This document shows positions 1 through 64,000 of a DNA stretch of 64,000 nt, in pieces. The notes below the pieces were generated by a model. It did not search any database and was not told the origin of the DNA. It saw only the letters and a list, made by a program, of their open reading frames with translations. This DNA comes from Escherichia phage ManiWeber_Bas99. Each line of letters starts with the position of its first letter. The first letter of the stretch is position 1. A program made the position numbers and the translations under genes. The stretch lies in sequence record PQ850618.1; one strand, 5' to 3'.

Positions 1-1428
1 ATGTACCAGTTGAATCCTGCTTTAAGAGAAGTCTGGAAGACGAAAGCGCGATACAAAGTCATATACGGCGGTCGTGCATCTTCCAAATCGCACGATGCCG
101 CTGGTTTTGCTATTTATTTGGCGGCAAACTTCAAATTAAAATTCCTTTGCGTTCGACAATTCCAGAACAAGATTTCTGAATCAGTATATACGCTATTAAA
201 AGACAAAATAGAGATTTCTGATTTTAAAGATGAGTTCAATTTATTAAAGAACTCTATTGAACATAAAAGAACAAAATCTGAATTCTTATTTTACGGTATC
301 GCACGCAACGTTGACGAAATCAAATCAACAGAAGGTGTTGACGTTCTTTGGCTTGAAGAAGCGCACGCGCTGACTGAAGAGCAGTGGGACATTATTGAGC
401 CGACAATTCGTAAGGAAGGGTCAGAAATATGGATCATATTTAACCCTGATGAAGAGGCTGATTTCGTCTACCAGAACTTTGTCATGCGACCGCCGAAAAA
501 TGCCATCGTTAAGAAGATTAACTGGCAGGACAATCCATTCTTGTCGCAAACAATGCTGGATGTTATCGCTGGCATGTATGAGCGCGACCCGAAAAAGGCA
601 GAACACGTTTATGGCGGAGTGCCGAAGACAGGCGGCGATAAGTCGGTCATCAACCGTGCATTCGTCAAAGCCGCGCTAAACCTCCACAAACACCCTACGC
701 TGGGATGGAGCTTGTCAGGGTCTAACCGTATAGGCTTCGACGTGGCGGACGACGGCGACGACTTAAACGCCACAGCATTTGTCACAGGCAACGTATTACG
801 TGGCATCAAGACATGGGAAGGTCTGGAAGATGAATTGCTTAAGTCCGCAAGCGGAGTCTGGAAAGACGCATTGACATTCGGCGCATCAATCACCTATGAC
901 GCCATCGGTGTTGGTGCATTTGCTGGTTCAAAATTTGATGAGCTTAATGAGTATGCAATCCATGAAAATCCAACATTCCCAAGAATCGAATTTAATGCGT
1001 TCAACGCGCAAGGTGCTGTTGATGATCCTGATGACGTTTTCCTTGAGTTACCACACGTTGAAATACTCAATAAAGACCATTTCGCAAACATAAAAGCGCA
1101 AAAATGGACTGAGATTGCCGAACGATTCAGGAAGACATATGAGTATGCGACAGGGCAGGCCGTATATCCGACTGATGAGTTGATTTCCATCGACACAGAC
1201 GGCATCCCAGAACTTGGGATTCCTGCTTGGACTGCGGAAGAGATTGAGACGTTTCTTTTTGAGATGTCAGCGCCGCGCAAAGATACGTCTGTTCTTGGTA
1301 AGTTCAAAGTTGAATCGAAAAAAGATATGGCAAAGCGTGGAGTCAAATCGCCTAACAAAGCGGACGCCGCAATCATGGCATTGATGAAACCAATTGTTGC
1401 AGCATCCGGCTTCTTCTCTAACCTTTAA
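1..1428 (+). CDS. terminase large subunit
   Basis: 475 aa; N-terminal Walker A-like GGRASSKSHD as in PBSX/terminase_6 large subunits; followed by portal and MuF-like genes. ORF starts at the window edge, so the true start may lie upstream. Confidence 0.8.
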   Translation: MYQLNPALREVWKTKARYKVIYGGRASSKSHDAAGFAIYLAANFKLKFLCVRQFQNKISESVYTLLKDKIEISDFKDEFNLLKNSIEHKRTKSEFLFYGIARNVDEIKSTEGVDVLWLEEAHALTEEQWDIIEPTIRKEGSEIWIIFNPDEEADFVYQNFVMRPPKNAIVKKINWQDNPFLSQTMLDVIAGMYERDPKKAEHVYGGVPKTGGDKSVINRAFVKAALNLHKHPTLGWSLSGSNRIGFDVADDGDDLNATAFVTGNVLRGIKTWEGLEDELLKSASGVWKDALTFGASITYDAIGVGAFAGSKFDELNEYAIHENPTFPRIEFNAFNAQGAVDDPDDVFLELPHVEILNKDHFANIKAQKWTEIAERFRKTYEYATGQAVYPTDELISIDTDGIPELGIPAWTAEEIETFLFEMSAPRKDTSVLGKFKVESKKDMAKRGVKSPNKADAAIMALMKPIVAASGFFSNL

Positions 1429-1431
1429 CAA

Positions 1432-1671
1432 CTAAAGCATTCCGTGCTGAAGGTCAAGCTTTCTTGCGGCAAACGACCTGGCACGGAATCGCTTACCCGC
1501 TCTTACTGCCTGTCGAATCTTCTTTTGCAAACACTTACGGTCAAAATCGTTGCGGTCGACGGCTTCGAGTAAATCGCGACGCAACGCACCCAGTGTCGAC
1601 TTTTCGGAGACTTCAACGCCCAGCGCGGCTGCAACATCTTTCAAAACATCGAGTTCGGTTAAAGTTCTCAT
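1432..1671 (-). CDS. hypothetical protein, basic C-terminus (79 aa)
   Basis: Minus-strand ORF overlapping the upstream gene by 4 nt (ATGA); no recognisable motif. Confidence 0.4.
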   Translation of the reverse strand: MRTLTELDVLKDVAAALGVEVSEKSTLGALRRDLLEAVDRNDFDRKCLQKKIRQAVRAGKRFRARSFAARKLDLQHGML

Positions 1672-2084
1672 TTGATAATCCCCTTGATGTCTGATTCTGC
1701 CATAAATATTGGAGTGCCGCCGCCAGGAACAATCGAGCGTGTGACCTTGTCAAACATATCGTTTTCTTCAACTTGAATACGATAAAATTTATTTTTGGAT
1801 GAAGATGGGCACAATCCCATAAATTTGCCGATGCCGCGAACGCATTCATCTTCAAAGTATACTGTTTCACCTTGAATGGAGTCGATGTCGTCTACTGGAT
1901 AGACCTTGCGACCCAATAGCCACTCATCCAAAGTCGCCTGCAAGACGTTGCGCGCATCTAAAATCCACGGGTCAATAGTAGCACCTTCATATCGCGCAGC
2001 AGTGGCCTTTGCCAGTTCTTCATATTCGCATACGTTAACGACTTCGCCGTTGTGCAAGACGACAAATACAATTGTTGTGCTCAT
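1668..2084 (-). CDS. hypothetical protein (138 aa)
   Basis: Strong SD AAAGGAG 6-7 nt upstream of ATG; own promoter-like element; opposite orientation to flanking packaging genes. Confidence 0.55.
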   Translation of the reverse strand: MSTTIVFVVLHNGEVVNVCEYEELAKATAARYEGATIDPWILDARNVLQATLDEWLLGRKVYPVDDIDSIQGETVYFEDECVRGIGKFMGLCPSSSKNKFYRIQVEENDMFDKVTRSIVPGGGTPIFMAESDIKGIIK

Positions 2085-2112
2085 TTCAATCTCCTTTCGT
2101 TTGGTTAACTAA

Positions 2113-2140
2113 AATATAACTCAAAATGATACAAAAGCAA
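2113..2140 (-). promoter_or_regulatory. sigma70-like promoter (TTGCTT-16-TATATT) for the minus-strand cassette
   Basis: Read on the reverse complement of the 2085-2213 intergenic region; sits upstream of the 1668..2084 gene. Confidence 0.4.
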
Positions 2141-2179
2141 AATATTTTATGAACTATTTATGATCACCATACATATCAT

Positions 2180-2208
2180 TTGCTTACAAACACATGAATA
2201 TTTATAAT
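2180..2208 (+). promoter_or_regulatory. sigma70-like promoter (TTGCTT-17-TATAAT) upstream of portal gene
   Basis: Hexamers TTGCTT at 2180-2185 and TATAAT at 2203-2208 with a 17-nt spacer in an AT-rich intergenic region. Confidence 0.45.
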
Positions 2209-2246
2209 ATAGATTGATTCCCTTTCACTGTCAGGTGGCGTTAACA

Positions 2247-4622
2247 ATGAAAATTCTTGGCATAAAACTCTGGGAGAAGACGCAACCAGAAGCCGAACCA
2301 GCGGAGATGCCGCCAGGCGACCCATTGGCACCGTTTGAACGCCTTGAAAGGCGCGGCAGCGGTCAACGCTGGGAAAAGACTGAAAGCAATCGACCGACCT
2401 TTAAAACGGTTGATGACTTCCCTTTATATGAGCCTGATATTAATGGCGATGGTGTTGCAATCATAAAAGGTCGTTCAGTCGATTCCGCAACAGTATCCAA
2501 AAAGGTTATGGATAATGCCTTAAAGAACATCAGTTCAGAAGGGCAAGTCAACCCATACACAGTACCTATTCAACTTCAAAACTGGTATTTGTCACAGTCA
2601 TTCATCGGCTATCAAGCTTGTGCCATCATCGCACAGCATTGGCTGGTGAACAAGGCGTGTTCCATGGTAGGCCGCGATGCGGTCCGTAAAGGTTGGGAAG
2701 TCAAATCCAGTTCTGAGTCAGAATTGTCAGTACAGGCAAGCGAACGCCTAAAGCAAATTGATAAAGAATTTAATATCAAAGAGCACTTAGTTGAAGCCGA
2801 ACGATTCAAAAATATTTTTGGTATCCGCGTCATCATATTTGATGTGCGTAGCGATGACCCAGAATATTACAGCAAGCCTTTTAACATTGATGGCGTGACA
2901 AAGGGGTCTTATAAGGGAATCATTCAGGTTGACCCTTATTGGATGATGCCGTTTCTGACGTCTGAAAACACAGCAGACCCTGCATCACAGCACTTCTATG
3001 ACCCAGAATATTGGGTAATCAGCGGACAACGTTATCATCGCAGCCACCTCATAATCTTGCGCAACGATGAGCCAGCTGATATTCTCAAGCCGACTTATAT
3101 TTACGGCGGCATTCCTCTGACTCAGCAGATTTATGAACGCATCTATGCCGCTGAACGTACCGCCAACGAAGCGCCATTGCTGGCGATGTCCAAGCGTACA
3201 ACGACGCTGCGGACCGACGTTGACAAGGCTATTGCCAATGAGCGGTCTTTTGCAGAACGTCTGATGATGTGGATCAAGTACCGCGACAACTATGCAGTCA
3301 AAGTGCTTGGCCAAAAAGAAGAGATGGACCAGTTTGACATCAACTTGTCAGACTTCGACAGCATCATCATGAACCAGTACCAGCTTGTGGCCGCAATCGC
3401 AAAAGTTCCGTCGACCAAACTGCTTGGGACTTCGCCAAAAGGCTTTAACGCCACTGGTGAATTCGAGATGGTCAGCTATCACGAAGAGTTGGAAACGTGC
3501 CAGCAGCATGACCTGACAAAAATTCTCGACCGCCATTACAAAATCCTTCTCAAATCAGAAGGGGTGGATGTCGATGTTAAGGTTGCATGGGAACCAGTTG
3601 GCTCACTTACTGCTACTCAACTTGCAGAAATCAATGATAAGCGAGCCAACACTGGCAAAACTCTTATTGATGCTGGCGTCATTTCTCCTGATGAAGAGCG
3701 CGACCGCATCAAAGACGACAAAAACAGCGGCTACAACCGTCTGCCGGAAGACGCAGCAGAAGAAACCCCAGGGATGTCTCCAGAGAATATGGCATTGCTT
3801 GGCAAGTCTGCTGGTGAAGTCCTGCAAGGTAAGGCCGATATTGAACAGGCGAAAGCTGATGTCGTTAAGATGGGCGGCCAGTTCTATAGCGAAACAGGTA
3901 TTATGCCAGAGGGTGCCGCGCGCGGTGAGTTGGCGGAAAACCCTGACAAAGCGCCTGTCGAAATCAACATGGACGATACCGATGATGAATCAAGCCATCA
4001 GGTTGATGTCCTAACGCAGTTGAAAGAAGGGCTGGAGGGTATTGCGGATTACTACCTGAAAGAAGGTCAGGATGTGGATTTTGACCCTCAAAAAGATTCA
4101 CGGTCGGTGCAACCGTCTACCCTTCCAAGCGTTAAAGGACACGTCGTCAACTTACGCCACAACGTGGGTAAAATGGACGCAGCATCATTACCTAAGATGA
4201 AGTTGCACGGAATGATTCTTGGCATTGAGAATCCGCGAAACAGCATTCGTAGAGGAAACAGCCTTGACGGTGAATGGGCCGTGAAGATGCCGCACCACTA
4301 CGGATTCATCAAGGGCACCAAGGGCGCAGACGGTGATGAAGTCGACTGCTTTGTGGGTCCAAATCTGAAGTCGCCGAAAGTCTTTATCGTGAACCAAAAC
4401 GATAACTACTCTGGCGAGTTTGATGAACACAAGTGTATGCTTGGATTCGATTCAGCAGAAGAAGCGAAAGAAGCTTATCAAGCATCATTTGGTAACGGTT
4501 GGAACGGATTCGACTCAATCCACGAATTAGATGTGAACTCATTCAAGGAGTGGTTGAAGGGTGATTGCTCTCAAGCATACGGAGCACTCAATAATCCTAC
4601 TAATTCACCGAAGCAAGGTTGA
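2247..4622 (+). CDS. portal protein with C-terminal inorganic-pyrophosphatase-like domain
   Basis: About 790 aa immediately after TerL and before the MuF-like gene, the expected portal position; ATG at 2247 preceded by AGGTGG. C-terminal ~130 aa contain HHYGFIKGTKGADGDEVDCFV and AEEAKEAYQASF, resembling the PPase motifs YPxNYGxIxxT..DGDPxDVLV and [12 protein letters not shown]. Confidence 0.7.
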   Translation: MKILGIKLWEKTQPEAEPAEMPPGDPLAPFERLERRGSGQRWEKTESNRPTFKTVDDFPLYEPDINGDGVAIIKGRSVDSATVSKKVMDNALKNISSEGQVNPYTVPIQLQNWYLSQSFIGYQACAIIAQHWLVNKACSMVGRDAVRKGWEVKSSSESELSVQASERLKQIDKEFNIKEHLVEAERFKNIFGIRVIIFDVRSDDPEYYSKPFNIDGVTKGSYKGIIQVDPYWMMPFLTSENTADPASQHFYDPEYWVISGQRYHRSHLIILRNDEPADILKPTYIYGGIPLTQQIYERIYAAERTANEAPLLAMSKRTTTLRTDVDKAIANERSFAERLMMWIKYRDNYAVKVLGQKEEMDQFDINLSDFDSIIMNQYQLVAAIAKVPSTKLLGTSPKGFNATGEFEMVSYHEELETCQQHDLTKILDRHYKILLKSEGVDVDVKVAWEPVGSLTATQLAEINDKRANTGKTLIDAGVISPDEERDRIKDDKNSGYNRLPEDAAEETPGMSPENMALLGKSAGEVLQGKADIEQAKADVVKMGGQFYSETGIMPEGAARGELAENPDKAPVEINMDDTDDESSHQVDVLTQLKEGLEGIADYYLKEGQDVDFDPQKDSRSVQPSTLPSVKGHVVNLRHNVGKMDAASLPKMKLHGMILGIENPRNSIRRGNSLDGEWAVKMPHHYGFIKGTKGADGDEVDCFVGPNLKSPKVFIVNQNDNYSGEFDEHKCMLGFDSAEEAKEAYQASFGNGWNGFDSIHELDVNSFKEWLKGDCSQAYGALNNPTNSPKQG

Positions 4623-4623
4623 T

Positions 4624-5475
4624 ATGGCTTTTAAAGCTTCGAAAAAACGTGAACGCCGCTCACCCGATAGAGTCGGGCGCGGCAGTCCGATAATCCCATC
4701 CAACGCTATTGCGATGGCCTATCGTCGTGAGATGAAAGGTCTTTGCTATGCGATGATTGACGACTATCAAGCAGGAATTGCTGAGTGGCTTGAAAAGAAG
4801 CAGGTTAAAAAGTTCTTTGCGCAAGACTCTGCTGATTCAACTTTTCAGACCTTGATGAAGCGACTGCAACTGAAATGGGCAAAAGCTTTCGCCCGTGTCG
4901 GGTCAAAGATTGCCGCAGATTTCATCAAGTCAGTTGAAAAGGGTGCCACTTCTGCTACATTTGCAAGTCTTAAATCTGCAGGAATAGAAGCGCCAAAAGC
5001 CACATATAATAAATTCGTTGAGAACACTCTTAAAACAAGCGAGACGTTCAACACGACTTTAGTGACTAAGGTTGGCGAAGATATTCACAACAGGGTGTAC
5101 GAAGCGGTGATGCTTTCGCTGACTTCGCCAGACCCAGCGCAACAAGGCACGTCAGGCATTCAGGCGGCATTAAGAAATGTAAAACACTTCTCTGCAAAAC
5201 GCGTAGACCTTATCGCTAAAGACCAAACGAGCAAACTTTATTGCGTATTAAGTGATGAAAGGATGCGACAGAATGGCGTTGAGGAATTTGAGTGGGCGCA
5301 TTCAGGAGCAGGCAAAGAGCCGCGAATATCGCATGAGCATGTCGATGGAATGAGATTCAAGCTTGATGACAAACGCTTATGGGAAGTAGGTGGAGAACTT
5401 AAGTTCAAAAAGGGTGACATCGGTCCTCCTGGATGGGCGATACACTGCAAGTGCAGAAAAATACCAATTATCTGA
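4624..5475 (+). CDS. head morphogenesis protein (Mu gpF / SPP1 gp7-like)
   Basis: 284 aa directly after the portal gene; TerL-portal-F synteny typical of Mu-like head modules. Confidence 0.6.
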   Translation: MAFKASKKRERRSPDRVGRGSPIIPSNAIAMAYRREMKGLCYAMIDDYQAGIAEWLEKKQVKKFFAQDSADSTFQTLMKRLQLKWAKAFARVGSKIAADFIKSVEKGATSATFASLKSAGIEAPKATYNKFVENTLKTSETFNTTLVTKVGEDIHNRVYEAVMLSLTSPDPAQQGTSGIQAALRNVKHFSAKRVDLIAKDQTSKLYCVLSDERMRQNGVEEFEWAHSGAGKEPRISHEHVDGMRFKLDDKRLWEVGGELKFKKGDIGPPGWAIHCKCRKIPII

Positions 5476-5482
5476 GGTCATT

Positions 5483-6403
5483 ATGACGATACCAATCAAC
5501 ACATTCCCTCTATCTGGACAAACTCCAGTCTTGCCTGCGGTGTATGCTAATGGCTTGGCGATTGTCTCAGAATTCACTTCTGATAAAAACTTGATTGTTC
5601 CACTGAGCCCGCCGCTTGCATCGGGGTACAACTCAGTAGGTCAATTCTTTATGATTGGCAATGATGGCGATTCGACCAGCAAGCCTAATCTGACATTGTC
5701 TGTACCTAAGATGAACATCACCGACGTTCAAACTGGCTTGACTGCATCAACAATCACCATTGCTTTTGGAGAAGCAGTGATTATAGGAATGGAGTCTGGA
5801 GGGTCCAAGAATGCTGTCGCCGTTAAGGTAGTCAAATCCAGCGACAACCAATACACTTTACCAGCTGCGACGGCTTCCGTTCTCGGCGGCGTCAAAATAG
5901 GAAGCGGAATAAGCGTCGCAGGTGACGGTACAATTAGCGTCACTCAATACTCATTGCCGATTGCGTCAGCATCTACTTTAGGCGGCGTAAAGGTCGGTAC
6001 AACTCTATCAATTGATGGTTCCGGTGTGCTTAACGCAGCGGCAAGCACCGTCCAGAATGCCACGAACAGTGTTAGCAATCCTCCAACCACTTTGGTTAAT
6101 CTGGCAACATTAAACCTTCCTGCAGGCAAGTGGCTGGTCACGGCAAGCCAATTGACCGTTGCAACAGCAGGCGTTCAAGCGAATACCGGAATTACAGTCA
6201 AATTGTCAACAAGCAATTCAGATATTACGGATGATGCATTTACCATGTCAGCTGGCATTCGGGCTGCAGGTCGTTTCGGCGGCAACATCCCAACAAAAGT
6301 AATTACTCTTGCCGCGCCTGGTAATGTGTATTTAAACTATCAGTGCACCGACGCGTTGACATCTACCGTTTACGGACAGATCACCGCAATTAAGCTGAAC
6401 TAA
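5483..6403 (+). CDS. virion protein with tandem LGGVK(I/V)G repeats (fiber-like)
   Basis: ATG at 5483 with GAGGT SD; two repeats ASVLGGVKIGSGISVAGDGTISV and ASTLGGVKVGTTLSIDGSGVLNA; Gly/Thr/Ser-rich. Confidence 0.45.
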   Translation: MTIPINTFPLSGQTPVLPAVYANGLAIVSEFTSDKNLIVPLSPPLASGYNSVGQFFMIGNDGDSTSKPNLTLSVPKMNITDVQTGLTASTITIAFGEAVIIGMESGGSKNAVAVKVVKSSDNQYTLPAATASVLGGVKIGSGISVAGDGTISVTQYSLPIASASTLGGVKVGTTLSIDGSGVLNAAASTVQNATNSVSNPPTTLVNLATLNLPAGKWLVTASQLTVATAGVQANTGITVKLSTSNSDITDDAFTMSAGIRAAGRFGGNIPTKVITLAAPGNVYLNYQCTDALTSTVYGQITAIKLN

Positions 6404-6589
6404 AGAGGAAGTTATGCAAAAGATTATTCAGTCACGTTATGTTAAAGTGCGAAATATTAATTGCAACTCTTTGCTTTCTTGGAAATGGGCTGTTTATGAC
6501 TCGATGTTGATTGGCGTTTTAGTGGCAGGAGTGCTATTTAATATTCACTGAATTCATCGGCAAAGGATTGCCGAGAGTTTTATACGTAT

Positions 6590-6860
6590 AATGACGTATC
6601 ATCCGTATCAAGTAAGTTGTTGTTTTCAAAAGAATCTTACGGATGATACGGATGATACGCGTTGCCGCCGTACTATATAGGAATTCAAATAAATTAATTT
6701 AAAATTATATATCTAATTTAATTTTATTTTTTTATAAACTCTTATATGTGAAAAGTATCCGTATCATCCGTATCATCCGTATCACACCAGTGATAGCGCG
6801 GCTTATACACCGATACGGATAAAAATACGCCTCATTTTATCCGTATCATCCGTATCACAC
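6590..6860. repeat. iteron-like repeat element A
   Basis: Units of CATCCGTATCA in both orientations (6594-6610 forward, 6639-6660 reverse, 6756-6785 forward triple, 6811-6820 reverse, 6839-6858 forward) around an AT-rich core carrying GAATTC; homologous to the element at 58.7 kb. Confidence 0.6.
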
Positions 6861-6914
6861 TAATAAAGGCGCGGCTATATCGGTTGTTATACATATTCAA
6901 ACCATAATTATTGT

Positions 6915-6943
6915 TTGCCTAAGTTTTTTTCATTAGATATAAT
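6915..6943 (+). promoter_or_regulatory. sigma70-like promoter (TTGCCT-17-TATAAT) upstream of scaffold gene
   Basis: Hexamers at 6915-6920 and 6938-6943 with a 17-nt spacer, about 25 nt upstream of the start codon. Confidence 0.4.
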
Positions 6944-6966
6944 ACACAATACTTATTTGAGGGTGG

Positions 6967-8385
6967 ATGCGAATGCAAACGGCACGCGAAATTGACAAAA
7001 ATGGATTCTTGACGATTATGGGTTGTCCGATTTCGTCATTTGGCATTTTTGATTATTCTGCTGGTCAAGTTGGTCTTGATGGTGATCCGAATCGCATCGT
7101 AAAAGTCTATCGCCCTGAGTCAGCGGTGAAAGACCCCGAAGCGATAGATTCATTCAAAAATATCCCTTTCATCGACAATCACGAAATGCTTTCTGGATTT
7201 GAAGGTGATGAGGATAACACAGCACCCGAAGAGTATGGCGTTGATGGCGTTCTAACTGGCAATGTTTATTATGACAAGCCATGGATGCGCGGCGACCTTA
7301 AAGTGTTTAGCCGTCGTCTGAAGAAGGCCATTGATTCTGGAAAGGTTGACTTGTCTTTGGGCTATGACTGTGAATTCATCATACAGTCTGGAGAGTTTGA
7401 CGGGCAGCCGTATGAAGTGGTACAGACAACTCTTCGCGGCAACCACATTGCTCTCGTGGACGTTGGTCGAGTACCAGGTGCACGGGTGCTGGATGGTCGT
7501 TGCTTTGACCATCTTTGTTTGACGACTGTAACACCATCCAACGAGGATTTAGACATGCCAAAACCGTTAAAAGGTAAAGCGCGTGATAATGCTGTTGAAC
7601 AGCTGAAATCACTGATCCCTGCGCTCGAACAATTTCTGAATGAAGAGAGCACCGAAGCGGCTCATCAGGACGAAGTTGAAGTGAAAGCAGAAGAGAAGGA
7701 TTCAACCGAAGAACGTGAAGAAGTGATGGTTGATCCAGAAGTTAAAGCAGAAGCTGAAGAAACTCCAGAAGGTGAAGAGAAGTTTGAAGTTGAAACTGAA
7801 TCTCACGCTGGCGGCGAGCTTCCGCAACTGATCAGCCAAATCGAAGCACTTATTGCAAAACTGAAAGGTGGCGCGGTAGGTGATGAAGAAGAAGTTGAAG
7901 CCGAAGTCAAAGACGAAGAAGTTGAAGTCAAGGCTGAAGATGTATCACCTTGCGACAAAGCTGAAGATGTGGTTAGCGGCCTGCAAAACAGCAACGTAAA
8001 GGGGGCTTCGGTCGAAAAAGATGACAAACCGACAAAAGCGGCGAAAGCGTCGCCAGGTCCAGCAAAAGGGGAACACTCAATGGCATCTGATTCAGCAGTT
8101 GCTGCTTTCTACGCTGATTCTGCTCGTAAGAATAGCCTCTACCAGCGCCTGTCTAAAGTTGTTGGTGCCTTTGATCATGCAACTATGGACTCCAAGTCCG
8201 TAGCGAAATATGGCGCTAAAAAGTTAGGCTTGAAGTGCGTTGATGGTGCTGAGTTTGACGTGGTGGATAATTATCTGCGCGGCGTTGAACACGGTCAAAA
8301 ACAGCGTGTAGTCGCAAAACAAAAGGCCGCTGCGGATTCTGCAGCGACTGACGAAGCATTTGAAGCTTGGTTGAAAGGGGAATAA
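6967..8385 (+). CDS. scaffolding / prohead core protein
   Basis: 472 aa; N-terminal region resembles DUF2213-type phage head proteins (from memory, unverified); central acidic Glu/Lys/Val repeats typical of scaffold proteins; lies upstream of the capsid gene. Confidence 0.5.
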   Translation: MRMQTAREIDKNGFLTIMGCPISSFGIFDYSAGQVGLDGDPNRIVKVYRPESAVKDPEAIDSFKNIPFIDNHEMLSGFEGDEDNTAPEEYGVDGVLTGNVYYDKPWMRGDLKVFSRRLKKAIDSGKVDLSLGYDCEFIIQSGEFDGQPYEVVQTTLRGNHIALVDVGRVPGARVLDGRCFDHLCLTTVTPSNEDLDMPKPLKGKARDNAVEQLKSLIPALEQFLNEESTEAAHQDEVEVKAEEKDSTEEREEVMVDPEVKAEAEETPEGEEKFEVETESHAGGELPQLISQIEALIAKLKGGAVGDEEEVEAEVKDEEVEVKAEDVSPCDKAEDVVSGLQNSNVKGASVEKDDKPTKAAKASPGPAKGEHSMASDSAVAAFYADSARKNSLYQRLSKVVGAFDHATMDSKSVAKYGAKKLGLKCVDGAEFDVVDNYLRGVEHGQKQRVVAKQKAAADSAATDEAFEAWLKGE

Positions 8386-8387
8386 AC

Positions 8388-9005
8388 ATGACTTTCCAAA
8401 CTAGTGTAGGCCGTCAATATACAACTGGCTTTCCTGGCGACATCGTTCGCGACGGCCCACAGCGTGGGAAGCCAGGCCGAATTGCCAACGCTAACGAAGG
8501 CGCAAACGTAAACGCCATCAGCCGTGTGTTCGGTTTTAAGACTGACGTATCCTTAATGGGTACTGGTCAAACCAAAACTTTGGGCGCGCAGGACTTTGAA
8601 GTTGAGCTGGGCGGCACTAACTACTACGGCATCCTCGGCAATAGCAAGCGTTACGCGCTGTATGGCAACTCTACTGGTCCTTTGGGTGCCAGCATGGTCC
8701 TGCCTCAATATAGCGAAGGCGAGTTCTATGATATGTGCACGGGCCTCGTAGTTGAAGTATTCAACCCAAGCACCAGTCCGCAGACGCTTAACTATGGCGA
8801 CCTGCTTGCTTATGTACCTAAAGGCATTTCCAGCGGTAACAACCCGAACAACTTGCCTATTGGTGCAATTATCGCCTATACTGGCTCATTGCCAACTGGC
8901 ATGGTTGCCATCCCAGGCGGTATTGTGATTGACCCGACGACTATTGCCCTTTCCGGCCCAAGCGTCCAGTCTTCCACTTATACCATTGTACAATTGACTC
9001 GTTAA
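8388..9005 (+). CDS. head structural protein (decoration/auxiliary candidate)
   Basis: 205 aa between the scaffold and capsid genes; Gly-rich. Confidence 0.45.
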   Translation: MTFQTSVGRQYTTGFPGDIVRDGPQRGKPGRIANANEGANVNAISRVFGFKTDVSLMGTGQTKTLGAQDFEVELGGTNYYGILGNSKRYALYGNSTGPLGASMVLPQYSEGEFYDMCTGLVVEVFNPSTSPQTLNYGDLLAYVPKGISSGNNPNNLPIGAIIAYTGSLPTGMVAIPGGIVIDPTTIALSGPSVQSSTYTIVQLTR

Positions 9006-9019
9006 TAGGCAGGTGAATA

Positions 9020-10159
9020 ATGACTCGCATTAGCCAAACACACTCTCGCCTCCCAGCGAGCAAGGTGCGCCCTTTTGATATGCAATCCGTGACCGACGCG
9101 GCTGTTTCCCAGCTTGCGCGTATCGGTATTGTGTTTGATTCCGCGATTGTGCGTGATCAGATTGAGCACTTAAACCGTGCAGGCGCTTTCCGCGTAGGTG
9201 ACGCCGCATTTACTGCGCCGCAGACCACGCCATCAATCCCGACCCCGCTGCAGTTCCTGCAACAGTGGCTGCCTGGCTTCGTCAAAATCATGACCGCTGC
9301 CCGTAAAATTGACGAGCTGGTTGGTATTGACACCGTTGGTCAGTGGGAAGATGCAGAAATCGTTCAGGGCATCGTTGAACCAGCTGGCACCGCAGTTGAA
9401 TATGGTGATTTCACCTCTATTCCTCTGGCAAGCTGGAACGTGAACTTTGAACGCCGTTCCATCGTTCGCGGTGAAATGGGCATGGCAGTCGGCATGCTGG
9501 AAGAAGGCCGCGCGTCTGCGATGCGTCTGAACTCTGCAGAGACCAAGCGCCAGCAGGCTGCTGTATCTCTGGAAATCATGCGTAACGCAATCGGCTTCTA
9601 TGGTTGGTATAACGGGAACAACCGCACGTTCGGCTTCCTGAATGATCCAAACCTGCCAGCGGCAATGACTTCAAACACCACTTCCGGCTGGGCTACTGCG
9701 ACCTTCCAACAGGTGACTGCAGACATCCGTTTGATGGTTCGTCAAATCCGTGTCAACTCTCAGGATCAGATTGATCCAGAGAAGGTTGATATGACTCTGG
9801 CGCTGCCGACCAACTCTATTGATTGGCTGTCAAACACCACCGACTTCGGTATTTCTGTACGTGACTGGATCACCCAGACTTATCCGAAGATGAAGATCAA
9901 ATCCGCACCGGAACTCAACGGCGCACTTGGCAGTGACCCGACTTTCCTGAATGTGGCATATCTGTACGCTGATCACATCGATTCCTCAATTGATGGCTCA
10001 AGCGATGATGGTTCCGTATTCAGTCAGCTGGTCCAGACTAAGTTTATGACTCTGGGCGTTGAGAAACGCGCTAAGAGCTACGTTGAAGACTACGCAAACG
10101 CAACAGCAGGCGTTCTGCTCAAGCGTCCTTTCGCAGTCGTCCGTATGACTGGTATCTAA
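9020..10159 (+). CDS. major capsid protein
   Basis: 379 aa; ATG at 9020 with AGGTGA SD; position after scaffold; followed by a stable hairpin as commonly seen after capsid genes. Confidence 0.55.
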
Positions 10160-10184
10160 TTGCTGTGATTACACAGTAAAACAC

Positions 10185-10214
10185 ATGGGGCGTGGTCGAA
10201 AGGCTTCGCCCCAT
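10185..10214 (+). terminator. stem-loop after capsid gene (8-bp stem ATGGGGCG/CGCCCCAT)
   Basis: Perfect 8-bp inverted repeat with a 14-nt loop; no clear U-tract, so possibly an attenuator or RNA stability element. Confidence 0.35.
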
Positions 10215-10274
10215 ATCAATAGACCTCAAGGGCTGTAGGGGCTTATCTGAGGCTTATATAAATAGGACTACAAA

Positions 10275-10739
10275 ATGCCAAAATACATCGTTTCAACTAT
10301 GTCTATGTCAGTCAACTACACTTTCTATACGGAAGTGAAAGAAAACCCGAATGCAAAAGCTGGTTCAGGCGCTCTTCCAAATATTCGCAAACAGATTCTG
10401 ATCAAGGGCGGTGCTGGTCTTACTTCGGCAACTTCCGGCTTTGGTGAAATGGCAAAAGGCGCTGATGGTGCACCTTTGTGGACTCCTGAAGGAATCGTCA
10501 CCGTTGTAAGCGATGCTGATTTTGAACATTTAAAAGATCATCACGTATTCAAGCAGCACCTTGAAAAAGGTCTGGTTAAAGTGGTTAACCACGACATCGT
10601 TGGCAATCATAAAGCTGTCGCTAAAGAAGTGCGCGGCATGTCAGATGACCCGTTCGCGCCTATGACGCGTGAGACGGCTGACAAGCGCATCAAGGTTAAA
10701 TTGAGCGGCGAACAAGAAGATGATTTGTTCCGCGTTTAA
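10275..10739 (+). CDS. hypothetical head/virion protein
   Basis: 154 aa ORF in the structural operon. Confidence 0.5.
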   Translation: MPKYIVSTMSMSVNYTFYTEVKENPNAKAGSGALPNIRKQILIKGGAGLTSATSGFGEMAKGADGAPLWTPEGIVTVVSDADFEHLKDHHVFKQHLEKGLVKVVNHDIVGNHKAVAKEVRGMSDDPFAPMTRETADKRIKVKLSGEQEDDLFRV

Positions 10740-10753
10740 ATAAGGTGAATGCC

Positions 10754-11209
10754 ATGTCATTAGATTACGAAAAGTTCAGAATAAAATTTCCACAGTTTGC
10801 TGATCAGGTAAAATTCCATGATACAACGCTTCAAGTATTCTATGACATGGCATGTGAATTTATTGAATCACAAGACAGTCCTTGTCGTGTTTTAAATGGC
10901 AGTAAATTGGAGCTGGCATTGGAATATATGACGGCTCATCTTTTATGCATAGCCACAGACCAACAGGTGTCTGTGTCTTCTGGTGACGGAGTTGAACAAG
11001 GCGGCTTCGTGACTGGCGCAACAATTGGTGACATCACAGTAAACAAAGTCGCGCCGCCTGCGAGTGATGGCTGGGAATACTGGCTATCAAGCACTCCATA
11101 TGGAATGGCGCTGTGGGCGCTTCTTCAAGCACTGGCCGTTGGCGGCTTGTCATTCGGCGGTCTTCCAGAGCGTGAAGGATTCCGTAAAATTGGTGGGGTA
11201 TTCTGGTGA
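10754..11209 (+). CDS. hypothetical head-tail connector region protein
   Basis: ATG at 10754 preceded by AAGGTGA; structural operon. Confidence 0.5.
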   Translation: MSLDYEKFRIKFPQFADQVKFHDTTLQVFYDMACEFIESQDSPCRVLNGSKLELALEYMTAHLLCIATDQQVSVSSGDGVEQGGFVTGATIGDITVNKVAPPASDGWEYWLSSTPYGMALWALLQALAVGGLSFGGLPEREGFRKIGGVFW

Positions 11210-11592
11210 GGATTCCTGGCGTAAACTTATATCGAGTGGCGACAAAGGTTATCGGTCGCCAACCGATTCAATATTACATGTACAAGGGGCGCACCCTTGA
11301 TAAGATGCGCAACTATGTCACTACATATGAAAAACCAATCACCTTGCTTGCTTCGGTGCAGGCTGTACTTCGAAACCAATACGTTGAGCTTGGTTTAGAG
11401 CTTCAAAAGAACTATGTTAAAATCTGGGTGGACAAAGACGTTGTTGACCTTGACCGCGACGCTTCCGGCGACTATTTTGTGTTTGGTGGCAAAACGTACA
11501 AGATGGAAGATGAAACGACATGGTTTGACCAAGATGGTTGGACGACTTGCCTTGCCGTGGAAGTAAAACAAAGCTTTCCAGTGTCTACTTGA
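11206..11592 (+). CDS. hypothetical structural protein
   Basis: GTG start overlapping the upstream stop (GTGA); 128 aa. Confidence 0.45.
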   Translation: MRIPGVNLYRVATKVIGRQPIQYYMYKGRTLDKMRNYVTTYEKPITLLASVQAVLRNQYVELGLELQKNYVKIWVDKDVVDLDRDASGDYFVFGGKTYKMEDETTWFDQDGWTTCLAVEVKQSFPVST

Positions 11593-11599
11593 GGTGTAT

Positions 11600-12175
11600 A
11601 TGACAGATGTCGACCTGATTGACATGCTGGCAACGCGAATTGAAGAAGGTCTGGCGACGTATAGTCGTGCAGACCTTTCTGCTGTTCCAGTCCAGAAAAA
11701 ATACCAACCGACTCAACAGGGCATTCCGACTGGTGATCAGATTTGGTTTAACCTTTTATTCTCAGTCCCATTCGGTTGGTCAATGAGAAAGAATGAATTT
11801 GTCAATGATGAATCTCAATTTGTTAATGGCAAATTTAAAGATATTGAAGATCAGATATACGCAACACGTTTTCAAATTAGCGGCTTATTTCCAGAAGTTC
11901 CTGGCAATCCAGAAAAGCCTACGGCTAATGACGTTTTGACTTATTTAGCAAGATTCATAACCCACAAGGCTAATTTGAGGGATTGGTTTAAAAGGCATCA
12001 AGCTTCAGTATATAGAGTCGACATGAACAACAATGAAAAGTTCTATGACGACATGTCTCAGTTTGAATCGTTTCCTTCTTTTGATTTGGTGATCCTTCAC
12101 AGAAACGCAATTTCAATTGACACGCCTGCTGTTGCAAGAGCTGTTAATAACGATTTGGGCGATATTCCGGTGTGA
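11600..12175 (+). CDS. hypothetical structural protein
   Basis: ATG at 11600 preceded by GAGG; 191 aa. Confidence 0.5.
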   Translation: MTDVDLIDMLATRIEEGLATYSRADLSAVPVQKKYQPTQQGIPTGDQIWFNLLFSVPFGWSMRKNEFVNDESQFVNGKFKDIEDQIYATRFQISGLFPEVPGNPEKPTANDVLTYLARFITHKANLRDWFKRHQASVYRVDMNNNEKFYDDMSQFESFPSFDLVILHRNAISIDTPAVARAVNNDLGDIPV

Positions 12176-12176
12176 T

Positions 12177-12662
12177 ATGACAAAATCAAAAATGATAGAG
12201 AAACAGATAAAGGCGCTTCAATCAATGAAGGGTCTTACTGTTGAGGCAGGATGGTTTGACTCTACCAGATACCCTTCAGAAACTGGTGGAGAAGGTATTC
12301 TGGTGTCAGAAGTTGCGCGGCTTAATGAATTTGGTCACATAGCCGTTTTGAACTTTGGACAAGGACCAGTCAGGGTAGAAGTGCCACCCAGACCATTCAT
12401 GAGATACGCCTATGAATTATTCGTTAGTGAGCGCAGTGAAATAGAGAATAAAATTGCTAAAAAAATTTTTTCCGGTAAAATAGACGCTAGACAGGCATTG
12501 GGTCAAATTGGGCTTGCGATGGAAGCAAAGATTGTCGAATCAATTAAAAACGGACCGTGGCAGCCAAACGCCAGATATACTGTACGTGTGAAGGGATTCG
12601 ACAAACCTTTGATTCACACCAGCCTCATGTGGCAATCTGTCAGCAGCCAAGTCATTAAATAA
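12177..12662 (+). CDS. hypothetical head-tail joining / tail completion protein
   Basis: ATG at 12177 directly after the upstream stop; 161 aa. Confidence 0.45.
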   Translation: MTKSKMIEKQIKALQSMKGLTVEAGWFDSTRYPSETGGEGILVSEVARLNEFGHIAVLNFGQGPVRVEVPPRPFMRYAYELFVSERSEIENKIAKKIFSGKIDARQALGQIGLAMEAKIVESIKNGPWQPNARYTVRVKGFDKPLIHTSLMWQSVSSQVIK

Positions 12663-12674
12663 GAGGACACCGAC

Positions 12675-14213
12675 GTGATCAGTCAATCTCGTTATATTAA
12701 AATTGTATCAGGGGTCGGAGCAGGCGCGGCTGTTGCAGTTCGCAAACTGTCGCTTCGCGTCATGACTTCTAATACAGTTCTGCCGCCGGGCATTGTAGCA
12801 GAATTTTCAACGGCTGATGCTGTTGGATCATATTTCGGTTATTCTTCCGAAGAATATAAGCGCGCAGCATTATATTTTGGATTCATCAGCAAGCAAATCA
12901 ACTCGCCTGATTCAATCAGCTTCTCGCGTATTGTTTCAACTGCGATTCCAGCAATGGTCATCGGTGATACTGAGCCTAAAGTGCTTGCTACGTTTCAAGC
13001 ATTCACTGGCGCTATTTTAAGCATCACTTATGATGGCACAGACTACCTGACTGACGCAATTAACCTTTCAGCGGCAACAAGTCTGGCGAATGTGGCTGAA
13101 CTTCTGGAAACGGCAATCAATACTAAATTTGCAGCAGAAGGTGGCACGTCGGTGCCTGCACTTGCTGATGCAGAAGTGTATTGGAACGCTAATACTCAGC
13201 AGTTCACGCTGGAAGCAGCGCCGTCGACCGCTGGCGCAGGCAACCTGTCTATCAACGTCACAGGCCAACCGACCGACCCGTCTCAAGCATTGGGTTGGAC
13301 CACCACTGGCACCGTAACCGTTGCAGGCCAGGGCGTTTCAAGTCCGGTAGAAGCAATCGCAGCATCTGTGGAAATCTCCAACAACTTCGGCTCATTCCTT
13401 TTTGCTGGGGCTGACCGAACTCTGGAAGAAATTACCGCTGTGGCAGCGTGGAATCATTCGCAGAATAATATGTACATGTATTTATTCTCGACTTCGTTCG
13501 CTAATATCGGGTCATACTACACCGCTCTGAAAGGGTACTCAGGCGTTGGCATGATGATTCGCGCCACTAACCTTGCAAACGATTACATCGACCAAGCGCC
13601 TGCTGAAATCCTCGCGGCGACGAACTATAATACTGTGAATGCGACTCAAAACTACATGTATTATCAGTTTGATACTCGCAACGTGACTGTTTCAACTGAC
13701 TCTCGCGCAGATACTGCTGATCAAAACCGTGCTAACTACATCGGTGCAACTCAGCAGGCCGGACAAACCTTGGCATTCTTCCAGCGCGGCGTATTGATGG
13801 GCGGGTCTACCGCAGCAGTTGACATGAATACTTATGCCAACGAGATGTGGCTTAAATCTGCTATCACTTCTCAGCTGTTCAGCATGTTCTTGAATCTTGG
13901 TCGCGTGCCTGCAAACGAAGAAGGTAAAGCTACTGTACAAGCCATGATTCAAGTTGCTGTTGACAATGCGAAGGTTAACGGCACCATCTCTGTTGGCAAG
14001 GCGCTGACTGAGATTCAGAAACAATACATCACGCAAACTTCCGGTGACAACACTGCTTGGCGGCAGGTTGAAACTATCGGTTACTGGCTGACTGTAGATT
14101 TTGATACTGAAACCACTTCCGATGGGCGCACCGAATACTATGCAACATACACGCTAATCTACTCTAAAGATGATGCTGTGCGTCGCGTTGAAGGTCGTGA
14201 CGTCCTTATCTAA
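12675..14213 (+). CDS. major tail protein, sheath-like
   Basis: 512 aa; GTG start with AAGAGGA SD; placed before tube-like genes and the tape measure; sheath assignment inferred from size and synteny only. Confidence 0.4.
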   Translation: MISQSRYIKIVSGVGAGAAVAVRKLSLRVMTSNTVLPPGIVAEFSTADAVGSYFGYSSEEYKRAALYFGFISKQINSPDSISFSRIVSTAIPAMVIGDTEPKVLATFQAFTGAILSITYDGTDYLTDAINLSAATSLANVAELLETAINTKFAAEGGTSVPALADAEVYWNANTQQFTLEAAPSTAGAGNLSINVTGQPTDPSQALGWTTTGTVTVAGQGVSSPVEAIAASVEISNNFGSFLFAGADRTLEEITAVAAWNHSQNNMYMYLFSTSFANIGSYYTALKGYSGVGMMIRATNLANDYIDQAPAEILAATNYNTVNATQNYMYYQFDTRNVTVSTDSRADTADQNRANYIGATQQAGQTLAFFQRGVLMGGSTAAVDMNTYANEMWLKSAITSQLFSMFLNLGRVPANEEGKATVQAMIQVAVDNAKVNGTISVGKALTEIQKQYITQTSGDNTAWRQVETIGYWLTVDFDTETTSDGRTEYYATYTLIYSKDDAVRRVEGRDVLI

Positions 14214-14260
14214 ATAATTGCCGCCGTAACTGGCGGCCATCTCTCTGAGAGGAATCTGTA

Positions 14261-14728
14261 ATGATTAACGTTTCCGGTTTTGGCGCTTCGATTCGTTTAG
14301 TGGCATCAAACACTTTTCCAAATGGTGTAACTCTTTCTGATTTCGCAGATGATGCTGATCCGATTGACGCGCCTGATCTTCAAATCTCTGAAGCGGCAAT
14401 GGGATTGAACGGTGACTTGGTAGTCTGGAACCGTGCCAACCCTCTTGAAGTAGGCGTCAACATCATCCCTACTTCTGAAAGCGATGTAAACTTAGATGTT
14501 CTGGCAGCGGCTAACCGTGTAGGCAAGCGCAAGAACTCTGCGAAAGACGTGATCACCCTTATTCTGACCTACCCTTCTGGCATGGTCATCACACTGAATA
14601 AGGGAACTTTGACGACTGGTTCAGTGATTCCTGGCATCCAGTCTCAGGGTCGTGTAAAAACACGTCAATATCGCTTTAAGTTTGAGAACGTAGTCAAAAC
14701 TGGCGTGAGCAACCAAGAGATTTTATAA
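14261..14728 (+). CDS. tail tube-like protein (paralog 1)
   Basis: 155 aa; N-terminus MINVSGFGASIRLVA... parallels the 15679 gene; position after the sheath-like gene. Confidence 0.45.
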   Translation: MINVSGFGASIRLVASNTFPNGVTLSDFADDADPIDAPDLQISEAAMGLNGDLVVWNRANPLEVGVNIIPTSESDVNLDVLAAANRVGKRKNSAKDVITLILTYPSGMVITLNKGTLTTGSVIPGIQSQGRVKTRQYRFKFENVVKTGVSNQEIL

Positions 14729-15057
14729 TGTATCAAATACCACTTGACAGCGTACCTAACCAGAATATCAGCTTTAACGTTGACGGTGCTTATTGGCAGC
14801 TGCACATATTCGCCGCAATTGAGCACATGTGCGCAGATGTTTACCGCAATGGCGAATTGTTGATTCAGGGGGTACGTTGTTTTGGTGGTATACCAATGGT
14901 GCCTTATAAATATCTCATGATTGGGTACGGCAACTTTATTTTTGACAGCGTACCCGATTATGAGCATTTTAACTCTGGCGGCTGTAATTTATATTACATG
15001 TCAGAATCTGAGTTGGCTGAATTCCAGAAAACTGCTGAAGCGGAGTTTGCAATTTGA
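14728..15057 (+). CDS. hypothetical tail protein
   Basis: ATG overlapping the upstream stop (TAATG). Confidence 0.45.
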   Translation: MYQIPLDSVPNQNISFNVDGAYWQLHIFAAIEHMCADVYRNGELLIQGVRCFGGIPMVPYKYLMIGYGNFIFDSVPDYEHFNSGGCNLYYMSESELAEFQKTAEAEFAI

Positions 15058-15410
15058 CAACTCTAACGATTGAAGTTAATGATAACAATGACCTGTTTCT
15101 GCCTGATGGAAGAAATTTGAATATTCTGTCAGGAGAAAAGGCCATGGTACAAGTTATCAAGGCGGCGCATCAAATGCGACTTGGTGAAGACTTGTACGAT
15201 GTTGAAAACGGAGTCGATTATTTAGGCACTGTTTTCAAATCGCCCGTTGATGAAGACGGTGCGAGAAAGTCGATTGCAGATGCTATTCTGAAGAAAGCAG
15301 ACGTTGCCGGAATCGACTCATTGACTGTCACCATCCAAAACGGTATTCTTGGATTCACCGCTGAAGTGGTGACTATTTATGGCGAACGTATAAAGGTGAG
15401 TAATCAATAA
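15054..15410 (+). CDS. hypothetical tail protein
   Basis: TTG start overlapping the upstream stop; 118 aa. Confidence 0.4.
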   Translation: MTTLTIEVNDNNDLFLPDGRNLNILSGEKAMVQVIKAAHQMRLGEDLYDVENGVDYLGTVFKSPVDEDGARKSIADAILKKADVAGIDSLTVTIQNGILGFTAEVVTIYGERIKVSNQ

Positions 15411-15676
15411 TGGCACAAGTAATTCATTTTGCTAATGGCGTCATGAAATTTGGCGAAAAATTTGAAGACGCATCGGAATTATTCAAAAAGACTTCAAACC
15501 CTGTTGCGGAGAAGAAAGAACAGGTTGAAGAGAAGGCAGTAGAATCGAAAGTTGATTTCGATTCAATGAGCGTCTCTGAATTGAAGGCTTATGCAAAGGA
15601 ACATGAGATTGACATCAAGGGTCTTTCTTATAAGGATGAAATTCTTGCTGCAGTTAAATCTGCATCTGCGGAGTAA
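15410..15676 (+). CDS. hypothetical protein, Lys/Glu-rich
   Basis: 88 aa ORF, overlapping start/stop with neighbours. Confidence 0.4.
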   Translation: MAQVIHFANGVMKFGEKFEDASELFKKTSNPVAEKKEQVEEKAVESKVDFDSMSVSELKAYAKEHEIDIKGLSYKDEILAAVKSASAE

Positions 15677-15678
15677 AC

Positions 15679-16176
15679 ATGGTCAATATTAGTGGATTTG
15701 GCACAAGCATTAGAATTGTCGCTCTTCAATCTTTTCCTGTTGGGCTGAATATCAGTTCTTTTTCTGATGACCAGGATTCGCTAATTATTGAGGAAGTTGA
15801 ATCAGTAGGTTATCAACTTACTTACGACGGCAGCATTTGCATATACGACAAAGCCGCCGTCGTTCGCGTATCCATTGCGGTCATTCCAAACACTGAAGAT
15901 GACATAAATCTTAAGCTTTTATTATCTGCCCGTAAAGGTGGATTCAAGTGGTTGCCAATTCAGGATGTGACATCAATGCTTATTACATATCCTGACGGTG
16001 GAAGGGTGGCATTCTCTAACGGAACAATAATCAGCGGTCCGCTTGGTGACTCCATAGAGCAATCAGGCCGTCGCAAGACAAACCGATACACATTTGTGTT
16101 TGCCAGCTACGGCGGCGCGCAGAGCACGTCTCAAATTGCCAAGGGCGTGGTGCAGAGCATATTGGGGTCCATTTAA
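15679..16176 (+). CDS. tail tube-like protein (paralog 2)
   Basis: 165 aa; N-terminus MVNISGFGTSIRIVALQSFP... and C-terminal KTxRYxF match the 14261 gene. Confidence 0.45.
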   Translation: MVNISGFGTSIRIVALQSFPVGLNISSFSDDQDSLIIEEVESVGYQLTYDGSICIYDKAAVVRVSIAVIPNTEDDINLKLLLSARKGGFKWLPIQDVTSMLITYPDGGRVAFSNGTIISGPLGDSIEQSGRRKTNRYTFVFASYGGAQSTSQIAKGVVQSILGSI

Positions 16177-16709
16177 TGGCTATCGATTTACTGTCATATA
16201 GTCTATCAAACAGAAGCTTCACGATAAAGAGCTTCAACCTTGGAGAAGTATCCACGCTTGGATGGGCCATAGTCAACGTCAAAATAAGACTCCAAGCGAA
16301 GATATTCAAAAACCAAAGGGAAGACGGCAGCTATATTGTCGATGGCAGAGTAAAGATGCCGCGAATACTCACTGTCACCGTGATAGCGCAAACGAAAAGT
16401 GCATCAGATGCAATAGCTAAAATGCTGCAAAACAGGTCGACTATATACACAATTAATTCCCGTGGTCTAATATTCGAACGTATGGTGCTGCAAAATAACA
16501 ACTTCAGCCAGGACGCTGACAATATAACGTCTCAGCCCATACAATTGGTCTTCCATGAGATATTAACACAGCAGGATGTGTCTATTCAAACAGCGCAGGC
16601 AGGCGACTCAACAGTAATAGAGCGCGGCATTGCATACATAAAAGAAACTTCTGCCAGCGTCACTGGCGTCGCTACAAAGGTGATGAATGGTATCAAGGGG
16701 ATGTTCTGA
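16176..16709 (+). CDS. hypothetical tail protein
   Basis: 177 aa ORF. Confidence 0.45.
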   Translation: MAIDLLSYSLSNRSFTIKSFNLGEVSTLGWAIVNVKIRLQAKIFKNQREDGSYIVDGRVKMPRILTVTVIAQTKSASDAIAKMLQNRSTIYTINSRGLIFERMVLQNNNFSQDADNITSQPIQLVFHEILTQQDVSIQTAQAGDSTVIERGIAYIKETSASVTGVATKVMNGIKGMF

Positions 16710-17269
16710 TGGACTTCGTTTCGATTCTGCTTTCTGGTCAATCTTTGACCATAACGAATGAGTCAACAGGTCTTCCTGTCTGGACAAGGCTTTCACCTGT
16801 TTCTGCAGAAATAACATCCCCAGCAGAAACAACTCAATTCCCTCTTGCTGGTACAGCCATGCAGGTTGTCGAAGTATCAAGCACGTCATCAGTAAGCAAT
16901 TTACAGGCGGCAAAGGTTGTAATGCCAGCCCATATGGCGTTAAACGTAATTTGCAATGACCAGTCTACAATTGAAAATATCATAAATTCATTTGATGATG
17001 ACGAAGTCACATTTTCAATAACTTCACGAAGCATCATTGCCAGTAAAATGTCGATGTCCGACGTTGAAATAACCCAGTCAGAAGAAAACTTGAATGGAGT
17101 CTCAATAGTAATAACCTTCGAGCAAACGTCATTTAGCATTCAAGGAAGCTTCGACCCTAAACAATCTGCAGACGAATCATCAAATGGTGTTGCTATTAAA
17201 GAACCAGTCAGTTTGACTACAACTGTGAGTTCGTTATATAATAAAATAAAATCAACAGTAGGAATATAA
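16709..17269 (+). CDS. hypothetical tail protein
   Basis: 186 aa, Ser/Thr-rich; start overlaps the upstream stop (TGATG). Confidence 0.45.
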   Translation: MDFVSILLSGQSLTITNESTGLPVWTRLSPVSAEITSPAETTQFPLAGTAMQVVEVSSTSSVSNLQAAKVVMPAHMALNVICNDQSTIENIINSFDDDEVTFSITSRSIIASKMSMSDVEITQSEENLNGVSIVITFEQTSFSIQGSFDPKQSADESSNGVAIKEPVSLTTTVSSLYNKIKSTVGI

Positions 17270-17270
17270 A

Positions 17271-17687
17271 ATGAAGATCACCAACAAACAAACTGGTCGT
17301 ACAGTAGAAATTAAAATCAGCAAAATGACTGCGATGGAAGGCTGGAATATTCAGCGTCGCTTTGTCGAATTTGCAATGTCGAAAGACCCTGCTTTTCGTT
17401 CAGAGTATACGATGGAAGTGTTGAGCTTCGCAAAAGTCGAGCTTGATGTGGGCCAAGAAATCCCATTAAGTACTGGTGCACTAATTGACAACCATCTTGG
17501 TGACTGGGAAAACCTTAAAGAAGTCTTCGAAGCAGTCCTCATGGAGAACGGTATAAACCCAGATACTCACGCCGAGCGTGAAGGCTACTGGGAACAAGCT
17601 GGCGGCGAAATGGCTGCAGCATTCATCGGCGAATCGATGCGATTAATCGCGCCATTCCTCAGCGGCGAGACTCCAAACAAGGGGTAA
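17271..17687 (+). CDS. tail assembly chaperone candidate
   Basis: 138 aa acidic protein directly upstream of the tape measure gene; positional inference. Confidence 0.4.
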   Translation: MKITNKQTGRTVEIKISKMTAMEGWNIQRRFVEFAMSKDPAFRSEYTMEVLSFAKVELDVGQEIPLSTGALIDNHLGDWENLKEVFEAVLMENGINPDTHAEREGYWEQAGGEMAAAFIGESMRLIAPFLSGETPNKG

Positions 17688-17690
17688 ACT

Positions 17691-19871
17691 GTGTCTGACT
17701 CATTAGAAAAATTTGTGCTTCAATATACGGTGGACTTGAAAGAGTCCATCAATCGTCTTGAGCAATTGCAAGATAAAGTTGATCAGACAAACAAAAAGGC
17801 GAAATCCGCTGGCAAAGATTTCTCTGGAGCATTCAAAGATGTTTTTGGCGAGCTAAAGCCGCTTACTGGTGAGCTAGGGTCAATTGACGGAATACTTGCG
17901 CGGCTGACATATCGTTTTGCCGCGCTCGTTCCTGTTGTCGCAGGATTGGCAGTCGTCGTCAAATCCATCGTTGATGTTCGAAAAGAATACGAAGCGCAAA
18001 GAAAGCTTGGTTTTGAAGCCGGACTCTCTCCAATGGGTGTCGAACAACTACAACGACAGTTGAATGAAAGTTCAGGTGGCATCCTTGGCGCACAGGGGTC
18101 GCGAGACTTAATCAGCAAAGCTTCTAATCTGGCATTCAATGCATACACCAACCCCGATGTGATGAACAAGGACAACTTGTTGTTGAACAAGATGGGGACA
18201 AGTCCTTTCAACAGTAACGGCGGCATCAAAGACACGAATCAGCTGCTTGATGAAATTGGAACAAAGCTGAGAAGTGTTAATGAGCAAACCGCTCGTGCCA
18301 TTGGTGCTCTGGCAGGTTTTACCGCCGATGAAGTCCGCGCCCTTCGCGAGCGCAACCAGTCTGTGAAAGAAAGCACACGCATAAGCGATGAGGAAACGGC
18401 AAAGCTGCAGCGCCAACAAGCTGCTCTTGAGACTATACGAAATAGTATGGGGCAAATTCAAGAAGATTGGCGACGTATTGAATTGGTCATCGGTGAAAAC
18501 GTTATGCCTGCATTCTCGACGCTTGTCAGCAAAACCGCCGATACAGTCGAAGGATTCCAGATGATGTTCCAAAGAATGTCTGACGGATGGAGCGAATTTG
18601 TCGACAATTTCATTGCTGACTTGAAACACCCGTTTGATAAACAGGCGGCTGTTAACGAGCGTCACGAGCGTGCCGTTGATAGATGGATCACGCAGATGGC
18701 CGAAGGCGATGTGAAACGCCAGAGGAACCAGGAGCAAAACGCAGCTGAACAACGTTCTGCGCAAGCACTTTTCACTCGCGATATAAACCTGTTTTCAAGC
18801 GCCGTTTCAACATTTGCTGGCGTCATTGATGAGCGACAAGCATGGGCTGCATGGGCTGGTGAAATAGGACGAAGCGCAGGTCAATCTGCCATGCCTGGAA
18901 CACCAGCACTAAGTACTGGCGCGACCGTAGGCAACAACTTGGGATCAGGCAATCCGACCGCTTACGACTCAATCTATGAGGAAGCATCCAAGCGTTATGG
19001 AATCCCTGTTGCGATGATGAAGGCCGTAACAGAAGTCGAATCTGGATTCAACCCCAATGCCGTAAGCGGAGCAGGTGCGACCGGACTGATGCAAATCATG
19101 CCTTCCAACTTCAAGGGTCTTGGTATCACAGACGGCAACGACCCTAGACAAAACATTATGGGCGGCGCTCAACTGTTGAAAGAGTATTTAAACGCTGCCA
19201 ACGGCGATTGGAATCTTGCGCTGACGATGTATCACGGTGGCTACGACCGCAGCGGCTGGGGCAAGAATACACGCGCTTATCCTGGAAAGGTCATGGCCGC
19301 TCTCGACCGACAATCCAATGGTGAGTATGCCACGGCAGCGCCGCAAGGTGCACCAGTTACTCCAGTGCTTAGCGGTAGCGGAGCGGAAGCACCAAAGGGC
19401 AGCTATGCACCAGTACAAGGCCAATCGCGCCAAACGGTGCAATACAGGCAATTGCAAGAAGCCATTGCAGGATACCTGAACGTACCAGTTGAGCAGTTGA
19501 TGCAGGGACAAGTCAACAAAGGCGATATTGACTTTGCTCAAACTTACCTTAAGCTTGGAACGCAAAGGGATTATATTAAAAACATGCAACTGGCTTCAAC
19601 TCCAGGTGTAAGACCGAACATTCAAGCCGAAGCGATGAAAAACGCTCGTCTTGCTGCATTCCAACTTGAAGCATTCCAGAAATACGGCGGCGACCTTTCC
19701 GCGAATAGTCGACCTGGTGGGCGTGATATTACTATGGGTCAGAAAAACGTTGTCATCAACGTCAACGGCGCTCAAGACCCACGCAGCACGGCATTCGAAA
19801 CGAAACGAGTGCTTGAACAAGATGATATCAACGACATAAACAACCTTACTGCTACACCTTTGAAGTGGTGA
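17691..19871 (+). CDS. tape measure protein with lytic transglycosylase (SLT) domain
   Basis: 726 aa; coiled-coil N-terminus with a hydrophobic segment; C-terminal EVESGFNPNAVSGAGATGLMQIMP matches the SLT catalytic-Glu motif. Confidence 0.65.
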   Translation: MSDSLEKFVLQYTVDLKESINRLEQLQDKVDQTNKKAKSAGKDFSGAFKDVFGELKPLTGELGSIDGILARLTYRFAALVPVVAGLAVVVKSIVDVRKEYEAQRKLGFEAGLSPMGVEQLQRQLNESSGGILGAQGSRDLISKASNLAFNAYTNPDVMNKDNLLLNKMGTSPFNSNGGIKDTNQLLDEIGTKLRSVNEQTARAIGALAGFTADEVRALRERNQSVKESTRISDEETAKLQRQQAALETIRNSMGQIQEDWRRIELVIGENVMPAFSTLVSKTADTVEGFQMMFQRMSDGWSEFVDNFIADLKHPFDKQAAVNERHERAVDRWITQMAEGDVKRQRNQEQNAAEQRSAQALFTRDINLFSSAVSTFAGVIDERQAWAAWAGEIGRSAGQSAMPGTPALSTGATVGNNLGSGNPTAYDSIYEEASKRYGIPVAMMKAVTEVESGFNPNAVSGAGATGLMQIMPSNFKGLGITDGNDPRQNIMGGAQLLKEYLNAANGDWNLALTMYHGGYDRSGWGKNTRAYPGKVMAALDRQSNGEYATAAPQGAPVTPVLSGSGAEAPKGSYAPVQGQSRQTVQYRQLQEAIAGYLNVPVEQLMQGQVNKGDIDFAQTYLKLGTQRDYIKNMQLASTPGVRPNIQAEAMKNARLAAFQLEAFQKYGGDLSANSRPGGRDITMGQKNVVINVNGAQDPRSTAFETKRVLEQDDINDINNLTATPLKW

Positions 19872-19875
19872 TAAT

Positions 19876-20748
19876 TTGAAAAAGAGAATCCTTAAAGTCA
19901 CCTTATCTATGCCGGATGGCACAAGCCAAGTGCTTGATGAAGGATTGATGCTTAGATGCCGAATCAAAAAGGCAGCACTTTCCGTGCAAAATAAGGCCAC
20001 AATCGAAGTCGCAGGATTGACAGGGTACTTGAGAGAGTACCTGCTTTCCAACTTCACCGCATTCAACAAACGTCTGCGTGATCAAGGCCAATTGGCGGCG
20101 AATTACGTCAACGTAACAATTGAAGCTGGATATAGAGAAGGCAACGTTGTTAGCAGCAACTTGGTATACAAGGGACAGGTGACGACTGTCGAGATAACAG
20201 CGCCGCCGCCGAACATCGTCATACGCATCACTTGCTACACCAACCAGATAAACAGGACTAAGTTTATCACTCAAGCTGCACCGTCAAACCCAACCTTCAA
20301 AGAGTTTGTGGAGTGGTCAGCAAAGCAAATGGATATTGATACTGTTATATGCGATACGTCGATTAACAATCAGCGCCTTGTTAACCCAGGCCGCACAACA
20401 TATGTTGCAGCAGCCTTGCTGCTTGAGATTCAGAACTATCAAAGGAACTCTATTGCGGCATATATCGATGATGATACGCTCATCGTCAAGGATAAAGACA
20501 AAATTCTGAATCCAGAACAGATAACGGTGATTGAGGAATTTGTCGGAATACCGATGTGGAACGAGTGGGGCGCTGACTTCACTTGCATGTATAACGCGGA
20601 TTTGAAGCTTGCCCAAGGTGTGAAATTCAAATCAGTCTTAAACCCAAGCTTGAACGACACCACATTCGTCATCATGCAACTTGAATATGATTTAGCAAGT
20701 CGTGATGACATATTTACGGTGACGGGCGGCGTTGCACCATCGGCCTAA
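19876..20748 (+). CDS. hypothetical tail/baseplate protein
   Basis: 290 aa after the tape measure; TTG start in track, alternative ATG at 19909. Confidence 0.45.
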   Translation: MKKRILKVTLSMPDGTSQVLDEGLMLRCRIKKAALSVQNKATIEVAGLTGYLREYLLSNFTAFNKRLRDQGQLAANYVNVTIEAGYREGNVVSSNLVYKGQVTTVEITAPPPNIVIRITCYTNQINRTKFITQAAPSNPTFKEFVEWSAKQMDIDTVICDTSINNQRLVNPGRTTYVAAALLLEIQNYQRNSIAAYIDDDTLIVKDKDKILNPEQITVIEEFVGIPMWNEWGADFTCMYNADLKLAQGVKFKSVLNPSLNDTTFVIMQLEYDLASRDDIFTVTGGVAPSA

Positions 20749-20750
20749 AT

Positions 20751-21272
20751 ATGAGAAAGAATAAAGTAATTGAGTTGTTTGGAGTTACTTATGAAATACA
20801 TCAATTCAGCGCAATAGATGCGTTTGAAATGGTTGATGCGATAAGCATATTAACTCCACTTGAATTATTAAGTGAATGTCATGTTATTAAATATGACGGA
20901 ACTAAAGTCAGGTTGAATTCTGAGAAGGCCATCAGTGAAGAAGTGAAAAGTGTGCCAAATCACTTGCCGCCCAACCTTGTATTGAAAGTTCTAATGGAAG
21001 CGGTAAAGAAGCACAATTTTGGATTCCTCAGTGATTGGAAAGGCACTAAGATTCCAAATAGATTCTTGGCTGACGTTCCGACCGTGGAGCCTAATTATCT
21101 TGAGCCGATGGTTGCAAGCCTAATAAACAATGGTCTTGCTTCGTTAAAAGAATTGGAAGAATATTATTCATTGCGTGATGCATTCGCCATGTTTGATGGA
21201 CTAATAGCAAAATCACTTAATGAAGCCTACTCAAACGAAGCTGCCATTAAAGAATCAAAGTCAAATCGCTAA
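20751..21272 (+). CDS. hypothetical baseplate protein
   Basis: 173 aa ORF. Confidence 0.45.
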   Translation: MRKNKVIELFGVTYEIHQFSAIDAFEMVDAISILTPLELLSECHVIKYDGTKVRLNSEKAISEEVKSVPNHLPPNLVLKVLMEAVKKHNFGFLSDWKGTKIPNRFLADVPTVEPNYLEPMVASLINNGLASLKELEEYYSLRDAFAMFDGLIAKSLNEAYSNEAAIKESKSNR

Positions 21273-21329
21273 AATATTGCTTATAGACTCCTTATAGATT
21301 ATAATTTGTTGATCAGATATAAGGAGTCT

Positions 21330-22058
21330 ATGATGGCAGAAAAGTTAACCCAACTTACAAGCCCCAACCAAACTGACAAATCAAGTATGTTTGCCGCGCT
21401 GCAGGGAATGCTGGACCGTGGCAAGTATACCACTGACGGCATGATTCCTGCACAAGTAATATCTTATGACCGCAAACAGAATTTAGCAGTCATAAAGCCT
21501 GTTATTCATTTCGTAAGTCTTGATGATAGACCAGTGGAGCGTCAACCACTGGTGTCAATTCCTGTATTGGCAATCGGCGGCGGCGGCTTCGTAATCAACT
21601 TTCCTCTGAAAGAGGGTGATTTGGGCTGGATATTCGCTGGCGACCGCGAGTTGTCGACATTCCTTGAAGAATTGAAGCCGACCGCGCCTACCAATGGCCG
21701 CGCGAAAACTTTCGCTGATGGACTGTTCATACCGGATGTATTTAGAAAATACACCATAAGCGGAGAGGATGCAGGCTCAATGGTAATCCAGTCACTCAGC
21801 GGCGCTGTCCGCATTGCATTAAGTGATGACTCGATAAACATAACTGCATCGGCTGGAGTAAATGTGAAAACACCAATAACCACTATCGACCAACAATTGA
21901 TAGTTAATGGAAAGGCAACGTTCAATGGTGGTATAGAAGGGAAAGAAGGAACGACGGCAACGCTTCCGACTGGCACAACAATCGGCGGCACAAATGTATC
22001 CACTCACGGTCACATAGGTAACGGACCTGGAAACAGAACTGGGGATATGATAGAATGA
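21330..22058 (+). CDS. baseplate hub/spike-like protein
   Basis: ATG at 21330 after AAGGAG; Gly-rich C-terminus; placed before the baseplate J-like gene. Confidence 0.4.
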   Translation: MMAEKLTQLTSPNQTDKSSMFAALQGMLDRGKYTTDGMIPAQVISYDRKQNLAVIKPVIHFVSLDDRPVERQPLVSIPVLAIGGGGFVINFPLKEGDLGWIFAGDRELSTFLEELKPTAPTNGRAKTFADGLFIPDVFRKYTISGEDAGSMVIQSLSGAVRIALSDDSINITASAGVNVKTPITTIDQQLIVNGKATFNGGIEGKEGTTATLPTGTTIGGTNVSTHGHIGNGPGNRTGDMIE

Positions 22059-23326
22059 GTGCACAATATTCTTACATAGTAAGCACTGGTGTAATAACCA
22101 TCGACACAGCCGATTTGCTGGCTGACGTTCAAAGTGAATGGATTGAGTCATTAGGGGTCGGGCTTGACGTTGATGCCTCGACACCGCAAGGCACCCTAAT
22201 CGCGACAGAGACTTTGGCAAGAACTTCAGTCATGAAGAACAATGCCGAGCTGGGAAGTCTCATCAACCCTAATTATTCATATGGCGTATACCTTGATGCC
22301 ATCGCGGCGTTGCTTGGTATTGAGCGAACGAAAAACATCAGCACGATGTTGAAAGGAATTACCGCAGAAGGAACGCCGCTGTTGGAAATTCCTGCTGGAA
22401 GTTTGCTGACGGATTCAAACGGTACATACTGGTATGTTCTTGAAGACGTTCAAATCACTTCGACTGGCAAGACAGGCAATATGACTCTTGCATCAAAAGA
22501 GTATGGCTCATTTACTGTTGCGCCTGATGAAGAGTTTACCGTGGTGCAAGGATATGACGTCATCGGATGGTCAAGAACGTATTCAACATCAGCAACGACG
22601 ACCGTACCAGGTACGCAATACATGGGCGACGGAGCGTTAAAGGCCGCTCGCGTTAAGCGCCTTTACCAGCAGGGAATTGCATCGCTTGGTGCTATTCGCG
22701 CTCGCGCCATGTCGGTCGACGGCGTGGAATCGGTGATGGTCGTGGAGAACGACACGGGATTGCCTGGAACGGTGCGCGGCATCACCTTTTCAACGCCTAA
22801 CGGTGTCTGGGTGTGCGCAAGCGGAACGTTCGATAAGCAAGTTTTTGCTGAGACTATTTTCAAGGCAAAGATGGGTGGCCAGCCGTGGGACTTTGGTGCT
22901 ACCAACCAGGGTGATCCAGTCAACTCGCCTGATGGAATAGAAGTTGTCGACGAAGAATCGCAACTGTCTTATTTCGTAAAGTTCAACACTGCTGTCATAT
23001 ATGACTTGTATGTCGACATTACTGTTGTAAGAGGCACCGCAACCGCCGATGCCGAATCTATTATTGCCGCTGTGTTGAATTACGGTAATGGAAATTTTAA
23101 CGGCGAGCAAGGATATGCAGTGGGCCAATCTCAATCTTCTTTTGAGATTGCTTCAGCAGTGTCTTGCGAGTATCCAGGTCTGTACATTAAAGATTGCAAA
23201 ATTGCAGCAGTAAAAAGCGGACAGGCAGCGCCAAATTATCCATCCGATTACGGCAGCGAGTGGATTGCCAATCCTTGGGATAAGGCTAATACTATGCGCG
23301 GCTTCATCAACGTTAAATTTGTGTGA
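22055..23326 (+). CDS. baseplate J-like protein
   Basis: 423 aa; size and position typical of a baseplate wedge subunit; no motif verified. Confidence 0.4.
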   Translation: MSAQYSYIVSTGVITIDTADLLADVQSEWIESLGVGLDVDASTPQGTLIATETLARTSVMKNNAELGSLINPNYSYGVYLDAIAALLGIERTKNISTMLKGITAEGTPLLEIPAGSLLTDSNGTYWYVLEDVQITSTGKTGNMTLASKEYGSFTVAPDEEFTVVQGYDVIGWSRTYSTSATTTVPGTQYMGDGALKAARVKRLYQQGIASLGAIRARAMSVDGVESVMVVENDTGLPGTVRGITFSTPNGVWVCASGTFDKQVFAETIFKAKMGGQPWDFGATNQGDPVNSPDGIEVVDEESQLSYFVKFNTAVIYDLYVDITVVRGTATADAESIIAAVLNYGNGNFNGEQGYAVGQSQSSFEIASAVSCEYPGLYIKDCKIAAVKSGQAAPNYPSDYGSEWIANPWDKANTMRGFINVKFV

Positions 23327-23332
23327 GGAACT

Positions 23333-26071
23333 ATGCAAAAGTTTGACACAAACCTGTTGCAAAACCTTAAGTGGATGCAGAACAATGCGCCAAACATCAC
23401 ATCTTTGGTGCAAAAGAAAAGTGACTGGTATGAAAGATACCAAGATCAGTTTTGGACTGACTGGTACAATAACATTTTTAACATTGACACTTGTGATGCA
23501 ATGGGCATTTATATTTGGTGCGACATTCTTTGCATACCAAGAGACTTTGTGGACTTAAGCAATTATGAGCACAACTGGGCGTTTGGACCGACGCGCGACA
23601 ACTTTGAAGGTGCGGACAACATCGGCGGCAACTTCTTTGGTGCTGGCGGGAAGGTTGTAAAGAATATCGAAGAAGCGCGCATACTTCTTAAGCTTCGTTA
23701 TCTGACGCTTACAAGTGATGGCCGCATCGAAAGTATCAACCGCATGCTTAAGTGGATTTTTAACCGTGGAGAGGCTTGGGATTACTCTTCATCACGCTAC
23801 GCATATGTGACCGACAATACTCAAGGTGCGGTGTCTTCATCTGAATCAACAAATGGCTCATTCCTTCTGTACGACTGGCAAGGGTCAACTGAGATTCAGC
23901 ATGATTATAAGCAGATACTTTTAAGCCATGGCAACAACGCCGGGCTGACCATCAGCGGAGTGTCAGGCACCGTGTCACGGATGGCGCACCCAGATTGGTA
24001 CTCATGGGGAAATGGTTCCGGCACAGGGATTGTCGGCGGCGACACCAGACAGTATGGTGGGCCTGATTACTATGGGCAGTTGTGTGGTGATTACCCAGGC
24101 GAGGCCATAGAGAATTTTGCCAACGCAGTAAGGGTCATCAAGACGGCTTCAAGCGGTGAGCCTGTGTATTCTTTGGCCAATAAACCAAGTGCCAAATCAA
24201 TTTCGCTTCCTTCGCAGGCTGGCGTCAACGTTTGCTATAGCTTCTACATAAAGGTGCTTTCTGAAAATGTCGCTTCTGTTTCTGTTACAGAGAATAGTGA
24301 TGCATCGAGTAATGGAAAGCTGTTTGACCCCGTCACTGGCCAGTTCAACTTGGACCCGTCATTGAGCTATTTCATCAAAGGTAAATTCGATGGAGTAAGA
24401 AGGGAATCAAACCGTGGTGGCATAAAAGCAATTGGCGGCGATTGGTATCGAATCTGGATTGTAGAGCAGACGGCAACCGCTGCTTCTGGAGTAAGTACCA
24501 GCTTTTCAATAGAGTTGAAGGCGACTGCCGCTGGATCAACTCAAACTCGTGAATTGCCTGAAGGGTCTGATGCTCTTTTGTTTGGATACTCGATTTGCGT
24601 CTGCGACCCTGTTCAGAATCCAAATGGACCTGAGCCTTATTTTTATGGAACGCAAAACCCTCCTTCTGACGGAACAGCAATCCTGTCTGTAACGGCGGGA
24701 ACGCTCAATAACATCTCCTGTGCAAACGGACCGCTGACGACAAGAAACGGTGTAGTTGGCGAGTCATTCATGCAACCTGGCTCATCACTTGCATACTCTG
24801 GCTCAATCGGCGGCTACCCGTACCCAGGGAACGCCACGCTGATTGCAGAGACTGATGGAATCAGACGCTCATGGAACGTTAGCAGGCTGGATGGAGTACC
24901 GCCGCCGCCGACCGCCGACTATTACATGGAATACGTCATCGGACCTTATTTCGCCAACAACCTGTCTGACAACTTTAAGACGCTAGTTGGCGACAGGAAT
25001 GAAGGATTCTTGCCAGCAAATGCCGGAATACGCTGGCAGCTTTACCAAGAAGTCGCAGACTTATCTGATATCGATTTGACTGTCAGCGACATAACAGACA
25101 CGCGCGTAGGATTTGAAACGGAAGGTGTTGCGTGGATTAACACTGACGGTATCATCAGAGTTGGCGGCATTAACGAGTGGCCACTGAACAACTTCAACGG
25201 TGTGATACGCCAGCTTGAATCTTTGAAAGGTGTAAACCAGGTCGTCGACGGCGCGCTTGTCAACGACTATTCAATCTCAAAAGCATCAAGAGATGACTTT
25301 GGTCGTGAAATACCACGCGCGGCAATCACTAACTATTGGCGCTACACACAGCCAAATGACGGTACATCTTTTGGCAATATCATTGAGGATGGCGCAAACA
25401 CTGTCACAGCGACGCCAATCAGCGGTGCGCCCAACCAGTTCCCATCATTCAAGCTTTCCGCTACAATAGGGACTGTGCCAGCATCCGGTTATGCACGCGC
25501 TGTACTTGCTACTAAATACACTGGCACCCTGACCGGCCCTTTGTCATTTATCGCGATAGTCAAAAACAACACGGTTAACGGTCAAAAACTTTTTGTAACT
25601 GTACCGGACGGGATGGGCGACTATATCCCTAAATTCTACAACATAGGCGCAGGTGATTTGCAACGTATCGAAATTGACCTTGCCGCTGAGATTGTTGAAG
25701 GCGCTACCTGGGATGGATCAACAGGTGGCATCAGCATCGGTTTGATATCAGGGAAAGACTTGCCGACCGAAGTTGGTACGACTCTTGAACTTGATATTTT
25801 AAGCTTGATGCTTGTGTCTGGTAATACGATGAATGCGCTTGCAATTTCAACAAGCGAAGATTTCGCAAAGAAAACTGCGACTTCTATATACATCAAAAAC
25901 CCAGGATCACTTGCCACTGGAGTTCAATTGATTGCTTCTAATGGTGATGTTGTAGCAACAGTAAACTTTCCGAGAAGTGCTGCTGGTGGTTATGTTTCAA
26001 GCATGAACATAACTGACTTAACTGGTGATTGGGCATCAACCCTTTTATCAAAAATTAAATACATCGTGTAG
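23333..26071 (+). CDS. large tail fiber / baseplate-associated protein
   Basis: 912 aa, Gly/Ser/Thr/Asn-rich, in the distal tail module. Confidence 0.5.
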   Translation: MQKFDTNLLQNLKWMQNNAPNITSLVQKKSDWYERYQDQFWTDWYNNIFNIDTCDAMGIYIWCDILCIPRDFVDLSNYEHNWAFGPTRDNFEGADNIGGNFFGAGGKVVKNIEEARILLKLRYLTLTSDGRIESINRMLKWIFNRGEAWDYSSSRYAYVTDNTQGAVSSSESTNGSFLLYDWQGSTEIQHDYKQILLSHGNNAGLTISGVSGTVSRMAHPDWYSWGNGSGTGIVGGDTRQYGGPDYYGQLCGDYPGEAIENFANAVRVIKTASSGEPVYSLANKPSAKSISLPSQAGVNVCYSFYIKVLSENVASVSVTENSDASSNGKLFDPVTGQFNLDPSLSYFIKGKFDGVRRESNRGGIKAIGGDWYRIWIVEQTATAASGVSTSFSIELKATAAGSTQTRELPEGSDALLFGYSICVCDPVQNPNGPEPYFYGTQNPPSDGTAILSVTAGTLNNISCANGPLTTRNGVVGESFMQPGSSLAYSGSIGGYPYPGNATLIAETDGIRRSWNVSRLDGVPPPPTADYYMEYVIGPYFANNLSDNFKTLVGDRNEGFLPANAGIRWQLYQEVADLSDIDLTVSDITDTRVGFETEGVAWINTDGIIRVGGINEWPLNNFNGVIRQLESLKGVNQVVDGALVNDYSISKASRDDFGREIPRAAITNYWRYTQPNDGTSFGNIIEDGANTVTATPISGAPNQFPSFKLSATIGTVPASGYARAVLATKYTGTLTGPLSFIAIVKNNTVNGQKLFVTVPDGMGDYIPKFYNIGAGDLQRIEIDLAAEIVEGATWDGSTGGISIGLISGKDLPTEVGTTLELDILSLMLVSGNTMNALAISTSEDFAKKTATSIYIKNPGSLATGVQLIASNGDVVATVNFPRSAAGGYVSSMNITDLTGDWASTLLSKIKYIV

Positions 26072-26081
26072 AGGAACGGCA

Positions 26082-27866
26082 ATGCCAACACTTATTAACA
26101 GACCTTTCGCGCAAAGCGGTGATGTATCCGTGGTGCCGGATGCAAGTCCAAGCGGTTATGTGAACTTCCAGCGCGGCTACACCCCTGACTATGCACTTGC
26201 CCTGGAAGCCGGAAACGTCGCCGCGAAAGCGGTTGAACGTGAGTCGATGAACTGGTTGCTGAATCTGATCACCGACAACCTTATGTTCATCCAGGACCAC
26301 GGCGCTCAACAGTATTTCTCGTCTGACTTGAAGCCAGATGGATACCCGAAAAATGCCATCGTTGTCAGCAACTCTGGCACCCCTTCAGCGCCTGAATGGC
26401 GCATTTTCCAGAGTGTGGTAGACGGCAACACCAGCGCAGTCCCAGCTAACGGCGAAACGGAATCTTGGCAGGAATTGACGCTGCCTAGCGAAGCGAGAAA
26501 ATATATTCCTATGCCTGCTGGCGGCGATGCGCAAAACCCGTATTTTGTTCGCGGACTGATTTCAAACTTTGTGGACTTTGATAATATCACGACTTCCACA
26601 ACTATTGTCATCCAATCTGACGCCGTTGCCGCTCTCTGCTCTAACATCCCGAACGCGGTTGGTGCGACGAAGGTTGCAGGTCGTCTCCAGGTTTGCGCTT
26701 GGCAGGTTGATGCGCAAACTTTTGCCCTGCAGCAATACACATCAATGAACGGATATGTTTTCACCCGCTCTTATACTTCTGGTGCTTGGAGTGCCTGGAT
26801 TCAAAATGCTACTGTTCAAGACGTGCAAATTGGAACGCCGAATCTTGCATCAGGTAAAGGCGCACAAGATATAATCCTTACCGTTCCAGCAGGTTATTCA
26901 TGGCCTCCGTCAGCAGGTAGTCGCCTGACAATCGTCAATGATGTGACGACTACCGGACCTGTCACCGTGACCATTGGTGTAAACAAAGTTGCCGTTCTTG
27001 GATTCGACGGCAGCGAGTTGCCAGCTGGCGCTATCGTAGGCCTGTTGCCATTCACCATCATCTATGACGGCACTGTTTGGCGTCTTCTTCAGGCATTCGG
27101 CGCGGCGCAAATCGGCGTTGATGCTACGGAGCCGCAGCAGTTTGTTACCAAAAGGCAACTTGACGCGCTTGCCGCGAAGTTGATTACCATGGGCGACGTA
27201 TTCGAAGTTGGTGAGACTCGATTCCTTACCAACGGGACCAACCCAAATACTAAACTGGGCGCTTACGGTCAGGTATGGACAAGGTTGCCTGATAACATGG
27301 TGATTCGCACGTCTGGAACGGCGCGAAACGGTCTTGATACAGGCGGTGCAGACTCTGTTACTCTTACCGCCGCAATGCTTCCACTCCACAATCACAGTGT
27401 GAACATTACCACGCGACAAAGTGGTCCATGGTCCAATACCACTGGAGACGCAGGCAACCATAGCCACACAGGCGATACAAGCCAAAACGGTGCTCACTCT
27501 CACGGTATGGATGCAGCTGGTAACCACCATCACGACAGCGGATGGGGCGAGGCGTATGCCGACCAAGCTCGATACGGAGTTTATGATGGAACAAACAACA
27601 ACATTGGAAGCAGAAAGACGGATTATGATAACTACAAGTTCAACACTTCAACTAACGGCAACCATGTCCACAATATTCAATCTTCTGGTTCACACACCCA
27701 TGGCTTGAATATTCAATTTTCCGGCAATCACAGCCACGGCTATACACTTCCCGCTCACACTCACGATGTGGTCGGTAACACTGGCGATGCAGGGCAGTCG
27801 GTGCCAACGGCTGTTTCAACTCTGCCGCGATACGTTGTTTTGAATGGCTGGTACAGAAGCGCATAA
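26082..27866 (+). CDS. tail fiber protein with C-terminal His-x-His repeats
   Basis: ATG at 26082 with GAGGAA SD; C-terminal NHSH, AHSHG, NHHHD, NHVHN, SHTHG, NHSHG, AHTHD repeats resemble metal-binding HxH motifs of fiber tips. Confidence 0.55.
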   Translation: MPTLINRPFAQSGDVSVVPDASPSGYVNFQRGYTPDYALALEAGNVAAKAVERESMNWLLNLITDNLMFIQDHGAQQYFSSDLKPDGYPKNAIVVSNSGTPSAPEWRIFQSVVDGNTSAVPANGETESWQELTLPSEARKYIPMPAGGDAQNPYFVRGLISNFVDFDNITTSTTIVIQSDAVAALCSNIPNAVGATKVAGRLQVCAWQVDAQTFALQQYTSMNGYVFTRSYTSGAWSAWIQNATVQDVQIGTPNLASGKGAQDIILTVPAGYSWPPSAGSRLTIVNDVTTTGPVTVTIGVNKVAVLGFDGSELPAGAIVGLLPFTIIYDGTVWRLLQAFGAAQIGVDATEPQQFVTKRQLDALAAKLITMGDVFEVGETRFLTNGTNPNTKLGAYGQVWTRLPDNMVIRTSGTARNGLDTGGADSVTLTAAMLPLHNHSVNITTRQSGPWSNTTGDAGNHSHTGDTSQNGAHSHGMDAAGNHHHDSGWGEAYADQARYGVYDGTNNNIGSRKTDYDNYKFNTSTNGNHVHNIQSSGSHTHGLNIQFSGNHSHGYTLPAHTHDVVGNTGDAGQSVPTAVSTLPRYVVLNGWYRSA

Positions 27867-27874
27867 GGTGATTT

Positions 27875-28519
27875 ATGATTAATGCAAACGTAATATCTAA
27901 AGGGACCGGATGCAGCATGGATGTTGCTGAAAAATGGGTCGACCCCTTCAAGCAGGCTTGTGAGCACTACGGAATCAAAAGCAAGAATGCCATCGCGGCG
28001 CTGCTTGCAAACGTAGGAGTGGAAACAGGCAGTCTGAAGACCTTTGTGGAAAACCTGAATTATTCCGCTCAAGGTCTTGCTAATACGTGGCCTAGCCGTT
28101 ACAGCGCCAGCGGTCGTTTCGGTGGCGCACCAAACTCCTTGGCATTGTCGATTGCCCGTAAACCAATGGAAATCGCCAATAATACATATGCAAACCGAAT
28201 GGGAAATGATTCGGTAGCATCTGGCGACGGTTGGAAGTACCGTGGCCGTGGTGCCATTCAGCTGACTGGAAAGGCTAACTATGCAGAGTATTCAAAACAA
28301 TCAGGGTATGACGCATTGAATAACCCTGACATTTTGACTGAGCCGAAATACATCGCTGACAGCGCGGCGTGGTTCTTCAAGAACAGCGGTTGCATTCCAC
28401 TTGCCGATGCGGGTGCATTTGATTCGACCGTGAAGCGGATTAACGGGGCCGCGCCGAATACGGCCAACCACGGGGATTTGCGACGGAAGCGTTACAAGGA
28501 TGCACTAGCAGTTATGTAA
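27875..28519 (+). CDS. endolysin, glycoside hydrolase family 19-like
   Basis: 214 aa; LANVGVETGSL...VENLNYS...YRGRGAIQLTGKANY fits the GH19 catalytic region. Confidence 0.65.
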   Translation: MINANVISKGTGCSMDVAEKWVDPFKQACEHYGIKSKNAIAALLANVGVETGSLKTFVENLNYSAQGLANTWPSRYSASGRFGGAPNSLALSIARKPMEIANNTYANRMGNDSVASGDGWKYRGRGAIQLTGKANYAEYSKQSGYDALNNPDILTEPKYIADSAAWFFKNSGCIPLADAGAFDSTVKRINGAAPNTANHGDLRRKRYKDALAVM

Positions 28520-28520
28520 G

Positions 28521-28551
28521 AAAAAGGCCCATATGGGCCTTTGTTTATTTT
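28521..28551. terminator. bidirectional rho-independent terminator
   Basis: AAAAAGGCCCATATGGGCCTTTGTTTATTTT: GC stem with A-run upstream and T-run downstream, between convergent genes. Confidence 0.6.
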
Positions 28552-28775
28552 ACGGCTTCAACCTGGACGGGTGGCGCGGAACTTGTATCAATGTCTGGCA
28601 AGTCGAAGTAATACCCCGCCATGCCAATCACGCCAACAATCGCGGCCCGTGCCACCTTGTTGCTAATTGACTCCCCAATAAGCTTTACCAACAGGGACAA
28701 GATTTGAGACGTCAAAGCCTTTTTCAGCCTTTTGTTTTCTTCCAAATCTTTCTGCATAACTACCACCCATGTCAA
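28545..28775 (-). CDS. small membrane protein (holin-like candidate)
   Basis: 76 aa with one hydrophobic segment AAIVGVIGMAGYYF; close to the endolysin but on the opposite strand. Confidence 0.35.
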   Translation of the reverse strand: MTWVVVMQKDLEENKRLKKALTSQILSLLVKLIGESISNKVARAAIVGVIGMAGYYFDLPDIDTSSAPPVQVEAVK

Positions 28776-29314
28776 CGCACATCCTGTGTCTTAACATTAC
28801 CTGAAGCATCTCTTAAGGGCAGTGGATAGTAGGCCATTTGGTAGTCTGATACGCCTTCAACATGATAAAACACGATTACGTCTTTGCTGTTGATGAGCAT
28901 GTTAACGACATCTGATTTATCTTCTGGAGTGAGTATGAGTGCGCCGCCTGTCCTGCTGTCTACTGCAACAGGGTATGTCTTGTCGACAAGGCCGCTGTCC
29001 AATGTATTATACCTGACAACGATTTCAGCGGCATCAACTTTTGCAATTGACATTCCGAACACAAACGAAACGACTTGGCGACCGCGATCATTCATTACGC
29101 ACATCTTTTCCTTATCAAACCTTTCCTTTATCACATCATATTTGTTCCAGCAAAATTCGAACGATTGGCCGTTGTTAAAATATCTCGTTAACACTTTGGC
29201 ATTACTATTTGGTGGCGTAAACATACTTTCAGCCGCTGCACTTTTGGTGAAGAACAAGACTGTCAGCATAGCCATGATGGTGATCAAAACAATCTTTAAA
29301 GTTTTCGATTTCAT
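28772..29314 (-). CDS. secreted protein of unknown function
   Basis: 180 aa with N-terminal signal peptide MKSKTLKIVLITIMAMLTVLFFTKSAAA. Confidence 0.5.
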   Translation of the reverse strand: MKSKTLKIVLITIMAMLTVLFFTKSAAAESMFTPPNSNAKVLTRYFNNGQSFEFCWNKYDVIKERFDKEKMCVMNDRGRQVVSFVFGMSIAKVDAAEIVVRYNTLDSGLVDKTYPVAVDSRTGGALILTPEDKSDVVNMLINSKDVIVFYHVEGVSDYQMAYYPLPLRDASGNVKTQDVR

Positions 29315-29385
29315 TATAATTCACCTTTTGATTACGAATATTAATAGTATAGGCCGAAGGTTTTGAAAGTAAATAAGGCGAAAGG

Positions 29386-29418
29386 TAAATAAAAGAAAAG
29401 CCGGAGATTTCCGGCTTT
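29386..29418 (-). terminator. rho-independent terminator after ligase gene
   Basis: Stem AGCCGGA/TCCGGCT with a 4-nt loop and a U-tract on the minus strand. Confidence 0.5.
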
Positions 29419-29490
29419 ATGTATACACTGTATATTAAATTCTATAAAACGACGAGATAGATTATCCGCACCAATTATTTATCTAGTGTC

Positions 29491-30453
29491 TTAAAAATAC
29501 TCCATATCGGTAATATCACGGAAGCATTTATACAAAGCAGAGCGCGGCACGTCGACGATGCCAAAGTTAAAGAATTTATACGTTAGGTATTTATCGCGAT
29601 AGTTCTCGCGATTCTCCCAAAGCATTTTACGCTCTGCCATAGGCATTGAACCAGCGGAGACGCGGAAAGGAATCATTTCACCTTTCTCATCCACATATTT
29701 TGGATTGACGACTACGAATGAGCCAAGGCATCCTTTCGCAACTAAACCTTCAGCCTCTTTTGAACGTTTGGTGCGACCCAATTCGTCAATGAATGCTTCG
29801 TTGTTGTTCTCCATCATCTCAACGAAGTCTATGATCAACCCTTCTTCATCGGTCCACGGCTTGTCCTTCCACACATCACGTGACTTCGGCGTCGCGCGCC
29901 CATGCTTATATTTGCCCGTCCAAGACTTGCCATACAAGCCTTCATATCCAAGCTGGTCTGCTTCGATTTGCATCGCCGCGTACTGTTCCATATTTTCGAT
30001 GTTTCGATATTCGAGAGCGCGAAGGAATGGGCGTCGACCATGGTTGATGAGATGTTGATTAACTTCAGCAACTCTAGCTCGATAGTTTGCATAACGCTTT
30101 TCAAAAGGCAGATCAGGGTCGCTGAAGTCATCAAACACCCACCATGTAAAGTTAGTGATTGCATCAGTATTCATGCATGCAGTATAGGCCTGTTGCATGA
30201 CGTTCTTATCATTTGGATTGCCGTCGATTAGCTCTCCATCAAGTCCGTGAATTAGTTCACCCAAAAAGAGGAACTCTTTTTTGATTTGAACGTTGCGCAA
30301 CGGCATGCCGGAAGTGCCCATTGGCAAGTTGTCATACGCCATTGCACGTATGCCATCGACCTTGAATGACAGTCCGCAAGGCAGCGGCACGTCCTCGCCG
30401 CGCTCGATAATCTGCTTACGTTGGCAACCCTTCATTGGTTTTAATGCTGTCAT
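29491..30453 (-). CDS. ATP-dependent DNA ligase
   Basis: 320 aa; nucleotidyltransferase motif I KVDGIR and DGELIDG. Confidence 0.65.
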   Translation of the reverse strand: MTALKPMKGCQRKQIIERGEDVPLPCGLSFKVDGIRAMAYDNLPMGTSGMPLRNVQIKKEFLFLGELIHGLDGELIDGNPNDKNVMQQAYTACMNTDAITNFTWWVFDDFSDPDLPFEKRYANYRARVAEVNQHLINHGRRPFLRALEYRNIENMEQYAAMQIEADQLGYEGLYGKSWTGKYKHGRATPKSRDVWKDKPWTDEEGLIIDFVEMMENNNEAFIDELGRTKRSKEAEGLVAKGCLGSFVVVNPKYVDEKGEMIPFRVSAGSMPMAERKMLWENRENYRDKYLTYKFFNFGIVDVPRSALYKCFRDITDMEYF

Positions 30454-30455
30454 AA

Positions 30456-31079
30456 TTATTGTCCTGTAACTTCTCTGATCACACGGTCTTCAAGTTCCAG
30501 CTTCTTTACCATTTTGCAGGAGTGCTCATAAGCCTGATCAGTCGATTTGATGAATGTGCCGTTGTACATGACACCTTTTCGGTCTTTAATGTCTTCGTAG
30601 GCAGCTTGCGCACAGTCGGATAAGCGAAGGCCATAATCATGAGCTACGCCGGAAAGGTAATCGACTGCGGCCATGATGGTCACGTCAATATCCATGGTCT
30701 GATTCTTAGCGATTGCATCACCAAGTCGTCCAAGGGTCTTTGCCAGGCGAAGGATAAATGAATGAGGGTGAGCACCTTTATCAGCGCAACCGCCGCCATT
30801 AATGTTTTCGATTTCAGTACCGTTTTGCGCTGCCAGGATGGTCAACACAACAAGGCAATCGCCGATGTCATCCTTAATTGCGGCCTGCAAGTCACAGATG
30901 GCCTGCTCTGTATATCCAATTTCAGGGTCAAAGAACACAAGGTCATGTAATTGATCAACGTGGTCTGTCAACTCCCCAAACTCGCTAATAAGCTTCGGGT
31001 ATTGGTCCTTAAGGTCGCAGCCTTGGATGATGTTACGGTCAGAAGCCCACTGGCGAATGTTTGCATAAATCTGGTTCAT
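30456..31079 (-). CDS. MazG-like nucleotide pyrophosphohydrolase
   Basis: 207 aa; ISEFGELTDHV and DDIGDCLVVLTILAA resemble MazG/HisE acidic helix motifs. Confidence 0.45.
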   Translation of the reverse strand: MNQIYANIRQWASDRNIIQGCDLKDQYPKLISEFGELTDHVDQLHDLVFFDPEIGYTEQAICDLQAAIKDDIGDCLVVLTILAAQNGTEIENINGGGCADKGAHPHSFILRLAKTLGRLGDAIAKNQTMDIDVTIMAAVDYLSGVAHDYGLRLSDCAQAAYEDIKDRKGVMYNGTFIKSTDQAYEHSCKMVKKLELEDRVIREVTGQ

Positions 31080-31594
31080 TTATTTTCCTTTGATGCATTG
31101 AATTGATCGATTTTAATTTTAGCCTGATTATAAGTATCAATCAAGCTATTAACTTTCTCTTTTAATCGATTTGTTTCTGCGGCGAACTGAACAAGAAATC
31201 TGACATCCTCTTCTGATAGTCCACAGTTTCCTTCTGGGATAGAGAGGCGTCCAGTGGTCGCAGAGTCGGGCACACTCCTGAGTAACTCACGGGAGCAGCT
31301 GAGTTGCTCGCGCAACTTGACATTCCCAGACTTGTAACGAGCAATAGTGCCATCAGCAACCAGTTGCGCTTCCTGGCGACCCTTCTCATATGCCGATGCC
31401 GATTCAACCTGTAAAGTTGCAATTTGCTCTTCGAGTGCATTTATCTTGTCCTTACGCTCATTAAGCGATGTCAGATATTGATTATACTTGGCCAGTGATG
31501 CGTTGGTTTGCTGCAGGTCTTCAACGTATGATCCAGCGGCAAACGCGCCAACAAGGGCCAGAATCTTCAGGAGCGGTACAATTCTTTCTATCAT
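31076..31594 (-). CDS. Rz: i-spanin (Rz-like)
   Basis: 172 aa; N-terminal transmembrane segment then coiled-coil region; contains an embedded out-of-frame lipoprotein ORF. Confidence 0.55.
   Translation of the reverse strand: MIERIVPLLKILALVGAFAAGSYVEDLQQTNASLAKYNQYLTSLNERKDKINALEEQIATLQVESASAYEKGRQEAQLVADGTIARYKSGNVKLREQLSCSRELLRSVPDSATTGRLSIPEGNCGLSEEDVRFLVQFAAETNRLKEKVNSLIDTYNQAKIKIDQFNASKENK
31162..31389 (-). CDS. Rz1: o-spanin (Rz1-like) embedded in the i-spanin gene
   Basis: Alternate frame within Rz; MRRVARKRN + hydrophobic stretch + relaxed lipobox GMSS-C, then short Pro-containing mature peptide. Confidence 0.45.
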   Translation of the reverse strand: MRRVARKRNWLLMALLLVTSLGMSSCASNSAAPVSYSGVCPTLRPLDASLSQKETVDYQKRMSDFLFSSPQKQID

Positions 31595-31651
31595 GATGCA
31601 CCAGATAAATAAAAGGCCGCCAATCGGCAGCCTTGTTGATTTGATTGTCGA

Positions 31652-32512
31652 TTAAAACTCTTCTGCGTCGGTCGGAGTTTCATTGACAGGACCAGCGGCA
31701 CCGCTTGCTTCTTCCTGCTTGCTGCGGTCAATGTTAACATTGCCGCCAACTACGTCGTTGTGGAATGCCTTGGCGACTTCGTACAGGCCTTTGTCCTGCA
31801 CCAGACCTTCCAGCTCAAACTTCAGAACAGACCAGGTGTTGCCGTCTTTGGACTGGGATGCAGTGCCCATGCGAACGATGTTCATAAAGGTCGGCGGCGT
31901 TTTCAGACCCTGCGGAGTCTGAACTTTCTTCTGCTGCAGAGCGGTCATCAGCATGCGAGACGGCTTGATCATGGAAGAAGTCAGAGACAGCATTGCGCTA
32001 CCAAATTCACCAGTTTCTTCGTTCAACAGAATTACGAAGTGGTTGCGTGTATCTGCGTAGTAAGGAGATTTCTTCTCGTGCACCTTGCCGTTTTCGTCCG
32101 GCACGAATACCTTACCGTTGATCTCAACAGCGCGGCCTGCTGCGACTTCTGCATCAACGTGCTCTTTGGTGAATTCACCTTTAAAGCCTTTATCGTCGGA
32201 CTCGCGACCGCCCCAAAGAATGAAGGTGCGTTTGAATGCGCAAGGGATGATCTGCACGCCTTTCTTGCCGTCATACAACTCACCAGTAACGGTGTTGTAA
32301 AGCATGCCAGCTTTTGCGCCAGGAACGTGTTTCGGATCATCTTCGTCGACCATAGGAGACATCTTCTGCAGTACGACGATAAAAGGAATGGCATACGCAT
32401 CGGCATCGGCACCTTCAAAACCAGCGCCAAAATCGGTCATGTCGACAAAATCAGCCATAGCGGACATCTGGGTGTTTTTCACTGCAACTTCGGTGGTTTC
32501 TTTCTTAGACAT
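31652..32512 (-). CDS. ssDNA-binding / annealing protein candidate
   Basis: 286 aa; Gly-rich, acidic C-terminal tail ending ...TDAEEF as in T7 gp2.5-type SSBs; in the replication module. Confidence 0.4.
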   Translation of the reverse strand: MSKKETTEVAVKNTQMSAMADFVDMTDFGAGFEGADADAYAIPFIVVLQKMSPMVDEDDPKHVPGAKAGMLYNTVTGELYDGKKGVQIIPCAFKRTFILWGGRESDDKGFKGEFTKEHVDAEVAAGRAVEINGKVFVPDENGKVHEKKSPYYADTRNHFVILLNEETGEFGSAMLSLTSSMIKPSRMLMTALQQKKVQTPQGLKTPPTFMNIVRMGTASQSKDGNTWSVLKFELEGLVQDKGLYEVAKAFHNDVVGGNVNIDRSKQEEASGAAGPVNETPTDAEEF

Positions 32513-32571
32513 TTGATATTTTCCTATAGTATCAAGTTTCGTGGCAACCTGATTTCAAGATAAAGGTTAAA

Positions 32572-33129
32572 TTACTTTTTGCTTTTAGGCAAGGTTATTT
32601 TAGCTTCTTTGTATTCAAAAACGCTAATATCTTCACTAACTGGATTGCCCGCTTCCAGCTGTTCTTTTACAAACGACTTCAGTGTAGCAGAATGAACGCC
32701 TTGTTTCAACGTGGCTTCAACACCATCTTCACGCAGCGCGGCAACAATCTCTTGCGCCTGTTCGATTTCTTCGCGACCGAACTCAGCCGTGACGCTGGAC
32801 TTGATCAAGCCGCCGTAACCGTTGTTGACAAGCCAATCGAAAACTTTTAATTCGTTTTCTTTCTTGATTGAAGCGTTCACCTTGGACTCGACCTTGATTT
32901 TGGTCTTGTCCTCAAGCTTGATTTCGGACACGCCAAGCTCATCCATAACGCCAGGAAGCAGAACAGTTTTGATTTCACTGATTCGCTGCTTTTGCATATC
33001 AGCTTCATCTTCAAGCTCTGTCAAAGCTTCTTGGCGTTCTGCCAGTTCAGATACTAAGCGCGCAAGGCGCTCTTGAATGCTCTCAGGAGCGACCTGCGGC
33101 AAATCATCTTCCCAATTAATATTGCTCAT
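32572..33129 (-). CDS. hypothetical coiled-coil protein
   Basis: 185 aa acidic ORF. Confidence 0.45.
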   Translation of the reverse strand: MSNINWEDDLPQVAPESIQERLARLVSELAERQEALTELEDEADMQKQRISEIKTVLLPGVMDELGVSEIKLEDKTKIKVESKVNASIKKENELKVFDWLVNNGYGGLIKSSVTAEFGREEIEQAQEIVAALREDGVEATLKQGVHSATLKSFVKEQLEAGNPVSEDISVFEYKEAKITLPKSKK

Positions 33130-33446
33130 ATTTTACCTTCTTGCATTAGCCCTTCAACACGGGTCATTTGATAACGTTCAGGTTTCCAAGCCGCCAAAGC
33201 CTTCTCAGCGCCTTTCAATGTTTTATATGCCTTGATGCCAGGCATAATAACGGTATTCACCCCAGCACCGTTGCCATAATCAAACTCTTTAACAACGCGG
33301 AACATCCCGTCAATTTCTTTGACCAAAAGACGTTTGAAAGCGATTGCACCAGTAGCTTCATTTTTTGTAACGTTCAAGGATGCGTACCATTTTGTATTCC
33401 TCTGTTTCGTTTCGATGAAGTAATTATGACTCATCTTCCGTGACAA
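33126..33446 (-). CDS. hypothetical protein
   Basis: 106 aa ORF overlapping the downstream start. Confidence 0.45.
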   Translation of the reverse strand: MSRKMSHNYFIETKQRNTKWYASLNVTKNEATGAIAFKRLLVKEIDGMFRVVKEFDYGNGAGVNTVIMPGIKAYKTLKGAEKALAAWKPERYQMTRVEGLMQEGKI

Positions 33447-33464
33447 GTCAAATTATTTTTGATA

Positions 33465-34988
33465 TTAATTCATCTTTTTGCCGTCGAGGATGTGATCAGC
33501 AAGCATAGACTTCATACTTAATGAACGCTGAATTTCTTCGTCGATGGTATCAACACCAATAAAATCAACATACAACACGCTTGATTTTGTGCCGATTCGG
33601 TGATTTCGGTCTTCAGATTGCTTGCGCAACTCGTTGTCATAGTTGCAAGAATAATAGATTGCCAAGTCGGCGGCGGTAAGCGTGATACCGATTCCTGCCG
33701 CTGCAGCGTGACAAACAAGCACTTGCGTCCCACCGTTCTCGACTGTGTTCTTCTGGAAGTCATCAATCAAGAACTCGCGCTGCTCTTTTGACGTCTCACC
33801 GTTATATACACCAGTGACCACTCCTTCAGACTCAAGCCAATCCTTAATCTGGTTCATCTCTTCCTTAAAGATGGCCCAAACAATGAATTTGCGCTCTGGG
33901 TCGTCTTCCAGCACCCCTTCCACATAGTCCTTAAAGGCCGTGAATCGTGGGTTGTCTTCCATGTAGACCATCTCATCATACACCTTAACAAAGCCTGATG
34001 TAACCTGCTTCATCTTAGTGCGAGATGCGATCATCTCAAACTTAACGTTTTCTTCTTCGCCCTTGTATTCCATCAAATAGTTGTACTCATTCTTGAGTTC
34101 ATCGTAGACATCGCGTTGTTTAGGCGACAGCTCGAAGTCGATAAACTTATACACCTTCTCTGGAAGGTCAGGCAAGTATTCCGCTTTTGTCGCACGAAAA
34201 TAGTGCGGTTCCATCAGCCGGATAAGCTTGTCAAGGTTTTTGTACATCGGTCGGCCAAACTGGTCTTTGCGCGGCACTTGCGGAATCCCATAGCCATTGC
34301 CGCCGATTTTCTTGAGGATGGCTTGCATTTCTGGGTCGTGCGCTTCAAGTAGCACAGTGAATTCAGAGTTGAAGGCGCGGAAAGATTTGGTGCCGAGCAA
34401 GCCTGCTTCAAGGAAGTGATATTGCATGTAAATATCCGCAGGCGAGCGCGGCAGCGGCGTGCCAGAAAGGATTCGACGGGCCTTTGCCAGCCGACCCAAT
34501 TCCACGACCTTGATGGAGCGTTTTGCTGTGTTATTTTTGATGCGAGTCGATTCATCAATGATCATCAGGCAGCGGTATTTCTTCAAGACCGACTCGATGT
34601 GTTGATAACCTACTGGTGTGTTGACGGTATCGATGTTGAATGAGAAGATGCGCGCAGGCACTTCGCCTTCAGGGTAGTGATCAGCAAACATCTTCTCCCA
34701 AAGCGCCTTGCCCTTTTTAGTCTTCATCTTGTCGTTGCCGCGCCAGTAGTGCCCAATCCACTTGATGGAAAGGTGTTCTGGTGCTTCACGACGAATCCAG
34801 TTGGAGTGGACACCGTTTGGAGCGATGACGACCATGGCATCGAACGCGCCAGCAGTGAAGTGCTTTTCAAACTCTGCCAAAGCGGTCCAAGTTTTACCAA
34901 GACCCTGTTCCATGAAATAGGCAAAGTATTTTCTGCGGCCTGCTTTATCAAGCGCCAGAAGCTGGTGGCGCATCCCTTGTGTTTTCAT
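33465..34988 (-). CDS. SNF2-family helicase
   Basis: 507 aa; GLGKT Walker A, DExx box LMIIDESTRI, and a C-terminal helicase region. Confidence 0.7.
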   Translation of the reverse strand: MKTQGMRHQLLALDKAGRRKYFAYFMEQGLGKTWTALAEFEKHFTAGAFDAMVVIAPNGVHSNWIRREAPEHLSIKWIGHYWRGNDKMKTKKGKALWEKMFADHYPEGEVPARIFSFNIDTVNTPVGYQHIESVLKKYRCLMIIDESTRIKNNTAKRSIKVVELGRLAKARRILSGTPLPRSPADIYMQYHFLEAGLLGTKSFRAFNSEFTVLLEAHDPEMQAILKKIGGNGYGIPQVPRKDQFGRPMYKNLDKLIRLMEPHYFRATKAEYLPDLPEKVYKFIDFELSPKQRDVYDELKNEYNYLMEYKGEEENVKFEMIASRTKMKQVTSGFVKVYDEMVYMEDNPRFTAFKDYVEGVLEDDPERKFIVWAIFKEEMNQIKDWLESEGVVTGVYNGETSKEQREFLIDDFQKNTVENGGTQVLVCHAAAAGIGITLTAADLAIYYSCNYDNELRKQSEDRNHRIGTKSSVLYVDFIGVDTIDEEIQRSLSMKSMLADHILDGKKMN

Positions 34989-35407
34989 GACAATTCCTCT
35001 AAATACTTGATGATGTGATGGATGGACCCGCTCGCGGCGACCATAGCCAGAATCTCATGCTTAGTATATTCTTTTAATCGCAATGAAGGGTGAACTAAAT
35101 AATAAGCCTTTTCAGAGTCCACCTTCAGCAACACGAATGACGAGAATTTCCAATCACTCCAAGAAGTCAAAAAGCTTTGTTGACCTTTCTCAAATGCGCT
35201 CTTGAAAGGAAGAGTGGTGGCCCTTGCAGGCCACGATTCAAAGAACTTCATTTCAAGCCAAAAGCCGCGCCCTTTCCGGTTGGTGCCGATTACGTCCGGC
35301 ACACCATCACCCGTCATTGATTCGATTCTTTGAAGCTTCAAGATTGATTCTGAATGCTTCTTCAAAGGCACGAATATGTATTTCTGTTCACGGTTATTTG
35401 TTGCCAT
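34985..35407 (-). CDS. VRR-NUC / PD-(D/E)xK nuclease
   Basis: About 140 aa; GVPDVIG...GFWLEMKF gives a D..E.K catalytic arrangement; ATGA overlap with the SNF2 gene. Confidence 0.55.
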   Translation of the reverse strand: MATNNREQKYIFVPLKKHSESILKLQRIESMTGDGVPDVIGTNRKGRGFWLEMKFFESWPARATTLPFKSAFEKGQQSFLTSWSDWKFSSFVLLKVDSEKAYYLVHPSLRLKEYTKHEILAMVAASGSIHHIIKYLEELS

Positions 35408-38291
35408 CTGGATACACCTGTTTGATAACGTCGACGATGAACATGTCAATGCCTTCAAGTTTGCGGCCTTTCATCAGGAAGAATGCGCCGTTCCCGACGT
35501 TCTCTGCAATGTATTTCCCGTATTTCTGGAACTTCTCTGGACGAATCCTGAAGCGCATTGGCGAGTCGGTCGAATCGTCCTTGCACATAAGGTCAATGAA
35601 CTGAGTCTCAAGCTTGTTTCCATACTGGTCAAACTCTGCGTAGCGGCCATCAGCTTGAAGACCCTTTTTAAGTTTGCCGTGCTTTGTATAAATGCCGCGC
35701 TCAAGACGTTTACGGATGCGTGTCGCTTCGTTCTCGTCAGCCAGCACTTTCTTGGTCAACTTGCCGATCACTATTGCACGCTCGTCATCGCCGACTTCCT
35801 TCATCTGGCGTATTGAAGCACCGGAAGTAACGCCAATCAGATAGGGGTCATTATATGCCCATCCGAACTTTGTGTGCATCTCTGTAAGGTCGCCGTATTT
35901 GACTTCAGCATTGGCCAATGCATCCTTTTGCTTTTGCGTTAAGGTTCCGGCTTCACGTGCTTCGATATACTTCATTGCCTTCACCATGCCATATCCTTTT
36001 GCGTTCATGATGCCGCCGATTAGCTTTCCGTTAGCGATGGTCCAGTTCATTGAAGAGTGGTCAGGGTCGATTGGCACATAATCCACGCCTTCCTTCGCAA
36101 GTTCACGTAATATCGCAATCGTCTGGTCTTCGTCCTTAGCAGCGCGTAAGCAGGCAGCGGCAAATTCCAACGGGTAGTGTCGCTTAAGCCACAAGGTCCA
36201 GTAGGTCACGACCGCGTATGATACGGAGTGTGACTTGTTAAAGCCCCATGACCCGAACGTCGCCATCGCTTGCCAAAGCTTTCTTGCATCCGCTTCCGGT
36301 ACGCCGTTATTTATTGCTCCTGCAACGAAGTCTTCGCCAAGCTTGTTAAAGTATTCCTCACCCTTACGACCTGACATCGCCTTACGTACAGCGGATGTTT
36401 TCGCCCAGTCAAATGAACCAATCTCTTTAACCACGGCCATGATTTGCTCTTGGTAAAGAAACACGCCGTAAGTCTCTTTTAAGTACGGCTCAAGCTGCGG
36501 CACGTCGTACTCAATCGGCGCACGTCCTGCCGCGCGTTCAATGTATTTCTGGGCCATACCGGACGACAACGGGCCAGGTCGGCCAAGTGCTGTCAGGTTA
36601 TCGATTTTGTTAAAGTTATCAACGTGCACAAAGTTGGTTACTGAGCGTACAGCGTCGCCTTCAAACTGGAAGATGCCTGACATCTTGTTTTCGTTAAGGA
36701 TGTCAAGGACGCTTTGGTCATCAAGCTTGATTCCGTACAGCGTTTCAGCATCTATCACGCCAGTATCAGAAATGATTCCGAGAGTACGAAGGCCCAGCGC
36801 ATCAAGCTTCAAAAGGTTTAGGTATTCGCTGTCAGGCTTATCGATTTGCGCAATACCTTCTGCAGTTACAGTACAGTAATCAGAGATTGGGTCATTACAC
36901 ACAATGATTCCCGCTGCGTGAACACCTGTGTGAGACGGGTGAATCTCAAGGTCACCCATGCAACGCGCGGCGTCAGGATATTTCGCCACAAACTCTTGGC
37001 CCGTGGTCGTTGTTGCAAAGGTATCCTCCAGGCCGTGACCATAACGGGCGTCACCGGATGAGTATTCAAGCAGTGCGTTTTTAATGTTGGCCGTTTCGTG
37101 GTATCCAATGTTGAACTTCTTACCAACCTGCGCCATTACTGAGTTGGCCTTAAGCGTGTTGATGTTGCCAAGCTTTGCAACGTTCATTTCGCCATATTTC
37201 TCTTTAAGATAATCAAACACCATGTAGCGTTTGGTATCTTCAAAGTCGATGTCGATGTCAGGAAGGTCGGCGCGGCTTACGTCGATGAATCGGGCAAACA
37301 GCAGCTTATACGGGATTGGGTCCACTTCCGTGATGCCGAGGCAATAGCAAACAAGTGAACCAGCCGATGAGCCGCGCGCAGGACCGACGAGCATTTTTGT
37401 TTTTGCGAATCGCACAAGGTCCGCTACCACCAGAAAGTATGAGTCGAAATCTTTCAGCTGAATCTGGTGAATCTCTTCGTTGAAGCGGTCCTCATATTCC
37501 TGAGTCCATTCTTTGATGTGACCTGCTTTTAGACGGTACTCCATCCCCTCACGAGCAAGCTTTACCATGTCACCAGCAAGGTGAATAATCGGTGCCTTAC
37601 GCAATTTCAAGTCAAGTCCGACTATGCCGTTTGCTATGTCAACAGCATTGGCCGTTGCCTGATCAAGTTCATCTTCAGTCAAGATGCCTTTAAGCTGTTT
37701 GCGCAAATCTTCCACGTCAACGATGCAATGCGGCTTGACCGTGTCGCGCACTTCCCAAGCATAAGCAAAGTCAACGTGCTCAGGTGAAGGCATGTGGTTG
37801 TATCCGGTTAAAACCAGCGGCCTTCCACCGCTACGATGAGCCAATGCCTGGCGCTTTGCCAAAAGGAACGATGATGGGTTGACGTCTATATAGTCGTAGT
37901 CCTCTGGCCGCAGCAACTCCACGGCACCGCCACAGAATTTAACGACGCCATCGAGCGCACCGAACTCTGCACGGGTAAGCCCACCGCGCTGCGTTGAAAG
38001 TGTTGTAGCGTTGTAAAAAGATTTTAAGTCAAGGGCCAATATCCAAGCCTTCGGTTTGAATCCCTTTTTCGGGTCCGCATCAGGGTCGATGATTGGAATC
38101 TCCATCCCAAACATAGGCTTAATATCATTTTTCTGGCATTCCTTTTCCCAGCGAACGTGACCCCATGTGTTGTTATCAACTAATGCCGCGACTTCGCAGC
38201 CCAACTCTTTGAGCCGTGCTATAATTTCAGGATGCCGTCCATAAACTTCTTTGAACGTGTAACCGCTGCGAACTCTCAATTGTGGAAACAT
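35394..38291 (-). CDS. dnaE: DNA polymerase III alpha-type (DnaE-like)
   Basis: 965 aa; N-terminal PHP-like region; GPARGSSAGSLVCYCLGITEVDP and DIDIDFE match conserved DnaE motifs. Confidence 0.8.
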   Translation of the reverse strand: MFPQLRVRSGYTFKEVYGRHPEIIARLKELGCEVAALVDNNTWGHVRWEKECQKNDIKPMFGMEIPIIDPDADPKKGFKPKAWILALDLKSFYNATTLSTQRGGLTRAEFGALDGVVKFCGGAVELLRPEDYDYIDVNPSSFLLAKRQALAHRSGGRPLVLTGYNHMPSPEHVDFAYAWEVRDTVKPHCIVDVEDLRKQLKGILTEDELDQATANAVDIANGIVGLDLKLRKAPIIHLAGDMVKLAREGMEYRLKAGHIKEWTQEYEDRFNEEIHQIQLKDFDSYFLVVADLVRFAKTKMLVGPARGSSAGSLVCYCLGITEVDPIPYKLLFARFIDVSRADLPDIDIDFEDTKRYMVFDYLKEKYGEMNVAKLGNINTLKANSVMAQVGKKFNIGYHETANIKNALLEYSSGDARYGHGLEDTFATTTTGQEFVAKYPDAARCMGDLEIHPSHTGVHAAGIIVCNDPISDYCTVTAEGIAQIDKPDSEYLNLLKLDALGLRTLGIISDTGVIDAETLYGIKLDDQSVLDILNENKMSGIFQFEGDAVRSVTNFVHVDNFNKIDNLTALGRPGPLSSGMAQKYIERAAGRAPIEYDVPQLEPYLKETYGVFLYQEQIMAVVKEIGSFDWAKTSAVRKAMSGRKGEEYFNKLGEDFVAGAINNGVPEADARKLWQAMATFGSWGFNKSHSVSYAVVTYWTLWLKRHYPLEFAAACLRAAKDEDQTIAILRELAKEGVDYVPIDPDHSSMNWTIANGKLIGGIMNAKGYGMVKAMKYIEAREAGTLTQKQKDALANAEVKYGDLTEMHTKFGWAYNDPYLIGVTSGASIRQMKEVGDDERAIVIGKLTKKVLADENEATRIRKRLERGIYTKHGKLKKGLQADGRYAEFDQYGNKLETQFIDLMCKDDSTDSPMRFRIRPEKFQKYGKYIAENVGNGAFFLMKGRKLEGIDMFIVDVIKQVYPDGNK

Positions 38292-38833
38292 TATTTACTC
38301 CAGATGTCATATACGCCAATTTGTTGGCAGACTTTGTGCAGTAATATTACGTCGTCTAATGCACGGTGTTTCTGTTCATATTTTCCGAAATATAATTCAT
38401 ACAGCTCTTGAAGCTTAACTCTTCGGCCAAAAATAGGCAAGGTTTGCTCAACTGTACAAATGTTTATTTCTGGAAAATTAACATCATCAAGCGTAAGTCC
38501 TTCGCGCTGTAGTGCATAATCAAGAATGTTTTTATCGAACGCATGGTTGTGCGCGATAGTGGCATCCGTCTTCTTGAAGATTTCTTTTAGCTGCGGGACA
38601 AAATTGATGAATGGTGGATTGCACTCAAGGTCTTCATTTGTTAATCCGGTAATCTTTGTGATAATTTCTTCAATCACGATTTCAGGATTAATTATGAATT
38701 CAAACGTTTCAAGAATCTCTTTGCCGTCTGTCAACAGACCTGCAAATTCAATAGGGCGCGGCTGCATCCCAAGCGGCGCTTTCGGGTGCACGGTCAATCC
38801 GGTTGTTTCGAAGTCATAAGGGAGAAATAACAC
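38291..38833 (-). CDS. DnaQ-like 3'-5' proofreading exonuclease
   Basis: 180 aa; Exo I YDFETTG, Exo II AHNHAFD, Exo III HRALDD. Confidence 0.75.
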   Translation of the reverse strand: MLFLPYDFETTGLTVHPKAPLGMQPRPIEFAGLLTDGKEILETFEFIINPEIVIEEIITKITGLTNEDLECNPPFINFVPQLKEIFKKTDATIAHNHAFDKNILDYALQREGLTLDDVNFPEINICTVEQTLPIFGRRVKLQELYELYFGKYEQKHRALDDVILLHKVCQQIGVYDIWSK

Positions 38834-38845
38834 ATTAGCCTCCTA

Positions 38846-38872
38846 CAAAAAGGCCGCCCATTAGGACGGCCA
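38846..38872 (-). terminator. rho-independent terminator
   Basis: Minus-strand hairpin GGCCGTCC-TAAT-GGGCGGCC (one G-U pair) followed by TTTTT. Confidence 0.45.
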
Positions 38873-38887
38873 CAGATTCACGATTTG

Positions 38888-39439
38888 TTATACAGTGTAC
38901 GGAGTACCGTCTTGATTCAACCGCACGATGAATTTAAGGTCGACACCGATGATTTCACGAGTATCAAAGATTACATAGTTGTAACGACGCTGACCAGCAA
39001 TGTTTGGGTTGGTGTGAGAGTCGGTCACAACTTCCTGCGCAACCTGAATGCCTTCTTCTTTAAAGAACTTGCGCCATTCAGCAAGTTCAGCGGCAGTCAC
39101 GTGCATACCAAGATGGCTAACCTGATTGTCGTGCGCATCGATGTATTCGATGTTTTCGTGAATCCAGTTGCAACCTTTTGTATAGTCAAGAATTTCAAGC
39201 TCAAGAGGCTTACCAGCGCCGCCATCGGTGCCGTTGCCAGCCTGATAGTTGAAGCGCAAGTCAGCTTCGTTGGTGCAATCGCCGCGCTGACCCTTAAAGA
39301 CATCAGCTTCAAATACGCGACCAGTAGCAACAACGTGATCATGGAACCATTCTGTCAGGCCGATTTTAGCCAGGAAATTCTGTGCGCGCTGAGCACCTGG
39401 AATTGACAGGGCGATTTGTTCAATTTTAAAATGTGGCAT
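38888..39439 (-). CDS. hypothetical protein
   Basis: 183 aa ORF with no confident motif. Confidence 0.45.
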   Translation of the reverse strand: MPHFKIEQIALSIPGAQRAQNFLAKIGLTEWFHDHVVATGRVFEADVFKGQRGDCTNEADLRFNYQAGNGTDGGAGKPLELEILDYTKGCNWIHENIEYIDAHDNQVSHLGMHVTAAELAEWRKFFKEEGIQVAQEVVTDSHTNPNIAGQRRYNYVIFDTREIIGVDLKFIVRLNQDGTPYTV

Positions 39440-39459
39440 TTTGTTTCCTTAATTAAATA

Positions 39460-39630
39460 TTATTGATTAATTACTGTGTTGCCTTCGATGGAATAAGTCT
39501 CAATGGAACCGACGCGCTCGTGGTTAATCTTTGCGTTTTCGATTCTTATTACTTCAAATCCAACACCTTCTTGATCAATCTTCACTTCTGCTACGTCGCC
39601 AATCACTTCTACAACAACTTTGATAGTCAT
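39460..39630 (-). CDS. small hypothetical protein (56 aa)
   Basis: Fills the gap between two minus-strand genes; weak RBS; not in the ORF track. Confidence 0.3.
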   Translation of the reverse strand: MTIKVVVEVIGDVAEVKIDQEGVGFEVIRIENAKINHERVGSIETYSIEGNTVINQ

Positions 39631-39633
39631 GAT

Positions 39634-40317
39634 TTATTTCCCAAATGGAATATCAGTACCAGACATAAAGCGCCATGCGCCCGTAATTAAGATATGGCGA
39701 ATGAAGTCAGCAATTACTTGCGGCTCAGTCTCCAATCCATTCATCAGCGCCTTTTTCTGGTATTCAGCAGCATACTCAGGAGTCCAGCCGCGAGTCGCGC
39801 AAACAGCATCTTCAATCTGTTTGGACATGCCAGTACCACGTAGCTTATTAGGACTAATAGAAAATACCGTGATCCCGTATTTAGGCGTAAGCTCGTGAGC
39901 CATCTGCTTGCTAATCATGAGCGCAGCAGCCTTGGAAGCATTATAACACAAGCTGGATGTCATAGGAATATGCGCAGCGTTGGAAACGATATTGATCACA
40001 AAACCTTTGTTGTCGATAAGACTTTTCAGCGCGGCTTGAGTCGTGTTGACGAAAGAGAAGGCGTTGGTGTGCATAACGCGATTGAACTCTTCGTAGTTAA
40101 CATCTTCAAACCAGTTGTTGGAGTTGACGCCAGCACAGTTGATCAAGCCTTCTACATCATATGGGCTTAAAATTTCTTTCATCTGTTTCGCGTCGCGGAC
40201 GTCATATCCGTATGCTGAATCGATTCCAAGCACGTTATGACCGTAAGCGCCAAGGGTGTCAAAAATAGATTTACCAAGACCGGAATTGGAACCTGTTACA
40301 ACAATTACTTTTTTCAT
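39634..40317 (-). CDS. short-chain dehydrogenase/reductase (SDR)
   Basis: 227 aa; VTGSNSGLGKS (TGxxxGxG NAD(P)-binding) and YNASK (catalytic YxxxK). Confidence 0.7.
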   Translation of the reverse strand: MKKVIVVTGSNSGLGKSIFDTLGAYGHNVLGIDSAYGYDVRDAKQMKEILSPYDVEGLINCAGVNSNNWFEDVNYEEFNRVMHTNAFSFVNTTQAALKSLIDNKGFVINIVSNAAHIPMTSSLCYNASKAAALMISKQMAHELTPKYGITVFSISPNKLRGTGMSKQIEDAVCATRGWTPEYAAEYQKKALMNGLETEPQVIADFIRHILITGAWRFMSGTDIPFGK

Positions 40318-40382
40318 TTATTTATCCTTTTTGGACTTCGTTTCAATGAGATAAATATAACTCATCGAAACGCACAAGTAAA

Positions 40383-41255
40383 CTATTTATTGAAATTAAT
40401 ATTGTGGGTGTTGACGAGACGTTCACACATGGCGCTGTAAACACCATCGTCGTGTATAGAGTCTTCGTGCTTCAGGCCGCTGATTGCAAAGCGTGTAAGC
40501 TTGACAATCTTAAGCTCGAACAGATGCCACATGTGGTAGTCTTCCGGCGTTTTCAACGTTACGCCATTAGGGAAAAGCACCTGCATAACCTGGCCAACCA
40601 TCACGGCATTATCGCCATAGACAGCGTTGCGCTCACGGAAGGTTGCTGCCATTGCATCAAGAATATCGGCGGCAGTTGCCGGAGATTGTTCAACTTCCAC
40701 AGCCTTAGTCTCTTCTTGCCCTGTTGCGCTTGGATCAATTGCTAATTGTTGCACCACTTCACCTGCCTTGCAAAGATTAAATGTAAAAGCGATTTTATTT
40801 TGAGCAACGGAATTATAATACAATGCTTCATCTTGCATCCGCGCGAGCACGTCTTGTCGGTCGTCGAATACATTGATGATTCGATAATCGCCGTGCCGCA
40901 ATGCGTGCGATAGCCATGCAGATTTCATAATAGTTGATGGACGTTTGTCGCCATAGTCTCTCATCTTGATTGTAAATTCATCAAAAGGAAAAACATTGTC
41001 CAGACGTTCAAAAGTCACTTGTCTGTATTTTTCTGGCCTTGCAGTCCAATATTCAACCGCCTCACCGCGAAGAGATGCCGACTCTACTGCTGATGCAATG
41101 TGAGGATAGAACTGATCATAACCAATACCGCTGTGATAGTCATCATAGTCTGACAACGGACCTGCCACCTTGATGCGGTCTAAGCGCCAACGGTCATCAA
41201 ACAGCGTTCCGTCAAGGTCGAATACGTTTAATATTTGGTTATTTTTAATACTCAT
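40383..41255 (-). CDS. HAD-superfamily phosphatase fused to a domain of unknown function
   Basis: 290 aa; N-terminal FDLDGTLFDD is the HAD DxDGT nucleophile motif; C-terminal half unassigned. Confidence 0.5.
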   Translation of the reverse strand: MSIKNNQILNVFDLDGTLFDDRWRLDRIKVAGPLSDYDDYHSGIGYDQFYPHIASAVESASLRGEAVEYWTARPEKYRQVTFERLDNVFPFDEFTIKMRDYGDKRPSTIMKSAWLSHALRHGDYRIINVFDDRQDVLARMQDEALYYNSVAQNKIAFTFNLCKAGEVVQQLAIDPSATGQEETKAVEVEQSPATAADILDAMAATFRERNAVYGDNAVMVGQVMQVLFPNGVTLKTPEDYHMWHLFELKIVKLTRFAISGLKHEDSIHDDGVYSAMCERLVNTHNINFNK

Positions 41256-42061
41256 CCCTTTGACACTCCATCTTTAGCAACTGGATTGTTTGTGATTGGC
41301 GCGGCATCCCAAAACTGGATGCGCAACTCTTCTTGCTGTGCCGTGGTATCCATCCAATCACGATACCACGGGCAATGGGCTTTGCCATGACGAGGAAACG
41401 CGCATTTACCCATACCGATGCATTGCGGCTGTAGTAAAGGATTAGCCCATGGGTGCACCTTGAGGACTTCCGCAACCATTGCGCGAAATACTTCTTGATA
41501 CTCACCTTGTGTGCGCGTGCACAAGCGGTTTGACGCCATCTGCTGCAGCGTGCGCAAGTTGAACTTTGCCATGATATGCGTTTGCATATTAGAAGGCAAC
41601 ACGGCACGTGCATCCTGAATCTCTGCGCCAGCCGCGCGAAGTTCTTGATACAAAGCATCGATAGTCGCCATTGCATCATCCCATTTCTCTGCCAATGAGT
41701 GATGTCTTATGTGCACATCATCAAATGCATTTTCATCATTGCAGTCAGAAGGGTGCTCGAATGCCTTCGGACGAATCGCATCAAATGCAGAAGATTCCTG
41801 AGCGCGGCTGGTGCGTTCTTGGTATGCACCTGTGCGTGTGCGTACCATCTGATGAGTCATATTCTTTGATACAGCGGTGATGTCAAAGATATAGTCCACA
41901 AAGTCAAAAGGCGACTTGATGGTGTCAAGCATGTAGCGCCAATGCTCTTGCTTCTCTGATTCCGTCATCTCAGAGACAGGCTTACCAGTCATGCGCGTGT
42001 TCTTTGTTTCCAGCAAAAGGTCAAGTGCATCTTGGGTGTATCGAATTAATTCAACTTTCAT
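41252..42061 (-). CDS. thyX: flavin-dependent thymidylate synthase-like (ThyX family, variant motif)
   Basis: 269 aa; HQMVRTRTGAYQERTSR aligns with the ThyX RHRx7-8S signature but has Thr in place of His. Confidence 0.6.
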   Translation of the reverse strand: MKVELIRYTQDALDLLLETKNTRMTGKPVSEMTESEKQEHWRYMLDTIKSPFDFVDYIFDITAVSKNMTHQMVRTRTGAYQERTSRAQESSAFDAIRPKAFEHPSDCNDENAFDDVHIRHHSLAEKWDDAMATIDALYQELRAAGAEIQDARAVLPSNMQTHIMAKFNLRTLQQMASNRLCTRTQGEYQEVFRAMVAEVLKVHPWANPLLQPQCIGMGKCAFPRHGKAHCPWYRDWMDTTAQQEELRIQFWDAAPITNNPVAKDGVSKG

Positions 42062-42074
42062 TTTAATTATCCTA

Positions 42075-42521
42075 TTAACGGTAATTTACTAGTTGCTGAT
42101 CACCAGAGAAGGTGCAATGATAAACGAATTGTGCGTTATAAAGCAACTGAAAACTTTTCTTTGGTTCATTATTAGAACTCATTGATGTAAAGATTTCTGC
42201 ACCAGAACGATTTTCACCAATCAGGTTGATAAAGCCGCCAGTTGAACGAGGCTGAACGAAAGTGAAACGTTGCATCCACGGAGTGCGGTTGGCACCTTTC
42301 CCTGTGAATCCTTGAATCTGAATATTCAGGCCTTCTTGCTCGTTCACACCGATGTAAGTGGTAATTGTTGCGCCAGTCGTTGCTGCGGTCTTGCCGTCCA
42401 TCGCTTCGCAATCGTAAACAGCGATTGAATCTGAAGTACGGACAGCGGCTTCAGTCGCTTCCATATACATGGTTCCGAGAATAGCAGTTGCGGCAAGCGC
42501 GATTCCAGTGATTCGTTTCAT
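42075..42521 (-). CDS. secreted protein of unknown function
   Basis: 148 aa with N-terminal signal peptide MKRITGIALAATAILGTMYMEA. Confidence 0.5.
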   Translation of the reverse strand: MKRITGIALAATAILGTMYMEATEAAVRTSDSIAVYDCEAMDGKTAATTGATITTYIGVNEQEGLNIQIQGFTGKGANRTPWMQRFTFVQPRSTGGFINLIGENRSGAEIFTSMSSNNEPKKSFQLLYNAQFVYHCTFSGDQQLVNYR

Positions 42522-42586
42522 TTTCGTTTCCTCTATGAGTTCTGCTTCAATGATTAAAGTATACGCCCATTGAAGCAGAAAGCAAA

Positions 42587-43582
42587 TTATTTATTAGCAA
42601 TATAAGCAAATTTTTGATAGTTATTTGCTTTGATGAGTTTTTCAACTTCAACAAGGTCATGAGCAACGTCATCAAGCAAAATGTTTCGCCAAGTAGCGAA
42701 TCGACCGACACTAAATACGTTCAAATCCATGGTCAGCTGTAGGAGTAGAGCGTGTCGCAAGTCTTTCGGAATGTCGACAATCTTGCCATACTTCTGGTCG
42801 ACCTTTTCAACTTCTTCGAGAGCGATGTCACTCCATGAGAGGCCAAAGGCCGTCAACACTTCGTCGACTTCTGCGCGCAGCTTGATGTCACGGTAACGAG
42901 TAATGCCGCCAGCGGCTTCAACTGCGGCTTCACTTACGCTAACCAAAGGAATTGTTTCAATGATCAGCGTGTCACCAGTGATTGATGCGCGGTAAGTTCT
43001 GACGGAGTAGTCAGGAAAGTAAATGGTTTGATACAGTTCACACTTGCGTTTAATCTTAAAGCGGTAAACACGAATGTTTGCCTTGTCGAATGAGAAATCA
43101 ATCTTTTGATCAATCCCAGCAAGCTTCATTATGACTGGCAGCGGCGATGTGTTGATGATTGGCGTCTCGCTATAGCCGCAAAGAGTATCAACAGGAGTAT
43201 TAAAGAATATGCGGTCACCCAGTTTGTCGACAAGCTGATCATAAAAGTCATCAGGCGCAATATAACGCGTTGCAGTTTTAAGCTTCATGATTGAACGGCT
43301 GCCAAACTGATTGGTGACCTTCATGGAATACATATTGGCAAGGTTGATTGGGCAATGGTCGTGGTAGTAGTTGCCGCGAAAATACACAGCCTTGTCAACT
43401 GTCACGGCTTTAAAAGGGATTCCGGTAATACGGCTTACTTCTTCGCTGCGAAAGCGTAGCAATGCCTTGTGCTGTGGCGCTCGCTCCCCTGCTTCGTACA
43501 CAATAGAGTTCGGGAAGTGACACGCGGTAATAAGTCCTGCCAAACCGCCGCCGATAATCATTACAGGTTGTTTCATGTTCAT
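42587..43582 (-). CDS. Rossmann-fold FAD/NAD(P)-binding protein
   Basis: 331 aa; N-terminal VMIIGGGLAGL dinucleotide-binding motif; substrate unknown. Confidence 0.5.
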   Translation of the reverse strand: MNMKQPVMIIGGGLAGLITACHFPNSIVYEAGERAPQHKALLRFRSEEVSRITGIPFKAVTVDKAVYFRGNYYHDHCPINLANMYSMKVTNQFGSRSIMKLKTATRYIAPDDFYDQLVDKLGDRIFFNTPVDTLCGYSETPIINTSPLPVIMKLAGIDQKIDFSFDKANIRVYRFKIKRKCELYQTIYFPDYSVRTYRASITGDTLIIETIPLVSVSEAAVEAAGGITRYRDIKLRAEVDEVLTAFGLSWSDIALEEVEKVDQKYGKIVDIPKDLRHALLLQLTMDLNVFSVGRFATWRNILLDDVAHDLVEVEKLIKANNYQKFAYIANK

Positions 43583-43717
43583 TTGTCCTTTGTGGGTGAT
43601 ATGAGAAGTATAATAGCTAAATTATTTTACAGCAACAAGTCATTTCTATTTAGTACAGACGAAAAAAAGACCCACAACAAGTGTGGGTCAATTACCGCTA
43701 TATAACCGTCCTACAGG

Positions 43718-44563
43718 TTATTCCGCTTGATCACCGTCTTCAGCATCGTCGTTGGATTCAACATCGACAAACTCGATGTGACCCATCTCTTCCAGCTTGC
43801 TCAGGTAGGAGCGAACGGAAGCGCCAAACAGTTGATCTTTAACTTTTTCGCCCAGCTCATCGATAGACTGTGCCACACCAACTTCGCCTTCTTTGATCGC
43901 CGCCAGAACGCGTCCACGGGTGGAATGCTCTTGCGGCTGGCTCAGGCCGTTGCCAGTGTAGATGAAGTGAGTGGCTTTTGCACGACGCTGACCGTTTGCC
44001 TTTTTAGCAGCCTTACGTTCTGCGATGGCTTTGCGACGTTCTTCAGCTTCTTTCTTACGCTGTTCTTTCTGCTGTTCTGCAGCTTCTTTAGCCGCAATCT
44101 TAGCAGCTTCACGCTCTGCCTTGCGTTTCGCTTTAGCTTCTTCTTTGGCCTTTTCTTTTTCGGCCTTCGCTGCAGCACGGGCTTGATCACGCTCTGCTTT
44201 CTTGGCCGCAGCCTGCTCAGCTTTCAGGCGCTTGGCTTCTTCTTTAGCCTTTGCCTTTTCGATTTCTTTTGCTGCTTTAGCGGCTTCACGCTCTGCTTTC
44301 TTAGCAGCAGCCTTTTCTGCACGCTCTTTAGCTTTCTTAGCTGCTTCTTCAGCACGCTTCTGAGCCTTCTCATCAGCAGCCTGCTTGCGTTTCAACGCAG
44401 CTTCTTCACGCTTGGCTTGTTTTTCCTGCTCACGCTTCTGGCGTTTTTCTTCGGCTTCTTTCTTTTTAGCCAGGCGTTTTTCTTCAGCCACGCGACGACG
44501 TTCTGCTGCGGCTGCTTGTTTTTCTTCTTTAGATAATACTTTGATTGCTTCGGCCATATTCAC
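43718..44563 (-). CDS. Lys/Ala/Glu-rich low-complexity protein with globular acidic C-terminus
   Basis: 281 aa; about 170 aa of KAEREAAKAAKE-type repeats, then a non-repetitive domain ending in an acidic tail. Confidence 0.55.
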   Translation of the reverse strand: MNMAEAIKVLSKEEKQAAAAERRRVAEEKRLAKKKEAEEKRQKREQEKQAKREEAALKRKQAADEKAQKRAEEAAKKAKERAEKAAAKKAEREAAKAAKEIEKAKAKEEAKRLKAEQAAAKKAERDQARAAAKAEKEKAKEEAKAKRKAEREAAKIAAKEAAEQQKEQRKKEAEERRKAIAERKAAKKANGQRRAKATHFIYTGNGLSQPQEHSTRGRVLAAIKEGEVGVAQSIDELGEKVKDQLFGASVRSYLSKLEEMGHIEFVDVESNDDAEDGDQAE

Positions 44564-44716
44564 AGTCCTTAAATAAATTAGTTTATTTTATATTCCCCGT
44601 TTGGGATAACTTAATTATGCCTTCAGTTGCCGCCAGTAGCAACTAAAAACTATGGCGGCAATGCCACTTTAATTAAACTGATTTTCAGTTTTATTTTTCG
44701 TAAATTTACGTCAACA

Positions 44717-45901
44717 TTAACGCGCTTTCAAATCACGGTACACGGTCAGATTCTTCTTAGCACGGGTGATAGCGGTGTACATCATCTTGGAGTACGGAAC
44801 GCCGCGCAAGATTTCTTCCAGCACGCACACATTGTCCCACTCGCTGCCTTGCGATTTGTGCACCGTGATGACATAGCCGTAGTCCATCCCGCCAACAGCA
44901 CGTTGCGCTTCTTTGCGCACTTCCTGATCAGTAGAGAAGGAAAGAGGATTAATCTTTACCTTTATATCTTTACCATCAGTCAATGAACGCAAGTTGACAT
45001 ACATTATTTCATTCGACTCATCTTCATCCCTTTCAAAGTCCGGCACTGGCTCATAGCTAATAACAATCCCTTGCTCGCCATTACAGAATCCTGGCCCGTG
45101 CTGGTTGAAGGTGCAAATAACTTTCTCGCCGATTCCTGGCATTGGCGTTATACGTCCGCTCACTTGCCGTAATAATGAATTCCATTTATCTTTGGTGCTA
45201 TTATAGGAGCAAATAATTTGATCATCTTCGCCCATGAATTTCTTCAATGCAGTAACGCGCGGCGATTCTGCCAATACTTTGACGTCATCGTATTCACGCG
45301 GAGGAAGGCGGTTGCCTTGGCGCACGAAGAAGGAGGCGCGGATTATATTGGACTCTTTCCCTTGCCGCATGATTTCTGTTAACAGTACGTCAACGGCATC
45401 TTCAGTAAAGTAGGCGGCGGCTTTTACCGGAGGGACTTGTCCAATGTCGCCTAATGCCAGGACAGGGATGCGGTGATCAAGAAGGCGCTCTGTGTCCCAC
45501 TCGCCAACCATCGACGCTTCATCGAGTACAACAAGGTGCGGCCTTTCATCCAGCTTTGACTTTCTCGAAAAGATTGGCTCATTGTCGTCATTTACGCCGC
45601 GCACGTTATAGATGAACTGGTGAAGGGTCTTAGCGCCACGACAGCCTTTTTGCTTTAATCGGCTTGCAGCCTTTCCGGTCGGCGCAATATAGATAGCTCC
45701 ATACTCACCGACACAACGGCGCACAATCTCGCGAGCAATAGAGGTTTTACCAGTTCCTGCATAGCCAGCGATGAAAAACACGCGCTTCGTCGTTTTACCG
45801 TCCTGCAATCGCTTGTACCATGCAACGGCTTTCTCGATGGCGTCGATTTGTTGCGCGTTAAACTGAATCACTGGCTCATCATTAAATTCTGGAATGTTCA
45901 T
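44717..45901 (-). CDS. Dda/RecD-like SF1B DNA helicase
   Basis: 394 aa; Walker A AGYAGTGKTS, Walker B LVVLDEASMV, C-terminal helicase motifs. Confidence 0.7.
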   Translation of the reverse strand: MNIPEFNDEPVIQFNAQQIDAIEKAVAWYKRLQDGKTTKRVFFIAGYAGTGKTSIAREIVRRCVGEYGAIYIAPTGKAASRLKQKGCRGAKTLHQFIYNVRGVNDDNEPIFSRKSKLDERPHLVVLDEASMVGEWDTERLLDHRIPVLALGDIGQVPPVKAAAYFTEDAVDVLLTEIMRQGKESNIIRASFFVRQGNRLPPREYDDVKVLAESPRVTALKKFMGEDDQIICSYNSTKDKWNSLLRQVSGRITPMPGIGEKVICTFNQHGPGFCNGEQGIVISYEPVPDFERDEDESNEIMYVNLRSLTDGKDIKVKINPLSFSTDQEVRKEAQRAVGGMDYGYVITVHKSQGSEWDNVCVLEEILRGVPYSKMMYTAITRAKKNLTVYRDLKAR

Positions 45902-46227
45902 TATAACTCCACTACGCTTTCAAGGTCCAGATATACTGGAATAAAATGGCAATCTTCTTTTCGTTCAAACATCTCACCATCAACATGGCTGAAGAAAACA
46001 GTCGTGTTTGGTATCTTCCATCCTTTCTCGTCGCGCACTAAGTACGCCATGGATTCAACAGGGATGTACAGCGATACCGGATTTGCGGCAAAAATAAATT
46101 TGATTCTGTCTGGCTGACCCAGGAATCGCATGATTGTTAGGCTTGAGTTCATTCGGGTATTAAGGAAGGACTCAACGATGCCGACGTGTGTTGCACGTTC
46201 GCGTTGCTTCGTATCTTTTTCGTTCAT
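45901..46227 (-). CDS. hypothetical protein
   Basis: 108 aa, first gene of the leftward operon. Confidence 0.45.
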   Translation of the reverse strand: MNEKDTKQRERATHVGIVESFLNTRMNSSLTIMRFLGQPDRIKFIFAANPVSLYIPVESMAYLVRDEKGWKIPNTTVFFSHVDGEMFERKEDCHFIPVYLDLESVVEL

Positions 46228-46265
46228 TTCAGGCGACCTTTGTTAGTGCGGAAATATTTTCTGAT

Positions 46266-46294
46266 AGTATAATTGCAGATATAGTATAAAGCAA
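46266..46294 (-). promoter_or_regulatory. leftward sigma70-like promoter (TTGCTT-17-TATACT)
   Basis: Read on the reverse complement; in the divergent intergenic region upstream of the minus-strand replication operon. Confidence 0.45.
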
Positions 46295-46330
46295 AGTAAA
46301 TCGAAATTGTGAACTAAATGGTAAATATTG

Positions 46331-46358
46331 TTGACTTTGTATCACTCAATATTATACT
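46331..46358 (+). promoter_or_regulatory. rightward sigma70-like promoter (TTGACT-16-TATACT)
   Basis: TTGACT at 46331-46336 and TATACT at 46353-46358, about 30 nt upstream of the primase start. Confidence 0.45.
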
Positions 46359-46387
46359 GCAGGTATTGATCACCGAAGGAAAGAAAG

Positions 46388-47470
46388 ATGGCTAGTTTAA
46401 GAGAAGAAGCAAAAATAATCGAAGAGTTTTTAACAGAACTCCAAAGAGGCATTCCAGAAGATGAGCGCGTCATGACGGTGTTTGCGCCTGAAGCAACGGT
46501 GCAGACTGACGAGCGCGGCAAGAAGATTAACAGCAGCTTCTGGCCTAAGCCTTGGAAGTTGGGCAAGCCGCTCATGCAGCACCAAAACGGCTATGCCTGC
46601 ATCAGTTCAATGCGTAAGTCTCCCAACCCGAAGACGGGTGAGATGCGATACTGGCGTACAGAGTCAGCCTTTGGTCACGGTATGGCGATGATGGTCGACG
46701 ACATCGGTCACGGTAAAGGGTCCAAAGGCGATTTAGATTTGGAATTCTTTTTCGAGCGACTGAAGCCGACTGTCATTGTCGAGACGTCACCGAACAACCA
46801 CCAGCTGTGGTACTTCTTTAAAGAACCAATTGACCATCTTATTCAGTTCAAAGCATTCCTTGGGTCTTTCGTAAACATGGTACTCAAGAAGGGCGGCGAC
46901 AACACGATTAAAGACGTAACGCGCGTGGGCCGTGTTCCTGGGTGCATCAACAACAAGCGCGTGACTCACGACGGCCCCTATAAATATGTCGATGAGAACG
47001 GCGACCCGTTCCGCTGCCGACTTGTCCATGCAGATTACTCCTTGCGCTACACCATCGAAGACATTTGTCAGGCATTCGGCTTTCACGTTGTAATGCCGCA
47101 AAAGCGTGAGATTCAAATTGACGTCGATGAATACAAATACGATGCTGTTTGGTATAAGATAGCCCAGCAGATTCTAGCGCGCAACAAGATGGGTGAAGGG
47201 TCTGATGGCGACGTTATCGAGAATATGTCAGGTAAGTGTCGCATAATCTGTCCTTGGGGTGAAGAGCACACCAACGGCGACCCGTATGGCGCTTACTTTC
47301 GCGGCCCTATCCCTGGTGCAGAACATGAATTTGTGTTCGGTTGCGCCCACGACTGTCACCGGAAAGGGGAAGGCAAGAAAGGTTGGACCGCTTTTGTTGA
47401 AGCAATCGTCATGCCTTATATTGAGAATCAACTTGACATGATAAATCGTCGTGCAGGTGGCATAAAATAG
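46388..47470 (+). CDS. DNA primase, archaeo-eukaryotic (prim-pol) type
   Basis: 360 aa; MVDDIG (acidic DxD-like) and SPNNHQLWYFF resemble AEP catalytic motifs; C-terminal Cys/His cluster. Confidence 0.5.
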   Translation: MASLREEAKIIEEFLTELQRGIPEDERVMTVFAPEATVQTDERGKKINSSFWPKPWKLGKPLMQHQNGYACISSMRKSPNPKTGEMRYWRTESAFGHGMAMMVDDIGHGKGSKGDLDLEFFFERLKPTVIVETSPNNHQLWYFFKEPIDHLIQFKAFLGSFVNMVLKKGGDNTIKDVTRVGRVPGCINNKRVTHDGPYKYVDENGDPFRCRLVHADYSLRYTIEDICQAFGFHVVMPQKREIQIDVDEYKYDAVWYKIAQQILARNKMGEGSDGDVIENMSGKCRIICPWGEEHTNGDPYGAYFRGPIPGAEHEFVFGCAHDCHRKGEGKKGWTAFVEAIVMPYIENQLDMINRRAGGIK

Positions 47471-47528
47471 TTTGCTTTTATTTTTATAGCAACTATAATC
47501 ATTTTATGAACTGAAGCAGAGGTGGTTT

Positions 47529-47675
47529 ATGCAAAGCGAAGAATTGAACATCGAGGTTGAAGGTCTGTTAAAGGCGTTAGAACCTAAACCAGTAGAGCTT
47601 CCGACCCTTCAAGGCGTCATGGCTCACCATCAAGCGGCTGCGGCCCAATACTACTCTGAATTTGTTAAGGAATAA
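47529..47675 (+). CDS. small hypothetical protein (48 aa)
   Basis: Strong SD AGAGGTGG; tightly packed with the next gene; not in the ORF track. Confidence 0.4.
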   Translation: MQSEELNIEVEGLLKALEPKPVELPTLQGVMAHHQAAAAQYYSEFVKE

Positions 47676-47678
47676 AAG

Positions 47679-47969
47679 ATGAACGAACCAAAAATGATGA
47701 CTGTTGAAGAAGCGCAAAAGCTTCGTGTTGAAAACGAGCTTAAGCTTGTCAACCAGATTCTTCCCTTGTTTGCAGGCTACGCAGTGGAAGAAGTTGTTGG
47801 TGCAATCCTTAACGTATCCACGCATGTAGCTATGAATCTCCAGGCCGAACGATTCAACACGCTGCTGACTATTAAAAACCTTACGGTCAGTGCAACATTC
47901 ACCGTTGAGCCAGTCAATTTTGACGAAGCTTCAGCCGCGATTCAACAGCAAAGAGATCAAGAGGTGTAG
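47679..47969 (+). CDS. hypothetical protein
   Basis: 96 aa ORF. Confidence 0.45.
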   Translation: MNEPKMMTVEEAQKLRVENELKLVNQILPLFAGYAVEEVVGAILNVSTHVAMNLQAERFNTLLTIKNLTVSATFTVEPVNFDEASAAIQQQRDQEV

Positions 47970-47970
47970 C

Positions 47971-48234
47971 ATGGGCGCTTTCCGTAACGAGTTCATCTGG
48001 AACGTTACCAGCAATCTCTCGACTTGTCCTAACTGTGCGAGCGATGTTATCAAGGTGCGGCAGCATCGCAACGCGGAGGAAGGTGCCTGGGAAGATGGCG
48101 ACCTTGTAGAGTGCCAGTGCTGCTCTCATGAAGGTGTTGTTGAGCTTCAAGCTGGTGAAGGTTGCCCACCAGCAGAACGCACGGCACGCGTTGAATGGGA
48201 TGCGACAGACTCCATTGGTGATCCTCAACAGTAA
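47971..48234 (+). CDS. Cys-rich zinc-ribbon-like protein
   Basis: ATG at 47971; CPNC...CQCCSH...C cysteine pattern. Confidence 0.45.
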   Translation: MGAFRNEFIWNVTSNLSTCPNCASDVIKVRQHRNAEEGAWEDGDLVECQCCSHEGVVELQAGEGCPPAERTARVEWDATDSIGDPQQ

Positions 48235-48252
48235 ATTTAGGTATAGATACTT

Positions 48253-48357
48253 ATGAAAGCCGTAAAGAAATACACATTAATCATTTCCCTTGTCATCATC
48301 CTGGGGCTATTATATGTATTGGATATGGCATATTATTTGGCAGGGGTGAGTGGATGA
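48253..48357 (+). CDS. small single-pass membrane peptide (34 aa)
   Basis: MKAVKKYTLIISLVIILGLLYVLDMAYYLAGVSG; stop overlaps the next start; not in the ORF track. Confidence 0.3.
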   Translation: MKAVKKYTLIISLVIILGLLYVLDMAYYLAGVSG

Positions 48358-48644
48358 ATATTGTAATTCTTTATGGTGAAAATATCAGCGATGACGACAT
48401 CGAAGTTGCCGTTGATGTTTACGGTATCGATGAGGTGAAACGTGTTGAAGAAATTAGTGGCGCAAATCTCAATGAGATTGTCAAAGAAACTGGCTGCCCT
48501 TCGGAAGAGATTCTGGTGGTTACTAACGATGACCTGTCTTCTATGGATCATTTGCGCCGCATCTTCACCGATTGCCAATACCTTCATGCTGTTCAATCAG
48601 TAAACAAATTGAGAAAGGCATACGCCAACCAATTTCCTTGCTGA
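48354..48644 (+). CDS. hypothetical protein
   Basis: 96 aa ORF followed by a terminator. Confidence 0.45.
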   Translation: MNIVILYGENISDDDIEVAVDVYGIDEVKRVEEISGANLNEIVKETGCPSEEILVVTNDDLSSMDHLRRIFTDCQYLHAVQSVNKLRKAYANQFPC

Positions 48645-48696
48645 TAGTTCACCAGTTATATTGCTTTAAATTGAGTTTTACTATATTAATATACAA

Positions 48697-48719
48697 CGCC
48701 AGATTTCTGGCGTTTATTT
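48697..48719 (+). terminator. rho-independent terminator
   Basis: CGCCAGA-TT-TCTGGCG hairpin followed by TTTATTT. Confidence 0.5.
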
Positions 48720-48780
48720 ACCGCACCCTGAAAGGATATATCCATGCAACAATATAACAAAGCCGTATCAGGAGGATTAA

Positions 48781-50451
48781 ATGTCAATTAATAATGACAA
48801 TCTTCCAGAGGATACAGGTGATGAATTTGGTGCAATCTTTGACGAAATTCAAGATGCAGGCGTTTCGGAAGAAATGCAGGCAGCAGAGCAGCAAGGCACC
48901 AGAGCTAAAATCAGCCTTCAACATAAAGCCGTTGAAAAAGATTCAGAGCGCATGGAATGCTACGGTGAAGAAGACTTGGTTGAAAGAGCACGCTTGCTCG
49001 CCTCACTTCAGGTAATCAAGTTCCCTCACTACAAGCCTACCAAAGATGACTTCGTTCTACAGGCAGACCGGACGAGTGACATGAACCGTTATGCGGTTTT
49101 CGACGCGTTGTTTGATAAGGGAAGTGGCATTGTTCCATTCCCTCACAAAGATACTTTTCGTGGGCGCTTAGTCGACCATCGCGGCGAAACATTCACTGAC
49201 CGTACCTTGGAAGTCACAGAGATAGTTGCCGCTGTCGACGCAGCAGGGCTGTCCAACCCAAACTCACGTCAGGTCGCTCAATCCTATAAGGAATGGGCCA
49301 TGCGTTATCAGCGCGACGACCTGATGGACTTCTTCTACAAGAAGCTGCCTGAATGGGACGGTACTGCGCGCATCGAGAAATACCTTATCGAGCTATTCCG
49401 ACCGTTCGATACAGAGTTAAACCGACGAATCGGTGTGTATTTTTGGCTATCGCTCTATAACCGCCTGACCAACCCTGGCTGTCAAGCGCCAATCTCCATC
49501 GCGCTCATCGGCGGCCAGAACGCAGGGAAGAGTTATTTTAGCAAGCTGCTTTGCGAAGCTATTATGAACGACCGCCACGCAACACCGATTCCGTTGAACT
49601 TAGCCGCGCAAAACTTCAACCCGTTCTTGCGCGCCATCACGGGTCGCTCCATTATCGCGAACGTTGGCGAGATGACAGGCTTTAAAAAGGCTGACATCGA
49701 AAACATGAAAGCATTCCTGACTAAGACGGAAGACGACCTGGACTTCAAATTTGAAGATACACAGGTTAAACCACGCCAGTGGATTGCTATTATGGACGGC
49801 AACGAATACGCAGGCATGCAGCGTGATGACACGGGCAACCGTCGTGTGTATCCTATCTTTGTTGGCCAACTTGCCGACAAGGACGGGCAGCCGAACTGGT
49901 CGAAAGACTTCCAAGCTGACCTTTCCACTTTGAAAGAAGACGTTTGGCAGTTGATGGCTGAGTGCGCTGCGTGGATGGAGAAGCACGGCGAAGCAGGCTA
50001 TAACGCGTTTGTTGGTGAAACATCTCGCATGCTTACTGAGTTCAGTAAAAACGAAATGGAACGCGCTCGCGGCGTTATCCGTGATGAGATGGTTGACAAC
50101 GACCTTGTTGAAGTCGTCATCACCGCGCCTTATGACCGACATCACAGCGGACGCTGGCACATCACCAGTGGTGCTATTGCTATGGGATTCAGAGCGAAGT
50201 GTGGCAAGTCGCCTTTCTCTCGTACCCTTGCGCCACACATGTCGAAGCTTGGTTTTGAGCCTGCAACCTATCGCAACCAGCGCGGTTACTTTACGCCGCT
50301 GATTAAGAATGAAGCAGGAGAATACATTTCTGATTTGATGACCATCTTAGCGTATCTTATTCGCGATGAGTCTGACCCTGAAGATATTGAATTCTTGAAG
50401 AAGGTTATCGAGCGTAAACGTTCTTTGGGAAGAGATAAGGATGAATTCTGA
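48781..50451 (+). CDS. P-loop NTPase, primase-associated helicase candidate
   Basis: 556 aa; Walker A GGQNAGKS; resembles P4-alpha/VirE-type helicase regions (from memory); same operon as the primase. Confidence 0.55.
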   Translation: MSINNDNLPEDTGDEFGAIFDEIQDAGVSEEMQAAEQQGTRAKISLQHKAVEKDSERMECYGEEDLVERARLLASLQVIKFPHYKPTKDDFVLQADRTSDMNRYAVFDALFDKGSGIVPFPHKDTFRGRLVDHRGETFTDRTLEVTEIVAAVDAAGLSNPNSRQVAQSYKEWAMRYQRDDLMDFFYKKLPEWDGTARIEKYLIELFRPFDTELNRRIGVYFWLSLYNRLTNPGCQAPISIALIGGQNAGKSYFSKLLCEAIMNDRHATPIPLNLAAQNFNPFLRAITGRSIIANVGEMTGFKKADIENMKAFLTKTEDDLDFKFEDTQVKPRQWIAIMDGNEYAGMQRDDTGNRRVYPIFVGQLADKDGQPNWSKDFQADLSTLKEDVWQLMAECAAWMEKHGEAGYNAFVGETSRMLTEFSKNEMERARGVIRDEMVDNDLVEVVITAPYDRHHSGRWHITSGAIAMGFRAKCGKSPFSRTLAPHMSKLGFEPATYRNQRGYFTPLIKNEAGEYISDLMTILAYLIRDESDPEDIEFLKKVIERKRSLGRDKDEF

Positions 50452-51098
50452 TGAATAAAGCAATCAACATCGCTAAATTCTTTCAACATCTTGGTGAACT
50501 GAACAAAGAAAGTGATGTTCATGGCGAAGAAATGAACCGGATGATTTCAACCGTGTTGCGTGGCTTTGGTTATGATAAGGACTCAATCACTTGCAAGCGC
50601 ACAAAGCTTGTCGATGAGTCTTATCTTTACTACGTAGAGTTGCGCATCGGGAAAGATGTGATGATCATTGACCCTAAACTGGAAGGGGCGCACTGTTTTG
50701 GCGCTCACCCTCGTGCGAGTGAATTCAAGGGTCGCGGTCGCAACCGAATCCAAAAGCTTGATGATGCAGGCGACTTGAACATTGCTATGTTCCTTAAAGA
50801 GTTCCTTGCGCTACCGAAGGTTGCATCATCCACTGGTCGTGATGACCCTTGCAAGATTGGATTCCGAACTAAAGATTTGCGCAATGCGCTACGCAAGAAG
50901 GGATTTGTGCCTTCTTATGACAATGTCGCCGCGCTGATGGCTTCAATGGAGGAAGCTGAAGCGATGGACAAGGTGCGCGGCTATTTCCTGAATACAGGCT
51001 TCACCATGTATGAATGGCACACGAAGGGATTGACTGTCGCCGACTTCATCTATTCATTAGAGCAGAAGTATGTACGCAATATGCAGGCCACAGGATAA
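50451..51098 (+). CDS. hypothetical protein
   Basis: 215 aa ORF with overlapping start/stop. Confidence 0.45.
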   Translation: MNKAINIAKFFQHLGELNKESDVHGEEMNRMISTVLRGFGYDKDSITCKRTKLVDESYLYYVELRIGKDVMIIDPKLEGAHCFGAHPRASEFKGRGRNRIQKLDDAGDLNIAMFLKEFLALPKVASSTGRDDPCKIGFRTKDLRNALRKKGFVPSYDNVAALMASMEEAEAMDKVRGYFLNTGFTMYEWHTKGLTVADFIYSLEQKYVRNMQATG

Positions 51099-51137
51099 TT
51101 ATCATCAAAATATTTGCTTTTCTGACGAGGTGATATT

Positions 51138-51362
51138 ATGATTAATTTAGACAGGATTGAGTTAGCACTTAGTACCTTAATCAAATATTACCAGTTTGCT
51201 TTTAAGGCTAGTTTGTTTGGCTTGTTCAATCCTCATCAAGCAGCAAAGGCGCGAAGCAATGCCAACCGCCTGCGCTGCACTGGTATAGTCATCCATGACC
51301 GGATATTGACAGAGGGTAGATTCAGCCATGAATACACAGGGGAGAATAACAAATCAACGTAG
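51138..51362 (+). CDS. hypothetical protein
   Basis: ATG preceded by GAGGTGA; 74 aa. Confidence 0.4.
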   Translation: MINLDRIELALSTLIKYYQFAFKASLFGLFNPHQAAKARSNANRLRCTGIVIHDRILTEGRFSHEYTGENNKST

Positions 51363-51537
51363 GGCTTTACAAGTCCTCATCCACTACCTGTCACGCCTTT
51401 ATCCAACGGCGCACGAGCAGAATCCAGAAACTGGTCATCTGTTTAAGCGCCGTAACCTTTCGCTAAAAACATTCGCTTTAATCCAATATGACCGCTACCT
51501 GGACGGGCGCTACTGCGGCCCGAAGGATTCTCTATGA
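51328..51537 (+). CDS. hypothetical protein
   Basis: 69 aa ORF overlapping the previous ORF; start uncertain. Confidence 0.3.
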   Translation: MNTQGRITNQRRALQVLIHYLSRLYPTAHEQNPETGHLFKRRNLSLKTFALIQYDRYLDGRYCGPKDSL

Positions 51538-51812
51538 TTACTACATACAAAGTATTCTTTGTCAAGTGCACATCATCTATTGATGACCAATTTACTGCTG
51601 GCAAGAATTATCCCGTGATTTCTGAGTCAAAGCTAGATATAATCTTGAACGATCATGAAATCTATGAGCCGATGCCAGCGACTGCGTTTGATGTTATCGG
51701 TCACGTTCGGATTAAGACTAATGTTGATACGATGCATGATCCGTTGTTCAAGAAGCAAATCAAGAATGCCATGCAAGACTTTTGCGCGGCCATGTTTAAA
51801 TATTATAAGTGA
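51534..51812 (+). CDS. hypothetical protein
   Basis: 92 aa ORF. Confidence 0.45.
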   Translation: MITTYKVFFVKCTSSIDDQFTAGKNYPVISESKLDIILNDHEIYEPMPATAFDVIGHVRIKTNVDTMHDPLFKKQIKNAMQDFCAAMFKYYK

Positions 51813-51819
51813 GTTGAAG

Positions 51820-52041
51820 ATGAGCAAGAAAACCCTTAAGGCTGGCGACCGTATCCGTTGGGTGTCAGGACAGCACATGCGTGCCGGCACCATCCTTGAG
51901 CTGGATGAATACCTTACCGATTCTCGCGGTCGCAATCATTACCGTGTAAGAATCGATACAGTAAAAGAAGATGACAAATCAATGGTTGGTGAAGTGGTCA
52001 TCGTTACTCCACGTCAAATTAAGGCGGCTTGTGAAGCATGA
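51820..52041 (+). CDS. hypothetical protein
   Basis: ATG at 51820; 73 aa. Confidence 0.45.
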   Translation: MSKKTLKAGDRIRWVSGQHMRAGTILELDEYLTDSRGRNHYRVRIDTVKEDDKSMVGEVVIVTPRQIKAACEA

Positions 52042-52193
52042 ATAAATATCAATTTAGCGATAATAAAATCAGTAAGGCAGATGCAATCAAGCAGCTTCGC
52101 CGCGTACTTGAAGCCAGCGGACATACGAAAGAGCGTGCACGCGTCCTGGCCAAAGAGCATTATAAACGTTTTGTGTCACAAATCAGAGGTTAA
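52038..52193 (+). CDS. small hypothetical protein (51 aa)
   Basis: ATGA overlap with the upstream gene; not in the ORF track. Confidence 0.35.
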   Translation: MNKYQFSDNKISKADAIKQLRRVLEASGHTKERARVLAKEHYKRFVSQIRG

Positions 52194-52195
52194 TT

Positions 52196-52687
52196 ATGAT
52201 CATTCATCGCCCTTTAATGTTAAACAAAGAAGAGTGTGAAGAAATTTTACACGCATTGAGACGTGCAGAGGCAGATGTCAACATTCGTGTAAAGGTAAGA
52301 AACTTTATCATGAATGAGTTTAAAAGTTTTGATGTTGACTATGCCATCGATGAATTACTGAAGCGAAACGTCAAGGGTGCAACAAGACCTATTCACCATC
52401 AATCACGTTGCGTAAGAGTTCCTATTAAAACTTATGTTGATAAAAAGCCGCGCCTTAAGCCAATTGACATATTTGACATAAAGAACGGCGACTCAATCAT
52501 AAGCAAGGACGCGGAAGAGGGTGCAATTCCTGTCAATGGCCGAGTGATTCACGTGTCGCACGATGCTGATCAGACTTTAATTCAATGGGTAAGGTTTGAT
52601 AACACTGGCGGCGGCAAATATCGCTACTATGGCGACGAGCGATTCACCACTAAATTCTATAAGGTACTCGACCATGGCTCATGTTAA
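52196..52687 (+). CDS. hypothetical protein
   Basis: 163 aa ORF. Confidence 0.45.
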   Translation: MIIHRPLMLNKEECEEILHALRRAEADVNIRVKVRNFIMNEFKSFDVDYAIDELLKRNVKGATRPIHHQSRCVRVPIKTYVDKKPRLKPIDIFDIKNGDSIISKDAEEGAIPVNGRVIHVSHDADQTLIQWVRFDNTGGGKYRYYGDERFTTKFYKVLDHGSC

Positions 52688-53021
52688 AGACGAAGTGTTG
52701 TTTGGCGCAGAGATTAAGAAACGTGTCAGAGAAATGGCAGGAGAAGAAAGAATGAAGTTGCTGCGAAAAGGTTTTGATCACATCAATGGCGTATCCGGCA
52801 CGAAGGAGATGGGCGTGTTGGTAAAAGACATTCGCATTGGCGATGTCATGGTCATCGACCGACAAGCGCGCGTCGTTATCCAGGTACAGCCGAACGATGA
52901 TGAAGGTTGTGTCCTATTGAAGTTGAAGAAGCTTTCATCAAGCCCAGCGAAGGCCGTCATCAAGAAGGTATGGCCCGAAGGATTGCGCAAACTCATTCGT
53001 CGACCAGTGGAGAATGTATAA
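52674..53021 (+). CDS. hypothetical protein
   Basis: ATG at 52674; 115 aa. Confidence 0.45.
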   Translation: MAHVKDEVLFGAEIKKRVREMAGEERMKLLRKGFDHINGVSGTKEMGVLVKDIRIGDVMVIDRQARVVIQVQPNDDEGCVLLKLKKLSSSPAKAVIKKVWPEGLRKLIRRPVENV

Positions 53022-53257
53022 TGGAAGATTATATCAACGCTATGTATATGGCATTCTATGTCGTGCAACTTCCGAATGGCGCGGTATTCTATGGCGAGTA
53101 TACCTTTGACGTTCAATATGACGTTTCAGAGCGTACAGTGTTAACAAGGGAGTTGATTGCGGACCTTAAGGACGACATCAAACGCGTCGCGCGGCAGCAG
53201 TTCAATTTGGATGACACGGTCATCGTTCGAATTACCGGAATAACAGAGGTGCAGTGA
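53021..53257 (+). CDS. hypothetical protein
   Basis: ATG overlapping the upstream stop (TAATG); 78 aa. Confidence 0.45.
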   Translation: MEDYINAMYMAFYVVQLPNGAVFYGEYTFDVQYDVSERTVLTRELIADLKDDIKRVARQQFNLDDTVIVRITGITEVQ

Positions 53258-53586
53258 TGACCCGTGATCAGATACTCGCCGCGCATGAGCGTGAAAAGGT
53301 GAAAGAAATCTGGAAAAGACACAACGCCTTTGCCGAGTCCTATTACTTCTTAAAGAGGTGCATAAAAGAGAATGTGAGGATGGGCGATACCGTTTTGACA
53401 TTTAACATTTTGTCTTATGGTAATAAGCTTAATGCAATATATGCTTGTCGACTAGCCAACATGAAGTTCGATAGAGGAGGTGACGGAGAGTTGACCATCT
53501 ATCGATTCTCTCACCGGACGGGTGATACAAAGATAACAAGGACACGTGACCAGATAGAGATTGACCTACTCCACTATGTAAAATGA
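53254..53586 (+). CDS. hypothetical protein
   Basis: 110 aa ORF followed by a terminator. Confidence 0.45.
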   Translation: MMTRDQILAAHEREKVKEIWKRHNAFAESYYFLKRCIKENVRMGDTVLTFNILSYGNKLNAIYACRLANMKFDRGGDGELTIYRFSHRTGDTKITRTRDQIEIDLLHYVK

Positions 53587-53594
53587 ATATCAAA

Positions 53595-53625
53595 AAAGGT
53601 GAGCTAAATGCTTGCCTTTTCTTTT
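53595..53625 (+). terminator. rho-independent terminator (copy 1 of a duplicated cassette)
   Basis: AAAGGUGAGC-UAAAU-GCUUGCCUUU (two G-U pairs) followed by UCUUUU. Confidence 0.5.
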
Positions 53626-53640
53626 ATCAATACTTATACT
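53612..53640 (+). promoter_or_regulatory. sigma70-like promoter (TTGCCT-17-TATACT) overlapping the terminator
   Basis: The -35 lies inside the terminator 3' arm; -10 TATACT at 53635-53640. Confidence 0.4.
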
Positions 53641-53671
53641 CTTTTCATCAAGATGAAAAGCGAGGTGAATT

Positions 53672-53989
53672 ATGATTTACTTAGGAATGGACGAAGATGC
53701 GCACAAAGACCTTTCAAGGGTGCCAAACGTTAAGTTAGACACAGCTGTACACATCAAGCCTTGGCCAATCGCCCACCCTGACGTAGTTGTACCAGTCGCG
53801 CCTGGCACGCGTTACGTGGCCATTGATGACGACGGAGTGATTCACTGTTATTCGGAAAAACCAAAGTATATAAAGCAATATCACGGTTGGTTTTTGGACG
53901 AGCGTGCAATGGCGCGTTACTGCGGCGAAGTCGGACTGGAAGGCTGGAGCTTCGAGGCTAGTGAATCGTGTGTCGAGGTGCAATTATGA
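53672..53989 (+). CDS. hypothetical protein
   Basis: 105 aa ORF. Confidence 0.45.
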   Translation: MIYLGMDEDAHKDLSRVPNVKLDTAVHIKPWPIAHPDVVVPVAPGTRYVAIDDDGVIHCYSEKPKYIKQYHGWFLDERAMARYCGEVGLEGWSFEASESCVEVQL

Positions 53990-54204
53990 ATGCCGCGCTG
54001 GGTAAGTTGTCTTTCAATAAACGCAACGAGTTGCGCATGGTGTCGGCTTTTCAGCGCACCCTTAATGCCATGTCAAGCGTTGCCATCACGATGCTTCGCG
54101 CTGATTGCCCTGCTGAAAAGCGTGAGACTTTATTCGAACGTCACCAACAATTACAAAAGGCGGCATTTAAGCTGCAGCAATATGCCATGGAGTATGCAAA
54201 ATGA
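53986..54204 (+). CDS. hypothetical protein
   Basis: ATG at 53986; 72 aa. Confidence 0.4.
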   Translation: MNAALGKLSFNKRNELRMVSAFQRTLNAMSSVAITMLRADCPAEKRETLFERHQQLQKAAFKLQQYAMEYAK

Positions 54205-54584
54205 GAATGAAGCGTTGCCCTTACTGCCACGATGTAATGCACCTTCCACACGAAGAGTTTGTGCAGCACATGACTAACTGTGATAAGAATCCTAATAGCG
54301 AAAGCCAACTTGAAGAAAGAATGTTCTTGGTGTCATTCAAAGCTTCTGCTTATGAAGTGCAACGTTCTTACGGCGCACCAAGTACGATTTACTGTCCAAC
54401 AACATTGAGAAGCGACATCGACTCAATTCAGCTTGCGGCCTGGATTAACGTTAAGGAAGGAATCACGCCGCACTTTATTGCGCGCATCCAATCTCAGATT
54501 CTACAAATCAAGCGCGAATACAACCGTGACATCACTGAAGTGAAGGTGTTGTCTATCACGCCTATGAATAAGGAGTTGCCGTGA
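54201..54584 (+). CDS. zinc-finger-like protein
   Basis: N-terminal CPYCH...H...C motif; 127 aa. Confidence 0.45.
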   Translation: MRMKRCPYCHDVMHLPHEEFVQHMTNCDKNPNSESQLEERMFLVSFKASAYEVQRSYGAPSTIYCPTTLRSDIDSIQLAAWINVKEGITPHFIARIQSQILQIKREYNRDITEVKVLSITPMNKELP

Positions 54585-54841
54585 ACAAGGGTCCGATGAC
54601 TAAGTTAGCCGTTGCCGCGCGGAAGCTTCGACAAGCCGTTAATGGGTCACGGCCCGTGGTGTTAACACTCGACGACGCAAAGGAACTGGTAGAGCTACTC
54701 GACGAGCACAACCGACGCAAGAATAGAGAGCGCACATTAAAGTACCGCGTCACGCCAGCCGGACGCGAGTGTGAAAAGAAAGCTTACTTGCGGCGGAAGT
54801 TAAGGTCGGTCGGTCTACACGAAGAAGCCGATCAGATTTAA
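54581..54841 (+). CDS. hypothetical basic protein
   Basis: 86 aa ORF followed by a terminator. Confidence 0.45.
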   Translation: MNKGPMTKLAVAARKLRQAVNGSRPVVLTLDDAKELVELLDEHNRRKNRERTLKYRVTPAGRECEKKAYLRRKLRSVGLHEEADQI

Positions 54842-54846
54842 TTCAA

Positions 54847-54877
54847 AAAGGTGAGCTAAGTGCTTGCCTTTTTATTT
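54847..54877 (+). terminator. rho-independent terminator (copy 2 of the duplicated cassette)
   Basis: Near-identical to the 53595 hairpin, followed by TTATTT. Confidence 0.5.
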
Positions 54878-54891
54878 GTCTGTATTATACT
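54864..54891 (+). promoter_or_regulatory. sigma70-like promoter (TTGCCT-16-TATACT) overlapping the terminator
   Basis: Same architecture as the 53612 promoter. Confidence 0.4.
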
Positions 54892-54919
54892 TAATTCATC
54901 AAGCAAAGGAGAGGTTATT

Positions 54920-55225
54920 ATGAGTACCGAAGCGATGAAGAGCAAGTTGTTGAAGGTTATGCAAGCCGCTGTCGAGTGCGGTGCTATTCAGGAGTTCAAA
55001 GAGACGCAAGAAGGCGGTGAGCCAGTATTCTTCTTTAAGAACAAGAAAGGTGCGGCAGCTGCTGTTATGCTCTTGAAGAACAGCGACATGACCTTTATTC
55101 TTTGCGCAGGCGGTTATGACCTTGTTGCCGATGACGCTTACATCACCTGCGCGACGGGCCTTAATCCTATGTTAACGTTTGAGCGTCGCGGTATTCGTGT
55201 TGCGACATTTGGAGGCGTTTTATGA
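54920..55225 (+). CDS. hypothetical protein
   Basis: ATG at 54920 preceded by AGGAGAGG; 101 aa. Confidence 0.5.
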   Translation: MSTEAMKSKLLKVMQAAVECGAIQEFKETQEGGEPVFFFKNKKGAAAAVMLLKNSDMTFILCAGGYDLVADDAYITCATGLNPMLTFERRGIRVATFGGVL

Positions 55226-55407
55226 GTACCGAAGTCCACAACGCATCAGCACTGGTAAGCTTTTACCGCAACAAAGGCGTGTCTCTCGTTAAAACGTCGC
55301 AAGGCATGCTGTTCTTTGGCACGCGATTCCTTAAAGCTTCGGAGCGTGAAACGCTGTCCAAGTTTGATCAGAAAACATTACAAGCAGTTTGGAGACGACA
55401 ACAATGA
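55222..55407 (+). CDS. hypothetical protein
   Basis: 61 aa ORF. Confidence 0.4.
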   Translation: MSTEVHNASALVSFYRNKGVSLVKTSQGMLFFGTRFLKASERETLSKFDQKTLQAVWRRQQ

Positions 55408-55700
55408 AACTAAGTTTAGCACAAGTCCAAACATTATACCGTATGGAAGACGGGACGCGATATATGTTGCGTGGCGATTGCAAGAAGGCTCATGAGAAGC
55501 GCCCATCGCTGTTTCATGACGTCAATGCACCATCAATCCCTGTTTTGTTTCGCCTTGGGCTTGTTGATTGGGCGGTTCAAGGAGAAAAAGACCCAAGGCT
55601 ATATTCATTTGTGGTGATGACAAAGAAGGGTCGCGAGGCATTACAAGGAATTAAAGAGAATATGAGAGGAGGAAAATACTATTATGACATCCAATCTTAA
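55404..55700 (+). CDS. hypothetical protein
   Basis: ATG at 55404; 98 aa. Confidence 0.45.
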   Translation: MKLSLAQVQTLYRMEDGTRYMLRGDCKKAHEKRPSLFHDVNAPSIPVLFRLGLVDWAVQGEKDPRLYSFVVMTKKGREALQGIKENMRGGKYYYDIQS

Positions 55701-55920
55701 AGCCCGTTTATTATTCATCAAGCCGCATGTGCCGTATAAGATTAGTAAGCGCACCTGGCTTAACATTTACAACCGCAGCGGCGACCGTTGTTTGTACAAG
55801 GCAAAGCGGCGCAAGAAGGTATATTTAAAGGCGGTGATGTCCCAGCCCGTCGATGCATTCAACATCGGCGAAAATGAATTGTCAATCGGCTATCAAATTG
55901 AACTAGGAGCAAAGAAATGA
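55684..55920 (+). CDS. hypothetical basic protein
   Basis: 78 aa ORF. Confidence 0.4.
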   Translation: MTSNLKARLLFIKPHVPYKISKRTWLNIYNRSGDRCLYKAKRRKKVYLKAVMSQPVDAFNIGENELSIGYQIELGAKK

Positions 55921-56417
55921 AAATCGAACAACTCGAAGCAGTATTGGAAATGGCTGTAAAGGCAGGCGCAATCAGAAGCTATAGCCGCGAGAAGTCGGAT
56001 GATGCTGCGCACTTTTGTCGCAACTTCTATATTGTCGGCAACCTTAACGACCACTACACCATCGAGTGGTATACTAATATGATGACGCTTAAGTCGCGCA
56101 CCATGGAGCTTTGGTGCAATGACATTTGCTTATCCAACACTCATCCATCCTACGACGTGGCATTGGCATTCTATTACGGAAGTCATCAACCAGTAGCCCA
56201 CATTGGTGAGAAGCATGAGCACTTGAAGAAGCCAGAAGAATCTCATGAAGGTTGGATTGAATGGTCTGGCGGCAAGAATCCGGTGCCTGGTAAAAAGGTC
56301 ATGTTGATGTGGAGGAATGAAGAGAAGTCTTCTTATTCATCCAATTCAGAAGGATGGCTATGGCAGCACAACGGAAGCATTTATGACATTATCGCTTATC
56401 GCGTCGTGGAGGAATAA
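55917..56417 (+). CDS. hypothetical protein with GG-NPVPGK / AYRVV C-terminal domain
   Basis: 166 aa; C-terminal WIEWSGGKNPVPGKKV...IIAYRVVEE shared with the 57299 gene. Confidence 0.45.
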   Translation: MKIEQLEAVLEMAVKAGAIRSYSREKSDDAAHFCRNFYIVGNLNDHYTIEWYTNMMTLKSRTMELWCNDICLSNTHPSYDVALAFYYGSHQPVAHIGEKHEHLKKPEESHEGWIEWSGGKNPVPGKKVMLMWRNEEKSSYSSNSEGWLWQHNGSIYDIIAYRVVEE

Positions 56418-56758
56418 TGGAAGAGCAAGAAGGCCGTGAGCTAACGTTCGACGAGCAAATGCAAGAGCTTCAGCGCACATCGCCGCTGCGCGGTAAGGTT
56501 GTTGACATCGAGGCGAGCGAATCCAATCTCACCCAGTGGCGGCTTAAGTGCACCAGCACAAGCAAGGATATGTTAAGCTTCAAGGTCGGTCAGACCTATT
56601 TGCTTTATGAGGCAAAAGGACTTATTATTGATGGAAGGCAAATTGTCTTCACGGTAGTCAGCGGAATGCGTTGGTTTGTGAAGCGTGATGTCGAGGGCCG
56701 TGACATGTTTGTCGCAGGCTTTCCAGAAACAAGATTCCAATTGGAGAAGGTTAAATGA
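56417..56758 (+). CDS. hypothetical protein
   Basis: 113 aa ORF. Confidence 0.45.
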   Translation: MEEQEGRELTFDEQMQELQRTSPLRGKVVDIEASESNLTQWRLKCTSTSKDMLSFKVGQTYLLYEAKGLIIDGRQIVFTVVSGMRWFVKRDVEGRDMFVAGFPETRFQLEKVK

Positions 56759-57087
56759 AATTGAAATGGTATGTGGACCCTGAGCCGACAGGCTCATACA
56801 GGTCATTCCAACGTCGCGGCTGGCCGATTTGTTACAGCGGCAATCCCGATAAAGAAGACTGCGAGGTGCTTGCCGCGATAGTAAGTCTTAATCATGACGG
56901 CTATGAAGGCCACTACGCGAGAGCAACCAACCTTCGTCTCAAGGTGCGCATCCATTTCAAGGTCGCAGGCGAGGACCGCACCGGACTCTCCAAGGAAGAG
57001 TTCAGCAGCATTGCCGAAGCAAAGGCATGGCTCAAGGCGTTCTACAAGAACAATCCTAAATTTTATCCAACTAAGGGTGCATTATGA
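56755..57087 (+). CDS. hypothetical protein
   Basis: 110 aa ORF. Confidence 0.45.
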   Translation: MKLKWYVDPEPTGSYRSFQRRGWPICYSGNPDKEDCEVLAAIVSLNHDGYEGHYARATNLRLKVRIHFKVAGEDRTGLSKEEFSSIAEAKAWLKAFYKNNPKFYPTKGAL

Positions 57088-57302
57088 CCGATAATCAATA
57101 CGCAGTCGGGCAACGTGACATCGAGCAACTCGACGAGGGCGGCTATTATACGCGCCACATCTATGCCATGACTCATGAAGGACTTTACAGCAAGTCGGAC
57201 ATCGCCGCTGAACTGGCCCATCGTGACTTGCAAATTGACCTTCTCAAGATAGAAATTCAAAACTTACGCAACACCCTGTTAAACACCTGGAGCTTAAAAT
57301 GA
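57084..57302 (+). CDS. hypothetical protein
   Basis: 72 aa ORF. Confidence 0.4.
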   Translation: MTDNQYAVGQRDIEQLDEGGYYTRHIYAMTHEGLYSKSDIAAELAHRDLQIDLLKIEIQNLRNTLLNTWSLK

Positions 57303-57724
57303 TACAGCGTTACGACCTGACATATGACGTGGCATCAGACGATTTCGCCGTCACTCCCGTTCCAGAAAGTCATGAAGGACGTTTTGTTGCATATGAGGAC
57401 TATGAATCACTACTCAAGCTTAATGAGTCGCTAACAAAAGAGATTGAGCAATACCGCGAGCGCATCAAAGCCGCTGAAGATGTTATCAAGCTTTTTAGCG
57501 AGGCTGTTGAGAAATACAAGGAGCGAAACGTACCGATTAAGGAGGAAGCGTGGACCGTGTGGTTTGGTGGCGTGAATCCGGTGCCTGGGAAGATGGTTGA
57601 GTTTGAATTACTCAACGGTTATAAGTCAAAAGGTGCTGTTCCTTCGGATAGTTTGACATGGGATAAAGTCACAAGCCCGACTGGTGCAAAGATTGTTGCT
57701 TATCGGGTCGTTAAGGAGGGGTGA
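57299..57724 (+). CDS. hypothetical protein with GG-NPVPGK / AYRVV C-terminal domain
   Basis: 141 aa; C-terminal WTVWFGGVNPVPGKMV...IVAYRVVKEG paralogous to the 55917 gene. Confidence 0.45.
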   Translation: MIQRYDLTYDVASDDFAVTPVPESHEGRFVAYEDYESLLKLNESLTKEIEQYRERIKAAEDVIKLFSEAVEKYKERNVPIKEEAWTVWFGGVNPVPGKMVEFELLNGYKSKGAVPSDSLTWDKVTSPTGAKIVAYRVVKEG

Positions 57725-58173
57725 TGGGTAACAAGCTTATCGCCGCTGGTTGGGCCATACCGAAGTGGGCTCATCGTGCGCACTACTTTGATGAAGGAGA
57801 AGTGCAAAGCCTTTGCGGTCGCGCAACGTATTTCGGTGATGAGCGCGTCAGCGGCGATTACATTGACTCGCTTTTAGGTAAAGGTGATTGCAAGAAATGT
57901 CAGGATATATTAAGAGATATTCTGACGCAAAAAGGATTGCTTGAGCTTGATGAGTCGGAGGAAGTAATAGAGCTTAAGCTTGAAGCCAATCACCTTATTA
58001 ATATGTTCAAGAATTATTACTTAACGAATATGCGCTCAAAGATGCGTGAGGAAGTAATAAAAGAGGTGCTCACTTACAATCCGTTAAGGATGAATAAAAC
58101 TAAACTGAAGAAGTTTAATGCAATGGTAAGAAAGGAATTTAGACGGCTTGGAGTGAAGAATTTTATATTTTAA
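57721..58173 (+). CDS. hypothetical protein
   Basis: 150 aa; last gene of the rightward early operon, followed by a terminator. Confidence 0.45.
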   Translation: MMGNKLIAAGWAIPKWAHRAHYFDEGEVQSLCGRATYFGDERVSGDYIDSLLGKGDCKKCQDILRDILTQKGLLELDESEEVIELKLEANHLINMFKNYYLTNMRSKMREEVIKEVLTYNPLRMNKTKLKKFNAMVRKEFRRLGVKNFIF

Positions 58174-58190
58174 TTATGATTAATGTTAAG

Positions 58191-58214
58191 AGGGCCAATC
58201 GGCCCTTTTTATTT
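58191..58214 (+). terminator. rho-independent terminator
   Basis: AGGGCC-AATC-GGCCCT hairpin followed by TTTTATTT. Confidence 0.6.
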
Positions 58215-58710
58215 GCCTGTGTAATGGGAGGCTTTTGTGGTTATTTACGATTCAAGGCTGTAATTTAAGAGAGCGAAAATATTATAATAATTTATCAAGA
58301 TTATTGCATATTGTGGCAATCAACGTTTATACGTATTTATGACAGTTTAATCCACTAAATAATACGGATAGAACAGTGAGGAAAATACAGCGGTGTATTT
58401 TAGTGTAAATATTGAATCAAAAATAAATAATTATGGTGCTATTATATACGCAGATTGTTTGTAATTTATAGGATATTTTATCGTGGAGTATTGGCTAACG
58501 GTGCGTTAGCCGTGGGTCTTGGTGCTTGTGGTGTTGATGCTCAGAATTTTAATAATGTTTTTAGTTTTAGTAATCGTAGTCAATGATGATACGTATAAGA
58601 AAATGAGAGTCACCCCTTCACAGGATATTGTACCGTGGCCCTGTGGCGCGCCGCGCCTGGGATTGCTGGTATACACTGGTGCTATTTTGCCGCGAAGGCA
58701 GTCATTCATA

Positions 58711-58952
58711 CGTATCATGACGTATCATTGGGCTATTGATTTATAAGGAAAAATACGCTGATACGGATGATACGGATGCAAACATAATATATATAGAATT
58801 CCAGAAAATTAATTAACTCCATTTTGAATTAATTTAAATTAATTTTTTTCTACATCCTCATACTTATACTAAACTTATATTTATACGTATTATCCGTAAG
58901 ATATAAGTAAAAACAAAGACTTGCGGCAATACGGATGATACGTCATGATACG
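58711..58952. repeat. iteron-like repeat element B
   Basis: CGTATCATGACGTATCA (58711-58727), GATACGGATGATACGGATG (58759-58778), AT-rich core with GAATTC, TTATCCGTAAG (58889-58899), ATACGGATGATACGTCATGATACG (58929-58952); same units and core as the element at 6.6 kb. Confidence 0.6.
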
Positions 58953-59166
58953 CTTCAACCAGCCAGCAGCGGCTAAGTCATTGATTTGCATAGCAAGCGG
59001 CGAAAGGGATGGATTTCTTTTATACGTATCAAACAGTACACCACGCACCACGGTCCGTTATCCATTCAGCAATATGATTTGTGTACGTTTATAGCCATAA
59101 TGAACATCAATCTGCACTTGAATATAATGTTCATCCATTGTATAATTCACACTATTAATTTGCACT

Positions 59167-59655
59167 ATGGGATTTTGCACTATGAGTCAAGATTATGTAG
59201 CGATGCCTGAAGACTTTGAAGACCCGCGATTTGCAGAGCACAATCAGGCTTTATTCGATGAGTTCATTGACCTTGTTATTCAGGGCCATGACATGCGCGC
59301 AGCTTTTGCACTAGTATTTGGAATGGAAGTTGCAACGGATAACTACACTGGCCAGCGAATCCTTTGCACGCAACGCAATCCATACTACAAGATGCGCTTC
59401 AAAAAGCGTATGGAAGAGATGCCACTCAAGGATTTGTGGAGCGTAAAAGGTGCAATTCACAATTTGGTTAAGCTTGTGCGTGATCCAGAAGTCGCAGCGT
59501 CAGCCAAGCTTAATGCTATTCGTGAACTGAATATCATCTACGGCATCACGATGATTGATGAAAACGGCAATAGTAAAATGGGCCGTTCCATGGACGATTT
59601 CTACAAGGATTTTGGAGAGGCGGCCAAAGAAGGTGAGCAATTCTCCCGCCACTAG
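59167..59655 (+). CDS. hypothetical protein
   Basis: 162 aa (alternative ATG at 59182); both candidate starts are immediately preceded by a copy of the TTTGCACTAT motif. Confidence 0.45.
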   Translation: MGFCTMSQDYVAMPEDFEDPRFAEHNQALFDEFIDLVIQGHDMRAAFALVFGMEVATDNYTGQRILCTQRNPYYKMRFKKRMEEMPLKDLWSVKGAIHNLVKLVRDPEVAASAKLNAIRELNIIYGITMIDENGNSKMGRSMDDFYKDFGEAAKEGEQFSRH

Positions 59656-59666
59656 CCAATTTGCAC

Positions 59667-59708
59667 TATAAAACGGCCCTAGAACACATCTTCTCCACTT
59701 CTAGGGCC
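59667..59708 (-). terminator. hairpin terminator candidate (10-bp stem GGCCCTAGAA/TTCTAGGGCC)
   Basis: Perfect 10-bp inverted repeat with a 14-nt loop between convergent genes; U-rich tract on the minus strand. Confidence 0.35.
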
Positions 59709-59769
59709 ATCGGTAATACGACGGGGAAGGTTACAACCATAAACGCGTTAGAAAGTGTATTATTATAAG

Positions 59770-60033
59770 TCATCTTTTAGTCACTTTACGTAACAATTTA
59801 CGACCTTCAGCCGTCCAATCGAACGACTCCACCAGCAGATTCGCACTATAACCTAAGATGATGCGCCCTTTCTCGTTATCGACCCGCCAACAAGTCTCGA
59901 ATAGCATTCGATTTGCACTATTAACTATCGCCGCAACGCGCGTAGGGTAAACGCAATTTGCACTATGGTCATAAAGGGATAAGGTGCGACCACTTCCGAT
60001 GGACAACGTAGCGATGAGAATGAGCGTATTCAT
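59770..60033 (-). CDS. hypothetical protein
   Basis: 87 aa; contains three in-frame SAN tripeptides encoded by the antisense of the repeated motif. Confidence 0.4.
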   Translation of the reverse strand: MNTLILIATLSIGSGRTLSLYDHSANCVYPTRVAAIVNSANRMLFETCWRVDNEKGRIILGYSANLLVESFDWTAEGRKLLRKVTKR

Positions 60034-60083
60034 AAGCCACCAATTTGCACTATGAAAAGCGACCCCGAAGGGCCGCCATTCGA

Positions 60084-60710
60084 TTAGATAATCTGGAAGG
60101 TGTAGGACTTGTTGCCGAACTCGAAGTTCAAGCGCCCAGCTTCCTTAAGCTTCATGCGGAAGCGAATGTGCTTGCTATCCGGTAATCCCAGCGCGGCGAA
60201 CGCTACGCGGACCGATTTGAACTCGCCTACACCCTCGACCATGACACCGTTACGGGTAAGACGCTTTTGCGCCACTTCCTTATTATCCCAGCTTTTTGCA
60301 ATACCTTCGCTATTCGAACGGCGATGGGAAGGAGTTCCATTTTGCACTACGCAATTTGCACTATCGTTTAAACCGCTCTTAACGAAGGCTTCATATTCTT
60401 CGTCGGTCATCGCGTCGAGTTCTTCCTGGGTCGGCTCAGCCTTTTTAACGACCGCACGCGCCTTATGCGTTTTTACATCGCTGGACACTTCCTCGCGCGA
60501 CTTCGCGTCTGGGATGGGCGATTCGTTGGACGGCTCATCTAGCGCGTTTAAGGACTCGATTAACGCGATGACGCGAGTCTCAGCGGTCCGGCGGTCCGAA
60601 AATTTCTTAATCGGCTTCGAACCGGAATTTGCATTATAAAATGCAACGAGGTCGGCGGTCTTAGTTGCGATAACGTCGCCGCTAGTCGAGAAACGATTTA
60701 AGCTAACCAT
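60084..60710 (-). CDS. hypothetical acidic protein
   Basis: 208 aa; SD AGGAG upstream of ATG; carries the motif as DSANCVVQ. Confidence 0.5.
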   Translation of the reverse strand: MVSLNRFSTSGDVIATKTADLVAFYNANSGSKPIKKFSDRRTAETRVIALIESLNALDEPSNESPIPDAKSREEVSSDVKTHKARAVVKKAEPTQEELDAMTDEEYEAFVKSGLNDSANCVVQNGTPSHRRSNSEGIAKSWDNKEVAQKRLTRNGVMVEGVGEFKSVRVAFAALGLPDSKHIRFRMKLKEAGRLNFEFGNKSYTFQII

Positions 60711-60790
60711 AATAAACTCCTATTTGTTAGGGCGCTAGGCGCGAAAGAATTTTATTAAAGCGCCGCGCACGACGCTCTAAAAATCCTCTC

Positions 60791-61075
60791 TTACGCTTCG
60801 ACGAGGGAGAAGGTCTCAAATTCTTCTTCGCCCATAACGAGTAAGATATTACCGATTTCGACCGCTTCGAAGAAATATCCGTTAACGTTTACTTCGAAGG
60901 CTTCGCGGTCCGATTCCGGTAGCGCCGCGTAAAGTTTAAAAGCCTCGGCGACCGTTACCCCACCCGCCTCGATAGTTTGGCCTACGTTCGCGGCGTAGAC
61001 TTCGGATAAAATTTGTTTTACGCCGTAGTTCTCGACGATAGCGTTACGAATAGAAGAAACGTTAAGAATAGCCAT
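60791..61075 (-). CDS. small protein, paralog family member 1
   Basis: 94 aa; N-terminus MAILNVSSIRN and internal VNVNGYFFEAVEIG parallel the 61710 gene; conserved CAACTAGGAG upstream. Confidence 0.5.
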   Translation of the reverse strand: MAILNVSSIRNAIVENYGVKQILSEVYAANVGQTIEAGGVTVAEAFKLYAALPESDREAFEVNVNGYFFEAVEIGNILLVMGEEEFETFSLVEA

Positions 61076-61299
61076 TTTAAACTCCTAGTTGGGAGAGGCG
61101 TTAACGACCTATTCGTTAACTCATCCCGTCCCGATATGAGTACATTATAATATAGTGTAGAAAAAAGTAAAGCACTTTTTCGATAAAAATGCGATAAATT
61201 ATTTTATCTTTTTTCTTTACTTCTTCGTACACTCGCGTATACTTGTTTATATCGAGACGGGCGATGGCCCTTTCTTCTACTAGCATCGGGAGCTTTATT

Positions 61300-61602
61300 A
61301 TGACTACTTTAATCTCTTCCATCCTTACTTACGACGAAGACCGCTTAACCGTTCGCTCTCTTATCGCCGCCGTTAACGCGGAACTAGAATCTAGCGCCAT
61401 TAAGGTCCGCGCGGTCGCCTTCATCGGCCTTTCCTTCGACGATATGAAGTATGCCGAACGTAGCGCCATCCGCTTCGCGAAGACCGACGACGAAGCCGTT
61501 ACCCTTATCGAGACGGTTACGCCGCGCGGCGAAGCGTTAATTATCGTCGAGTATATCGACGTAGAAGGCGATAAATCTTATAAACATTTTATCGCAGAAT
61601 AA
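61300..61602 (+). CDS. small protein, paralog family member 2
   Basis: 100 aa from ATG 61300 (GGGAG SD); MTTLISSIL... with conserved upstream TTTACTTCTTCGTACACT box. Confidence 0.5.
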   Translation: MTTLISSILTYDEDRLTVRSLIAAVNAELESSAIKVRAVAFIGLSFDDMKYAERSAIRFAKTDDEAVTLIETVTPRGEALIIVEYIDVEGDKSYKHFIAE

Positions 61603-61709
61603 CGAAAAAGTGCTTTACTTCTTCGTACACTAAGACTATAATGTTTTATATCGAGAGGGGATGAGGTAGCGAATAGGTCGCTGCCCTCCCGACCAACTAG
61701 GAGATTATT

Positions 61710-62000
61710 ATGATTACTTTAGCCGCTATCCGTTCCGCTCGCGTCGAGACTTCCGAAAACTCTAACGTATTTGGCGAAACCTTAGAGAGCGTTTATCTCT
61801 CTAACGTAGACGCAACTATCGAATCCATTTATGAGCCGATCAACTTCCTCGACCTTTACAAGTATCGCGATGAGGACATCGTGTCTTGCCGCGTAACGAT
61901 CAACGGCTTCGTCTATACGATTACCGAAATCGGCGGCGAATATCTCGCGGTCCCGCAACTCGGCGGCGAAGTAACTTATTTTAAAATCGTCTCCTTATAA
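61710..62000 (+). CDS. small protein, paralog family member 3
   Basis: 96 aa; MITLAAIRS...VTINGFVYTITEIGGEYLAV; conserved upstream box and CAACTAGGAG SD. Confidence 0.5.
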   Translation: MITLAAIRSARVETSENSNVFGETLESVYLSNVDATIESIYEPINFLDLYKYRDEDIVSCRVTINGFVYTITEIGGEYLAVPQLGGEVTYFKIVSL

Positions 62001-62019
62001 TACCCTTCCGTTACTAATA

Positions 62020-62045
62020 GGCCGCGCTTAGTCGCGGCTTTTCTT
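62020..62045 (+). terminator. rho-independent terminator
   Basis: GCCGCG-CTTAGT-CGCGGC hairpin followed by TTTTCTT. Confidence 0.55.
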
Positions 62046-62642
62046 CGCCCCTATCTCGGTGCGCTCCTACGCGAAAACTCCTTTATCCTTACCTTCGTCG
62101 TCGCATAATCTTCGTCGAGATGCTCCTTAGTTCGCATAACAGGTATTACGTTAAATGGAGAACATCGCGTAAGTCGTTGTTTTATATAGACACCTATATC
62201 GGACCGTTAGCGAGGGTCGCGTAAGTCGTTGTTTTATAAAGGCGCAAAACTTTCCCTTCGTTCCGAACTAAAACGAGGAATATGCCGACCCTTCGCCCGA
62301 AAATAGTACGCATGCGATATTACCGACATCTAGAATAATCCCTCCCGATATTATTACGCGCTCAATCATTAGCTTTCGAATCATTATGCTGCATACTATT
62401 ATGCGCCAAATCATTAGCCTTCGAATTGTAACGCTGGAAACTGTAACGTCGATTGATTATTGCGTTCGTGTGGTTTTTAGGACATGGGTCTTTTGGTGCG
62501 TTTTGCTACTTGATGGAATTTGCAGTACACTAATCAAAATACGACACATTTGGTCCACTAACTTTTCAAAGAAAAAGTCCTAGACAGTACCGTACTATTT
62601 TGTACCCACAGGAAATTTGCCGTACACTCCTGCGCGGCAGGC

Positions 62643-62670
62643 AAAAATAAAGGGCCGCACTAAGCGACCC
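62643..62670 (-). terminator. rho-independent terminator
   Basis: Minus-strand GGGTCGC-TTAGT-GCGGCCC hairpin followed by TTTATTTTT, downstream of the 62707 gene. Confidence 0.55.
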
Positions 62671-62706
62671 ACAACCCACGATTCACGGTTAAATCAGCAA
62701 CACCCA

Positions 62707-63087
62707 CTATTCACTCTTATGGGCATCACCAAAGCCATCAGCAATCTGGCTGATCAACGACTCAATGGACACGGTTTTACCAATTGATCGAGCGGTAATA
62801 GCAAGCATATTATCAATCAAACCACGATTGACTTCACATGTTCCAGGCTTTGACTCATCTTTAGGACCACCAAAAAGCTGGTCGCGCAGACTTTCAAGAG
62901 AACGCTCAATATTTTCCAACTTCTCTTCTAAATCGGATTGGCGACGTAAAACCCACGTCAAGTCACGGTTGCCAACTTCCAATCCATCAGAATAGCAAGG
63001 TGGAGCGTCAATTTTGATGCTGGAACCAAAAGCAATGCCGCTGCCTTTAGTATATGTGTGGCTAATAGAATCATTTTTATTTGACAT
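62707..63087 (-). CDS. hypothetical protein
   Basis: About 126 aa from the internal ATG at 63087 (the track ORF extends to 63153); coiled-coil-like centre. Confidence 0.45.
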   Translation of the reverse strand: MSNKNDSISHTYTKGSGIAFGSSIKIDAPPCYSDGLEVGNRDLTWVLRRQSDLEEKLENIERSLESLRDQLFGGPKDESKPGTCEVNRGLIDNMLAITARSIGKTVSIESLISQIADGFGDAHKSE

Positions 63088-63266
63088 ATCATTACCTTTA
63101 ATATTTGGGTGATTAACAATAACTATAATAAAGCCGCATAGCGCGGCATTCAAATCGGTTTGTTAATTGTAACGATTGAATTTACTTATCCAACCAATCA
63201 ATAAGCGCAATCATGGCTACAACAAATACTGCACTTATTGCTAATATGATCAAAAACATCACGAAA

Positions 63267-63503
63267 TCAACGTTCATCAATCGATACCAATTGTGCAGGG
63301 TCGCCGGATACAGTTGCGCCGATGATACCCATCTGAGAGAAAAATTCTGAATAAACTTCCTTCCAGTACTTGCGCGCAGCTTTCTGGGCTTGACCTTTTC
63401 GCTTGTAGCTTTTACCTTGAAAGATGAAACGGTCGCTTGTCGCGCGATACTCCACCACGCCTTCCAGCCATTGCAAGAATGCTGCTGATTCATTTTTATT
63501 CAT
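63267..63503 (-). CDS. hypothetical basic protein
   Basis: 78 aa ORF. Confidence 0.45.
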   Translation of the reverse strand: MNKNESAAFLQWLEGVVEYRATSDRFIFQGKSYKRKGQAQKAARKYWKEVYSEFFSQMGIIGATVSGDPAQLVSIDER

Positions 63504-63510
63504 GTTAACC

Positions 63511-63906
63511 TCAATATTTTAATAAGAAAGCACCCAACCAACTTTCCTCAATCTCGCGGCCAGTAGCCACACGGTCGGTCTTGGCTATGGGTCTGGATTC
63601 GCCGCAGGGCAATCCGTATTGTAGTTGTGTACTATTGCCAATTCTCACCATGACCTTTCCATCAGGGTCGATATAAGCGCGACAACCCATGATTTCGAGT
63701 CGTTGTAGACACTGGCGAATCGTTTTCAGCCTTTCACCGGACCGGATTGAGCGCGGTCGCGACCGCTGACCGTTCTTGTTCACTGTCCGCTTAACGACCG
63801 GAATATCATTGCTGCGCTGCGACTTGGGTCGATAATAGGCTTCTTCGCCAGGAGTCGCACCTGGCGTCAATTCGCGCTTAAGCGCCTTTTCAATATCGAT
63901 GATCAT
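63511..63906 (-). CDS. hypothetical basic protein
   Basis: 131 aa, Arg/Lys-rich ORF. Confidence 0.45.
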   Translation of the reverse strand: MIIDIEKALKRELTPGATPGEEAYYRPKSQRSNDIPVVKRTVNKNGQRSRPRSIRSGERLKTIRQCLQRLEIMGCRAYIDPDGKVMVRIGNSTQLQYGLPCGESRPIAKTDRVATGREIEESWLGAFLLKY

Positions 63907-64000
63907 GATTCATGCCGCTGCAGCGTAAACAATTGCATAAGCAATTCCAAACAGCGCGGCAATACATACCGTGCCCCAAAATGCAAAGCGTCGTGACTCT

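Follow-up and report, generated by a model that had tools for sequence, protein, structure and literature searches.

We find that one terminal region of a Wifcevirus genome, that of a 68-kb Escherichia coli myovirus related to Pbunavirus, carries an array of a short asymmetric word that is repeated in a single orientation, and we conclude that this array is most likely a protein-docking signal for the cutting and packaging of viral DNA, not a series of promoters. More specifically, with a probability of about 40%, the words can be predicted to be cis-acting recognition sites of the small terminase subunit (TerS) that function in cutting and packaging and also in the autoregulation of terS. The array is polar, lies at a defined position with respect to the mapped genome ends and a bona fide terS gene, is conserved, and recurs in another genus. 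The binder would be TerS, whose binding would direct cutting and packaging while holding the expression of its own gene in check.

All coordinates below are those of the window, i.e., the whole 64,000-nucleotide stretch of DNA that was analyzed. The setting of the array is the long terminal repeat of the genome:

58821..62493, + strand: direct terminal repeat (DTR), 3.67 kb; position 58821 is the physical left end

The first base of the WFC, WFH, Mansfield and Ro157lw records, four independent records in agreement, corresponds to position 58821. Position 62493 corresponds both to the end of the WFH record and to the end of the DTR in the Mansfield record, in which a repeat of 3,673 bp is annotated from PhageTerm (PMC6753283); the WFC record runs 81 bp further, ending at 62574. 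PS44 was discarded as a DTR reference because its record ends give no clean repeat. The whole array lies inside the DTR, where it brackets terS, and its first copy is found 323 bp inside the left end.

The array comprises 11 good copies and one weak copy within 1.5 kb (59144-60637), all on the + strand. The exact word, AATTTGCACTAT, is present five times, at 59157, 59658, 59955, 60042 and 60353, always on the + strand, against an expectation of 0.02 from shuffled sequences, and + strand copies with at most two mismatches are located at 59144, 59172, 59838, 59910, 60339 and 60626. These counts bear out the claim of the initial annotation that many same-orientation copies are packed into 1.5 kb, and its remark that no reverse-orientation copy lies nearby extends to the entire DTR, in which no minus-strand copy was found. 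The start coordinates given in that annotation were all 2 nt too high, marking TTTGCACTAT, and its list lacked two copies, a degenerate one at 59144 and a weak one at 59304. The PWM derived from the copies scores them at 16-26 bits, the next best site on either strand of the 64-kb window reaching 10.7 bits; information is limited to 10-12 positions, with the flanks remaining below 0.4 bit bar one position at 0.7. The copy-to-copy spacings (13, 15, 132, 354, 180, 72, 45, 87, 297, 14, and 273 bp) are irregular and show no helical phasing.

The upstream part of the array is superimposed on terS and its control region:

59118..59146, + strand: sigma-70-type terS promoter (TTGAAT, 17 nt, TATAAT; 10/12 in a consensus scan), with the predicted start at ~59153
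59144..59155, + strand: copy 1, degenerate (AATTCACACTAT), over the -10 hexamer and the predicted start; 16.0 bits; identical in 20/20 genomes
59157..59168, + strand: copy 2 (AATTTGCACTAT), in the terS 5′UTR, its final AT opening an upstream in-frame ATG; identical in 20/20 genomes
59172..59183, + strand: copy 3 (ATTTTGCACTAT), its final AT opening the annotated terS start codon; at most one change in 20/20 genomes
59182..59655, + strand: terS, small terminase subunit; alternative start at 59167; third-codon-position excess 4/2/50
59304..59313, + strand: weak copy (TTTTGCACTA) inside terS, within the invariant stretch 59287-59321
59658..59669, + strand: copy 4, 2 nt past the terS stop; 25.8 bits; abuts the hairpin 59675-59708

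The terS product matches the 'Small terminase' entry PDB 7UXE (phmmer, E = 7e-34; ~41% identity), which is the TerS decamer of E217 (PMC9611059). Copies 1-3 are arranged in tandem over the -10 hexamer of terS, its transcription start, its 5′UTR/RBS and its start codon. Both promoter hexamers are invariant in 20 genomes, the spacer being variable at 4 of its 17 positions, and ATTCACAC of copy 1 is also kept in the terS 5′UTR of Kyle. The hairpin next to copy 4 reads as a terminator of leftward transcription, and a terminator is annotated there in WFC.

Further downstream, the array continues through two genes of the opposite strand and the gap between them:

59770..60033, - strand: ORF87, a genuine gene whose product has an N terminus resembling a signal peptide; codon-position pattern 4/5/23
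59829..59836, + strand: lone Chi site in reverse complement (CCACCAGC), located 1 nt before copy 5; kept in Mansfield and WFC
59838..59849, + strand: copy 5 (GATTCGCACTAT), in ORF87; read Ser-Ala-Asn
59910..59921, + strand: copy 6 (GATTTGCACTAT), in ORF87; position kept in Kyle and PA1 (Asn-Ser-Ala-Asn)
59955..59966, + strand: copy 7, in ORF87; exact word; identical in 20/20 genomes
60042..60053, + strand: copy 8, intergenic; 26.0 bits; abuts the ORF208 terminator hairpin 60059-60076
60084..60710, - strand: ORF208, phrog_4730, a protein conserved family-wide; codon pattern 5/7/75
60339..60364, + strand: copies 9 and 10, in tandem within the ORF208 variable linker and dispensable
60626..60637, + strand: copy 11 (AATTTGCATTAT), a weak one that the conserved ORF208 peptide FYNA(N/H)S dictates in part

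ORF87 is homologous to gp002 of Kyle (BLASTP, E = 2e-12), and the codon-position pattern indicates that 6 of the 11 main copies are antisense within truly coding minus-strand genes. The initial annotation had each copy within these genes encode Ser-Ala-Asn; this is correct for four of the six, the exceptions being 60626, which is read as Asn-Ala-Asn, and 60339, which is read in the other frame as Val-Gln-Asn. A protein-level cause, namely Ser-Ala-Asn repeats, was rejected because the word is also found in intergenic DNA, in the + strand gene and in a second frame of the coding minus-strand genes. The same distribution supports the earlier suggestion that selection acts on the word at the DNA level, as do the roughly fivefold lower diversity of the eight upstream copies compared to their surroundings among 20 genomes and the recurrence of the array, with site turnover, in another genus; on these comparative grounds, we regard DNA-level selection as supported. 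An RNA-level motif fits neither strand and was rejected because the copies occur in sense, antisense and untranscribed contexts; a search of positions 58000-64000 with Rfam covariance models gave no match up to E = 1.

Within Wifcevirus, nucleotide diversity in the eight upstream copies is 0.009, compared to 0.046 in the surroundings (pi over 20 genomes; permutation p = 0.004). When all 11 copies are pooled with no exclusions, the same 20 genomes yield no overall signal (pi 0.051 vs. 0.047 for the flanks), and an earlier 13-genome test from which ECML-117 had been removed was set aside as dependent on a post hoc exclusion. Conservation is limited to the eight upstream copies; the pair 60339/60353 is missing in 4/20 Wifcevirus genomes and 60626 is missing in 2/20. 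Across 1.9 kb, invariant stretches of 30 bp or more number only three, and every one of them holds a copy; copy 8, which lies inside the stretch 60029-60064, is kept in position in all three array-bearing lineages.

Two Pantoea phages of the genus Kylevirus also possess co-oriented GCACTA arrays, with 14 copies in Kyle and 13 in PA1, all on the terS strand. The Kylevirus arrays have the same core as that of the window, TTYGCACTA, and occupy the equivalent place, beginning within terS and extending as far as the 3′ end of the ORF208 homolog. Applied to Kyle, the PWM derived from the window recovers 9 array sites and only 4 weak matches in the other 68 kb. Some of the array sites are kept in position between the window and Kyle or PA1, and about half are lineage-specific; the TerS of Kyle is 43% identical to that of Wifcevirus. 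In Wifcevirus, Kylevirus and Myosmarvirus, the terS start lies 357-388 bp in from the DTR boundary next to terS, the distance being inferred for PA1. No comparable array rises above the shuffle null in PS44 (Pbunavirus), in MyoSmar, or in eight lineages from metagenomes that share this TerS family; PS44 has just three AACACTCA copies upstream of terS. An array universal to this TerS family was accordingly rejected, and the array is therefore not a general requirement of the terminase family. Helix 3 of the TerS DNA-binding domain has Gln, Arg or Lys in the three array-bearing lineages and Glu in 10 of 10 array-less lineages, a change that may reflect shared ancestry alone.

A related element lies just beyond the opposite end of the repeat:

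62517..62536, + strand: right-boundary element AATTTGCAGTACACTAATCA, starting 23 nt past the DTR end, with GTACACT at +32
62614..62628, + strand: second boundary-element copy (AATTTGCCGTACACT)

The first of these is the best non-array match to the PWM in the window. It is composed of AATTTGCA followed by GTACACT, the former being a prefix common to the array word; Kyle has a near-identical element, likewise offset by 23 nt. GTACACT itself occurs at +32/+33 past the right boundary in Mansfield, Kyle and MyoSmar, i.e., in three genera (at +32 in MyoSmar), and a second GTACACT past the boundary is present also in Kyle, PA1 and MyoSmar. The two 'half-motifs' reported previously are thus real, with positions of 62517 and 62614, and the one at 62517 belongs to the boundary element. 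A GTACACT-like candidate element at the left boundary, CTACAT, was dropped because it is not conserved within Wifcevirus. GTACACT is found, moreover, in the spacers of two sigma-70-like promoters in the DTR, an arrangement that is kept in PA1.

Taking these observations together, we propose that TerS rings would load on the co-oriented TTYGCACTAT words, starting 323 bp inside the left end and continuing for ~900 bp through and past terS. With asymmetric sites that all point one way, the complex could assemble with a defined polarity, and TerL would then be placed for cutting at the boundaries of the repeat; the element on the right, which starts 23 nt past the cut, carries the array-type AATTTGCA prefix together with GTACACT. 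Occupancy of the three tandem copies over the -10 hexamer, start site, RBS and start codon would allow the same protein to repress its own gene. A packaging site had been listed as an alternative in the initial annotation, and it is the reading that the context, with the DTR end and terS, favors: in the manner of pac- and cosB-type sites, the array is situated at terS (59144-59669) and near a physical end, and it is repeated and conserved among relatives. In phage lambda, the cosB sites R3, R2 and R1, which are bound by gpNu1, lie beside cosN and the Nu1 gene. The likeness consists of repeated TerS sites on the gene-proximal side of the cut, just before the small-terminase gene; however, cosB has three 16-bp sites in ~120 bp, an IHF bend and cohesive ends, whereas the array has more sites over a tenfold longer region, direct-repeat ends, and no IHF site that could be recognized in our analysis.

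A precedent for the proposed coupling of packaging and autoregulation is offered by the pac region of SPP1, where the direct repeats extend over the terS promoters, RBS and start and the terminase represses its own production (PMC4737164, PMC6316719). The pac sites of SPP1 and SF6 (pacL-pacC-pacR, boxes a, b, and c) resemble the array in consisting of direct repeats at the terS promoter, RBS and start near the packaging cut, and the TerS proteins of these phages belong to the same ring-of-HTH architecture class as that of Wifcevirus. Unlike these pac sites, the array is built from one word in 11-14 co-oriented copies over 0.9-1.5 kb that run through neighbor genes of the opposite strand. Furthermore, the array phage makes exact 3.7-kb DTRs, with the cut 323 bp from the first copy, in contrast to the headful-permuted ends of SPP1 and SF6. 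E217, a Pbunavirus, has a homologous TerS and a terS gene that is likewise apart from terL, and overexpression of its TerS lowers phage yield (PMC9611059), so that dosage matters. Several observations count against the TerS reading. E217 TerS has no known DNA site and did not bind DNA appreciably in vitro (PMC9611059); the DNA-binding domain of SF6 TerS ignores the SPP1 box repeats in vitro; the irregular, unphased spacing is a poor fit to simple wrapping around one ring; and the three ORF208 copies are dispensable in natural isolates. The lineages that have this TerS family but no comparable array, and the lack of an overall conservation signal for the 11 pooled copies, weigh on the same side.

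The presence of GTACACT in the two DTR promoter spacers also argues against packaging and suits a transcription regulator. The best-surviving alternative, albeit an unlikely one, is that the words form an operator or silencing array for a different phage DNA-binding regulator that shuts off terS and the small DTR genes over 900 bp. The placement of three copies exactly over the -10 hexamer, start site, RBS and ATG of terS, the two strongest copies abutting terminators of the leftward operon, the conservation of the GTACACT-containing spacers in PA1, and the many small DTR proteins without an assignable function are all compatible with such a regulator. Nevertheless, at least eight sites are away from any promoter and in coding sequence, which is unusual for operators; repression needs no strict co-orientation over 0.9-1.5 kb; and a regulator offers no account of why the repeat boundary should be involved. 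Nor did the nearby genes provide a candidate with a recognizable DNA-binding domain. For ORF208, considered as a possible binder, AlphaFold gave an unusable model from the single sequence (pLDDT 38.6), and the homolog search for structure modeling returned near-identical sequences only.

The location of the array near the end of the genome, within the terminal repeat, recalls the injection-stop (iss) region of T5, where eight DnaA boxes in the left terminal repeat are proposed to pause DNA entry (10.1101/866236). By analogy, a host or phage protein could halt or pace entry at the array, or guard or process the end in conjunction with Chi; we consider such a device improbable. Both systems present a conserved array of short protein-binding words in a long terminal repeat near a genome end, and, in support of such a device, co-oriented reverse-complement Chi sites amid or near the array (10 in Kyle, 7 in PA1 and 4 in MyoSmar) are oriented for RecBCD entering from the left end, the single one in the window lying 1 nt from copy 5. 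However, the iss region is a large untranslated region with DnaA boxes and many palindromes, whereas the array lies mostly in coding DNA and uses a different word. The identity of this word with a DnaA box was rejected: TTWTNCACA has no match in the DTR and two in the whole window, the copies match it at 6-8 of 9 positions, and the CACT-A-T of every TTYGCACTA-type copy departs from CACA. The word is also unlike Chi, of which the array in the window contains only one complement (59829).

Short asymmetric words that function in an orientation-dependent manner and in co-oriented sets are familiar as signals to moving motors, namely Chi for RecBCD, KOPS for FtsK, and lambda cosQ for terminase. The array, too, is a co-oriented set of an asymmetric word, and in the sister genus it is co-oriented with genuine Chi complements. 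It could, although we give this a low probability, be a polar signal that tells the translocating terminase that it has entered the repeat and primes the cut at the boundary; if true, this would explain how precise 3.7-kb direct terminal repeats arise. The word bears no relation in sequence to Chi (GCTGGTGG) or KOPS (GGGNAGGG), and we know of no translocase that reads it.

Iterons and polar fork traps, too, typically consist of co-oriented direct repeats of an asymmetric word, and phages with DTRs have to duplicate the repeat in the course of concatemer processing. Still, a replication element in the terminal repeat, be it an origin with iterons or a Tus/Ter-like polar fork barrier, is quite improbable: most of the sites are in genes over 0.9-1.5 kb, no AT-rich unwinding element or initiator gene was seen beside them, and the replication genes are 10-25 kb distant from the array. 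GC skew in the window profile tracks transcription only and is uninformative in this respect. Even less credence is due to the notion of sites for a strand-specific nicking enzyme that introduces localized single-strand interruptions into virion DNA, despite the confinement of every copy of a specific 10-12 bp word to one strand and the precedent of T5-like phages, which have multiple nicks in one strand only (PMC10644984). A nickase or HNH gene was not recognized in the array region, eleven nicks per 1.5 kb of one strand would be unusually dense, and fragmentation of the DNA of array phages has not been reported.

The promoter reading of the initial annotation, under which the array would serve a phage single-subunit RNA polymerase or a phage sigma factor, is unsupported and hardly credible: CACTAT(A/G) does resemble the -6 to +1 core of T7/SP6/K11 promoters, and G or A comes next after several copies, but the reading fails because the annotations of the complete Bas98 (Wifcevirus) and Kyle (Kylevirus) genomes contain no RNA polymerase gene and 6 of the 11 main copies point against the real genes that contain them. 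Apart from the common core, T7/SP6/K11 promoters are ~23 bp long, sit ahead of genes that are transcribed in the same direction and depend on a phage polymerase, none of which applies to the array, where conserved information covers only 10-12 bp and not a ~23-bp block from -17 to +6. The word is, moreover, confined to a single 1.5-kb cluster and absent from every other intergenic region of the window, and terS is already served by its conserved canonical sigma-70 promoter. The related Pbunavirus 14-1 relies on the host RNA polymerase with other motifs, sigma-70-like and CTGGG (PMC10914365). No matches to a sigma-54 -24/-12 arrangement were found. According to the annotation, the DNA polymerase and virion proteins are the largest products; a 912-aa ORF matches Pfam DUF2612 and sits in the baseplate/tail gene block.

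To our knowledge, the recognition and cutting of DNA by phages with long exact DTRs are poorly understood. The array provides a concrete, conserved and easily synthesized candidate target for a decameric TerS of the E217 type in E. coli phages, some of which grow on K-12 derivatives in the BASEL collection. Together with the boundary element at its fixed offset from the right cut, it makes the question of recognition directly testable. If confirmed, TerS recognition of the array would establish the packaging signal used by a phage family to which phages for Pseudomonas therapy also belong, with possible uses in packageable vectors or in the control of terS dosage.

Five exact copies of AATTTGCACTAT occur in the 64-kb window (59157, 59658, 59955, 60042, and 60353), all on the + strand, against 0.02 expected from dinucleotide-preserving shuffles, and allowing up to two mismatches adds six copies (59144, 59172, 59838, 59910, 60339, and 60626), again all on the + strand. 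This comparison with a shuffled expectation bears out the single-orientation cluster reported in the initial annotation, in which each copy start was placed 2 nt too high. A weaker copy, TTTTGCACTA, lies at 59304. In de novo word counts, no oriented words of the region are more over-represented than TTTGCACTA and its sub-words, and TTTGCACTA has no reverse-complement copy there. A position weight matrix (PWM) derived from the 11 copies gives them 16-26 bits, compared with 10.7 for the best other site on either strand of the window. Copy spacing is irregular, and helical phasing is absent. The array is laid out as follows:

59118-59146, +, sigma-70-type promoter of the small terminase gene terS (TTGAAT, 17 nt, TATAAT)
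59144, 59157, and 59172, +, copies 1-3, over the -10 hexamer, predicted start, ribosome-binding site, and both candidate terS start codons
59658 and 60042, +, the two top-scoring copies, each adjoining a hairpin readable as an intrinsic terminator of leftward transcription
within ORF87 (59770-60033, -), three copies, antisense to the gene
within ORF208 (60084-60710, -), three copies, two of them in a lineage-specific linker insertion

Among 20 genomes, both hexamers of the terS promoter are invariant and the spacer is variable. The proposal that every copy within the minus-strand genes encodes Ser-Ala-Asn holds for four of the six copies and fails for the other two.

The + strand gene heading the array encodes a genuine small terminase (TerS), matching PDB 7UXE (E = 7e-34), the decameric TerS of Pbunavirus E217 (PMC9611059). 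Substitutions among isolates fall overwhelmingly at third codon positions in terS (50/56), ORF87 (23/32), and ORF208 (75/87), indicating that all three are genuine genes; a small annotated ORF at 58945-59094 shows no coding-type substitution pattern among isolates. A homologue of ORF87 is present in Pantoea phage Kyle, and ORF208 is conserved family-wide. At least two allelic forms of ORF208 exist among Wifcevirus isolates (60300-60400 and 60600-60650), with ECML-117, Ro157lw, RCIP0319, and Eco4M-7 carrying a divergent linker without two motif copies, which looks like recombinational mosaicism inside a conserved gene. The large terminase gene terL occupies 1-1428, and terS lies within the terminal repeat ~8.7 kb away, with tail-fibre and small genes between. 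In Pbunavirus PS44 the gap is only 1.3 kb, so the '58 kb apart' given for E217 comes from the point at which that record was opened.

The region shares 93-96% identity with the Wifcevirus phages WFC, WFH, Mansfield, ECML-117, and BASEL Bas98-101; the group comprises E. coli myoviruses of 66-72 kb that are distant relatives of Pbunavirus (PMC11990801, PMC6563267). Mansfield has a PhageTerm-predicted direct terminal repeat (DTR) of 3,673 bp (PMC6753283). The first base of the WFC, WFH, Mansfield, and Ro157lw records corresponds to 58821 in all four, and both the DTR of Mansfield and the record of WFH end at 62493; the array thus falls within the DTR, and its first copy begins 323 bp in from the physical left end. 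In the WFC GenBank record the right DTR end is set at 62574, 81 bp further; given that 62493 is backed by the Mansfield PhageTerm result, the end of the WFH record, and conservation across genera of the sequence after it, the 3,784-bp repeat of WFC is probably too long. The ~300 bp from the left end to the terS promoter (58821-59117) are the most variable of the region (26% variable columns), and their length is nonetheless fixed (334-336 bp in 19 genomes). A tandem family of 9-bp units, GATACGGAT / ATCCGTATC, occupies 6595-6850, upstream of the head protease gene in an intergenic region of 400 bp, and, in opposite orientation, flanks the left genome end (58711-58776, ~45-60 bp outside; 58930-58950, ~110 bp inside). 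The non-coding 650-bp stretch 62040-62700 is also repeat-dense, with AATCATTAGC(C/T)TTCGAAT-type repeats and GTAACGCTGGAAACTGTAACG just within the right DTR boundary (62366-62430); AATCATTAGCCTTC near this boundary is kept in Kyle (L021 3560-3600).

Beyond the right boundary, AATTTGCAGTACACTAATCA at 62517 lies 23 nt past the DTR, and in Kyle AATTTCACAGTACACTAATCA likewise stands 23 nt past the DTR, which is exactly defined there at 3,603 bp. Serratia phage MyoSmar, which is without the array, has TGGTGCGATTT...GTACACTAA directly past its PhageTerm boundary, sharing TGGTGCG with TGGTGCGTTTT of the window and GTACACT at +32 in both, which supports 62493 as the true boundary and shows the element to be a family-wide feature adjoining the terminus. 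A second GTACACT copy lies further out in each lineage. The element's prefix AATTTGCA is that of the array in Wifcevirus, and the Kylevirus prefix AATTTCAC / AAATTCAC resembles the degenerate array copy located in the terS 5'UTR. GTACACT also occurs in the spacers of two sigma-70-like promoters of DTR + strand genes (61216 and 61614), an arrangement kept in Pantoea phage PA1 that could be an operator:

61216-61243 and 61614-61642, +, and PA1 (L052) ~8670-8710, promoter module CTTTACTTCTTC-GTACACT-(4-5 nt)-TATA(C/A)T-GTTT(T)ATATCGAG

TerS homologues are found in Kylevirus, Pbunavirus, Myosmarvirus, and other lineages. In Wifcevirus, Kyle, and MyoSmar, terS lies just within the DTR, its start 357-388 bp from the nearer boundary, and it is similarly placed at the inferred left end of PA1. 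There are 14 GCACTA copies at 477-1478 in Kyle, whose TerS is 43% identical, and 13 at 6271-7146 in PA1 (TerS 60% identical to that of Kyle), with none on the opposite strand in either stretch. The window-derived PWM finds nine sites in the Kyle array stretch and only four weak hits elsewhere in its 69.5-kb unique genome. In each of the three lineages the array extends from terS as far as the 3' end of the ORF208 homologue. Of the copies in the cross-genus alignment, which is only ~52% identical, two align across all three lineages and several across two, and about half are lineage-specific; hence the array persists although its individual sites come and go. Nothing exceeded the shuffle null in PS44, MyoSmar, or eight metagenomic lineages.

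Co-oriented arrays of the Chi complement CCACCAGC, oriented so that RecBCD coming in from the left end recognises them and with no opposite copy within the repeat region, occupy the terS-proximal terminal repeat of three relatives and suggest end protection or stimulated repeat-mediated recombination; the E. coli phage has a single Chi complement (59829):

Kyle (L021) 255-4518, 10 copies
PA1 (L052) 5861-7433, 7 copies
MyoSmar (L007) 6653-6993, 4 copies

Separately, the heptamer GCGCGGC is scattered through coding sequence across the window (~40 on +, e.g., 1623, 2351, 4677 ... 63954; 29 on -, 670 ... 62021; ~8 expected in total), with no evident tie to gene starts; near terS in Pbunavirus-like loci, the top oriented 8-mers include the related words TCGCGGCA and CGCGGCAA.

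Among 13 genomes, motif columns were 2.5-7x less diverse than flanks only once ECML-117 was removed; across 20 genomes without exclusions, conservation of the 11 copies does not exceed that of the sequence around them (pi 0.051 vs 0.047), because 60339 and 60353 are missing in the four isolates with the other ORF208-linker allele and 60626 in two. These three copies are, as judged from isolate sequences, dispensable. The eight upstream copies (59144-60042) vary at 5/96 columns, compared with 195/1167 around them (pi 0.009 vs 0.046; block-permutation p = 0.004), and within 58821-60720 just three stretches of 30 bp or more are invariant (59141-59172, 59287-59321, and 60029-60064), each of them holding a copy. 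The functional core is thus placed at ~59144-60053.

The best-supported reading, to which we assign a probability of roughly 0.4, is that the array is a candidate set of cis-acting binding sites linked to terminase function, whose likely partner is TerS; it might additionally act as an operator limiting terS expression. The closest precedent is the SPP1 pac site, with direct repeats across the promoters, ribosome-binding site, and start of terS, in a phage whose terminase represses its own synthesis (PMC4737164, PMC6316719); in E217, TerS dosage matters (PMC9611059). Helix 3 of the TerS DNA-binding domain carries Gln, Arg, or Lys in 3/3 array-bearing lineages and Glu in 10/10 others, a suggestive, phylogenetically confounded difference. 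Against TerS as partner, TerS proteins are notoriously non-specific in vitro (PMC9611059), the array is missing from most lineages having TerS of the same family, and GTACACT in promoter spacers suits a regulator; sites for such a separate protein nevertheless seem rather unlikely. A device for DNA entry or end protection, comparable to the T5 iss, would be improbable, a replication element highly so, and nick sites more doubtful still. Least credible are the T7/SP6-type promoters of the initial annotation, which fail each criterion that could be tested: the complete genomes of relatives have no annotated RNA polymerase gene, the conserved block is merely 10-12 bp, the word is limited to a single stretch, more than half of the copies are antisense to real genes, a conserved sigma-70 promoter already serves terS, and the relative Pbunavirus 14-1 relies on host polymerase, with sigma-70-like and CTGGG-type promoters across its genome (PMC10914365). 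DnaA boxes and a sigma-54 arrangement are both absent from the array, which matches no Rfam family. The accessible Wifcevirus papers that were covered do not mention it, and among the matches listed in a full-text search for the 9-mer and "phage", all were unrelated.

If TerS is indeed the partner, this would be a pac-like array of TerS sites that is unusually long, strictly polar, and gene-embedded, and it would belong to a phage that makes exact long terminal repeats.

Follow-up and report, generated by a model that had tools for sequence, protein, structure and literature searches.

A strong local loss of CA/TG dinucleotides at one end of the terminal repeat of Wifcevirus and its possible origin in the exposure of early phage DNA

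A 2-kb zone at one end of the direct terminal repeat (DTR) of Wifcevirus is strongly and specifically depleted of the dinucleotides CA and TG. The window, the 64-kb stretch of DNA analysed here, belongs to this group of E. coli myoviruses with genomes of about 68 kb, and in its core purged zone (60400..62450) the observed/expected ratio (o/e) of CA/TG was 0.39, against 1.18 in the rest of the window. The zone held 100 CA and TG steps in 2094 bp, compared with 307 +/- 15.5 (minimum 264) in all other segments of the same size (z = -13.4), and counts per 200 bp showed that the depletion weakens inward to about 59800 and stops about 120 bp short of the DTR end. The original prediction had set the start of the segment at 59700, which proved too far inward, and had judged its composition to be distinct by eye; the difference was stronger than that for CA/TG, CpG and codon use, but GC was equal to that of the genome (0.466 vs 0.463), so that a GC plot would have missed the purge. 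As far as our searches show, a local dinucleotide purge of such strength has no phage precedent in the literature, and nothing comparable was found in about 0.5 Mb of unrelated viral contigs. The explanation that we favour, although tentatively, is a pre-early module transcribed by the host polymerase in first-exposed DNA, which may have been purged to escape sequence-specific DNA targeting, by analogy with T5.

Depletion was confined to the eight trinucleotide classes that contain CA or TG (0.16-0.63), all other classes standing at 0.76 or above, and the loss was offset by a gain of CG and TA, with a CpG o/e of 2.05 in the zone against 1.10 in the rest and TpA at 1.20 against 0.67. The zone was symmetrical between strands (50 CA, 50 TG), with CA/TG at 0.32 of expectation in coding and 0.47 in non-coding DNA, and the depletion affected every codon phase, the 3-1 junction among them. 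This specificity for CA/TG, together with the strand symmetry and the depletion in non-coding DNA and in every phase, points to a constraint on double-stranded DNA. A codon or tRNA cause was ruled out, since the 3-1 junction and non-coding DNA were equally affected. The codons CTG, TTG, TCA and ACA were never used in the purged segment, where Gln, His, Cys, Trp and Met were depleted (Gln 1.0% vs 4.0% in the reference, His 0.5% vs 1.6%, Trp 0% vs 1.4%). Within the zone, the dinucleotide effect accounts for the counts of longer words, with 9 CTAG observed and about 7 expected. The pressure against CA/TG is ongoing in Wifcevirus: among four genomes, minority substitutions created CA/TG 31 times where 63-78 were expected, and existing CA/TG were lost 65 times.

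A local mutational bias at the repeat end, caused by repeated single-strandedness, by heteroduplex repair during recombination or by an editing enzyme, could drive CA/TG to CG or TA. The changes consist entirely of transitions, which leave the purine/pyrimidine pattern intact (YR-step fraction 24.4% vs 25.3%), they lie in a repeat for which every cycle requires recombination or duplication, and the depletion weakens with distance from one DTR end. However, such a bias would have to turn C into T and also A into G within one and the same dinucleotide, on both strands and with net GC unchanged, and we know of no deaminase or mismatch-repair bias with this outcome. The equal counts of 50 and 50 reveal no strand asymmetry, the DTR is affected only in part, with a sharp boundary at position 2000 in phage MyoSmar, and the altered amino-acid content and promoter hexamers imply that selection tolerates or favours the state. 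We consider a mutational origin improbable.

The DTR spans about 3.75 kb (58821..62574). Identical 3784-bp copies stand at both ends of the WFC record, their last 300 nt matching window positions 62275-62574 at 100% identity, and the Mansfield DTR (1-3673, from PhageTerm) corresponds to 58821-62493; a terminal repeat of about 3.7 kb was given by Korf et al. Its part of normal composition contains a small-terminase-like gene (59167..59655, + strand; phrog_4783, annotated in Mansfield with reference to HHpred). On the minus strand follow g87 (59770..60033), the last gene of the predicted P1 operon, near-normal in composition and with a homologue in phage Kyle, and g208 (60084..60710; phrog_4730), a conserved protein common to Pbunavirus and many relatives, which straddles the zone boundary with only its 5' part inside. 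Beyond the small genes p1, p2 and p3 lies a terminator 3' of p3 (62020..62044, + strand; annotated in WFC and in Mansfield at 3200-3224). The outer edge of the zone carries non-coding direct repeats (62165..62437, + strand; 2 x 25 nt and 2 x 45 nt, families D4 and D5), analogous to repeats at 3419-3591 of the 3603-bp DTR of Kyle, and the boundary motif AATTTGCAGTACACTAATCA (62517..62536, + strand) is near-identical to one at the Kyle DTR boundary. The inner DTR also includes an array of nine same-strand ATTTGCACTAT motifs (59158..60637, + strand), for which pattern counts gave an expectation of 2.0 and nine matches were reached in 0 of 100 shuffles; the TTYGCACTAC array is kept in Kyle. An Rfam search of the DTR found no RNA family.

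A Chi site, GCTGGTGG (59829..59836, - strand), faces RecBCD arriving from the terminase-gene end of the DTR, and Chi and near-Chi sites are one-way in the DTRs of Wifcevirus, Myosmarvirus and Kylevirus (5/0, 12/0 and 7/0). Since all of them face RecBCD from the terminase-gene end, this end appears to be the one exposed to host nucleases. The zone lies directly behind this one-way cluster, as might be expected if it served as a dedicated substrate for recombination or replication, remaining as a long 3' tail that joins terminal repeats into concatemers and kept free of primase (E. coli DnaG, CTG) or Chi-like sites. In Wifcevirus no trinucleotide is more depleted than CAG/CTG, which also ranks within the lowest two or three in Myosmarvirus and Kylevirus (0.16-0.21 across the three genera), and the repeats of DTR phages must recombine or be duplicated. 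This explanation is nevertheless hard to credit, because all CA/TG trinucleotides are depleted on both strands rather than CTG alone, and conversion to single strands would silence the early genes.

Three predicted sigma-70-type promoters lie in the zone: P1 (61144..61172, - strand; CTTTACT-16-TATAAT), which would drive p1, g208 and g87, P2 (61215..61243, + strand; CTTTACT-16-TATACT) for p2, and P3 (61613..61642, + strand; CTTTACT-17-TATAAT) for p3. They are the sole matches to CTTTACT-N(15-19)-TATAMT in the 64-kb window and form one conserved family with 9-10 of 12 consensus matches. Their -35 hexamers read TTTACT, that is, TTGACA without its TG and CA, and a member of this promoter family located outside the zone in MyoSmar has CTTGACT. 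The expression cassettes are duplicated, as promoters plus leaders for P1 and P3 and as promoter plus start region for P2 and P3. P1 and the P3 region form the inverted repeat I2, with 88% complementarity, and the homologous 5' leaders of p1 (61073..61137, - strand) and p3 (61648..61712, + strand) form a 65-nt inverted repeat, I1, that is 77% complementary and carries the CGAATAGGTCG hairpin motif at 61105-61115 and 61670-61680, respectively. This motif also occurs in a leader of Serratia phage SMP (Myosmarvirus), and a scan of IMG/VR with the promoter-plus-leader pattern retrieved, among true relatives, only Wifcevirus. The TTTACTTCTTCGTACACT...TATATCGAGA box previously noticed in front of p2 and p3 was confirmed as a shared stretch of 19/19 identical nt (D12) plus a 24-nt block at 83%; it corresponds to a predicted sigma-70-type promoter plus leader. 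The CCAACTAGGAG element proposed upstream of every gene precedes p1 and p3, but p2 has GGGAG instead. A distinct expression class, as originally suggested, is upheld by the three promoters unique in the window, the DTR location and the small acidic proteins.

The zone roughly matches the three early transcription units, and a constraint on RNA or transcription in very highly expressed early transcripts might then shape it, for example through avoidance of an endoribonuclease specific for CA or UG, of RNA-polymerase pause sites, of spurious NTG starts or of spurious -35 or extended -10 elements. The stronger depletion in coding than in non-coding DNA and the TG of all bacterial start codons would be consistent with this. 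However, CA and TG are both scarce on the sense strand even in the single-strand operon of MyoSmar (14 and 22 per 1306 nt), the depletion extends 300-400 bp beyond the terminators, CTG is avoided although it is the best-served Leu codon of E. coli, and the actual promoters themselves avoid TG and CA. We regard such a constraint as quite unlikely to be the cause.

The three open reading frames and their N-termini were located correctly by the original prediction and are annotated coding sequences in Mansfield, WFC and Bas100. They encode small acidic proteins: p1 (60791..61075, - strand; 94 aa, pI 4.05), p2 (61300..61602, + strand; 100 aa, pI 4.65), which is specific to Wifcevirus, and p3 (61710..62000, + strand; 96 aa, pI 4.23). 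The proposal that they form a three-member paralogous family held only for p1 and p3, which share 29% identity (pairwise BLASTP E = 7e-5; Smith-Waterman z = 6.9, a score reached in 0 of 2000 shuffles). No relation of p2 to p1 or p3 was found by BLASTP or by the shuffle test, in which it scored no better than shuffles, nor by profile-profile comparison (probability 0.4%), and its AF2 model was too poor for use (pLDDT 45); its matching N-terminus stems from a duplicated 17-nt RBS/start segment and not from protein homology. Searches of the six DTR proteins against Pfam, NCBIfam and PDB sequences gave nothing usable, and PHROGs matched only two families, those of g208 and the terminase-like gene, neither with an assigned function. 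None of the DTR proteins showed a nuclease or DNA-binding domain in these searches, and homologues of T5 A1, A2 and Dmp were not found among them in Pfam, PHROG, NCBIfam or PDB. Like Ocr- and ArdA-type DNA mimics, p1-p3 are small and strongly acidic (pI 4.05-4.65) and would be expressed first, but p1 lacks the Ocr fold, and no resemblance to a known mimic is seen in either sequence or fold.

All 28 Wifcevirus records carry the segment, with identities of 93-96%. The same purge, with a trinucleotide signature common to the three genera, occupies the same DTR end in Serratia Myosmarvirus and Pantoea Kylevirus, beginning 100-200 bp from that end in each, where it covers different small genes; the protein that they share is only 36-49% identical. 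Serratia phage SMP has a second g208 copy outside the zone with normal composition, and the WFC lineage has another gene at the p1 locus in a zone purged to an equal degree. Composition thus tracks position and not ancestry. The purge was not found in Pbunavirus 14-1, in Salmonella phage PCSE1 or in about 68 IMG/VR loci of relatives, and a purely host-driven signature is unsupported given that PCSE1 lacks the zone.

These distributions bear on the original suggestion of recent acquisition, in which a foreign island would have brought the composition of its donor. The segment does differ in composition from the rest of the genome, and its small genes have no homologues beyond this phage clade. 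Against this stand its occurrence in every Wifcevirus record and at the corresponding DTR position in two further genera, its genome-like GC, the conserved core gene g208 that crosses the zone edge, a gene family purged within the zone and normal outside it, and the equally purged gene swapped in at the WFC p1 locus. Mobility genes are absent from the Mansfield, WFC and Bas100 annotations, and the composition was found in no sampled viral contig. Recent acquisition is already contradicted by these data and is rejected as extremely improbable.

The restriction phenotype of these phages provides a further line of evidence. According to the BASEL study, Wifcevirus resists restriction without known protection, yet is sensitive to EcoP1I, and the tested relative was resistant to five restriction systems and sensitive only to this one. 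The Bas100 DTR contains no site for the five resisted systems, compared with about 6.3 expected from genome density (genome-wide counts 38, 10, 4, 2 and 87), and seven AGACC (EcoP1I) sites in both orientations. The sites of the five resisted systems are absent from the remaining 1.6 kb of the DTR too, although its CA/TG content is normal. This match of sites and phenotype is a correlation over six systems, which inhibitor proteins alone could also explain. Modification of the DNA at CA/TG was rejected as the sole cause of resistance, as EcoRI and EcoRV have sites without CA/TG and both are resisted; no methyltransferase is annotated in Bas100.

Under the favoured explanation of an exposed pre-early module, the three strong promoters, predicted to be recognised by host sigma-70, would drive p1, p2, p3 and the conserved g208 from one end of the 3.75-kb DTR. 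The DTR would be unprotected in the cell while its own products are made, as in T5 first-step-transfer DNA, and these products may then shield the remaining genome or bring the host under phage control. DNA exposed in this way would have to be free of sequences recognised by DNA-targeting enzymes such as restriction-type systems. Long-lasting selection against CA/TG on both strands could have converted these steps to CG and TA by transitions, and may have been strong enough to alter codon choice, amino-acid content and even -35 hexamers. Removal of CA/TG would eliminate about half of the possible 6-bp sites, among them those of CAG type that enterobacterial type III systems recognise. What we infer is that the DTR precedes other DNA in entry or action, that its proteins protect, and that the selection came from restriction-type targeting. 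Against this explanation, no general reason favours CA/TG over other dinucleotides, and GA/TC is at least as common in enterobacterial type I sites; the other 1.6 kb of the DTR is normal in CA/TG, the DTR proteins do not match T5 A1, A2 or Dmp, and the first-step DNA of T5 itself has a different signature.

It is possible, if doubtful, that the selective agent was an undescribed DNA-targeting activity that depends on the CA/TG step, of enterobacteria or of the phage itself, and that this clade turned a 2-kb early module into 'stealth' DNA that such an activity does not see. Self-immunity is another reading: during a T5-like first step, a phage-encoded or phage-activated activity would attack or silence DNA via sequences containing CA/TG, for instance to destroy host DNA or to stop transcription, an early module without CA/TG would survive, and the rest of the genome would enter only once the activity was switched off. 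A purge at the dinucleotide level suits a low-specificity nuclease or binder better than restriction sites of 5-8 bp, the depletion weakens with distance along the P1 operon, and a very short latent period has been reported for Wifcevirus. However, the DTR proteins have no detectable nuclease or DNA-binding domain and no homology to T5 A1 or A2, neither degradation of host DNA nor two-step injection is reported for these phages, and the terminase-gene part of the DTR, with its normal CA/TG, would itself be attacked. We view self-immunity as unlikely.

With z = -13, proteins and promoters reshaped and the state kept in three genera, the purge stands out, and escape of exposed DNA from targeting offers a concrete explanation for the BASEL puzzle of restriction resistance combined with EcoP1I sensitivity. 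Sites inserted into or removed from the DTR are predicted to shift restriction sensitivity. Wifcevirus would provide a small system for the old T5 question of how first-entering phage DNA escapes nucleases, and if a CA/TG-reading activity does exist, the same logic could explain how T5-like first-step DNA survives the destruction of host DNA. The design of restriction-proof leading sequences for engineered phages could also draw on the three compact promoters and on coding without CA/TG.

Dinucleotide signatures are known from other systems, among them ZAP and repeat-induced point mutation (RIP), neither of which is known to exist in enterobacteria. The suppression of CpG in vertebrate RNA viruses by ZAP is imposed by a host sensor, but CpG is doubled in the Wifcevirus zone and not suppressed. 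RIP in fungi leaves its signature on duplicated DNA by converting CpA to TpA, but it lowers GC without a gain of CpG; the doubled CpG and unchanged GC of the zone do not fit a RIP-like mutation process. Avoidance of restriction sites (palindromes), of which genome-wide cases are well known in phages, reflects selection that removes short words read by host nucleases. Wifcevirus differs in avoiding a 2-bp step and not a site of 4-8 bp, and in a purge limited to 2 kb of a 68-kb genome that overrides amino-acid and promoter consensus. T7, like the layout predicted for Wifcevirus, has three strong host-polymerase promoters (A1-A3) near the genome end and a small, very acidic first product, Ocr. 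Its genome entry is slow and driven by transcription, and the relevant type I sites are not known to occur in its leading DNA. In contrast to T7, however, the Wifcevirus promoters are divergent and p1 has no Ocr fold, the T7 repeat is 160 bp long and gene-free, and we know of no report of a dinucleotide purge for T7.

The closest comparison is T5, but not as an exact parallel: T5 first-step DNA, in which CpG and GpC are raised, is distinct in CpG, GpC, AG/CT and GA/TC, whereas its CA/TG is normal (0.94 vs 0.99), and the Wifcevirus purge is dinucleotide-wide and far more extreme. The repeat is 10 kb in T5 and 3.7 kb in Wifcevirus, for which the two-step injection of T5 is hypothetical; of the sequence features that might mark an injection stop, boundary repeats were the only ones seen. 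T5 carries its early genes inside a long direct terminal repeat, with host-type promoters facing both ways and repeated sequences where the repeat meets the inner genome, and Wifcevirus shares this arrangement with predicted early genes and promoters; in T5, too, the first-step region is compositionally apart from its own genome (CpG 1.31 vs 0.79). Restriction of T5 reportedly depends only on sites in first-step-transfer DNA (Davison and Brunel 1979), and the match of DTR sites and restriction phenotype in Wifcevirus mirrors this dependence.

The original prediction of a compositionally distinct segment held, and the distinction proved to be a purge of CA and TG steps. The GC content is unremarkable (0.466 vs 0.463 elsewhere), whereas the observed/expected (o/e) ratios of CA and TG were both 0.39 in 60400-62493, compared with 1.18 and 1.17 in the rest of the genome; CpG stood at 2.05 (vs 1.10) and TpA at 1.20 (vs 0.67), and the remaining dinucleotides were unchanged. 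The segment has a CA+TG count of 100, against 307 ± 15.5 (minimum 264) in all other windows of equal length (z = -13.4). Among trinucleotides, exactly the eight CA/TG-containing classes were depleted, from CAG/CTG (0.16) to ATG/CAT (0.63), and no other class fell below 0.76. Approximately 206 CA/TG steps are missing, offset by about 108 added CG and 78 added TA; because this gain matches the deficit and pyrimidine-purine steps keep their share (24.4% vs 25.3%), the change amounts to transitions at CA/TG. Elsewhere, 44001-45000 holds the AT skew (-0.35) and GpC o/e (2.0) extremes of the whole window.

The purge is symmetric between strands (50 CA, 50 TG), extends over coding (o/e 0.32) and non-coding DNA (0.47), and affects each of the three codon phases, the codon junction included. 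This combination argues that double-stranded DNA, rather than tRNA or mRNA, is the target. The codons CTG, TTG, TCA and ACA are never used in the purged-zone genes; compared with the large genes of the phage, their products contain two- to many-fold less Gln, His, Cys, Trp and Met. To our knowledge, no mutational process yields C-to-T plus A-to-G changes at one step while preserving GC and strand balance. We tentatively propose that the direct terminal repeat (DTR) would be exposed DNA and the first to act, that the purged zone would be the part of it needing to remain intact and transcribed, and that CA/TG loss would be an extreme form of recognition-site avoidance. However, nothing testable sets CA/TG apart from other dinucleotides as the step for removal. 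The dinucleotide character of the purge would be better matched by a nuclease or DNA binder of low specificity that requires the CA/TG step, belonging to the host or to the phage during a first-step stage; we consider such an agent unlikely.

The window belongs to a Wifcevirus, a myovirus of E. coli and Shigella with a genome of about 68 kb, and 59000-63000 aligns at 93-96% identity with 28 phage records, among them SP13, Mansfield, WFC and BASEL phages Bas98-101. The DTR predicted by PhageTerm for Mansfield is 3673 bp, Korf et al. put the repeats of WFC and WFH at about 3.7 kb, and the WFC record carries identical 3784-bp copies, one per end, its last 300 nt mapping to 62275-62574 with 100% identity. 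These data place the DTR at 58821-62574, with the purged zone entirely inside it. The outer edge of the zone is sharp (about 62400-62450, ~120 bp short of the DTR end) and the inner edge gradual, fading through gene g208 (60084-60710, -) to about 59800. At the boundary between DTR and unique sequence lies the motif AATTTGCAGTACACTAATCA (62517-62536), with a related copy ~100 bp further on (62614-62628); it is conserved as AATTTCACAGTACACTAATCA at the DTR boundary of Pantoea phage Kyle (about 3625-3650), and is a candidate site of repeat-end generation. AT-rich intergenic DNA at 6600-6900 and 58711-58952 contains repeated CCGTATCATCCGTATCA/ATACGGATGATACG motifs, among them an 18-nt perfect inverted repeat (58711-58728/58935-58952) on either side of the left DTR boundary. 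Nine copies of ATTTGCACTAT, all on one strand (59158-60637, +), span the terminase-like gene terS (59167-59655, +), g87 (59770-60033, -) and g208, and several have CCACCAGC-like (reverse Chi) sequence in front of them; Kyle has a TTYGCACTAC array (575-1485) in the equivalent position. The ATTTGCACTAT array could be bound by terminase or a regulator, or act as a stop signal.

The g208 protein is 36-49% identical between Wifcevirus and the Serratia phages SMP and MyoSmar (Myosmarvirus) and Kyle (Kylevirus). All three genera share a DTR layout (3.56-3.78 kb) in which a part of normal composition holds a small-terminase-like gene, and a purged part of 1.8-2.1 kb, beginning 100-200 bp from the DTR end, holds promoters of the form GCTTTACT-N-TATAAT together with a g208 homologue and small acidic genes; trinucleotide profiles are closely alike across the three genera. 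Two g208-family copies in SMP (5605-6639 and 10167-10670) provide a natural control: CA/TG is scarce in the copy inside the zone but at a normal level in the other, 3.5 kb away, indicating that composition follows position. The zone edge falls within g208 in both Wifcevirus and Kyle. The suggestion of recent acquisition was thus rejected, given the same purge and layout in Myosmarvirus and Kylevirus; an acquired island was likewise contradicted by the normal out-of-zone g208 of SMP and by the WFC lineage, where a different gene occupies the locus of p1, one of three small acidic proteins of the zone, and the zone is equally purged (93 CA+TG). No such zone was found in the whole genome of Pbunavirus 14-1 (lowest 1-kb window 0.77), in the 68 of 70 kb scanned of Salmonella phage PCSE1, or in about 68 of 79 IMG/VR loci encoding g208 homologues, and among unrelated viral contigs (about 0.5 Mb) no 1-kb window was below 0.59. 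In two IMG/VR relatives, CA/TG dips mildly (0.62-0.68, CpG 1.6) exactly over the g208 homologue (7001-7800; about 7100-7900), and these may be intermediate states. In a comparison of four Wifcevirus genomes, CA/TG arose by minority substitution 31 times, against 63-78 expected, and existing CA/TG was lost in this way 65 times; the count is rough, as WFC has a non-homologous gene within the alignment. The purging pressure thus appears to be ongoing.

The proposed distinct expression class was supported by the promoters: the window's three matches to CTTTACT-N(15-19)-TATAMT all lie in the purged segment. These predicted promoters would drive p1 (60791-61075, -), g208 and g87 (P1, 61144-61172, -), p2 (61300-61602, +; P2, 61215-61243, +) and p3 (61710-62000, +; P3, 61613-61642, +), with a terminator after p3 (62020-62044, +). 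All three promoters have the -35 hexamer TTTACT, which equals the consensus TTGACA stripped of its TG and CA, and a MyoSmar promoter of the same family, outside the purged zone, reads CTTGACT. The three proteins are acidic (pI 4.05, 4.65 and 4.23 for p1, p2 and p3). Searches of Pfam, PHROGs, NCBIfam and PDB returned no match for p1, p2, p3 or g87 (for PHROGs, none with a function), and only function-unknown PHROG families for g208 and the terminase-like gene. The predicted three-member paralog family was reduced to p1 and p3, which share 29% identity (E = 7e-5; Smith-Waterman z = 6.9, a score reached in 0 of 2000 shuffles), 88% similar promoters and 77% similar 65-nt leaders, arranged as an inverted duplication. 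No relation of p2 to either was detected by BLASTP, shuffle test or profile comparison; p2 and p3 are identical at 19 promoter bases and have a 17-nt RBS/start segment in common, which accounts for the like N-termini originally noticed. Further members of the p1/p3 family are Kyle gp6, MyoSmar gp3 and, in the WFC lineage, the gene found in place of p1; the family comprises 26 clusters in 5.8 billion proteins, exclusively from these phages, and p2 is confined to Wifcevirus. The p1 model weakly resembles A0A513QBN4 of Shigella phage MK-13 (BFVD, 93 aa; Foldseek E = 0.035, TM 0.58, 12% identity), a modelled likeness that may extend the family beyond the three genera. The 5' leaders of p1 (61105-61115, -), p3 (61670-61680, +) and an SMP early gene (about 10715-10725) have in common a small hairpin carrying CGAATAGGTCG, for which Rfam gave no match; Kyle has a looser version, GGAATAGACCG.

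Chi (GCTGGTGG) and its one-mismatch variants, counted on both strands of the DTRs, run one way only (window 5/0, Kyle 12/0, MyoSmar 7/0). Kyle has nine exact Chi in 1.7 kb (255-1979), MyoSmar four in 350 bp (2107-2454), and the window DTR one (59829-59836, -) plus four near copies. In all three genera they are oriented toward RecBCD entry from the terminase-gene end, directly before the purged zone. This orientation suggests that the terminase-gene end is exposed to RecBCD and, as read from sequence, it is probably the leading end; the one-way cluster resembles a shield against, or a decoy for, RecBCD. If the terminase-gene end leads, a Chi shield would precede the purged early module, and the repeats at the boundary (62165-62437) would occupy the position of the T5 injection stop signal. 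It is also conceivable that the polarity is opposite, the purged end leading and being guarded by a protein cap.

We take CACAG to be the recognition sequence of EcoCFT_II. Its count in Bas100, 87, equals the published EcoCFT_II count and is given by just 4 of 512 pentamers, an exact match that supports the assignment. Counts of AACN6GTGC, GAGN7GTCA, GAATTC, GATATC, CACAG and AGACC in Bas100 (4, 2, 38, 10, 87 and 90) reproduce the BASEL figures exactly. The Bas100 DTR contains no sites for the five systems that this phage resists, vs about 6.3 expected from genome density, and seven AGACC sites in both orientations; Mansfield and WFC DTRs show the same pattern, and the window's own DTR has one EcoKI site. 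In phage T5, work on 'ris' showed that restriction sites matter only in the first, unprotected DNA, whose products then protect the rest; how T5 DNA avoids degradation is still unclear. By analogy, the Wifcevirus DTR site pattern would follow the same logic as T5 first-step-transfer DNA. The T5 terminal repeat (1-10219) is, as in Wifcevirus, compositionally distinct from the adjacent genome (10220-30000), but in other steps: CpG o/e is 1.31 vs 0.79 (x1.67), GpC 1.52 vs 1.07 (x1.43) and AG/CT 0.79 vs 1.10 (x0.72), and CA/TG is normal, with the switch in composition coinciding with the repeat boundary.

What the first reader, a model, noticed from the sequence alone, without database searches (positions are those of the whole stretch)
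62046..62640. Terminator-flanked 600-bp non-coding region with three pairs of direct repeats
A + terminator (62020-62045) and a minus-strand terminator (62643-62670) bracket ~600 bp with no convincing ORF (the track ORF 62386..62583 is hydrophobic low-complexity). Inside are three direct-repeat pairs: CGCGTAAGTCGTTGTTTTATA (62166 and 62218), TATTA(C/T)GCGC(T/C)(C/A)AATCATTAGC(T/C)TTCGAAT (62351 and 62397) and GAA(A)TTTGC(A/C)GTACACT (62516 and 62612). This could be a small RNA locus, an operator cluster or a replication or packaging signal.
Basis: seen in the sequence. Interest (0 to 1): 0.55.

Follow-up and report, generated by a model that had tools for sequence, protein, structure and literature searches.

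The report
Conserved non-coding element at phage genome end
This 600-bp gene-free stretch is where the right-hand physical end of a Wifcevirus (E. coli myophage) genome lies, at the inner edge of its 3.7-kb terminal repeat; it is probably a DNA signal for cutting and packaging the genome, not an RNA gene.

Summary
Two convergent terminators bracket about 606 bp (62046-62651) with no real gene, and all three direct-repeat pairs exist, are non-random, and occur nowhere else in the window.

The window is a Wifcevirus, a 68-kb E. coli myophage with a 3.5-3.9 kb direct terminal repeat (DTR). Five public records that define termini all put the left end at window 58821. Four of them (two by PhageTerm) put the right end at 62493|62494; WFC puts it at 62574. 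Both right ends fall inside the finding.

The region is as conserved as the best-conserved DTR genes: 15% variable sites against 27-53% at third codon positions of nearby genes, with almost no indels in 25 distinct relatives. Its ORFs show no coding signature. There is no Rfam match, no excess RNA structure and no DnaA box.

The middle "pair" belongs to an array of eight degenerate 15-bp units (62349-62468) that ends 25 bp before the terminus. One relative lacks three units.

Best reading: a cis-acting site for making the genome end and packaging it. That a terminus lies here is well supported. Protein binding to the repeats is inferred. It is a new example of a known kind, of moderate interest.

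The parts
62019..62045 (+). Intrinsic terminator ending the rightward DTR genes (the 100-aa and 96-aa genes)
   Evidence: Hairpin GGCCGCGC/GCGCGGCU followed by a U-run, -13.9 kcal/mol. The homologue is annotated as a terminator in WFC, WFH and Mansfield. It is invariant in 25 relatives.
62046..62651 (.). Conserved non-coding element between the convergent terminators. 448 bp lie inside the DTR and 158 bp outside it.
   Evidence: Nucleotide diversity 0.044 and gap fraction 0.007, against 0.142 and 0.089 in the flanking genes. ORFs show no codon-position bias. The element is found only in Wifcevirus records, at 88-99% identity.
62165..62241 (+). D2: two copies of TCGCGTAAGTCGTTGTTTTATA(T/A)AG at 62165-62189 and 62217-62241, 52 bp apart. 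Each holds an IHF-like core on the minus strand (AAACAACGACTTA, one mismatch to the consensus).
   Evidence: 12% of positions vary among 25 relatives, mostly singletons. The IHF-like match is and is weak.
62213..62292 (+). Imperfect inverted repeat / hairpin that includes D2 copy 2
   Evidence: I1, 24-nt arms, 71% complementary. As DNA the fold is -16.3 kcal/mol, z -1.7. It falls in the only RNA-fold window with z below -2. Significance is doubtful.
62349..62468 (+). Array of eight degenerate 15-bp units (consensus AATYATTAnGC....).
   Evidence: TRF finds period 15. Autocorrelation z is 5.3 at lag 15, 2.5-3.6 at lag 30 and 6.4-7.5 at lag 45. The periodicity is kept in 24 of 25 relatives; Bas100 lacks exactly three units, 45 bp. 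The motif is not enriched elsewhere in the window.
62426..62516 (.). Most conserved core of the element, containing the right genome terminus
   Evidence: About 9% variable positions among 25 relatives over 62438-62516.
62493..62494 (.). Right physical end of the genome, i.e. the right DTR boundary (...GGGTCTTT | TGGTGCG...), placed by homology
   Evidence: The DTR ends of Mansfield (PhageTerm, 3,673 bp), Ro157lw (PhageTerm, 3,533 bp), SP13 and WFH all map here.
62574..62575 (.). Alternative right DTR boundary, as deposited for phage WFC. WFC is the closest relative in this region, 98.8% identical.
   Evidence: The two DTR copies in the WFC record are 3,784 bp with 0 mismatches and end here.
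62517..62628 (+). D3: AATTTGCNGTACACT at 62517-62531 and 62614-62628, just outside the DTR by the majority boundary. Only the central N varies among relatives.
   Evidence: GTACACT occurs 5 times in the window, 4 of them on the + strand at 61227, 61625, 62525 and 62622.
62629..62670 (-). Terminator of the leftward operon (hairpin 62670-62652 plus a U-run), followed by a second small hairpin at 62641-62629
   Evidence: The homologue is annotated as a terminator in WFC and WFH.
58821..62493 (.). The direct terminal repeat (one collapsed copy in this window). The left genome end is at 58821.
   Evidence: All five records with defined ends start at the homologue of window 58821.
59182..59655 (+). 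Small terminase subunit gene, inside the DTR and 361 bp from the left end
   Evidence: phmmer E = 7.2e-34 to PDB 7UXE, 'Small terminase'. 7UXE is the decameric TerS of Pbunavirus E217. The Mansfield record annotates the homologue as TerS.

Best explanation
The region is the cis-acting DNA site where the right end of the linear virion genome is made. Wifcevirus genomes have fixed ends and a DTR of about 3.7 kb. Replication intermediates are expected to carry one DTR copy per junction, so the terminase must cut sequence-specifically at two places: 58820|58821 and, inside this element, 62493|62494 (possibly 62574 in this strain).

I propose that the invariant core at 62426-62516 holds the cut or nick site. 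I propose that the eight-unit 15-bp array immediately inside the end, together with the D2 and D3 pairs, is the docking platform for the recognition proteins. These would be the phage's ring-shaped small terminase and/or a DNA-bending host or phage factor, which position the large-terminase nuclease. Lambda cosB R-sites and the P1 pac hexamer arrays work this way (named from my own knowledge).

The array lies on the packaged side of the cut, as lambda cosB does. This end could therefore be the initiation end, packaged first. A role as the termination cut is equally possible. The two convergent terminators would keep RNA polymerase off the site.

Shown: the repeats, their uniqueness in the window, the conservation, the non-coding nature, the terminus position by homology, and the TerS identity. 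Inferred: protein binding, the cutting mechanism and the direction of packaging.
For: 1. Four independently deposited DTR right ends, two of them PhageTerm-derived, map to window 62493|62494 and a fifth to 62574. All five left ends map to 58821.
2. The terminus lies in the best-conserved stretch of the element, with about 9% variable positions in 25 distinct relatives.
3. The whole 606 bp is under constraint. Variable sites are 15%, against 27-53% at third codon positions of neighbouring genes. Gap fraction is 0.007. By contrast, the non-coding DNA just outside the left end (58174-58820) has diversity 0.24 and gap fraction 0.30.
4. All repeat motifs are unique to this locus in the 64-kb window, as expected for a single-copy packaging signal.
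5. A 15-bp-periodic array of eight units ends 25 bp before the terminus and is retained across the genus.
6. The phage encodes a TerS homologous to the decameric, HTH-bearing E217 TerS.
7. The sister genus Pbunavirus is reported as headful and circularly permuted. It has no comparable non-coding gap downstream of its TerS gene. The element therefore goes with the fixed-end, DTR lifestyle.
8. It is not a gene or a structured RNA.
Against: - No terminus was measured for this phage itself. The position is transferred by homology, and WFC, the closest relative here, was deposited with an end 81 bp further right.
- E217 TerS showed no appreciable DNA binding in vitro.
- The left and right end regions share no motif, so a single recognition protein for both cuts is not evident.
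- The D1 part of the array is the least conserved part of the element, and Bas100 does without three units. Taken together, the repeats are not more conserved than the non-repeat parts (Fisher p = 0.64).
- All relatives are at least 88% identical, so conservation could partly reflect recent shared ancestry or recombination sweeps.
Confidence: 0.55

Rival explanations
1. Regulatory operator or decoy cluster, possibly with weak promoters. A phage regulator that recognises ...GTACACT binds the D3 sites as well as the two early-type promoters P1 (61216) and P2 (61614), whose spacers carry the same heptamer. The element would then tune early transcription or drive antisense transcripts into the end of the leftward operon.
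For: - GTACACT occurs 5 times in 64 kb. Four are on the + strand within 1.4 kb: two in the spacers of the paralogous promoters TTTACT-N16/17-TATA(C/A)T and two in D3.
- In both D3 copies only the central N varies among relatives.
- Both D3 copies can be read as TTGnnn-17-TACACT (sequence inspection).
- Some relatives carry a 69-aa gene annotated 'transcriptional regulator' at the left edge of the element.
Against: - The candidate promoters score only 7-8 of 12 and were not reported by the scan.
- There is no + strand terminator downstream.
- The regulator gene is absent from this window and from many relatives that keep the element unchanged.
- This reading does not explain 600 bp of constraint or the coincidence with the genome end.
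Confidence: 0.12
2. A T5-like DNA-entry control region (injection-stop or pause signal). The DTR with its early genes would enter first, and the repeat-rich untranslated region at its inner edge would halt transfer until early proteins are made.
For: The architecture parallels T5 Repeat Region 3. That region is a 1.2-kb untranslated, repeat-rich stretch, better conserved than neighbouring ORFs. It lies mostly in the left DTR and overruns the unique DNA by 270 bp, and it has a 52-bp spacing feature. Here 448 bp lie inside the DTR and 158 bp outside, and D2 has a 52-bp spacing. Ro157lw's authors class the DTR as T5-like long.
Against: - There are no DnaA boxes within one mismatch anywhere in 62046-62651, whereas the T5 model rests on eight of them.
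- There is no large inverted-repeat partner elsewhere in the DTR.
- DTR proteins have no recognisable function, so no A1/A2 analogue can be claimed.
- The DTR carries the small terminase gene, not an obvious pre-early function.
- Two-step transfer has never been reported for this genus in the papers searched.
Confidence: 0.1
3. A mostly neutral spacer. The terminus merely happens to lie in an intergenic gap, and the repeats are relics of slippage duplications. The low divergence reflects recent ancestry or a recombination sweep.
For: - D1 is a tandem duplication that is polymorphic: Bas100 has one 45-bp block fewer.
- All known relatives are at least 88% identical.
- As a class, the repeats are not more conserved than the rest of the region.
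Against: - Variable-site density is about half or less of that at third codon positions in adjacent genes in the same genomes.
- Indels are almost absent over 606 bp in 25 genomes, while the other terminus-adjacent spacer (58174-58820) is riddled with substitutions and indels.
- D2 keeps 25 nt nearly identical while the 27-nt spacer between its copies has diverged completely.
Confidence: 0.1
4. A non-coding RNA gene, transcribed on its own between the two terminators.
For: The region is insulated by terminators and conserved. One 120-nt window (62190-62309, + strand) folds better than shuffles, z = -2.8.
Against: - No Rfam family matches at gathering score or at E<=1 inside the element.
- There is no convincing promoter or internal terminator.
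- Folding z-scores are 0 to +2 over most of the region on both strands.
- The best hairpin is not significant as DNA (z = -1.7).
- Relatives are too similar for a covariation test.
Confidence: 0.06
5. A replication origin, or a priming site used to duplicate the terminal repeat, with the 15-bp units acting as iterons.
For: There is an array of eight direct 15-bp units. Regenerating the DTR must involve DNA synthesis that starts at or near a boundary; this is the T7 model, summarised.
Against: - There is no AT-rich unwinding element: GC is 0.36-0.54 in 50-bp bins and 0.43 overall.
- There are no DnaA boxes.
- The units are degenerate.
- A much more origin-like structure, many ATGATACGKAT repeats around an AT-rich core, lies at the left terminus and again at 6580-6860.
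Confidence: 0.07

Closest known systems
T5 'Repeat Region 3' at the inner edge of the left terminal repeat (proposed injection stop signal; Davison, bioRxiv 10.1101/866236)
   Same: Both are long untranslated, repeat-rich blocks, better conserved than the neighbouring ORFs, that straddle the inner boundary of a long DTR. T5 overruns into unique DNA by 270 bp; here the overrun is 158 bp.
   Different: There are no DnaA boxes and no large inverted repeats with a partner elsewhere in the DTR. The element is half the size. There is no evidence of two-step DNA transfer in Wifcevirus, and no sequence similarity.
Terminase recognition and cleavage regions with repeated binding motifs next to the cut: lambda cosB R-sites plus an IHF site, P1 pac hexamer arrays, SPP1 pacL/pacR (named from my own knowledge, not tested here)
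   Same: A unique locus with several copies of short motifs within about 30-350 bp of a sequence-specific end, on the packaged side of the cut. The phage has a ring-forming TerS with HTH motifs.
   Different: The ends here are blunt-type DTR boundaries according to PhageTerm, not cohesive ends or headful series. Binding has not been shown, and the E217 homologue did not bind DNA appreciably in vitro.
T7/T3 concatemer junction: pac signals and short-repeat arrays flanking the 160-bp terminal repeat (T7 model summarised; details from my own knowledge)
   Same: Fixed ends, and a DTR present once per concatemer junction and duplicated during packaging. Short direct repeats flank the repeat boundary.
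   Different: The DTR here is about 23 times longer. How long DTRs are generated is stated to be unknown. T7 needs transcription through the junction, whereas this element is walled off by convergent terminators.

Membership tests
DTR-boundary / terminus-generating packaging site | A fixed physical genome end maps inside the element | tested here: met
   By homology: four records end at window 62493 and one at 62574. Two were determined with PhageTerm. The end was not measured for this phage itself.
DTR-boundary / terminus-generating packaging site | The signal is unique in the genome | tested here: met
   The D1, D2 and D3 motifs and the 15-mer consensus cluster only here in the 64-kb window. 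About 4 kb of the genome lies outside the window.
DTR-boundary / terminus-generating packaging site | Sequence is constrained beyond the neutral expectation in relatives | tested here: met
   15% variable sites against 27-53% at third codon positions. Gap fraction is 0.007.
DTR-boundary / terminus-generating packaging site | Bound and cut by terminase; required in cis for packaging | not testable with these tools
   Needs EMSA or footprinting, in vitro cleavage and deletion genetics.
T5-type injection stop region (Repeat Region 3) | An untranslated conserved block at the inner end of the DTR that overruns into unique DNA | tested here: met
   448 bp inside the DTR and 158 bp outside. It is more conserved than the flanking ORFs.
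T5-type injection stop region (Repeat Region 3) | Paired DnaA boxes (TTWTNCACA) in conserved positions | tested here: not met
   No match with one mismatch or fewer between 62046 and 62651.
T5-type injection stop region (Repeat Region 3) | A large inverted repeat (about 131 bp) with a partner elsewhere in the DTR | tested here: not met
   In the 61900-62800 scan only short, 71-80% complementary arms were found; the rest of the DTR was not scanned for a partner copy. The D1-D3 motifs have no other copy on either strand of the window.
T5-type injection stop region (Repeat Region 3) | Two-step DNA transfer that depends on DTR-encoded proteins | not testable with these tools
   DTR proteins have no assignable function. 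Entry kinetics are unknown.
Known non-coding RNA family (Rfam 15) | Match to a covariance model at gathering score | tested here: not met
   0 hits in the window. At E<=1 the only hit is a chance-level match on the + terminator hairpin.
Iteron-type replication origin | Repeated initiator sites next to an AT-rich unwinding element, often with DnaA boxes | tested here: not met
   A 15-bp array is present, but there is no AT-rich block and no DnaA box.
Lambda-type cos site | Cohesive single-stranded ends; IHF site between the TerS-binding repeats | tested here: not met
   Relatives have DTR ends, not cos ends, by PhageTerm. Only a one-mismatch IHF-like core occurs, in each D2 copy, which is not above chance as an independent event.

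The most novel reading that the evidence does not exclude
The element is the recognition module that defines the boundary of a long DTR. A 15-bp-periodic array docks the decameric small terminase, possibly with phased IHF-type bends at the D2 sites 52 bp apart, to set a precise cut 25 bp away. If so, it would be the first defined cis-site for generating kilobase-long terminal repeats, a mechanism described as unknown. It would sit in a genus that can now be grown on E. coli K-12 derivatives (BASEL Bas98-101), which makes the question directly testable.
Probability: 0.3. Interest if true: 0.6.

Novelty: new member of a known kind. Interest (0 to 1): 0.42.

Why it matters
Published Wifcevirus work notes a terminal repeat of about 3.5-3.9 kb. 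In the library I could search, nothing describes what lies at its boundary.

This analysis shows that the inner boundary sits in a genus-wide conserved, gene-free, terminator-insulated element, with a periodic motif array next to the cut. That gives a concrete target for learning how long terminal repeats are cut and regenerated.

There are practical uses too. Wifceviruses are candidates for therapy and biocontrol. Knowing the true ends and the cis-signals matters for genome rebooting and engineering, for correct genome orientation in databases, and for judging transduction risk: fixed-end packagers behave differently from the headful Pbunavirus relatives.

Tried and rejected
- Rfam at gathering score on the whole window and at E<=1 on the region: nothing.
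- tRNA/tmRNA scan: none.
- Sliding-window RNA folding on both strands: no signal except one window. That hairpin is not significant as DNA.
- Coding tests on all eight ORFs of 30 aa or more in the region: no codon-position bias, and several ORFs are broken in relatives.
- DnaA boxes: none in the region. GATC sites: none. IHF consensus: only a one-mismatch core inside D2.
- Shared motifs between the left-end and right-end regions: k-mer sharing is at chance, and there is no meaningful local alignment around the two cut sites.
- Are D2 and D3 decayed copies of the early promoters P1/P2? Local alignments score within the range of shuffles (20-28 of 300 shuffles do as well). Only the GTACACT heptamer clustering remains as a lead.
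- More distant relatives of the element: blastn 'distant' mode, two IMG/VR scans and one metagenome scan found only Wifcevirus genomes and four additional close (91-99% identical) metagenome contigs. No covariation or deep-conservation test was possible.
- Contig ends in Logan and ENA assemblies as independent evidence of termini: they end at 62571, 62611, 62781 and elsewhere, and assembler breakpoints cannot be interpreted.
- Pfam and PHROGs on ten flanking proteins: no functions.

Full report
**What the window is.** The region and its flanks match 28 phage records, all Wifcevirus (E. coli/Shigella myophages of 67-72 kb, family Lindbergviridae), at 89-95% identity. A more sensitive search with only the 606-bp gene-free stretch finds the same 28 records at 88-99% identity and nothing else. 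Two IMG/VR scans and one metagenome scan added only further close Wifcevirus contigs. The phage is distantly related to Pseudomonas Pbunavirus (PB1-like) phages.

**Checking the observation.**
- All three repeat pairs are real. D2 is 25 nt at 62165 and 62217 (96% identical, spacing 52). D1 is a 45-nt tandem at 62348 and 62393 (78% identical). D3 is 15 nt at 62517 and 62614 (93% identical, spacing 97).
- They are far beyond chance and occur nowhere else in the 64-kb window.
- The flanking terminators fold as expected. Their homologues are annotated as terminators in WFC, WFH and Mansfield.
- The stretch is non-coding. Variable sites in its eight ORFs of 30 aa or more show no third-position excess (for example 10/9/5 and 4/5/4). 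Neighbouring genes show 4/1/44, 11/15/80, 12/10/34 and 25/22/43.

**The key fact: the genome end lies here.** Wifceviruses have fixed ends and a long DTR. WFC and WFH are reported with a repeat of about 3.7 kb. Mansfield has 3,673 bp by PhageTerm. Ro157lw has 3,533 bp by PhageTerm and is classed as T5-like long DTR.

I mapped the deposited ends onto the window.
- All five records with defined ends start at the homologue of window 58821 (...TTAACTCC | ATTTTGAATT...).
- Four of them (Mansfield, Ro157lw, SP13, WFH) end at the homologue of 62493 (...GGGTCTTT | TGGTGCG...).
- WFC ends at 62574.
- In the four records that carry both copies, the copies are identical (0 mismatches).

In this collapsed window the DTR is therefore 58821-62493. 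The finding's region straddles its inner (right) boundary, with 448 bp inside and 158 bp outside. WFC is the closest relative in this stretch (98.8% identical, and 100% identical over 62455-62574). I therefore cannot say which of the two positions applies to this phage. Both are inside the finding.

**Conservation.** This first comparison uses a 13-genome alignment of 58.1-64.0 kb.

| Segment | Nucleotide diversity | Gap fraction |
|---|---|---|
| Element 62046-62651 | 0.044 | 0.007 |
| TerS gene | 0.039 | 0.001 |
| 96-aa gene (left flank) | 0.142 | 0.000 |
| 126-aa gene (right flank) | 0.089 | 0.000 |
| Spacer outside the left end, 58174-58820 | 0.24 | 0.30 |

- 15% of the element's sites vary, against 27-53% of third codon positions in nearby genes.
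- With 25 distinct sequences, the most conserved stretches are 62126-62165, 62226-62265 and 62426-62516. The last of these contains the terminus.
- D2 (12% variable) and D3 (10%) are well kept. In both D3 copies the only common variable position is the central N.
- D1 is the least conserved part, and phage Bas100 lacks exactly 45 bp of it.
- As a class, the repeats are not more conserved than the rest of the element (Fisher p = 0.64). The whole element looks constrained, not only the repeats.

**A new structural observation.**
- D1 is not just a duplicated 45-mer. Tandem Repeats Finder reports a 15-nt period.
- Autocorrelation over 62349-62498 gives z = 5.3 at lag 15, 2.5-3.6 at lag 30 and 6.4-7.5 at lag 45.
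- Written in register, 62349-62468 is eight degenerate 15-mers (TATTATTACGCGCTC, AATCATTAGCTTTCG, AATCATTATGCTGCA, ...) with consensus AATYATTAnGC.
- The array ends 25 bp before the 62493 terminus.
- The periodicity is present in 24 of 25 relatives (lag-15 z = 4.2-6.0). Bas100 has five units.
- The motif is not enriched elsewhere in the window.

**What it is not.**
- There is no Rfam hit in the window, and none inside the element at E<=1. There is no tRNA or tmRNA.
- RNA folding z-scores are 0 to +2 across most of the element on both strands. One window (62190-62309, + strand) reaches z = -2.8. Its hairpin is not significant as DNA.
- The + strand has no internal sigma-70 promoter of 9/12 or better, and there is no internal terminator.
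- There are no DnaA boxes with one mismatch or fewer and no GATC sites. GC content is 0.43, with no AT-rich block.
- The left-end and right-end regions share no motif beyond chance.

**Context that supports a packaging role.**
- The gene at 59182-59655, inside the DTR and 361 bp from the left end, is the small terminase. phmmer gives E = 7.2e-34 to PDB 7UXE. 7UXE is the decameric, HTH-bearing TerS of Pbunavirus E217.
- Pbunaviruses are reported as headful and circularly permuted, although reports conflict. Pbunavirus Pa193 has tightly packed genes, with no comparable gap, downstream of its TerS gene.
- The element therefore appears together with fixed-end DTR packaging in Wifcevirus.

**Most likely mechanism.**
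- *Shown:* there is a unique, conserved, non-coding, terminator-insulated element. The right genome end of close relatives falls in its most conserved core. A periodic motif array abuts that end. The phage has a ring-type TerS.
- *Inferred:* the element is the cis-site at which terminase, with TerS and/or DNA-bending factors bound to the array and to D2/D3, makes the right-end cut or nick in concatemers that carry one DTR per junction. The DTR would then be regenerated by strand-displacement synthesis, as in the T7 model. For long DTRs the mechanism is stated to be unknown.
- *Direction:* the array is on the packaged side of the cut, as lambda cosB is (my own knowledge). This end may therefore be the initiation end. 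A termination role is equally compatible.
- *Insulation:* the convergent terminators would shield the complex from transcription.
- *Confidence:* about 0.85 that a genome terminus lies in the region, and about 0.55 for the full functional statement.

**Rivals.**
1. *Regulatory operator or decoy cluster.* GTACACT occurs five times in the window. Four are on the + strand within 1.4 kb: two in the spacers of the paralogous promoters P1 (61216) and P2 (61614), and two in D3. This is a real lead, but it does not explain the rest of the element.
2. *T5-like injection-stop region.* T5 Repeat Region 3 is the closest architectural analogue. Its defining DnaA boxes and large inverted repeats are absent here.
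3. *Neutral spacer with slippage relics.* This is contradicted by the near absence of indels and by the contrast with 58174-58820.
4. *ncRNA.* There is no support.
5. *Origin or priming site.* There is no unwinding element or DnaA box. A more origin-like structure lies at the left end instead.

**Comparison with known systems and novelty.** It works most like a terminase recognition and cleavage region (lambda cosB, P1 pac, T7 pac type). It looks most like the T5 Repeat Region 3 arrangement. It is not a member of the T5 iss class, because tested defining features fail. It is not a cos site, because relatives have DTR ends.

That Wifceviruses have such a DTR is published. The element at the boundary, its conservation and the 15-bp array are not described in any paper I could search. 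I file it as a new member of a known kind, a DTR-boundary packaging cis-element, of moderate interest.

**Limits.**
- The terminus position is transferred by homology and was not measured for this phage.
- All relatives are close, so there is no power for covariation or deep-conservation tests.
- No transcriptome was available.
- Protein binding is untested. The only biochemical datum on a homologous TerS is negative for DNA binding in vitro.

Noticed in passing
window 58700-59035 and window 6580-6860: The left genome end (58821) lies in an AT-rich core flanked by many copies of ATGATACG(G/T)AT: 17 hits with one mismatch or fewer in the window against 1.9 expected. One flanking pair is a perfect 18-nt inverted repeat at 58711-58728 / 58935-58952. 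The same motif cluster, around a similar AT-rich core, recurs in the 560-bp gap between a head-fibre-like gene and a DUF2213 gene at about 6580-6860. It looks like iterons plus an unwinding element, or sites for a phage regulator.
   Followed up: partly
window 58174-58820: The non-coding DNA just outside the left terminus is hypervariable among relatives (diversity 0.24, gap fraction 0.30). Conservation switches on at the terminus itself. This is the opposite of the right-end element.
   Followed up: partly
window 61216-61243 and 61614-61642: Two paralogous sigma-70-type promoters (CTTTACTTCTTCGTACACT...TATA(C/A)T...GTTT(T)ATATCGAGA) carry CGTACACT in the spacer. The same heptamer is the core of the D3 repeat. 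This may be a shared regulator site.
   Followed up: partly
between window 61989 and 61990 (relatives F13, SP13, ECML-117, Ro157lw, Eco4M-7; L005 5216-5425): These relatives carry an extra 69-aa gene, annotated 'transcriptional regulator' in F13, between the 96-aa gene and the + terminator. The window and many other relatives lack it, and the element itself is unchanged.
   Followed up: no
window 61780-62000 and 60820-61060: The 96-aa and 94-aa DTR genes each exist as two strongly diverged allelic forms among otherwise 90-95% identical genomes (local diversity 0.16-0.26). This points to mosaic recombination inside the DTR.
   Followed up: no
window 62664-62690: Just past the minus-strand terminator there is a heptamer microsatellite (CGACCCA / CAACCCA / CGATTCA) whose length varies between relatives. 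Mansfield has about four extra CGACCCA units; most others have one fewer than the window.
   Followed up: no
window 62025-62045 versus 62646-62666: The two terminators bracketing the element are inverted copies of each other, with the same CTTAGT loop (21 nt, 71% complementary). A third terminator with a similar GCCGCG stem lies at 63133-63147.
   Followed up: no
window 62170-62182 and 62222-62234 (minus strand): Each D2 copy contains AAACAACGACTTA, one mismatch from the IHF consensus WATCAANNNNTTR, preceded by an A/T-rich run. The two sites are 52 bp apart, about five helical turns. As an independent event this is not above chance.
   Followed up: partly
window 59118-59146: A near-consensus sigma-70 promoter (TTGAAT-17-TATAAT) sits just upstream of the small terminase gene. 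That is unusual for what is normally a late function. It was read from the sequence, not from a scan.
   Followed up: no
L043 (Logan SRR22877456 contig) = window 60760-62611: A public sequencing run contains a contig 100% identical to this part of the window. Raw reads suitable for terminus mapping of this very phage probably exist.
   Followed up: no
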